Of a stretch of 24,000 nt of DNA, positions 1 to 24,000 are shown one piece after another. How positions within the stretch are numbered: position 1 is the stretch's first letter; the number at the start of each line of letters is the position of its first letter. Below the pieces are notes generated by a model that saw nothing but the letters and a program-made list of their open reading frames with translations, ran no database searches and was not told the origin of the DNA. The stretch comes from Desulfohalobiaceae bacterium (lineage in GTDB: Bacteria > Desulfobacterota > Desulfovibrionia > Desulfovibrionales > Desulfothermaceae): NCBI GenBank assembly GCA_021737085.1, contig JAIPEP010000009.1, positions 16,333 to 40,332 on the forward strand, given 5' to 3'. A program made the translations under genes and the position numbers.

Positions 1-2
1 TG

Positions 3-395
3 GCCGAGGTCCGCAAGCTAGCGGACAGTGTGCTGCAAAAGCTGGACAGCGGAGAGTGGCAACCGCTTCCCCGGCGGCAACTGGACTATCAGCCGGAGTG
101 GCTCAAGGAGAGGGCCGCGGCAATGAACATCGAGAGGCTCAAGGAGTTCCACCCGGGCTATACCCTGGAGGAATCACTTTGCACTCAGTGCGGGATATGC
201 GAGCAGGAGTGCCCGGCAGGCGCGATCAAGCTCGATCCCTATCCCCGTAGGGACGACAGCTGCTTTTTGTGCAACAACTGCGCCCGATTCTGCCCGGAAG
301 GGGCCATGCACATAGACACCTCCTCCATAGAGAAGCGGGTACGGGAAATGGCGCAGCAAAACCCCGAGCCCAAGGAGACGGCGATCTTTTTTTAG
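3..395 (+). CDS. C-terminal part of a 2x[4Fe-4S] ferredoxin-domain protein (5-prime end upstream of window)
   Basis: Frame is open from base 3 with no stop before the listed Met at 30, so the CDS enters from upstream. Two ferredoxin cysteine motifs are present: CTQCGICEQECP and CFLCNNCARFCP. Stop TAG at 393-395. Confidence 0.7.
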   Translation, partial: AEVRKLADSVLQKLDSGEWQPLPRRQLDYQPEWLKERAAAMNIERLKEFHPGYTLEESLCTQCGICEQECPAGAIKLDPYPRRDDSCFLCNNCARFCPEGAMHIDTSSIEKRVREMAQQNPEPKETAIFF

Positions 396-451
396 CGTTC
401 CACGTTCCCCGTTCCGCGTTCAGAGTTCAGAGCTACGGGTTCCCGGTTCAG
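396..451. repeat. Tandem heptanucleotide array (about 8 units, GTTC core at exact 7-nt period)
   Basis: Units read CGTTCCA CGTTCCC CGTTCCG CGTTCAG AGTTCAG AGCTACG GGTTCCC GGTTCAG. GTTC starts at 397, 404, 411, 418, 425, 439 and 446. The array lies in the convergent gap between the stops at 395 (+) and 514 (-). A second heptamer doublet, CGGTCAC CGGTCAC, sits at 490-503. Confidence 0.75.
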
Positions 452-513
452 GACTTTCAGCTCACTGGTCGCTATGGATCAGGAACAGCCGGTCACCGGT
501 CACGAATGGCGGG

Positions 514-861
514 TTACGAAACAAGCCCCTTTTCCCGAAGATACTGCACCACCCGTGTGGCCTCCGCCGCAGCCATGGTTCCGCCCATGCTAATGGCCAC
601 GCCGCAGGCCTCCAGGATCTCCTCTGCCCCGGCGCCGTTATCCAGGGCGTGGTCCGTCTGATACAGAATGCATCCGCGACATCCGGAGCTCACGGCGACG
701 CACAGGGCCATGAGGCGTTTGTGCTTGCCGCTCAGGGACCCGTCCTTGTATACCTCCTGCGGCATCGCCTCGTAGGCCCGCCCTATTTCAGGCATTTGTT
801 CCCGCAATTTCTCGAAATCGTCCTTGATCTGCTGTACCAGCTCCGTCTGTGATTCGCTCAT
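514..861 (-). CDS. Carboxymuconolactone decarboxylase / AhpD-like family protein
   Basis: 115-aa ORF with the CxxC motif typical of the family (SSGCRGCILYQTDHAL). AGGAGG Shine-Dalgarno (complement of 866-871) lies 4 nt upstream of the ATG at 861. Only 35 nt downstream of the CDF gene stop, so probably co-transcribed. Confidence 0.75.
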   Translation of the reverse strand: MSESQTELVQQIKDDFEKLREQMPEIGRAYEAMPQEVYKDGSLSGKHKRLMALCVAVSSGCRGCILYQTDHALDNGAGAEEILEACGVAISMGGTMAAAEATRVVQYLREKGLVS

Positions 862-896
862 GAGCTCCTCCTTGTCGCGGAGGCGGGAGGGGACAA

Positions 897-1919
897 TTAA
901 GTATCTTCAAACCCCGTCCTGAAGCGTTCCCGCACCTGTTCTCGTTCCCCTTCCTCCAGCAGACAGCCCTCCAGGCACCTCAGAGTGCAGTTCCCGTTAC
1001 ATGGCTCTACATGCACGGTTACATTGCCCTCGACATAGTAGTCTTTGATTGCCTGACTCACCTCCTCTGCCAAGCTGTGTGACTGTTCCACGGACATCTG
1101 CGCGTCCACCTGCAGGTGCAGCTCTATAAAGCGTTCCGATCCGGCCTTGCGGGTGCGCAATCCGTGATAGCCCCGCACATCGGGATAGAAGCTCCGTATA
1201 CGCTTCTCGATGGCTTGCTCCTCCTCCGGGGGCAGCCTCGCGTCCAGCAGGTCGCGTCCGGATTCGCGGGTAAGGTGATACGCCGCGCTGAGGATGAGCC
1301 CTGCTACGACCATAGCGGCCGCCGGATCGAGCCAGTGCAGGGAAGTGTCCGGAAAAATGGCTTCGCCCAGCCATATGGCGGTTAGCCCCGCAGTAACTCC
1401 CAGAGAGGTGTACACATCCGTGCGCAGATGCCAAGCGTCCGCCTGCAGGGCCATGGAATCCGTCTCTTGTCCCACTCGGAAAAGATATCTGGATACTAGC
1501 AGGTTCATCAGGGCGGAGAAGAGCATGACAGCCGCGCCCCAAACCGGAAGATGCAGGGCATGCGGAGCCAGGAATTTCTGGACCGCCTCGTAGATGATCC
1601 ATCCTGCGGCGGCGAAAATGAGCAGGGCCTCGATGGTTCCGGAGAGGTTTTCCAGCTTGCCGTGGCCGAAGGGATGGCCGTCGTCCGCCGGTTTGGCGGA
1701 TTTCTTGACCCCGAAGAGCGCGATGAAGGAGGCGAACAGGTCCACCCCGGAGTGGATCGCTTCGGAGATGACCGAGATAGAGCCGATGAACAGCCCCACG
1801 GCGAGCTTGAACAGAATGAGGAAGGAATTGGAGAATATGGATAAGAGGGCCGCCCTGTGCTTTCGGCGATTCTTCTCTCCGTGGGAGGACAGGGCAGCTT
1901 GGTCTTCCGCCGTTTCCAT
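897..1919 (-). CDS. Cation diffusion facilitator (CDF) family metal efflux transporter with Cys-rich C-terminal tail
   Basis: Six hydrophobic segments. CDF signatures HSGVDLFAS and HPFGHGKLEN, and a cytoplasmic C-terminal domain (RTRKAGSERFIELHLQV). The ORF is open up to a TTG at 1949. ATG at 1919 (METAEDQ...) is preceded by AAGGGAA and is the preferred start. The tail reads C-x3-C-x3-C-x3-C (CNGNCTLRCLEGC). Confidence 0.8.
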   Translation of the reverse strand: METAEDQAALSSHGEKNRRKHRAALLSIFSNSFLILFKLAVGLFIGSISVISEAIHSGVDLFASFIALFGVKKSAKPADDGHPFGHGKLENLSGTIEALLIFAAAGWIIYEAVQKFLAPHALHLPVWGAAVMLFSALMNLLVSRYLFRVGQETDSMALQADAWHLRTDVYTSLGVTAGLTAIWLGEAIFPDTSLHWLDPAAAMVVAGLILSAAYHLTRESGRDLLDARLPPEEEQAIEKRIRSFYPDVRGYHGLRTRKAGSERFIELHLQVDAQMSVEQSHSLAEEVSQAIKDYYVEGNVTVHVEPCNGNCTLRCLEGCLLEEGEREQVRERFRTGFEDT

Positions 1920-2115
1920 TGTCTGCGTTCCCTTTGCTCGCTGCGTCAAGCACTCGGAGGCTCAGGGTCCATCCCTGCTCTCAACAGCCTCACCCCTGAT
2001 GAAGATCTCTTTTCCTATCATGTAAGGCGCGAGAGGCACAAGCGTGCCTTGAGGCCCCCAAGCTGGATTTGTCCCCTCCTGCGAGTGCTATCTCCCGGGG
2101 TTGCACTGCAGTGAC

Positions 2116-2143
2116 TTTTTGTTTATCTTGAGGTAAACAAAAA
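2116..2143. promoter_or_regulatory. Perfect 10-8-10 inverted repeat, candidate operator of the S24 repressor, overlapping a putative -10
   Basis: TTTTTGTTTA (2116-2125), TCTTGAGG, TAAACAAAAA (2134-2143). The arms are exact reverse complements. Located 18 nt upstream of the repressor ATG (2161) in the divergent gap shared with the CDF gene. Possible -35 TTGCAC (2101-2106) and -10 TATCTT (2124-2129) with a 17-nt spacer. Confidence 0.5.
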
Positions 2144-2160
2144 ACCGGGAGGGAGCCTCG

Positions 2161-2787
2161 ATGTCCCCAACAGAGTTCGATCGGTTTATGCAGCGGATTG
2201 AGCAGGCCGCTGGAGTGAGCTCCCAAACGGAGCTGGCGAACCTGCTCAATCTCAATCGTTCGGCGATCAGCCGCGCCAAGAAGCGGGGAACTGTTCCCCG
2301 GGCCTGGGTGTCCAAGCTATGCGGGATGTTCGACCTCGATCCAGTCTGGCTGAAACACGGGGTGGGGGAGGAGGAGCATTTCTGTCCGGTTCCCCTGGTG
2401 CGGGCCAAGCTTGACGCTGGCGGCGGATCCTATGTGGTGGACTCCCGGATGGAGGAGGAAATCGCCTTTCGCCAGCCCTGGCTCCGCCAGAGAGGGAATC
2501 CTGGAGAGATGGTGCTCATGGAGGTCTCCGGGGATAGCATGGAGCCCCTTATCAAAGAGGGGGATATGGTGCTTGTGGATCAGTCCCAGAAGGATCTCTA
2601 CGCTGGCGGCATCTATGCAGTCGGCGTGCAGGAGACCATCATGGTCAAGCGGGTGGAGCGGCATCCCCGACGGCTTATCCTGGTCAGCGCCAATCCCGAC
2701 TATTCCCCTATTCATTTACAGGGCGACGAGATGGAGACCTTGCGGATTATCGGCAGGGTGGTGGGCATGTGGCGTGATTTTCACTGA
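2161..2787 (+). CDS. CI/LexA-type autocleavable repressor (phage-CI-like HTH + S24 peptidase domain)
   Basis: The N-terminus matches the bacteriophage CI repressor HTH pattern (SQTELANLLNLNRSAISRAKKRGTVPRAWVSKLCGMFDLDPVWLKHG). A candidate Ala-Gly cleavage site lies in KLDAGGG. S24 catalytic Ser is in GDSMEP and Lys in IMVKRVE. RBS GGGAGGGAG at 2148-2156. Confidence 0.85.
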   Translation: MSPTEFDRFMQRIEQAAGVSSQTELANLLNLNRSAISRAKKRGTVPRAWVSKLCGMFDLDPVWLKHGVGEEEHFCPVPLVRAKLDAGGGSYVVDSRMEEEIAFRQPWLRQRGNPGEMVLMEVSGDSMEPLIKEGDMVLVDQSQKDLYAGGIYAVGVQETIMVKRVERHPRRLILVSANPDYSPIHLQGDEMETLRIIGRVVGMWRDFH

Positions 2788-2831
2788 ATGCTCCCCGCGA
2801 AGGATATAAAAGCAACGCGGGAAACGATGAT

Positions 2832-3239
2832 ATGAAGGGAACCGATCCGGACCTGCGCGAAAGGCAAGGGGGGCGCACGGGGTTCTCCTCTGCCGGGGAG
2901 GACTTCCGCGGCAGGCGGCTCGACCTGAACGATCTCCTCGTGCGCCGTCCGGCCTCCACTTTTTTTCTGCGGGCAGAGGAGGAGACGGAGCTGGGCGGGG
3001 GAATTTGGGCCGGGGACATCCTGGTGACGGACCGGGCCCTGGACCCGGACCTAGTCGGGGGCAGCCTCGTGGTGGCCGTAGTGCAAGGAGAGATGCTGCT
3101 TCGCCTTGTCTACCGGCGCAGAGGACGTCTCTGGCTCGTTTCCGGGGGAGCAGGGAGCGCCGTAGAGGTGACGGAGGAATCCGATTTCCAGGTCTGGGGA
3201 GTGGTCATCTATGTGCTCCATCCCGTGGACACCCGCTAG
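2832..3239 (+). CDS. umuD: UmuD-like S24-fold accessory protein with non-canonical catalytic positions
   Basis: Aligns by eye along its length with E. coli UmuD ([25 protein letters not shown]....[12 protein letters not shown]....[11 protein letters not shown]). The position of catalytic Ser60 is Thr52 (ACG, 2985-2987) and that of Lys97 is Arg91 (CGC, 3102-3104). Immediately precedes umuC. Confidence 0.75.
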
Positions 3240-4509
3240 GGGCTTGTTCGCCCTGGTGGACTGCAACAATTTCTACGTTTCCTGCGAGCGGGTCTTCCAG
3301 CCGGGTCTGGAGAAGGTGCCGGTGGTGGTGCTCTCCAACAACGACGGCTGCGTTGTGGCCCGCTCCGAGGGGGCCAAGCGTCTGGGAATACCCATGGGTG
3401 CTCCCGCCTTCAAGTGGAGGGGGGTGTTCCGCAGGCACGGGGTACGGGAGTTCTCCTCCAACTACGCCTTGTACTCCGACATGTCGGACCGGGTGATGGC
3501 TCTTCTCGCCTCCTTTGCCCCGGAGATAGAGATCTATTCCCACGACGAGGCCTTTCTCTTCTTTCCCAAAAAGTGGCGAGCAGATCTGGAGGATTACGCC
3601 AGGCATATCCGCAGGGAGATGCGAAAACGCACCGGAATTCCCGTCTCCATCGGTCTGGAGCGAACCAAGACCCTGGCCAAGCTGGCCAACAGGCTGGCCA
3701 AAAAGGAGTCCCGGTTCCAGGGAGTCCTAGATCTGCAGGCCCGCTCCGACCGGGATCGGCTGCTGCACAGGGTAGAGGTGGGGGACATATGGGGCATCGG
3801 CCCGCGCTACGCGGAAATGCTCCGTGGTTACGGCATCCGAACCGCCCAGGAGCTGACCCGGGTGGAGGACAGATGGGTCAGGAAGCGCATGACCATCCAG
3901 GGCCTGCACCTCGTGCTCGAGCTGCGCGGCGTCTCCTGTATCGGCCTGGAGGAGGTGCCCGCCCCGGCCAAGAGCATGGTCCGCTCCCGCTCCTTCGGCC
4001 GTCCGGTGAGCTGCCTGGACGAGCTCCGCGAGGCATTGACCTCCCATGTGCAGCGGGCCGGGGAGAAGCTGCGCCAGTCCGGCCAGGTAGCCGGATGCCT
4101 GCAGGTCTTTCTGGAGACAGATCGCCACAAGCCGGTGCCCCAGCACATGCCCTGCCAATCCTGGACTCTCACCTTTGCGACCAACACTACCCCGGATCTG
4201 CTGGGACCGGCCCTGGATCTTCTGGGGCGGATCTACAAAAAAGGCTACGCCTACAAGAAGACCGGGGTCCTTTTGACCGCCCTGGAGCCGGAGAGGGGCA
4301 GGAGACTGAGCCTCATGGATCCGGATCCAGGATTGAGGGAATCGAAGAAGGGGCTCATGGGGGCCGTGGACCGTATCAATTCCCGCTACGGGCGGGACAC
4401 GATCCGTTTCGCCTCCGCCGGCACGGAGAGGGGATGGGAGATGCGACGGGAAAAGATGTCCCGGGAATTTACTACCAGATGGAAGGATCTGCCTCTGGTG
4501 GGCGCATGA
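3211..4509 (+). CDS. umuC: Y-family translesion DNA polymerase V catalytic subunit (UmuC)
   Basis: [40 protein letters not shown] closely parallels the UmuC N-terminus (MFALCDVNAFYASCETVF...[14 protein letters not shown]). The ATG at 3211 overlaps the umuD-like gene by 29 nt. A TTG at 3244 would give MFALVD..., matching the canonical N-terminus and leaving a 4-nt gap after the umuD-like stop, so the true start may be 3244. Confidence 0.9.
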
Positions 4510-4917
4510 GGGAAACGGGCCCGGCTCATCGTAGTGATTTGCCAAGCCGCAAGCCCGGGGATCAGAGCCCCGACTGCTGCAATGTAAAAGGAATCAATAA
4601 GCGTGTCAGCTTATTTCCTGGAAGGAGGACATGTTAGAGAATAATCCCTTGATCTTCTGGCCTGTCCTTTTTAAAAAGAAGGGGCTGTAGTTTCGCACAG
4701 GCCTGGAAGGCGCTCCGAGGCCAGCGCCGCAAGACGGCACCCGGGCCGAAGCCCCGCAGGATGTTTCGGCTGGGGCCAAACAAAGCGGGGGCAAGGCTTT
4801 AAAGGGAGTTACAACTCGTTCTCGCAGAGGGTGTTTGTGTCGCAGAGTGGTTCCGCTATAACCGGCTGGGACAGGCTGGGTCGGAGAGGGCCCTTTTGGG
4901 GCAGAGTAGTGGCCCGG

Positions 4918-6669
4918 ATGGCTGCTGCGCTTCTTGTGGCCGCCCTGCTGGGGTGCTCTTCCGGGGACGTGTCCCGCCTGGAGAGAGAGAAGTATCCTAT
5001 CCCTCGCGACGCGGAGGTGAGCCAGGCGGAGCCGGGTCGATACGGCGGGGTCTTCGTGCGAGCTGCCTCTCAGCAGCCCAAGACCTTCAATCCCCTGGTG
5101 GCGCAGGACGCCTATTCCAGTCAGGCCATCGGGCAATTTTTGAACGGTCTGACCACCTATCATCCCATCAAGCAGAAGGTGGTCCCGGAGCTGGCCCGCT
5201 CCTGGAACATCTCCGAGGACAAGAAGACCATCACCATGCGCCTGCGGCGCGGGGTGCGCTGGAGCGACGGGGAACCCTTCACCGCTGAGGACGTGGTCTT
5301 CACCTTCCAGGCCCTCTTCGACGAGCGCTATCCCAACCGCTACCAGGGGCAGTACACCATCGCGGGCGAGCCCATCGGGGTGGAGCAGGTGGACGAGCAC
5401 ACGGTGCGCTTTACTACGTCCAAGCCCTATTCCCCCTTCCTCTACGTCATCGGCTTCATCGGTATCCTGCCCAAGCACATTCTGTATGATGCCTACCAAA
5501 GCGGCGACCTCCTGCAGGCCTGGAGCGTGCGCACCGCCCTGCGCCGTCCAGAGCGCCTGGTGGGTACCGGCCCCTTCCGGGTGCGCTCCTTTCAGCCGGG
5601 GCAGCGGATAGTGTTCGAGCCCAATCCCCACTACTGGCGCGTGGATCGCGAGGACAAGCGCCTACCCTACATCGACTACCTGATCACCCGCTACGTGCAG
5701 GACGCAAATACCCAGACCGTGCTCTTCGCCTCGGGGCAGACGGATATAGCCTCCATTTCTCCCGGGGACGTGGTCGGAGTGCGGGAAAACGCCGATTTGC
5801 ACGGCTATACCGTGCACAAGCGCGGCCCGGCCAGCGGGATCCACTTCATCTGGTTCAACCAGAAGCCGGGGACCAACGACAAGGGCGAGTCCTACGTGGC
5901 CCCGCACAAGCTGGACTGGTTCACCAACAAGAGATTCCGGCAGGCCCTGATGTACGGATTCAACCGGCAGGGCTTGGCGGAGAGCCTCTACTTCGGCCGG
6001 GCCTCCCCGCTTCATTCCATTATAAGCCCGGCGAACGAGCGCTGGTACAACCCGGAGGTGCCCAAATACCACTACGACCCGGAGCGGGCCATGGAAATTC
6101 TTCGTTCGGAGGGCTTCCAGCGGGACGAACAGGGCAGGCTGCGGGACAGCGAAGGGAACAGGGTGACTTTCCGGGTTTACGCTTCCGAGGGGGACGAGAC
6201 CGTTCCCCGCATCCTGTCCGCCTTCCGGGAGAACATGACCCGTCTGGGCATCCGGGTCCGGATCCGCTATCTGGATTTCGGGACCCTGGTGGCCCGGGTG
6301 AGCAGGCACCACAAGTACGAGGCCGCAATGATGGGGTTCACCGGCGGCCCGGATCCTTCCGGCGGGCGCTCCATATACCTGAGCTCCGGCAGGCTGCACG
6401 TCTGGAACCCGGAGCAAAAGGAGCCGCATGCCGAATGGGAGGCCAGGGTGGACCAGCTGGTGCGGGCCTCGGAGCGGACCTTCGACCCGGAGGAGCGCGT
6501 GGAATACGTGCACCGCATGCAGGCCATATTCTCCGAGCAGGTGCCCCTTCTCTATCTGCTCACCCCGCACGAGTACACCGGGCTCAAGGACAAGTGGCGT
6601 AATGTGCGCATCCCCTCCATGGGGTCGGCCATTTGGAACATCGACGAGTTGTACCTGAGGGCTGAATAG
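4918..6669 (+). CDS. ABC transporter substrate-binding lipoprotein, family 5 (peptide/nickel/opine type)
   Basis: Family-5 SBP length and motifs (RLRRGVRWSDGEPFTAEDVVFTFQ). The N-terminus MAAALLVAALLGCSSG carries a lipobox (LLGC). The ORF is open from 4831. ATG 4918 or the in-frame GTG 4909 (giving MARMAAALLV...) are the plausible starts. Confidence 0.85.
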   Translation: MAAALLVAALLGCSSGDVSRLEREKYPIPRDAEVSQAEPGRYGGVFVRAASQQPKTFNPLVAQDAYSSQAIGQFLNGLTTYHPIKQKVVPELARSWNISEDKKTITMRLRRGVRWSDGEPFTAEDVVFTFQALFDERYPNRYQGQYTIAGEPIGVEQVDEHTVRFTTSKPYSPFLYVIGFIGILPKHILYDAYQSGDLLQAWSVRTALRRPERLVGTGPFRVRSFQPGQRIVFEPNPHYWRVDREDKRLPYIDYLITRYVQDANTQTVLFASGQTDIASISPGDVVGVRENADLHGYTVHKRGPASGIHFIWFNQKPGTNDKGESYVAPHKLDWFTNKRFRQALMYGFNRQGLAESLYFGRASPLHSIISPANERWYNPEVPKYHYDPERAMEILRSEGFQRDEQGRLRDSEGNRVTFRVYASEGDETVPRILSAFRENMTRLGIRVRIRYLDFGTLVARVSRHHKYEAAMMGFTGGPDPSGGRSIYLSSGRLHVWNPEQKEPHAEWEARVDQLVRASERTFDPEERVEYVHRMQAIFSEQVPLLYLLTPHEYTGLKDKWRNVRIPSMGSAIWNIDELYLRAE

Positions 6670-6728
6670 TTGGATTTTGACCCTGGATGCGAGGGATGTG
6701 ATCAGTAAGACGTCAAGAAGAGCTTTGT

Positions 6729-6928
6729 CTCACCGCAGAGAGCGCAGAGCTCGCTGAGGGCTCGCAGAGAGCCAGATTTTTTGCTTTGCGCTGAGAGGCC
6801 GCAAAGCAAAAAGGGCTCACGCCCTTGAAAGAGCCTGCCCGCAGGGCGGAGCTGTTTCCTGTTTGCCCCGTCTCGGGGGCAAACAGGAATGCTTCCTCCT
6901 CTGCGCCCTCCGGGTCCTCTGCGGTGAG
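6729..6928. repeat. Structured intercistronic repeat, copy A (MITE/REP-like, 12-bp perfect terminal inverted repeats)
   Basis: Termini CTCACCGCAGAG (6729-6740) and CTCTGCGGTGAG (6917-6928). Internal 13-bp-stem hairpin 6778-6790/6800-6812. Small hairpin AGGGC-TCAC-GCCCT at 6812-6825. 14-bp-stem hairpin 6856-6869/6876-6889. Shares a 43-nt identical core (6777-6819) with copy B. Confidence 0.8.
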
Positions 6929-7016
6929 TTATTCTTTCTTTCGCAGAGGTGCTGAGCCCGATAAGAAGCTTTGCGCGTCTCAAACCTGCCAAGGAAAGTG
7001 AACGCGAGGAACATCC

Positions 7017-7988
7017 ATGCTCGCCTTTCTGCTGCGACGCATCCTTTCGGCGATTCCGCTTCTCTTGGGGATCTCCGTCCTGGTTTTCCTGCTCCTGGCT
7101 GTGGCTCCTGGGGATTTCCTGGACGTGGCCCGGAGCCAGCCGGACATCCCCGCGGAGTACATCCAGCAGATGGAGGACAAATTCGCCCTGGGCGAGCCCT
7201 GGTACACCCGATATGTCACTTGGCTGGGCAACGCCCTGCAGGGCGATCTGGGCCGCTCCTGGATCTACAAGATCCCGGTGACGGACCTGCTCTGGCAGCG
7301 GATCCCGGCGACCCTCCTCCTTTCCGCCCTGTCCATCCTCTTCGCCTTGAGTGTGGCCATCCCCCTGGGAGTGCTCGCGGCGGTGTACAAGGACTCCCTT
7401 TTCGATCGCATCTCTGCGCTTCTGGCCTACGCCGCCCTGTCTGTTCCGGAGTTCTTCCTGGCCCTGCTCGCGGTGATGTTCGCAGCGCGCACCGGCTGGT
7501 TTCCCACCGGCGGGCTCACTTCGGTGGAGCACGAGTTTCTGCCCTTCTGGGCCCGGATCGGGGACTACGCCCACCATCTGGTACTGCCCACAATCGTGCT
7601 GGGCATGGGCAGCGTGGCCAACTACATGCGCATCATGCGGGCCAACTTCCTGGACTACGTGCGGGAGGACTTCGTGACCACGGCCCGGGCCAAGGGAGTG
7701 CCCGAGGGCAGGGTGATGTTCGTCCATGTCCTGCGAGTTGCAATCAACCCCCTGGTCAGCGCATCGGGCTTCATCCTGGCCACCCTGCTGTCTGGCTCCA
7801 TCCTGGTGGAGAACGTGATGAACTATCCCGGCCTGGGCCAGCTCATCTTCCAGGCACTGATGCGGCAGGATCAGTTCGTGGTTGTGGCCGCGGTGCTCAT
7901 GGGTTGTATCATGCTCATGGCGGGCAACCTGGTCGCGGACCTGCTGTTGGCCTGGTTTGATCCCAGAATCCGGCTGGAGAAAAACTGA
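7017..7988 (+). CDS. ABC transporter permease (DppB/OppB-like)
   Basis: 323 aa with multiple TM segments. The binding-protein-dependent transport motif region reads TTARAKGVPEGRVMFVHVLRVAINPLV. Confidence 0.88.
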   Translation: MLAFLLRRILSAIPLLLGISVLVFLLLAVAPGDFLDVARSQPDIPAEYIQQMEDKFALGEPWYTRYVTWLGNALQGDLGRSWIYKIPVTDLLWQRIPATLLLSALSILFALSVAIPLGVLAAVYKDSLFDRISALLAYAALSVPEFFLALLAVMFAARTGWFPTGGLTSVEHEFLPFWARIGDYAHHLVLPTIVLGMGSVANYMRIMRANFLDYVREDFVTTARAKGVPEGRVMFVHVLRVAINPLVSASGFILATLLSGSILVENVMNYPGLGQLIFQALMRQDQFVVVAAVLMGCIMLMAGNLVADLLLAWFDPRIRLEKN

Positions 7989-7992
7989 TCCT

Positions 7993-9045
7993 ATGCTGCG
8001 ATATATAATTCGCGAGCTCCTGAGGCACCGTCTGGGGCTCATCTGCCTGATCATCCTGACGGTCCTGTATGCCGCCACGATCCTCTCCCAGTTCTTGGCC
8101 CCCTATCTGCCCACGGACCAGGACCTGAAGCACGCCTACCATCCGCCCACGAAAATCGTTCTCCAGGATTGGTGGCCCCATGTCCAGGTCTATGAGCGGG
8201 TGGATCCCTCGGCGGCCCGTTACGAACCGGTGGCTGGCGAGACCGTGCCCCTTCGTTTTTTCGCTCCTGGGGAGGAATACAGCTTTCTGGGCCTGTTCCC
8301 CACAAACACGCACCTCTTCGGCGTTGACGAGCCGCATCGTGTCTATCTCCTGGGAAGCGACGCCACCGGGCGCGACGTGTTCTCCCGCCTGCTGTACGGG
8401 GCCCAGGTGTCCCTGAGCATCGGTTTCATCGGCATCCTGGTCACCATGAGCCTGGGTTTTGCCGTGGGAAGCGCCGCGGGGTACTTCGGCCGCTATGTGG
8501 ACTTTCTGGCCATGCGGCTGGTGGAGTTCGTCATCGCCATCCCTTCGCTCTATCTGCTTATAGCTCTGCGCGGGGCGTTAGCGGAATACTTCGATCCGGA
8601 ACAGATGTATCTGCTCATCGTGCTCATCCTCTCCCTCATAGGCTGGGCCGGTGCGGCCCGGATTATCCGGGGAATGGCCCTTTCTCTGCGGGAGAGGCCC
8701 TTCGTGCTTGCCGCGGAGGTCATGGGCCAGAAGAGCGGCAGGATCCTCATGCGGCACTTTCTGCCCAACCTGGCCAGCTATCTCCTGGTGGCGGCCACGC
8801 TGAGCATCCCGGTCTACATCCTGGCCGAGGCCTCCCTTAGTTTCCTGGGCCTGGGCATCCAGGAGCCGGGCACCTCCTGGGGTCTCATGCTCAAGCAGGC
8901 CCAGGAGCTCAAGGTTTTCACCCTGGGGCTGTGGTGGCTGCTGACACCCGGAGCGGCGATCTTTGTCACGGTGATCACCTTCAACATGCTCGGAGACGTG
9001 CTGCGGGACATCGTGGATCCTAGGCACCAGATGGGGGAAGATTGA
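7993..9045 (+). CDS. ABC transporter permease (DppC/OppC-like)
   Basis: In-frame ATG at 7993 (MLRYIIRELLRHRLG...) lies 4 nt after the upstream stop. The ORF extension back to 7882 overlaps the previous gene and looks non-coding. Motif VLAAEVMGQKSGRILMRHFLPNL. Confidence 0.88.
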   Translation: MLRYIIRELLRHRLGLICLIILTVLYAATILSQFLAPYLPTDQDLKHAYHPPTKIVLQDWWPHVQVYERVDPSAARYEPVAGETVPLRFFAPGEEYSFLGLFPTNTHLFGVDEPHRVYLLGSDATGRDVFSRLLYGAQVSLSIGFIGILVTMSLGFAVGSAAGYFGRYVDFLAMRLVEFVIAIPSLYLLIALRGALAEYFDPEQMYLLIVLILSLIGWAGAARIIRGMALSLRERPFVLAAEVMGQKSGRILMRHFLPNLASYLLVAATLSIPVYILAEASLSFLGLGIQEPGTSWGLMLKQAQELKVFTLGLWWLLTPGAAIFVTVITFNMLGDVLRDIVDPRHQMGED

Positions 9046-9073
9046 ACGCCAAGGCGCCGAAGGTCTTTTTTTA

Positions 9074-9328
9074 CTCACCGCAGAGGCGCAGAGAGCGCTG
9101 AGGAAGCGCCGAGAAAGAATTTTTTTGCTTTGCGCTGAGAGGCCGCAAAGCAAAAAGGGCTCAGCCCTTGGGGAAGCGCCAATTCTTCTATGATAGTGCG
9201 CAATAAGTGAACACTGAACTGACTTGCCAGCAGGGCGGAGTCCTTTGATCCTTTGCCCCGTCTCAGGGCAAAGGATCAAGATGAACTCTCCGTGTCTTAC
9301 TCCGCGTTCTCCGCGCCTCCGCGGTGGG
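9074..9328. repeat. Structured intercistronic repeat, copy B
   Basis: Left end CTCACCGCAGAG (9074-9085). Right end CTCCGCGGTGGG (9317-9328) has 2 mismatches to the copy A terminus. The 43-nt core at 9121-9163 is identical to 6777-6819. Hairpins at 9122-9134/9144-9156 and 9245-9258/9266-9279. About 60 nt of extra sequence (about 9171-9230) relative to copy A. Confidence 0.8.
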
Positions 9329-9374
9329 CTACTCTTCGCACCGCAAAGGCGCAGAGGACGCAAAAGGATATGCC

Positions 9375-10247
9375 ATGAGCACAGGCCAGAGCCTGGGGAA
9401 AAAGCAGGAAGGGCTGGGCAGTGAATTACCGCTCCTTCGCGTCGAGGACCTGTGCATCGACTTCTTCGCCCGCGGGCAGCAATTTCGAGCAGTGGACCGC
9501 GTGTCCCTGGAGCTGGAGCGGGGCAGGGTGCTGGCCCTGGTGGGGGAGAGCGGAAGCGGCAAGAGCGTGACAGGCCTGGCCCTGACCCGCCTGCTTCCGG
9601 ATCCTCCACAGTGTCGGGTTTCCGGGCGAATCATCTTTCGGGGGCACGATCTTTCCACCCTCTCCCGCAAAGCGATCCGGGCCTGGCGTGGCCGCATCGC
9701 CTACGTCTTCCAGGAGACAGGTAGCGCCCTGAATCCGGTCTTTAGCGTGGGGTATCAGATCGCGGAGGCGGTCCGGCTGCACCAGCCCGGTGTTCGTGAT
9801 GTGCGCGCCGAGGTGGTGCGAGCCTTGGAGCTAGTGGGTATGGAAAATCCACAGCAGCGGGCGGAGAGCTATCCGCACCAGCTGAGCGGTGGTATGCAGC
9901 AGCGGGCCATGATCGCCATGGCCCTGGCCTGTCGGCCGGAGCTGTTGGTGGCGGACGAGCCGACCACGGGCCTGGACGTGACCATCCAGGCCCAGATTGT
10001 AGAGCTGTTGCGCGATCTGCAGCAGAGGCTGGGCATGGCAGTTCTGCTCATCACCCACGATTTCGGGGTGGTATCCGGGTTCGCGGACCGCGTGGCGGTC
10101 ATGCGGCAGGGACAAATCGTGGAGCGCGGGGAGACTGAGCACATACTGCGCCAGCCCCGGCACCCCTACACCAGGGCCCTGATCGCCTGCATCCCCGTTC
10201 TGGGCAGCCGTCGCCGCAGACTGCCCACTATCGCCTCGGGTCAGTGA
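9375..10247 (+). CDS. ABC transporter ATP-binding protein (DppD/OppD-like)
   Basis: Walker A GESGSGKS, signature LSGGMQQR, Walker [16 protein letters not shown] at 9375 is preceded by AAAGGA (9363-9368). The ORF extension to 9324 runs into repeat B. Confidence 0.9.
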
Positions 10248-10323
10248 GTCGGTGAATCAGTGGGTCAGTGAGTTGATTGGTCGGGTCCGACATCCGATAT
10301 CCGATATTGTAAGGTGAAGAGTA

Positions 10324-11196
10324 ATGCATCGAAGTAAGGAATCTGCTCAAGAGGAGACGGTAGCTCAAGCGGAGGAAGTGGATCGCCTGCCTCCTCTTCC
10401 CGCCGGAGAGACGCCCCTGGTGGAGGCCGAGGGCCTCACGGTGCACTTTCCGGTCCGCGGGGGACTGTGGCGTGGCGTGCGCGGCTACGTCCGCGCGGTG
10501 GACGGGGTCTCCTTTCGAATTCGGCGGGGGACCACCGTAGGCCTGGTGGGGGAGAGCGGGAGCGGCAAGACCACTACCGGCCACTGTCTCGTCAAGCTGC
10601 TTACCCCCAACAGAGGAAGCATCCGCTATAAGGGCACGGAGATCGGCTCGCTCTCCAAGCGGGCCTTCTTTCCTTACCGCAAGCGGATCCAGATGATCTT
10701 CCAGGATCCCTTCAATTCTCTGAATCCCCGCATGAGCTTGCAGAAGATCCTCTCCGAGCCCCTGGAGATCCACTTCCCCGACATGTCCGCAAGGAGGAAG
10801 CGGGAAAGGGCGGCGGAGCTATTGGAGCTTGTCGGCCTGGAGGCGGATCATCTGCCGCGCTATCCCCATGAGTTCAGCGGAGGGCAGCGGCAGCGCATCG
10901 GCATCGCCCGCGCCCTGGCGGTGGAACCGGAGTTCATTGTCTGCGACGAGCCGGTGAGCGCTCTGGACGTCTCGGTCCAGGCCGGTATCGTCAATCTCCT
11001 GCAGGACCTGCAACAGGAGCTGGGCCTGACCTACCTCTTCATCGCCCACGATCTGGCGGTTGTGGAGCACATAAGCGACGAGGTGCTGGTGATGAAGGAC
11101 GGGGTGATCGTGGAGCGGGCCGGATCGGAGGAGATTTACCGCAATCCGGGCCATCCCTACACGATGAAGCTTCTGGAGGCCGTGCCGCGCCTGTAA
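10324..11196 (+). CDS. ABC transporter ATP-binding protein (DppF/OppF-like)
   Basis: Walker A GESGSGKT, signature FSGGQRQR, Walker [13 protein letters not shown], and the C-terminal oligopeptide-type extension ([17 protein letters not shown]). Confidence 0.9.
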
Positions 11197-11248
11197 ACTG
11201 TTAGGCAAGGCCCAGCTTTTTAGTTTGGTCAGTCAGTTGACAAAAATG

Positions 11249-11277
11249 TTGAATAACGCTGCAGTTTCGGATAAAAT
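11249..11277 (+). promoter_or_regulatory. Putative sigma-70 promoter of the Mo-storage-like gene
   Basis: -35 TTGAAT (11249-11254), 17-nt spacer, -10 TAAAAT (11272-11277), in an AT-rich gap. Implies a leader of about 180 nt before the ATG at 11462. Confidence 0.35.
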
Positions 11278-11461
11278 TATATTAATCGCTGAATGAGTAA
11301 AATAACAACTGTAGCAATTATTAAGAGTGGCTTGACTTGCGGGTCCTCTCCGGAGCCGCATGCGCTGCAGGTGATCAGGGCCCTCCCTGTGTTTTCTGTT
11401 TCGTTGTGTCCGTTCCCAGGGGCGAGATGAAGAGCTGTCGAAAGAAATAACCCATGGGGAA

Positions 11462-12346
11462 ATGGTGGTTATGGCAAAGCTGGTAAAGGAAAAATCGGAA
11501 AAGGGCAGGCTGCATATTGATACGCCCATGATGGGAGAATCCCTGGTTAGCAAGGAGTTTCTGCGTCAGACCGAGTCCAGGGAATACTTCCGCATGCATC
11601 CGGATATCAATGTGCTCAAGATCGGGGGACAAAGCATAATGGATCGGGGGGGTGAGGCTATACGCCCCATCCTGGAAGTATTGAGGCAAGCGAAGGAGGA
11701 ATACAAGATACTGCTCATGACGGGAGGCGGCACCCGGGCCAGGCACGTCTATAACATCGGTGTGGATCTGGGCATGCCTACCGGGGTCTTGTCCAAGCTG
11801 GGGGACAAGGTGGCCTGGCAGAACGCGGAAATGCTTTCCGTGCTTCTTTCCAAGCACGGGGGGGTCAAAATCGACAATGGAGATAACCTGGAACAGCTGA
11901 CCATGTTCTGCCGCCTAGGCTATCTGCCCATCACTTACGGCATCCCTCCGTACGGGCTCTTTGAGCATCCTGCTGAATACGGTTCTATTCCCCCGCACAG
12001 AACGGATTGCGGAGCCTTTCTTCTGGCAGAGAACATTGGCGCCAGGCGGCTGATTTACCTTAAGGATGAGCAATGGCTCTATGAAAGCGATCCCAAAAAA
12101 ACGCCCGAGGAAGAGCGCAACAATATAAAACATTATGACCGTATTTCCGCCAGGGAACTGCAGGCCCTAGATCTGGATGACCTAATCATTGAGAGGCCGA
12201 TCGTGCATATGCTGCAGCGAGCCAAATGCATATCCGAACTACAGATTATCGACGCGCTTAACCATCCGGAACATATCCTCTCCGCTCTACAAGGGGACCA
12301 TGTAGGGACCATTATCTACAAGGACCAGGAAGAAGCCGAGGAGTAA
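11462..12346 (+). CDS. Amino-acid-kinase-fold protein resembling molybdenum storage protein subunits (MosA/MosB-like)
   Basis: VLKIGGQSIMDRGGEAI, LLMTGGGTRARHVYNIGVDLGMPTGVLSKLG, IPPHRTDCGAFLLAENIG and GDHVGTIIYK parallel remembered Azotobacter MoSto blocks (VIKIGGQSVIDRG; GTGAGTRARHLYSIAAGLGLPAGVLAQLG; PPYRTDAGCFLLAEQFG; GEHVGTII). An alternative start is ATG 11471. Confidence 0.7.
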   Translation: MVVMAKLVKEKSEKGRLHIDTPMMGESLVSKEFLRQTESREYFRMHPDINVLKIGGQSIMDRGGEAIRPILEVLRQAKEEYKILLMTGGGTRARHVYNIGVDLGMPTGVLSKLGDKVAWQNAEMLSVLLSKHGGVKIDNGDNLEQLTMFCRLGYLPITYGIPPYGLFEHPAEYGSIPPHRTDCGAFLLAENIGARRLIYLKDEQWLYESDPKKTPEEERNNIKHYDRISARELQALDLDDLIIERPIVHMLQRAKCISELQIIDALNHPEHILSALQGDHVGTIIYKDQEEAEE

Positions 12347-12349
12347 CTA

Positions 12350-12385
12350 CCGGCTTTCCCTCCTGGCAGCAGAAGGGAAAGCCGG
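12350..12385. terminator. Stem-loop between convergent genes (12-bp perfect stem)
   Basis: CCGGCTTTCCCT (12350-12361) pairs with AGGGAAAGCCGG (12374-12385) around a 12-nt loop, 3 nt after the stop. No U-tract. A second weaker stem is CTCAGGG/CCCTGAG at 12386-12417. Confidence 0.5.
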
Positions 12386-12494
12386 CTCAGGGGATTGGGC
12401 AGGAGCTCATCCCTGAGGTGCGAGCTAAAGGAAGGGGCGTCTGTGTGAACATACTTGAAGGCAGAAAGCATTCATTTCATTTTTCAGCCTGAAT

Positions 12495-12701
12495 TTAAGC
12501 ATGGATCTCTTTGCCCTTTTCAGCCTTGAGCTCAACAACCTCGGCTCCTATTTTTCCGGCCACCTGATCCACTTCCTGCCTACGGACATGATGGGCTCGG
12601 AACTGCAAATCAGCACCCGCTACAGCCACCACTCGAAATCTGGGTTTCTTTTCCCCTTTCTCCACTTTCTTACGTTCCCGGATAAAGATGATTGGGCTCA
12701 T
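12495..12701 (-). CDS. Small hypothetical protein (68 aa), weakly reminiscent of TOBE/Mop-type beta-barrel proteins
   Basis: Strong AGGAGG (complement of 12709-12714) lies 7 nt upstream of the ATG at 12701. The composition is charged and protein-like, unlike the overlapping + strand ORF. The C-terminal VDQVAGKIGAEVVELKAE loosely resembles the Mop/TOBE tail (VEELGVKEGAELTAVIKS), and the length equals that of clostridial Mop. The functional call is speculative. Confidence 0.5.
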   Translation of the reverse strand: MSPIIFIRERKKVEKGEKKPRFRVVAVAGADLQFRAHHVRRQEVDQVAGKIGAEVVELKAEKGKEIHA

Positions 12702-13041
12702 GATCGTCCTCCTGGATTAATATTTACGGAATCACCGTCCCCTCTAAACCGACACCACGGAAATTAGGATTGGCCTGCGCACAACCTGTCTGTTCCCTGG
12801 CTTTTTATGTCCTCGCTCCAGAACTATTCAATGGAATCCGCACCCACACCGCGGAACCAAGGCAGTCAGCAGGTTATTCAACTTCTGAAAATTAGTACTC
12901 GGGCCTTTGGCAAAACAACAGCTGAAAGATTGTGCCCCCTAGGAAGTCCAGTTCCTGTTTCCAGCTGGATCTTGTCCGCGTATCTTTTCGCAAGCGGTTT
13001 TTACTATAAAGAATATATATACTTTGAGGATATAGGTCAAG

Positions 13042-13413
13042 ATGGTAGATAAAGAAAATCCAAAAAATAGGCGTTCCGGTCCAGGTAAACCGGAACGCTA
13101 TATCCAGCCCTCCATCCTTTTGGCCTTGAGTGAGAGACACTCCCATGGGTACGAGCTGATCAAGACCATTCAGGAGTTTGGTTTCATTCAGGGTCAGGCA
13201 CCTCCCGGCATGGTCTATCGCCATCTGCGACAATTGGAGGAAGAGGGCCTCGTCAGCTCAACCTGGAATACGCAGGAAGGGGGCCCAGCCAAAAGGATAT
13301 ATCGGACTACTCTCGAGGGGGAGGAAGTTCTTCGGGCTTGGGTGGAATATATGAAAGGCCAGGCCGAGGCCTTGCAGAATTTCGTTCGGCGCTTTCAACA
13401 GCTGCGGGATTGA
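13042..13413 (+). CDS. PadR family transcriptional regulator
   Basis: Winged-helix PadR pattern: ILLALSERHSHGYELIKTI...GMVYRHLRQLEEEGLVSSTW......KRIYRTTLEGEEVL. Confidence 0.85.
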   Translation: MVDKENPKNRRSGPGKPERYIQPSILLALSERHSHGYELIKTIQEFGFIQGQAPPGMVYRHLRQLEEEGLVSSTWNTQEGGPAKRIYRTTLEGEEVLRAWVEYMKGQAEALQNFVRRFQQLRD

Positions 13414-13425
13414 AAGGAAGCGACA

Positions 13426-13457
13426 GGGATGCGGGGGTGTCCTAGGGCCCGCATCCC
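13426..13457. terminator. Stem-loop between convergent padR-like and TiaS-like genes (10-bp perfect GC-rich stem)
   Basis: GGGATGCGGG (13426-13435) pairs with CCCGCATCCC (13448-13457) around a 12-nt loop. No clear U-tract. Confidence 0.45.
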
Positions 13458-13516
13458 CGTGGTGGGATTGACAGAGGCAGGAAATCCTGCTGAGGAGGGC
13501 GGGATTGCCGTCCTCA

Positions 13517-14278
13517 CTAATTCGAGGCTGTTCCCCCTATCTCTGTGGTCATGGTGCCATGGGCTTTGTTGCGCTTTTGGCCCAGGGATGTCCATGAACC
13601 ATTTCTTCCCCGTAAGAGAGGCAGAACAGGCTTGTCTCCCCACAGCCTGGGACGGCACCAGTCATTGGTCTCCACTGTATCCTCCGGATCCGGCATTTCC
13701 GCATCCCTTTCTAAAGAAGTGACCAGGATATCCATCGCCGCCAAGTCCTTCACCTTCACGGTAGAGCCTATCTCGCGTAGTTTTCCGAATTCAATGAACC
13801 TCCCGTGCCATCCGGAATAGGTGAGCCCCACGCAGGCGGCTGCTCCGATAATCCCGTCGTTGGTTCCCCCGTGTCCGGAGAGATGCACCCGGGAGCCGCA
13901 CATTCGCATGGCCTCCTGCTGGCTGCTGATCCTGTTGCTGCATTTGGCGCCAAAATCGAGCAGCTCCGCAAGGCGGGGCTCATTCTCCCCTGCAGCACAG
14001 AGTCCGGGATCGCTTCCCGGCAGGGAATGGGCGAGTAAATGCTGGGTAGCCACCTGGATGAGCCTTTCCAGGATGCCCTCTGGGCCTTTGACCACCACAC
14101 AAGCGGCGCTGTTATGGGATGTATAAGGGATTCGGGAATCCCTGTTCAACTGCTGCCGGACAACCCCCCACAAGGAGCACTCCTGTGGCAGCGACCCTTC
14201 AAGCCAGCGGGCCAACTTGCCTGTACCCAGATTATCCTGTGCATTATCAGTATCGTCAATGCCGAGGTAATAGCGCAT
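13517..14278 (-). CDS. Protein resembling the N-terminal kinase (TCKD) domain of archaeal tRNA(Ile2) agmatidine synthetase TiaS
   Basis: MRYYLGIDDTDN..., RIPYTSHNSAACVVV, SDPGLCAAGE and GTNDGIIGAAACVG parallel remembered A. fulgidus TiaS blocks (MRVWVGIDDTDSS; IPYKTRGNGAVSFLV; TNPGAVFVDE; KGRGLIGALAAVG). At 253 aa it has no room for the OB-fold and zinc-ribbon tRNA-binding domains of TiaS. Confidence 0.55.
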   Translation of the reverse strand: MRYYLGIDDTDNAQDNLGTGKLARWLEGSLPQECSLWGVVRQQLNRDSRIPYTSHNSAACVVVKGPEGILERLIQVATQHLLAHSLPGSDPGLCAAGENEPRLAELLDFGAKCSNRISSQQEAMRMCGSRVHLSGHGGTNDGIIGAAACVGLTYSGWHGRFIEFGKLREIGSTVKVKDLAAMDILVTSLERDAEMPDPEDTVETNDWCRPRLWGDKPVLPLLRGRNGSWTSLGQKRNKAHGTMTTEIGGTASN

Positions 14279-14339
14279 CTTTTACCATGTCCTTTCTTTC
14301 TATAGTTCATAATCCTGATTACCTGCAGCGGAGGGTAGC

Positions 14340-14439
14340 CCCCTTTTTTCCCAAGAGGCTCAGGTTGATCAGGCCGAGCCTGGGTCTGTACGGTGGGACC
14401 TTTGTAAGAGCCGCCTCACAGCAGCCTCGGACCCCTGAT
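14340..14439 (+). pseudogene. Frameshifted remnant of the 5-prime part of a second family-5 substrate-binding-protein gene
   Basis: One frame reads PFFPQEAQVDQAEPG. After a 1-nt insertion the next frame reads LYGGTFVRAASQQPRT. Compare the intact SBP at about 4990-5100: KYPIPRDAEVSQAEPGRYGGVFVRAASQQPKTFNP. Differences are mostly synonymous. A second indel gives TAA at 14440-14442, after which similarity stops and AT-rich DNA begins. Confidence 0.6.
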
Positions 14440-14840
14440 TAAAGACCGTTTTATGGGCATTGGGATTAATGAAACTATTTGTTGTTTCCCCTGTGGTTTC
14501 AAAACCAGTGATCTATCCAAGGCCTAATGATTACGCTCCAGAGGGCGACCGGTGCACTTTTTAAAAGCTTAGTAAAAAAATGTCAAGTAAGGTCATTATA
14601 GTTTCATAAAATAAGTTTACTTGAAAATATGGTCTATTTATTACTAAGAATGACCTAAAATTACTAAGGTCTCAAAAAAGGTGTAACATTGGCGTTGGGA
14701 AGTCCACTCCTTTGGTAGCAGCGCCTAAAAGACCAGGATGATTGGCATAGTTGTCTGAGTGGGGGGTGCCTTAGAGGTGTTACTCGGCAGTAATCTTTAC
14801 TACTTTTTCTATGGGGAAAGGGAAAGCTTTTAATTAAGCA

Positions 14841-14893
14841 TTGACTTAACAAAAAAAGTAAGCTATCATTTAGTTTAGATTATTTGCTAAATG
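14841..14893 (+). promoter_or_regulatory. Putative sigma-70 promoter plus inverted repeat (candidate ArsR operator)
   Basis: -35 TTGACT (14841-14846), 17-nt spacer, -10 TATCAT (14864-14869). Inverted repeat CATTTAG (14867-14873) / CTAAATG (14887-14893) overlaps the -10 and the start region of the ArsR gene. Confidence 0.45.
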
Positions 14894-14901
14894 GATCGTC
14901 T

Positions 14902-15243
14902 ATGGCCTCAATGGAAACAATCGCCGCACTGAAGGCCCTGGCCCATGAGACCCGTTGGCGTATGATCGAGCTACTGCTGAGCCAGAGCCTTTGCGTGGGA
15001 GCCCTTGCCCGGACACTTGGGATCACCGAAGCAGCTACGTCCCAGCATTTGCAGGTCCTGCGCAAGGCAGCCCTGGTACGGGGGGAAAAGCGAGGCTACT
15101 GGACCCACTACCTGGTACAAACTGATGAGCTGAAGCGACTGGGAGAGGATCTCTGCCAGCTGCCGGAAAGGGCGGCCGGGCTCAGGGACTTGAATGCAGA
15201 GCTTTGTTCGGGATCCAGTCCAGAGGGCTCTTGTCAGGGATGA
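14902..15243 (+). CDS. ArsR/SmtB family transcriptional regulator
   Basis: LKALAHETRWRMIELLLSQSLCVGALARTLGITEAATSQHLQVLRKAALVRGEKRGYWTHY is a typical ArsR winged HTH. The ORF is open from TTG 14884. In-frame ATGs lie at 14902 and 14911. Cysteines sit in helix 2 (SLCVG) and in the C-terminal tail. Confidence 0.85.
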   Translation: MASMETIAALKALAHETRWRMIELLLSQSLCVGALARTLGITEAATSQHLQVLRKAALVRGEKRGYWTHYLVQTDELKRLGEDLCQLPERAAGLRDLNAELCSGSSPEGSCQG

Positions 15244-15314
15244 GAAGGACGGGGTGATTTTTCCAGATGAAGACTCTCACTATCTGAAGGGCCCTTGGCG
15301 GCTGACGAGTCGCT

Positions 15315-16064
15315 ATGCTTTTTATCGCTGCCCTGCTCATTGGCATTTTCCTGATCTCACTCACCCTCACCATGCTGGGCCTTGGAGGAGGGCTGATCTA
15401 TTCCCCGCTCTTCGCCCTGCTAGGGTTCGAGAAGGCCATGGTGGTGTCCACCTCGCTCTTCTTGAACCTGGTGGCCGCAGCCTCGGCCGCGGGGATCTAC
15501 ATGCGGCGGGGCATGGTGGACTACAGCGTGGCCCTGCCCTTGCTGGCCGCCGGCCTGAGCGCCCCCCTGGGAGCTCTTACCACGCACCGTATCGACACCC
15601 AGTCCTTTATCGCCATCCTGGCCATTGTCGTTCTCTTCGGAGCGGTGCGCATGCTCATATCGCCCCGTTCCGAGGGTGTGGCGGAATACGAGGGCACCTG
15701 GAAAAAAATCTGCGGCAGCGCCCTTATCGGTCTAGCCGTAGGATTCATTGCGGGTCTGGTGGGCATCGGGGGAGGGGTGTTCATCGTGCCCTTGCTCATC
15801 TACGCGCTCAAGATCCCCACCAAGACAGCGGCAGCCTCCAACACCTTCATCGTTTGCTTCTCCTCGCTCACCGGATTCGCCACCCATGCCTCCATCAGCA
15901 CCATAGACTGGCCCTTTGTGCTGCTAGCGGCGGTGTTCTCCTTCGCCGGTGGCCAAGCCGGATCGCGGCTCATGGCCGGCAAGCTACAGGGCAGAACGGT
16001 CCGTCTGCTTTTCGCTGTTGTGCTCTTTGTGATGAGCGGCAGGCTCCTGTACCAGGCCTTCTAG
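15315..16064 (+). CDS. TSUP (TauE/SafE, DUF81) family anion permease
   Basis: 249 aa and highly hydrophobic. The two-fold internal repeat has the family Gly-rich motifs (LGLGGGLIYSPLF and VGIGGGVFIVPLL). A stop at 15303-15305 fixes the start at ATG 15315. Confidence 0.85.
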   Translation: MLFIAALLIGIFLISLTLTMLGLGGGLIYSPLFALLGFEKAMVVSTSLFLNLVAAASAAGIYMRRGMVDYSVALPLLAAGLSAPLGALTTHRIDTQSFIAILAIVVLFGAVRMLISPRSEGVAEYEGTWKKICGSALIGLAVGFIAGLVGIGGGVFIVPLLIYALKIPTKTAAASNTFIVCFSSLTGFATHASISTIDWPFVLLAAVFSFAGGQAGSRLMAGKLQGRTVRLLFAVVLFVMSGRLLYQAF

Positions 16065-16217
16065 TGAGGTGAGCCCCCTGAGGTGGCTTGAACATTGATG
16101 GGCAGGGATCGGAGAGGCTCTTTCAGCTCCTGGAAAAGGAAGCCGGGACTCGCGGAGGGTGTCTTTCCGCTACCGGGCGAGGGACAAGGCCTCTGGCCTC
16201 AAGCAAGAAAGGGTGCC

Positions 16218-17588
16218 TTACGCGGAGCTGTTATTAAGCATCCCGTGCCGCCCCATCTTGGTGCGCAGTCGTTTCCGGGAAATGCCCAGCTCCCTGGCGG
16301 CAGCGCTCTGGTTTCCCTGGGTTCGCCGTAATGCCTGCTGTAGGAGTGCGCGCTCCATCTCCGGGAGGTTACACCCGTTAGCCCCTGCTCCTTCTGTATT
16401 CCCGCTTTTATCTGCGGTCAGGCGCTCCGGCAGACAGGAGGGGGTAACGGCATCCCCGCAGGCAAGGACCACCGCCCGCTCTATTACATTCTCTAGCTCC
16501 CGCACGTTGCCCGGCCAGTCATACCCGGTAAGAAGGTCCATCGCTTCTTGGCTTACGCCGCGCACAGCTGTATTGCAGCGAGGTGCGTACTTTTCCAGGA
16601 AGGCCTCCACCAGGCTGGGGATATCTTCCTTGCGCCGCCGCAGGGGTGGTACGTCGATGCGGATTACGTCCAGCCGGTAGTAGAGATCCTCACGCCAAGC
16701 CCCGCGGGAGATCTCCGCCTCCAGGTCCTTGTTCGTGGCCGCTATTATCCGAAGATCCACCCGGCGCAACCTGGTATCTCCCACTCTGACGAAGGCCTTC
16801 TCCTGAAGGAATCGCAGCATTTTTTTCTGCAGGAAAAGGGGCATCTCCCCGATTTCGTCCAGAAACAGCGTCCCACCGTGGGCCTGCTCGATCTGGCCCG
16901 CCTTGCTCCGGTCCGCACTGGTGAAGGCACCGCGAGCGTAGCCGAAGAGCTCGGACTCCAACAGATTCTCCGGGATAGCGGCACAGTCGATGGTTACCAG
17001 CGGGGCCTGCGGAGAATACCCCGCTCTGTGGATTGCCCTGGCCACCAACTCCTTGCCCGTTCCCGTTTCTCCGGTGATCAGGATATTGGAGCCGGAGCGG
17101 GCCACCCGGGGGACCAACTCGAAGATTTCCCGCATGGAGGCGCTTGTGCCCACTACAGTCTCCGATGGGGCAAAGCCGCGGCCGTCTCCGCTGGGAGCTC
17201 CTGCATGAGGTGGTGTCATTGCTGCGCCATCCAATAAAGAGCTGGCCTGTTTGACAACCTCCCTGAGATTCACTGGCTTGGTCAAATAGTCCGTGGCCCC
17301 CAGCTTCATTGCCTGTACCGCGTTACGGATGCTGCCTTGGGCGGTGGTCAGAATCACTGCGGTGTCCGGCAGGTGCTGCCGGATTCCCTCCAGAAGATCC
17401 ATTCCGTTCATTCCGGGAAGCTCGAGCTCGGCGAGGATCAGGTGCGGCTGCCTAGTCTGGATCAGGTGCCAGGCTTTTTTCCCCTCCCGGCAGGTATCCA
17501 CCTTGTAGCCCTCCTCTCTGAGCCTGGAGGACAGGGCTTGAAGAGTGTGCTCATCCCTGTCGGCGATGAGAATTGTTGTTTCCTTCAT
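16218..17588 (-). CDS. Sigma-54-dependent transcriptional activator (NtrC family: atypical receiver + AAA+ + Fis-type HTH)
   Basis: Walker A GETGTGKE, sigma-54 contact loop GAFTSA (a GAFTGA variant), ESELFGY, and C-terminal HTH QSAAARELGISRKRLRTKM. The receiver domain aligns residue for residue with NtrC but has E54 (GAG, 17427-17429) in place of D54 and R11 in place of D11. Confidence 0.9.
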   Translation of the reverse strand: MKETTILIADRDEHTLQALSSRLREEGYKVDTCREGKKAWHLIQTRQPHLILAELELPGMNGMDLLEGIRQHLPDTAVILTTAQGSIRNAVQAMKLGATDYLTKPVNLREVVKQASSLLDGAAMTPPHAGAPSGDGRGFAPSETVVGTSASMREIFELVPRVARSGSNILITGETGTGKELVARAIHRAGYSPQAPLVTIDCAAIPENLLESELFGYARGAFTSADRSKAGQIEQAHGGTLFLDEIGEMPLFLQKKMLRFLQEKAFVRVGDTRLRRVDLRIIAATNKDLEAEISRGAWREDLYYRLDVIRIDVPPLRRRKEDIPSLVEAFLEKYAPRCNTAVRGVSQEAMDLLTGYDWPGNVRELENVIERAVVLACGDAVTPSCLPERLTADKSGNTEGAGANGCNLPEMERALLQQALRRTQGNQSAAARELGISRKRLRTKMGRHGMLNNSSA

Positions 17589-17692
17589 TCCTCTCTCACC
17601 GGCCCTCTTTAGGTATTGCCATTATCACCAAAGGGGGGGCTACTACAGCTGTCCCCCTAGAGTTATCACTGGAGATATGTCTAGCATAGAAT

Positions 17693-17740
17693 TGTCCCAA
17701 ATGGAACACCCGGCCCCTTAGGGTTGTTCCGTAAGGAACA
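17693..17740. promoter_or_regulatory. Two related palindromic sites (TGTYCC-N4-GGAACA), candidate enhancer (UAS) for the sigma-54 activator
   Basis: Site 1 is TGTCCCAAATGGAACA (17693-17708). Site 2 is TGTTCCGTAAGGAACA (17725-17740, a perfect palindrome). Centres are 32 bp apart (about 3 helical turns) and lie roughly 85 and 118 bp upstream of the predicted transcription start of the -24/-12 promoter. Confidence 0.55.
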
Positions 17741-17792
17741 AGCAAGCAGAAGACTTGCTCCATAAGGCGGGACGCACACCCAGTCACGATAT

Positions 17793-17808
17793 TGGCAAGA
17801 AAATTGCT
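17793..17808 (+). promoter_or_regulatory. Sigma-54 (-24/-12) promoter
   Basis: TGGCAAGAAAATTGCT versus consensus TGGCACG-N4-TTGCW. GG and GC have the correct spacing and only one core mismatch (C to A). Points toward the TSUP-fusion gene and sits next to the divergent sigma-54 activator gene. Confidence 0.65.
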
Positions 17809-17991
17809 AATAAAACTTTGGTGCTTGTTCGTACATGTAATATTTGCATGGCGACAAGCTGGTTGACTGCGGCAATAGGGCTAACTCGGCAGGAGCAAAG
17901 GCTTCCCCGAGCATCATTTTGGGGTCTCCGCCTGCTAAGGAGCGGGGGCATTGCACTTATTATCAACCTGGAAACCGGCAAGGAGGATATT

Positions 17992-19701
17992 ATGCAATTC
18001 CATGCCCGCGGACTTTTGATCTGGATGGCTGCCGCGCTAATTCTGTCCTTGTCCCCAGCGGCACAAGCTCAACAGGCGATCCAGGCGGAGCTGGAGAAAC
18101 AGACTTACAAAGCCGGAGATACGGTGACCATCTCCGGACAGATCGAGCCTGGAGAGGATCTGTACATTGCGGTTTCCTCCAAGCGGACCTTCGCTCCCCA
18201 AGAGGCGAAAGGAGTAAACGAGAAGGACCAGCTTTTGGAGGCCGCTGCGACACATCCCTTCAGCAAGGACACCGAGGTGCCGGTATTCTACTACATGCTC
18301 ACCAACAGGCCGGGCGAGTTCGGATCCGTGGTCAAGGAGCGCTACGGCGGTCCTTCCTTTGCCAAGGGGATCTACAGCACCACCATGTTCGAGCTGGCCC
18401 AATGGCAGGATCTTTCTCCGCGGATCAAGGAAAAGTTGGGTCCGCTGGACAGCAGGCAGAAGTGGGACTTCTTCCGCTACACCCACGAGACGAACTACGG
18501 GATAAACACCATTACCAAGGAACGGACCCAGGTAGGCAAGATCACCATCTTCGCCCGCAGCGTGATTACCGACTACGAGAGAAGCGGCAATTACTGGGAC
18601 AAGGGGACGGATATCGAGCTTAACAAGGAGACCGGCGAATTCACCGCTACCTTTGACACCTTCCGCCACACCCCTCCGGACACCGAGTTCCAGGTCGCGG
18701 TCAACGGGGAAAAGATTGGCGAATACACCCTGGCCGGGAACGGTTTTTGGCTCCCTCTCGGAGGGCGCTATATGAATCCCCTCTGGATCATCCTCGGGGC
18801 CATACTGGTGGGCGCCTTCTTCTCCCTTATCGGCGCTGCCGGAGGTATGCTCATGGCCGCGTACCAGGTCATGGTGGTCAACACCATGGGGCCCGTGGGT
18901 CTCAATGCGGCCAACGTCCTGCGCCCCTCCAACGTGGCCCTGACCCTGTTCTCCCCCATAGGGTCCTTCTACCGCTACGCGATCAAGGAGCACCGCGTCT
19001 GCTGGCCAGTGGGGCTCTCCTTCGGCATCGGCATCCTGGTGGGCTCCATCTGGCTGGGAAAGTACGTGACTCAGCTCCTGCCCCTGGCTACATACAAGGA
19101 GTGGCTGGCCGTTCTTGTGGTGCTCATGGGCATCCGCACCCTGTACGAGCTCACCCCACGGGTCATGGAAAAACGCAAGAACATCAAGGCCATGACCCAG
19201 AAGTTCAATGCGGAGGTGCAAAAGGCCAAAGAAGAGGGCCGGGCCGCGGAGATGGGCCGTATCGAGCCCATCACCCACGGAGCGAGCAAGCTCACCACCT
19301 ACCGCTTCAAGTTCTGGGGTGAGGAGTTCAAGATCAATCCCCTGCTTTTCGGGATCATCGGCCTGGGCATCGGGATCGTGGCCCGGTGCTTCGGCATCGG
19401 CGGCGGCTTCCTGCTGACCCCGATCATGACCATGATTGGCGCCCTGCCCATGTACGTGGCGGTGCCGGTATCCCTGGTGGGCACCAGCTTCTCCAGCATC
19501 GGCTCCTTTATCGGGTACCTCATAAACGGATATCTGCCGGACTTCTGGATCGCCCTGGCCATTGTCATCGGCGGCTTCGTGGGTGGCTACATCGGCAGCC
19601 GCATGCAGAAGGTCTTTACCGAGGTCCAGCTCAAGATCATCCTGGCGGTGGTGCTCTTCTTCCTCTTCTTCCGTTTCTTCAAGATCGAGGTCTGGATCTA
19701 G
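17992..19701 (+). CDS. TSUP (TauE/SafE) family permease fused to an N-terminal periplasmic domain of about 230 aa of unknown function
   Basis: AGGAGG (17981-17986) lies 5 nt before ATG 17992. Signal peptide MQFHARGLLIWMAAALILSLSPAAQA. A soluble region runs to about residue 260. A TSUP membrane domain follows, with GAAGGMLMAAY and FGIGGGFLLTPIM motifs and a charged central loop of about 55 aa. The ORF extension back to 17755 lacks coding character. Confidence 0.8.
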   Translation: MQFHARGLLIWMAAALILSLSPAAQAQQAIQAELEKQTYKAGDTVTISGQIEPGEDLYIAVSSKRTFAPQEAKGVNEKDQLLEAAATHPFSKDTEVPVFYYMLTNRPGEFGSVVKERYGGPSFAKGIYSTTMFELAQWQDLSPRIKEKLGPLDSRQKWDFFRYTHETNYGINTITKERTQVGKITIFARSVITDYERSGNYWDKGTDIELNKETGEFTATFDTFRHTPPDTEFQVAVNGEKIGEYTLAGNGFWLPLGGRYMNPLWIILGAILVGAFFSLIGAAGGMLMAAYQVMVVNTMGPVGLNAANVLRPSNVALTLFSPIGSFYRYAIKEHRVCWPVGLSFGIGILVGSIWLGKYVTQLLPLATYKEWLAVLVVLMGIRTLYELTPRVMEKRKNIKAMTQKFNAEVQKAKEEGRAAEMGRIEPITHGASKLTTYRFKFWGEEFKINPLLFGIIGLGIGIVARCFGIGGGFLLTPIMTMIGALPMYVAVPVSLVGTSFSSIGSFIGYLINGYLPDFWIALAIVIGGFVGGYIGSRMQKVFTEVQLKIILAVVLFFLFFRFFKIEVWI

Positions 19702-19716
19702 CGGGCCAATGGCCAC

Positions 19717-19752
19717 AAGTGGGCCGGGTTGGCTCATGCCCCCGGCCCGCTT
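19717..19752 (+). terminator. GC-rich stem-loop after the TSUP-fusion gene (possible terminator, attenuator or processing site)
   Basis: AAGTGGGCCGGG (19717-19728) pairs with CCCGGCCCGCTT (19741-19752), giving 12 bp including one G-U, around a 12-nt loop. No U-tract. Confidence 0.35.
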
Positions 19753-19852
19753 GTCAAACCAGGCAAGGAGAAAGGTTAGGCCCTGGGGCGAGAGCCCTCT
19801 GTGGCTGCGATTTTAAGCAACTGCGAAACCGTTTTCCGCAAGAAGGATCGTC

Positions 19853-20473
19853 ATGGATACCCTGTGGCTTTACATCCTGGAAATCATAGAGCATATCCGG
19901 ATGGGCCTGGACTTCGCCTTTCAGCCCCTGGAGGCCCTGGGACCCACAGCCGCGGTCACCGGAATGGCCTTGGCGACCATGCTGGTGGCCAAAACCCTGA
20001 CGGAGAATTTCAAGACCAAGCGCTACAAAAGGCTGCAGAGCGAATTCGACTACTGGTACCGGCTGCGGCAGGAGGCCATGCGCTACAAGGGCGATGATCC
20101 GGATAAGGCAAAGGGGCTGGCCAAGGACCTGGACAAGGGCAAGCTGAACGAGCTCTACTACAACTATTTCATCGAGGGGCTCTTGAACAATCTGCTCACC
20201 CTTTACATCCCCGTATTCTCCATGCTGACCTACGTGAACAACACCTACGATCCGGCGGGCCTCCGGGAGCGCTTCGGTAGTGAATACCTTTTCTCTGTCA
20301 CCCTGGGAGGTAGGACCTACGAGATGGGCGCGATCTTCTGGTTCCTTCTCATTTTGGTCGCCTCCTATATCCTCTGGGTCGTGCTGCGCAAAAGGTTTTT
20401 CCCTTCCCGAAACACAAACCACGGAATAGAGCGGGACGCGGATGTGCCGGCTCAAGCCGGACAGTCCCAGTAG
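19853..20473 (+). CDS. Hypothetical membrane protein (3 predicted TM segments with a Lys/Asp-rich amphipathic linker)
   Basis: GAAGGA (19841-19846) lies 6 nt before the ATG. TM1 is AAVTGMALATMLVAKTL. The charged helix region is KRYKRLQSEFDYWYRLRQEAMRYKGDDPDKAKGLAKDLDKGKLNE. Two further hydrophobic segments follow. The antisense 330-aa ORF is Arg-rich junk. Confidence 0.6.
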   Translation: MDTLWLYILEIIEHIRMGLDFAFQPLEALGPTAAVTGMALATMLVAKTLTENFKTKRYKRLQSEFDYWYRLRQEAMRYKGDDPDKAKGLAKDLDKGKLNELYYNYFIEGLLNNLLTLYIPVFSMLTYVNNTYDPAGLRERFGSEYLFSVTLGGRTYEMGAIFWFLLILVASYILWVVLRKRFFPSRNTNHGIERDADVPAQAGQSQ

Positions 20474-20489
20474 CACGGGGAGAAGGACC

Positions 20490-20906
20490 ATGCCGCTTAG
20501 AAGCATCGTGGATTGGCTGGATGTTTTGCTGCCCAACTGGTTCGCCTTCGCTTCGGGCCTCCTGCTGGCCCTTTTCGGGCTTATCGCCCTGGGCCTCCTG
20601 GTCCTCGGCCTCGCACCGGCGAGCCTGCGAATCTGGCTGCCGCTTTTTGCCTTCTTTGCGGCGGTCAACGGGGGATACACCCTATGGCGGCGGCGCGTCC
20701 GGGGCGGGACAGAGTTGACAGCCCTTTCTTTGGCCCTGGGGCTCATCCTGGGAGGCGTCGCCTACTGGATGCAGCTACTTGTGGATCAGCGGCTTTTTGC
20801 TTCCGCCACACCGGTCCCCTATCTTTTCCTTTTCCTGGGGGCCTCCCTCGCCGGCCTGGGGATCGGTATTCCCCTCCGGCTGAAATACGAAAAGTCTCGG
20901 AGCTGA
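20490..20906 (+). CDS. Hypothetical small integral membrane protein (about 4 TM)
   Basis: ATG 20490 is preceded by GGGGAGAAGGA and lies 16 nt after the upstream stop. The 138 aa are almost entirely hydrophobic (FAFASGLLLALFGLIALGLLVLGL...). Confidence 0.6.
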   Translation: MPLRSIVDWLDVLLPNWFAFASGLLLALFGLIALGLLVLGLAPASLRIWLPLFAFFAAVNGGYTLWRRRVRGGTELTALSLALGLILGGVAYWMQLLVDQRLFASATPVPYLFLFLGASLAGLGIGIPLRLKYEKSRS

Positions 20907-20999
20907 GCTCTCCCTGCCGATCCGCCTGACACCGGGCGCTTCCCACCCGAGAAGGAACCGGCGGGTCTGTCAAGCGAACCAACCCTCAGGAGTTATTCC

Positions 21000-23093
21000 A
21001 TGGATAAGGAAGTCTACACCCAATGCTTCATGTGCTCCATCCGGTGTCCCATCAAGGTAACCGTGGAGAATGGCGAGGTGTCCTTCATCGAGGGCAACCC
21101 CCATGTTTCCGGAATGGAGGGGAGCCTTTGCCCCAAAGGAGCTGCCGGCAAGGCCCTTGTGGACGATTCCCAGCGGGTGCAGGGCCCCATGATCCGCACC
21201 GGCCCCAGGGGATCGGGGCAGTGGCGGCGCGCCTCCTGGGAGGAGGCCCTGGATTATGTTGCCCATCGGCTCAAGACGATTACCGATCAGTATGGCGGTA
21301 AGAGCGTGGCCCTGACTGAGCGGGCCCAGCTGAGCACCCACGTGAGCAAGACCTTTCTCCGGGCCCTGGGCTCGCCAAACTACCTATCCCACGATGCCCT
21401 TTGCAAGGGCTCCATGAACACGGCCTGCCGCTCCCTGTTCGGATACACCGACGGACAGATCGGCATGGACTATTCCAACACGCGGCATCTGGTCCTCTAC
21501 GGACGGAATATCTTCGAGTCCATCCAGGTGAAACCGGTGCGCCAGATAGTGGAGGCCATGAATCGCGGGGCCAAGCTGACCTATATCGATCCCCGGGTCA
21601 CGGTCACCGCATCCAAGGCCCACCGCTACTGGATGATCAGGCCAGGCACAGATCTGGCCCTGAACTACGCCCTGATGCACGTTATCTTCGAGGAACGCCT
21701 CTTTGACGCGAATTTCTTGGAGCGGTGGGTAACGGGCCTGAACGAGCTCCGGAGCTTTGTCAGTTCCTACACCCCGGAGTGGGCCGCGGAGGAGACCGGC
21801 ATTCCCGCGGAGGAGATCGTGCGCTTCGCCAGGGAGCTCGGCAGGGACAAGCCCAGGGTCATCTTTCACATGGGCTATCGCGGGGCGCACCAGGTCAATG
21901 AGATCCATCTCCGGCGCTCCATTCTTTTGCTCAACGTGCTCATGGGCAGCGTGGAAACGCCCGGGGGTATCTTCATCAAGAAGGGCCCCGGAGTGGCGGG
22001 AGGCAAGCCCGCCCGCAAGCTCACGGAGCAGGAGGGCCTGCCCAAGCCGGAGGCGCCGCGCCTGGACAAGGTGGGCACTCCGGAGTTTCCCCTGCCAGAT
22101 CCCAATCACGGGGCCCCTCAGATGCTGCCCCGCGCCGTGCTGAACCAGGAGCCCTATCCGGTCAAGGCCTTGTTCGCCTTCCGCTTCGATCCGCTCATGT
22201 CCATGCCTGACACGAACGAAACCAAACAAGCTCTGGAAGAGCTGGACCTGGTGGTCAGCATCGACATTCAGCACAGCGATATCGCCTGGTACTCGGATGT
22301 CGTTCTTCCCGAGTCCACCTATCTGGAGCGCATGGACAGCCCCCAGCAGGCAAACAGCCTCAAGCCCCAGATCTTTCTCAGGCAGCAGACCCTCAGCCCG
22401 CGCTACGACACCCTTCCCGGGCCTATCATCCTTCGGGAGCTGGCTCGTCGTCTGGGCCTGGAGCAGTATTTTCCCTACAGCTCCATGGAGGAGCTCGTAC
22501 GCTGGCAGCTGGAGCCCACCGGCTTCACCCTGGAGGACTTCCGCGCCAAGGGATTCTTGGCTTACACGGACAAGCAGCACTTCTGGGACCGGGAGAGCGG
22601 CCTGGCTTTTAAAACCCCCTCGGGCAAGATAGAATGTGTTTCCTCCCTGCTGGAGGATGCGGGCTTCTCCTCCTTCCCGCCTTATGAATCCCCGGAGTCA
22701 GGGGAGAGCCCGGAGCGCTTCCGCATGGTGGTGGGGCGCTGTGCCCAGCATACGCACGTCTCCACCCAGAACAATCCCTATTTGAACGAGCTCGTTCCGG
22801 AGAACACGCTCTGGATCAATCAGCGGGCCGCAGGGGAGTTGGGAATTAAGGACGGTGATCTTGTTCGGATTTCCTCAGATCAGCATTCCGGCAGTATCCG
22901 GGCCAAGGTTACGGAGTTCATCCATCCGGAGTGCGTTTTCCTCCTGCACGGTTTCGGGCACGAGTCCCAGCTCGCGGAGCGTTCGTTTAACAAAGGGGTC
23001 TCCGATGCCGCCCTGATGAAGAACGTGAGCGATCCCGTCGGCGGCAGCCCCGGGCTGCACGAGACCTTCGTCACTGTGCGACCACTGCCCTAG
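21000..23093 (+). CDS. Molybdopterin (Mo/W-bisPGD) oxidoreductase catalytic subunit, PsrA/PhsA/acetylene-hydratase-like, without Tat signal
   Basis: N-terminal [4Fe-4S] motif C9-x2-C12-x3-C16-x27-C44 starts at residue 9, so there is no twin-arginine leader. The candidate metal-ligand Cys lies in SHDALCKGSMNTA. Typical MopB blocks are present (LVLYGRNIFES, TYIDPRVTVTASKA, RPGTDLAL), plus a C-terminal beta-barrel domain (LWINQRAAGELGIKDGDLVRISS). RBS CAGGAG at 20988-20993. Confidence 0.88.
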   Translation: MDKEVYTQCFMCSIRCPIKVTVENGEVSFIEGNPHVSGMEGSLCPKGAAGKALVDDSQRVQGPMIRTGPRGSGQWRRASWEEALDYVAHRLKTITDQYGGKSVALTERAQLSTHVSKTFLRALGSPNYLSHDALCKGSMNTACRSLFGYTDGQIGMDYSNTRHLVLYGRNIFESIQVKPVRQIVEAMNRGAKLTYIDPRVTVTASKAHRYWMIRPGTDLALNYALMHVIFEERLFDANFLERWVTGLNELRSFVSSYTPEWAAEETGIPAEEIVRFARELGRDKPRVIFHMGYRGAHQVNEIHLRRSILLLNVLMGSVETPGGIFIKKGPGVAGGKPARKLTEQEGLPKPEAPRLDKVGTPEFPLPDPNHGAPQMLPRAVLNQEPYPVKALFAFRFDPLMSMPDTNETKQALEELDLVVSIDIQHSDIAWYSDVVLPESTYLERMDSPQQANSLKPQIFLRQQTLSPRYDTLPGPIILRELARRLGLEQYFPYSSMEELVRWQLEPTGFTLEDFRAKGFLAYTDKQHFWDRESGLAFKTPSGKIECVSSLLEDAGFSSFPPYESPESGESPERFRMVVGRCAQHTHVSTQNNPYLNELVPENTLWINQRAAGELGIKDGDLVRISSDQHSGSIRAKVTEFIHPECVFLLHGFGHESQLAERSFNKGVSDAALMKNVSDPVGGSPGLHETFVTVRPLP

Positions 23094-23165
23094 GCTGGCT
23101 CGAAGCAAAGTCACGGCAAGCCGGATCCGGGTAAATCGGGGATTTTCAACCCAGGAGCACAACAA

Positions 23166-23681
23166 ATGAGCCAATATATGCTTTTCCATGACCAGAAGAA
23201 CTGTATCGGGTGCGAGGCCTGTGTCGTGGCCTGCAAAACGCGGCAGAAACTTCCGCAGGGTCCGCTTCCCACTCTCGTGGTGGCTGTGGGACCCAGGTGG
23301 ACAGGGGATCAGCCCAGAACAGTCTTCACCTTCATGCCCTGCTTCCACTGTGAGGTTCCCTGGTGCGTGGCCGCCTGTCCCACCGGGGCGATGCAGAAGC
23401 GCTCCGGGGACGGGGTGGTTTCCGTGGATCCCGAGCTCTGCGTGGGCTGCAAGACCTGCATGGCAGCCTGTCCCTGGGGGGCCCCGCAGTGGAATCCGGT
23501 CACGGGCAAGGTGGTCAAGTGCGATCTGTGCAAGGATCGGATCGACGCAGGGTTGAAACCCACCTGCGCCACGGTGTGCGTCACGCAGTGCATCCATTTC
23601 GGGCCTCCAGAAGAGATGTCGGAGATCCGGCGGGAGCGCTACGCCCGCACCAAGGCCGAGGGACAGTTCGATCCGGAATGA
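23166..23681 (+). CDS. Four-cluster [4Fe-4S] ferredoxin subunit (PsrB/DmsB/NrfC-like)
   Basis: Cys groups CIGCEACVVAC, CFHCEVPWCVAACP, CVGCKTCMAACP and CDLC...CATVCVTQC. AGGAG (23153-23157) lies 8 nt before the ATG. Confidence 0.88.
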   Translation: MSQYMLFHDQKNCIGCEACVVACKTRQKLPQGPLPTLVVAVGPRWTGDQPRTVFTFMPCFHCEVPWCVAACPTGAMQKRSGDGVVSVDPELCVGCKTCMAACPWGAPQWNPVTGKVVKCDLCKDRIDAGLKPTCATVCVTQCIHFGPPEEMSEIRRERYARTKAEGQFDPE

Positions 23682-23700
23682 TTCAGCTGGGGGCAGAGTC

Positions 23701-24000
23701 ATGAATCAAGCGCAATGCCAGGTTCTGGCCACCTATCAGTGGCTCGGCGACCAGTTGGACTCCGGTGCGGTGACCCATCCCCGCTGCAGGCGGATCGGGC
23801 GGGATATACAGGAGATCCTCCGGGACATCATAGACAGCCGGGCAGGGGAAGAGCACATGGACAGCCTGCGCTCCATGGCCCGGGAGCTGGCCGAGAAGGG
23901 CGAGGACGCGGAGTGCGTGAATCTGGGAAAGACCCTCTCCCAGCGGTTTGAGAACCATCTGGAGGAATTCCTGGGGCACATCAGGAGCCGGAACTGTCCC
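23701..24000 (+). CDS. N-terminal part of a protein with a NuoF-C-terminal-like helical Fe-S-binding-region domain (continues past window end)
   Basis: Open frame from ATG 23701 to the window end (100 codons), 19 nt after the ferredoxin stop. HPRCRRIGRDIQEILRDIIDSRAGEEHMDSLRSMARELAEKGEDAECVNLGKTLSQRFENHLEEFLGHI follows the pattern of the NuoF N3-cluster domain (C..C..G....IL..I..G.G...D...L..L......C.LG.........F..EF..HI) but keeps only some of the Cys ligands. Confidence 0.45.
   Translation, partial: MNQAQCQVLATYQWLGDQLDSGAVTHPRCRRIGRDIQEILRDIIDSRAGEEHMDSLRSMARELAEKGEDAECVNLGKTLSQRFENHLEEFLGHIRSRNCP

Follow-up and report, generated by a model that had tools for sequence, protein, structure and literature searches.

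A sigma-54-switched gene cluster in sulfate-reducing bacteria pairs a sulfur-anion-type transporter with a putatively NAD(P)H-linked, cytoplasmic relative of thiosulfate and polysulfide reductases

Enzymes of the PsrA/PhsA/SrrA lineage of molybdoenzymes act on polysulfide, thiosulfate, or selenite (PMC10100899). In a 24,000-nucleotide stretch of the genome of a Desulfohalobiaceae bacterium (here called the window), a relative of these enzymes is encoded without an export signal or a membrane anchor, downstream of a TSUP-family permease and a sigma-54-type promoter. This raises the question of which anion would be handled inside the cell and how the enzyme would exchange electrons. We consider it probable that the locus is an inducible operon, under two-component and sigma-54 control, for an inorganic sulfur anion that is processed inside the cell by an NAD(P)H-linked soluble Psr/Phs-type enzyme, with thiosulfate as the favored substrate. 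The cluster is common in sulfate-reducing bacteria and makes a good candidate for the cytoplasmic reductase of thiosulfate (or polysulfide) that has long been sought.

The initial annotation described six + strand genes beside a divergent activator gene, and all of them are present by ORF coordinates and domain search, with intergenic gaps of 151, 16, 93, 72, and 19 nt from the TSUP gene to the flavoprotein gene. They encode the TSUP/TauE-family permease (17992-19701; 569 aa), a TSUP-associated membrane protein (19853-20473; 206 aa), a small hydrophobic protein (20490-20906; 138 aa), the Mo/W-bisPGD catalytic subunit MopB (21000-23093; 697 aa), a PsrB/DmsB-type ferredoxin subunit (23166-23681; 171 aa), and a flavoprotein whose first 100 codons (23701-24000) are cut by the window end. 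This last ORF had been read as a NuoF-C-terminal-like protein; its translation is actually the N-terminus (first 100 aa) of an NfnL/GltD-type flavoprotein of ~722 aa, and a small NuoF-like protein at 23701 was ruled out by the full-length ortholog in L001, the closest related locus. In L001, the operon continues with genes for a 71-aa protein and a NuoG-N-terminal-like Fe-S protein, and by sequence comparison the gene set of the window locus extends past the window end as well. An ArsR/SmtB-type regulator gene (14884-15243, + strand) and a second, plain-type TauE permease gene (15315-16064, + strand; 249 aa), both recognized by domain search, are also found in the window. Membership of this pair in the system is uncertain, as no relatives but the closest (L001 and L004) retain it; the ArsR regulator is weakly similar to the sulfite sensor BigR.

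The divergent gene (16218-17588, − strand) encodes a 456-aa NtrC-type response regulator with REC, AAA+, and Fis-type HTH domains (Pfam Response_reg, Sigma54_activat at 2.6e-67, and HTH_8), and L001, L005, and L088 each encode an ortholog (54-77% identical) at this divergent position. On the + strand, TGGCAAGAAAATTGCT at 17793-17808 is the sole exact match to TGGCA-N6-TTGCW in the 24-kb window (0.07 expected per window; a match arose in 7 of 100 shuffles), and both its intergenic region and its orientation fit the TSUP gene. Four taxa share the element TTGGCA...AAATTGCT without variation, namely, the window organism and three others that have an orthologous region. A repeat search also returned two palindromes, TGTCCCAAATGGAACA (17693-17708) and TGTTCCGTAAGGAACA (17725-17740), spaced 32 nt apart and lying ~85 and ~53 nt before the -24 element. 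Alignment with L001, L005, and L088 shows their columns to be conserved, and two or three copies of the motif precede the TSUP gene in both L001 and Desulfohalobium retbaense (L084), which makes 17693-17740 a candidate region for activator binding. Where the TSUP and enzyme genes are divergent, a -24/-12 site precedes the TSUP gene in 32 of 35 loci and both the TSUP and MopB genes in 28 of 35, the MopB-side sites lying mostly 70-150 nt before the ATG. In the co-linear arrangement seen in the window, such a site stands before the TSUP gene in 8 of 12 loci and before MopB in 0 of 12 (background density, 0.055 sites per kb per strand). The conserved promoter, the two conserved palindromes beside the divergent activator, and the paired sites of the divergent loci support the sigma-54 control suggested initially. 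No histidine kinase gene was found in the 24-kb window; in about 25 loci, the TSUP gene is accompanied by genes for a kinase and an activator. Only in L088 and L008 does a gene for a PhnD-like protein adjoin the kinase gene, a domain type used by the thiosulfate sensor ThsS and the tetrathionate sensor TtrS (PMC5408782).

The mechanical start of the TSUP ORF is at 17755; the true ATG, at 17992, is preceded by a GGAGGA ribosome-binding site. The protein combines a signal peptide, a periplasmic N-terminal beta-sandwich domain of ~230 aa, and a TauE membrane domain (109.7 bits versus a cut-off of 32.6; Pfam 2.4e-31). Precomputed matches on orthologs assign the N-terminal domain to DUF8269, found together with TauE on 120 of the 120 homologs listed. 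In the AF2 model this domain is beta-rich (pLDDT mostly 84-94), and searches of the PDB gave no fold match at E < 0.09 and none that was informative. Characterized TSUP members transport oxyanions and sulfonates (PMC5840216). The ORFs for two small membrane proteins between the TSUP and MopB genes were likewise confirmed. The 206-aa protein adjoins the long TSUP type (30-77% identity among relatives) and is a remote homolog (hhalign probability 91.8%, E 7e-7) of a 191-aa protein beside the short TauE type, so that both TSUP subtypes are paired with homologous partners. Its L088 ortholog has a weak EMC3_TMCO1 match, and PMC13490349 cites a source annotation of "transmembrane protein co-occurring with TauE/SafE." The 138-aa protein, with about four hydrophobic segments by hydropathy, gave no match in family searches and is limited to nearer relatives (L001, L005, L009, L010, L012, L084, and L088; 30-79% identity). 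A GC-rich hairpin (19715-19754, + strand; dG of the region -67 kcal/mol, z -2.4) begins 14 nt past the TSUP stop codon and may interrupt transcription there, possibly as a partial terminator or a transcript-stabilizing element. Its structure is conserved: hairpins of differing sequence occupy the same location in L001, L005, and L084. In L088, the stem is followed by a T-run as in a terminator, a point against reading the operon as a single transcript.

MopB carries the Pfam domains Molybdop_Fe4S4, Molybdopterin, and Molydop_binding and, by sequence, belongs to the PsrA/PhsA lineage. Its best structural match is Thermus PsrA (PDB 2vpw; 1.8e-124, 35% identity), and its best NCBIfam model is PhsA (592.9 bits), on which Thermus PsrA scores 479.5 bits. 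The MopB score lies below the equivalog cut-off of 694, which counts against our favored explanation. The protein was described initially as PsrA/acetylene-hydratase-like; the PsrA part of this description holds (420 bits), whereas the acetylene hydratase part does not (217 bits, with Ser13 in place of the catalytic Asp13). Cys135 aligns with the Mo ligand Cys173 of PsrA, so the Cys ligand is kept. Because the protein opens at the Fe4S4 motif and its alignment with Thermus PsrA begins at PsrA residue 38, it has no Tat leader. NrfD families are absent among the called genes of every locus examined with Pfam matches, in line with the anchor-less organization first noted. The redox partners look soluble, as had been surmised: a ferredoxin with four Cys motifs for four [4Fe-4S] clusters (Pfam Fer4_11 and others; NCBIfam DmsB at 147.8 bits, below the cut-off of 214), the flavoprotein, and the NuoG-like Fe-S protein.

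The flavoprotein consists of an N-terminus resembling the NuoF four-helix bundle, an NfnL/GltD-type 2x[4Fe-4S]-FAD-NAD(P)H core, and a C-terminal 2x[4Fe-4S] domain. Its best PDB matches are NfnA (9bov_A, 4e-121), StnC (8oh5_C), and NfnB (4ylf_B, 6e-91), and it also resembles YgfK of the putative Escherichia coli selenate reductase (352 bits). The likeness of its N-terminus to the NuoF/HydB four-helix bundle (9bov_B/HydB residues ~450-540; E 0.011-0.04) is real but weak. The NuoG-like protein (247 aa) matches WorA/BfuA (WorA-like 9mqx_A, 7e-42), and a single C-terminal Cys is conserved in the 71-aa protein (13 of the 14 sequences shown). NuoE/NuoF homologs are absent from loci of the window type; genes for such proteins are added in 11 of 80 related loci, where they complete the parts list of the Bfu/Nfn-type electron-bifurcating enzymes.

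In this set of 80 related loci, denominators differ by gene (48-76 loci scored), and the order MopB-ferredoxin-flavoprotein-71-aa protein-NuoG-like protein is nearly invariant: the ferredoxin gene is present in 75 of 76 loci, the flavoprotein gene in 62 of 65, the gene for the 71-aa protein in 52 of 58, and the NuoG-like gene in 46 of 48. MopB relatives occur in at least 437 species, with hosts that are nearly all Desulfobacterota sulfate reducers, and family identity across these is 67-74%. Of 57 loci, 42 have a TSUP/TauE gene at most 3.6 kb upstream, and two orientations and two TSUP subtypes are represented among them. In D. retbaense, the neighbor of an orthologous cassette is a different Tat-less MopB, and the cultured Desulfovermiculus halophilus has the cassette beside the entire enzyme module. 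The recurrent adjacency and the re-pairing in D. retbaense support the proposed functional link between transporter and Mo enzyme. At 14 of the 57 loci, the TSUP gene is absent nearby and most lack a sigma-54 site; the enzyme can therefore function without both transporter and regulator.

We propose that the response regulator would bind the two upstream palindromes and activate the promoter at 17793-17808, giving a transcript that would cover the TSUP gene and its two small membrane partners and probably run on into the enzyme genes, possibly attenuated at the hairpin. The TSUP protein would carry the anion across the membrane, with substrate import favored and product export possible, and the soluble Mo/W-bisPGD subunit with its Cys ligand would act on it in the cytoplasm. 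Electrons would pass between the catalytic subunit, the four-cluster ferredoxin, and the NfnL/DsrL-like FAD flavoprotein that would bind NAD(P)H, with assistance from the 71-aa protein and the NuoG-N-terminal-like [2Fe-2S]/[4Fe-4S] protein; this flavoprotein module would stand in for the PsrC/NrfD anchor through which the respiratory enzymes oxidize quinol. Reductive thiosulfate cleavage, yielding sulfite and sulfide, is the most likely reaction, and polysulfide or persulfide reduction comes next. The thiosulfate couple lies at about -400 mV, near that of H+/H2. Since the partners are built from Nfn/Bfu parts, and 11 of 80 relatives add NuoE/NuoF-like proteins, joint electron input from NAD(P)H and reduced ferredoxin is plausible by analogy; as the window type lacks these homologs, confurcation there would be analogy only. 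In Dissulfuribacter thermophilus, levels of a "PhsAB-like" enzyme that lacks both a Tat leader and PhsC rise during thiosulfate disproportionation, as do those of a TauE protein and the membrane protein that co-occurs with it (PMC13490349). According to PMC9751629, no functional analysis of any PhsAB has been done.

The same architecture could instead belong to a cytoplasmic polysulfide, persulfide, or elemental-sulfur reductase like the anchor-less psrA2B2 of Campylobacterota, with NAD(P)H as the donor and a TSUP protein that imports polysulfide or exports sulfide or sulfite. We regard this as unlikely, because the enterobacterial PhsA profile scores the window MopB above a genuine PsrA (592.9 versus 479.5 bits), the polysulfide couple (about -260 mV) requires no low-potential or bifurcating module, and the characterized TSUP cargo is oxyanions and sulfonates (PMC5840216), not polysulfide. 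Nevertheless, the closest solved relative is the polysulfide reductase PsrA of Thermus, the archaeal sulfur reductase is not distinguishable from the Psr/Phs lineage (PMC10100899), cytoplasmic psrA2B2 has been implicated in the reduction of S8 by Sulfurimonas and Sulfurovum (PMC10045233), and the conserved Cys of the 71-aa protein could hold a persulfide. A soluble, SoeAB-like sulfite dehydrogenase without SoeC would work oxidatively in disproportionation or detoxification, with NAD(P)+ and/or ferredoxin as electron acceptor, while the permease would export sulfate or sulfite. SoeA is likewise cytoplasmic and Tat-less, TauE is a named sulfite exporter family, the sulfate/sulfite couple (-516 mV) could push the reduction of NAD(P)+ and ferredoxin via an Nfn-like module, and the nearby ArsR regulator has its weak similarity to BigR. 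However, SoeA and the bacterial SreA form a lineage apart from PsrA/PhsA/SrrA (PMC10100899), the window MopB best matches PhsA and PsrA, and Apr/Sat in these hosts already cover the sulfite-sulfate step, all of which makes such an enzyme very improbable.

Another chalcophile oxyanion (tetrathionate, selenite, selenate, or arsenate), handled by a cytoplasmic detoxification or respiration-support operon, is less probable again: 67-74% identity over at least 437 sulfate-reducer species suits a core sulfur function better than niche detoxification, high-potential acceptors would not need an Nfn/Bfu-type module, and the ArsR-TauE pair is not conserved. These points outweigh the membership of the selenite reductase SrrA in the same lineage (PMC10100899), the reported respiration of tetrathionate by Shewanella ANA-3 via a Psr homolog (PMC12949373), the flavoprotein's likeness to YgfK (352 bits), the ArsR-family gene near the operon, and the detection of tetrathionate by the PhnD-like sensor type (PMC5408782). 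The least probable case has the transporter cassette as a functionally unrelated neighbor of the enzyme module, the two sharing a regulator type and the co-linear genes of the window forming two transcription units. The enzyme does occur without a TSUP gene in 14 of 57 loci, locus tags place the TauE pair of D. thermophilus ~37 genes from PhsAB, the hairpin after the TSUP gene is terminator-like in L088, and the cassette of D. reitneri has no MopB within 8 kb. Yet 42 of 57 loci keep the adjacency despite inversions and two TSUP subtypes, 28 of 35 divergent loci have paired sigma-54 promoters, one toward each unit, against 0 of 12 co-linear loci with one before MopB, the D. retbaense cassette is re-paired with a different cytoplasmic MopB, and L081 and L087 have their enzyme genes interspersed among those for transporter, kinase, and activator. 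The thiosulfate-directed, NAD(P)H-linked operon remains our favored reading.

Compared with PsrABC/PhsABC (Thermus thermophilus, PDB 2vpw; Salmonella), the window enzyme shares the MopB lineage, the FS0 cluster motif, the Cys Mo ligand, and a four-cluster ferredoxin gene directly downstream of the catalytic gene. Unlike those periplasmic enzymes, it is predicted to be cytoplasmic, lacks the Tat leader and the quinol-oxidizing PsrC/NrfD anchor, would have a soluble NfnL-like flavoprotein as its electron partner, and falls below the PhsA equivalog cut-off. Omics studies have noted Tat-less, AB-only Psr/Phs homologs of ~700 and 170 aa, i.e., D. thermophilus DITHS69_2027/2028, PhsA-1/PhsB-1 of Desulfolithobacter dissulfuricans, and psrA2B2 of Sulfurimonas and Sulfurovum. 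The D. thermophilus enzyme, up on thiosulfate with the TauE protein and its co-occurring membrane protein, is likened to the window MopB by description. However, a flavoprotein/NuoG-like module, TSUP adjacency, and sigma-54 control are not described in these papers, and the D. dissulfuricans PhsAB genes adjoin nuo genes, not a flavoprotein gene, which we count against our favored explanation. Acetylene hydratase (Pelobacter acetylenicus, PDB 2e7z) is also a cytoplasmic, Tat-less, Cys-ligated MopB protein related to the Psr/Phs group, but it is non-redox and stands alone, whereas the window enzyme has conserved electron-transfer partners. DsrL, an NfnB-like NAD(P)H oxidoreductase with 2x[4Fe-4S], FAD/NAD(P)H, and C-terminal ferredoxin domains, has a plan similar to that of the window flavoprotein and ties pyridine nucleotides to a cytoplasmic sulfur enzyme, DsrAB. 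By description, it has neither a NuoF-like N-terminus nor a NuoG-like partner, and the enzyme it serves is a siroheme enzyme rather than a molybdoenzyme.

The electron module itself is closest to the Bfu-type enzymes NfnABC/StnABC (PDB 9bov, 8oh5): the flavoprotein core to the NfnL-like domain of NfnA/StnC (4e-121), its N-terminus to the BfuB four-helix bundle, and the 247-aa Fe-S protein to WorA/BfuA (7e-42), with BfuB- and BfuC-like subunits encoded in 11 of 80 relatives. In the chimeric Bfu enzyme WorABCSL (PDB 9mqx), a pterin-containing catalytic subunit and a poly-ferredoxin subunit are likewise attached. The window type differs in having no NuoE/NuoF-like subunits, in carrying its parts on separate polypeptides, and in having a MopB that appears catalytically intact; in NfnA, the MopB-like domain is a remnant devoid of cofactor (PMC11829005). 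The words "polysulfide," "thiosulfate," "molybdopterin," and "DMSO" are all absent from the 2022 Bfu classification paper. In agreement with the initial statement that no characterized system has this gene combination, the literature gave omics-level mentions only ("cytoplasmic PhsAB-like," "psrA2B2"). Cytoplasmic PhsAB/PsrAB enzymes are thus already known from omics papers; the flavoprotein wiring and the TSUP/sigma-54 link, not found in the literature searched, are the new aspect of this as yet uncharacterized cluster, in which a sigma-54 switch would couple a sulfur-anion-type transporter to a cytoplasmic NAD(P)H-linked relative of the thiosulfate and polysulfide reductases.

The locus opens with a TSUP (TauE-family) permease of 569 aa (17992-19701, +), which is followed by two small hydrophobic proteins of 206 aa (19853-20473, +) and 138 aa (20490-20906, +), a molybdopterin enzyme of 697 aa, hereafter MopB (21000-23093, +), a four-cluster ferredoxin of 171 aa (23166-23681, +) and an open reading frame (ORF) that starts at 23701 (+) and is cut by the window end. 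A response-regulator-type sigma-54 activator of 456 aa is encoded divergently (16218-17588, -). The genes, the gaps between them and the divergent activator described in the initial annotation were all confirmed when the ORF coordinates were rechecked. Its interpretation as a whole, a transporter and an unusual molybdoenzyme under sigma-54 control, is supported and extended by the comparative data, which point firmly to a conserved, predicted sigma-54-controlled pairing of a TSUP cassette (the permease and the two small membrane proteins) with a soluble five-protein oxidoreductase.

MopB contains all three domains of its superfamily in Pfam (Molybdop_Fe4S4 at residues 3-54, Molybdopterin, and Molydop_binding), and four of its cysteines, C9, C12, C16, and C44, never vary in the family alignment. 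Among solved structures, its closest relative is Thermus thermophilus PsrA (PDB 2vpw; 1.8e-124, 35% identity), in which Cys173, which we take to be the Mo ligand, aligns with Cys135 of MopB, a residue that is invariant across 12 family members. When MopB was compared by profile and by sequence with the characterized clades, the Psr/Phs group scored highest: 592.9 bits on the NCBIfam PhsA model NF012032 versus at most 260 on those for Fdh, DmsA, ArrA, TtrA, and others (Thermus PsrA itself scores 479.5 on the PhsA model), and, among PDB entries, 420 bits for PsrA versus 217 for acetylene hydratase (AHY). The PhsA score falls short of the equivalog cut-off of 694 bits, with model positions 1-40, the Tat-leader part, unmatched. 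Given the best PhsA/PsrA matches and the shared cysteine position, MopB is predicted to sit in the PsrA/PhsA/SrrA lineage. The label "acetylene-hydratase-like" should be dropped, as AHY reaches only half the score of PsrA and its SCDINC motif aligns with MCSIRC, so that Asp13, which lies next to a cluster-binding cysteine and is presumably catalytic, is replaced by a Ser13 that is nearly invariant in the MopB family. An exact-sequence look-up of the window MopB returned no record; its nearest counterparts, at 90-91% identity, lie on contigs of Desulfohalobiaceae MAGs.

Members of the PsrA/PhsA/SrrA lineage are given as periplasmic (PMC10100899). A catalytic subunit with neither Tat leader nor membrane anchor had been proposed from the window, and this description held at the related loci. 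MopB starts MDKEVYTQCFMC, directly at the cluster motif, its alignment begins at PsrA residue 38, past the Tat leader, and no twin-arginine signal peptide was found on it. Among 2653 family proteins at E <= 1e-50, the best 120 are each 686-709 aa long. No PsrC/NrfD anchor gene occurs in the window or among the Pfam matches of four related loci (L001, L002, L087, and L088), and across 80 loci no polytopic protein besides TSUP recurs. The ferredoxin (Fer4_11, 4.9e-24) has four Cys motifs, and thus the four-cluster feature of the PsrB/DmsB type. Taken together, these features argue strongly for a cytoplasmic Psr/Phs-type Mo/W enzyme.

The window holds only the first 100 aa of the protein encoded from 23701, and its domain calls therefore rest on the orthologue in L001. 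This contig from a Desulfohalobiaceae MAG encodes a MopB with 91% identity, has the same gene order, and extends past the window end. There, the full version is a flavoprotein of 722 aa with Fer4_20, Pyr_redox_2, and a C-terminal di-cluster domain; Fer4_20 and Pyr_redox_2 mark an FAD-NAD(P)H domain of the NfnL/GltD kind that carries two [4Fe-4S] clusters. In the PDB, it most resembles the NfnL-like domain of two Bfu-type transhydrogenase subunits, NfnA (9bov_A, 4e-121) and StnC (8oh5_C, 1e-103), and it also matches NfnB/GltD proteins (4ylf_B, 6e-91). The initial annotation had seen a NuoF C-terminus in the cut ORF. This impression survives for the N-terminal domain, whose first ~110 residues have no Pfam match and give weak, consistent top matches (E 0.011-0.37) to the C-terminal four-helix bundle of BfuB/HydB, but the real gene is that of the large flavoprotein. 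It is followed in L001 by genes for a 71-aa protein, a 247-aa Fer2_4/Fer4 protein, and a rubrerythrin. The 247-aa Fe-S protein matches WorA (9mqx_A) over its full length (7e-42), and WorA is the NuoG-like BfuA subunit of a bifurcating tungsten aldehyde oxidoreductase (PMC12318220). The electron module of the window-type enzyme can thus be assigned, by homology, as NfnL/NuoG-like. The 71-aa protein (L001 15051-15266, and orthologues) is soluble and highly conserved (…GQ+V…DESW…ITDPD…NDPDALIEVS…GTHRFPQDCLR), with a single near-C-terminal Cys in 13 of 14 sequences compared. It matches no family and may serve as a small subunit or carry sulfur.

The NuoF-like, FMN-containing BfuB and the NuoE-like BfuC subunits are absent from the closest relatives, L001 and the Desulfovermiculus halophilus locus (L088). 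A longer form of the locus was found in 11 of 80 loci (L017, L022, L024, L033, L052, L059, L061, L065, L067, L079, and L081), where a NuoE-like gene stands after the ferredoxin gene and is followed, in 9 of those 11, by a NuoF-like gene encoding FMN, SLBB, NADH_4Fe-4S, and Fer4 domains. With its NuoE/F-, NuoG-, and NfnL-like proteins, the long form has the complete parts list of the Bfu-type NfnABC/StnABC enzymes. L079 also has two tandem MopB-ferredoxin pairs.

In a pattern scan with one genome per species, relatives were confirmed in 437 stretches, nearly all from Desulfobacterota, and the cultured carriers include Desulfosarcina widdelii, D. alkanivorans, Desulfacinum hydrothermale, Desulfoferrobacter suflitae, and Desulfovermiculus halophilus. 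Gene presence was counted by tblastn in 80 non-redundant loci, only where the flank sufficed; ORF picking in this GC-rich DNA gave spurious antisense ORFs. The neighborhood check proposed at the outset revealed a near-constant module downstream of MopB, consisting of the ferredoxin (75/76 loci), the flavoprotein (62/65), the 71-aa protein (52/58), and the NuoG-like protein (46/48). Of 57 loci, 42 carry a TSUP/TauE gene within 3.6 kb upstream of MopB; it shares the MopB strand in 11 and is divergent in 31. The long DUF8269 type of the window accounts for 14 of these genes and a distant short type for 28. Either type is followed by a gene for a small membrane protein, whose two versions are remote homologues (hhalign probability 91.8%, E 7e-7). 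In Desulfosarcina-type loci, the short TauE gene is followed by a PAS histidine kinase and a sigma-54 response regulator, and a homologous histidine kinase was found in 28 loci. In L087 (1650-3700), from a 7.85-Mb genome, the genes for the ferredoxin, flavoprotein, a 68-aa protein, a CBS protein, the NuoG-like protein, TSUP, the kinase, and the activator are all co-linear, and the expected place of MopB contains no long ORF and no tblastn match; the gene may have been deleted or have decayed there, or the assembly may be faulty.

The -24/-12 element TGGCAAGAAAATTGCT at 17793-17808, proposed initially as the promoter of the locus, has GG-N10-GC spacing, and fits TGGCAC-N5-TTGCW. The 24 kb contain no other exact match to TGGCA-N6-TTGCW, and 0.07 would be expected by chance. 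The element is kept in three orthologous regions: in an intergenic alignment of the window with these regions, one of them from D. halophilus, TTGGCA...AAATTGCT is invariant, and the ribosome-binding region upstream of TSUP is conserved as well. Two TGTTCC-N4-GGAACA palindromes (17693-17708 and 17725-17740), 32 nt apart and 53-85 nt upstream of the promoter, are retained in L001, L005, and L088, and three copies precede the TSUP gene of Desulfohalobium retbaense (L084 9722-9801), together with a sigma-54-like site (9854-9869). These palindromes are probably the binding sites of the activator, which has a sigma-54 interaction domain and is encoded next to the promoter. The conserved promoter, the palindromes, and the activator domains are all consistent with the predicted sigma-54 control by a matching activator.

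The strongest evidence that transporter and enzyme belong to one putative sigma-54 regulon, with the window arrangement presumably read from a single promoter, comes from the pattern of near-consensus sites at divergent versus co-linear loci, as recorded in a single scan with a background of 0.055 sites per kb per strand. Where TSUP is divergent, a site drives TSUP in 32 of 35 loci and a further one precedes MopB in 28 of 35, mostly 70-150 nt before the ATG. At co-linear loci of the window type, sites occur before TSUP in 8/12 and before MopB in 0/12, and the window itself has no second site before MopB or the 206-aa gene. Among loci without a nearby divergent TSUP, 18 of 25 also lack a sigma-54 site. 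A GC-rich hairpin at 19715-19754, 14 nt past the TSUP stop codon, has counterparts of unrelated sequence at the same place in L001, L005, and L084, while that of D. halophilus is a stem plus T-run with the look of a canonical terminator. Transcription may thus end here in part, or transcripts may differ in stability; the hairpin could attenuate transcription or stabilize the transporter transcript. A search of 14-24 kb against Rfam returned no family, and the 170-nt leader is none of the known riboswitches.

TSUP proteins abound in sulfate-reducing bacteria and have no assigned role (PMC5840216). The window protein has a TauE/DUF81 domain (109.7 bits against a Pfam threshold of 32.6) and, in its AF2 model, a confident beta-rich N-terminal domain. 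Family searches with this N-domain and the 206-, 138-, and 71-aa proteins gave nothing significant even at E <= 10. The 206-aa partner (19853-20473) consists of a hydrophobic segment, a long charged helix, and further hydrophobic segments, and its D. halophilus orthologue (L088 9933-10583) has a weak Pfam match to EMC3_TMCO1 (DUF106/Oxa1 superfamily). The cassette tends to occur beside cytoplasmic Mo enzymes. The entire window arrangement is present in D. halophilus, with the activator, a Cache-domain kinase, and a protein that carries two PhnD-like domains on the divergent side. In D. retbaense (CP001734, L084 10001-16699), the genes for a 75% identical TSUP orthologue and both small proteins precede those for a DUF169 protein and another MopB of 936 aa, which is Tat-less, fused to an N-terminal TorD/NarJ-like domain, and only 29% identical to that of the window; this region contains no ferredoxin or flavoprotein gene. 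The D. retbaense orthologue seems to differ from Dret_2118, the TSUP "clade B" protein of Marietou proposed as a sulfate importer, whose locus-tag number should place it at another genomic position. In Desulfohalovibrio reitneri (L086 1-9689), a run of genes for Mrp/Nuo-type antiporter subunits and a four-cluster ferredoxin gene (51% identity to that of the window) stand immediately ahead of the cassette, with no MopB within 8 kb, an adjacency that recalls that of PhsAB and nuo in Desulfolithobacter dissulfuricans.

A Cache_3-HAMP kinase and a 540-aa protein with two PhnD-like (PF12974) domains are encoded at L088 2895-7684 and L008 204-3388. A PhnD-like domain also serves the thiosulfate and tetrathionate sensors ThsS and TtrS (PMC5408782). 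The PhnD-like sensor was set aside as a pointer to the inducer in general, as it occurs at only these two loci and the common kinase has PAS domains.

The other genes of the window seem unrelated (CDF transporter, LexA/UmuD-like, UmuC-like, Opp/Dpp-type ABC transporter, and amino-acid kinase). The exception may be 14884-16064, just upstream of the activator gene, where an ArsR/SmtB-type regulator adjoins a second, plain TauE permease of 249 aa. A single Cys occupies the usual metal site of this regulator, and several others are C-terminal; it matches the BigR and TsoR models weakly, and the pair is retained in the closest relatives only. Upstream of the ArsR gene, the gene content is unlike that of L001, which suggests a possible junction of rearranged or acquired DNA at 11000-15000; G+C is 0.47-0.55 in this stretch versus ~0.60-0.63 elsewhere, and it includes a 253-aa ORF (13517-14278, -) without a family match. 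At 2161-4509, a LexA/CI-like S24 peptidase repressor, a UmuD-like protein, and a UmuC-like Y-family polymerase form an SOS-mutagenesis-type cassette, which adjoins the CDF cation-efflux gene (897-1949, -). Antisense ORFs of 566 aa (18037-19737, -) and 330 aa (19754-20746, -) overlap the TSUP and small-protein genes; being low-complexity and charge-rich, they are typical of spurious frames opposite real genes in GC-rich DNA.

In the mechanism that we propose, TSUP would supply a sulfur anion, or remove one, and the enzyme would reduce the anion with electrons from NAD(P)H, possibly plus reduced ferredoxin. Thiosulfate is the favored substrate. MopB scores higher on the PhsA profile than PsrA does, the thiosulfate couple of -400 mV would explain a low-potential module of the Nfn/Bfu type, the hosts use thiosulfate, and the only proteomic hint, from Dissulfuribacter thermophilus, agrees. 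The main alternatives can be weighed against the same evidence. Reduction of polysulfide or persulfide would fit the best solved relative, PsrA, whereas the relative PhsA scores and the potential of the couple favor thiosulfate. Sulfite oxidation would call to mind SoeABC. The window locus has no anchor gene, MopB best matches Psr/Phs, and a published survey assigns the sulfite dehydrogenase SoeA to another lineage, bSreA/SoeA (PMC10100899).

The substrate could also be another chalcophile oxyanion. A Foldseek search of the TSUP model against the PDB gave nothing at E < 0.09 and only generic Ig-like and transporter folds, and thus no substrate clue. Finally, transporter and enzyme could be merely adjacent, in line with the cassette of D. 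reitneri, which stands apart from any nearby MopB, while the pairing of the cassette with a different MopB in D. retbaense and the distribution of sigma-54 sites argue for a link. A more specific reading, which we consider rather unlikely, is that the complex is a flavin-based electron-confurcating (or bifurcating) thiosulfate/polysulfide reductase, in which NAD(P)H and reduced ferredoxin would jointly drive the cleavage of thiosulfate (-400 mV) in the cytoplasm and a dedicated TSUP importer would supply the substrate. A catalytically live MopB of the Psr/Phs type would then be coupled to NfnL- and NuoG-type modules, joined in the long form by NuoE/NuoF-type ones. If true, this would be a new class of Bfu/Nfn-related enzyme and the living counterpart of the dead MopB domain in NfnA and StnC.

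Most sulfate reducers use thiosulfate and many disproportionate it, and to our knowledge the enzyme that cleaves thiosulfate inside their cells has never been pinned down; recent papers still class "PhsAB-like" proteins as uncharacterized. The family described here is widespread (at least 437 species), has a defined transporter, regulator, and electron-input module, and is present in cultured strains, which makes the enzyme question experimentally tractable. Metagenomic counts of "psrA/phsA" (K08352) are usually read as periplasmic respiration and would then include a cytoplasmic, pyridine-nucleotide-linked enzyme. For the bifurcation field, the locus may add a new partner module to the Nfn/Bfu parts and hints at how the vestigial MopB domain of NfnA/StnC arose, and it gives a functional context to the poorly understood TSUP family, the DUF8269 periplasmic domain, and the co-occurring small membrane protein.

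Among known systems, proteins of two organisms recall the window MopB in their published descriptions. In Dissulfuribacter thermophilus, both subunits of a Tat-less, PhsC-less "PhsAB-like" enzyme are among the most increased proteins in thiosulfate disproportionation; a TauE protein rises too, as does a "transmembrane protein co-occurring with TauE/SafE" (PMC13490349). In Desulfolithobacter dissulfuricans, a 701-aa PhsA and a 168-aa PhsB adjoin nuo genes, and according to the authors no PhsAB has been studied for its function (PMC9751629). A psrA2B2 pair without an anchor has been described in Campylobacterota (PMC10045233). The words "polysulfide," "thiosulfate," "molybdopterin," and "DMSO" are all absent from the classification of Bfu enzymes published in 2022 (PMC9304861). 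In NfnABC/StnABC, the A subunit ends in a cofactor-less Fdh/MopB-like domain termed an evolutionary remnant (PMC11829005), whereas the locus described here encodes a separate and apparently intact MopB of the Psr/Phs type.
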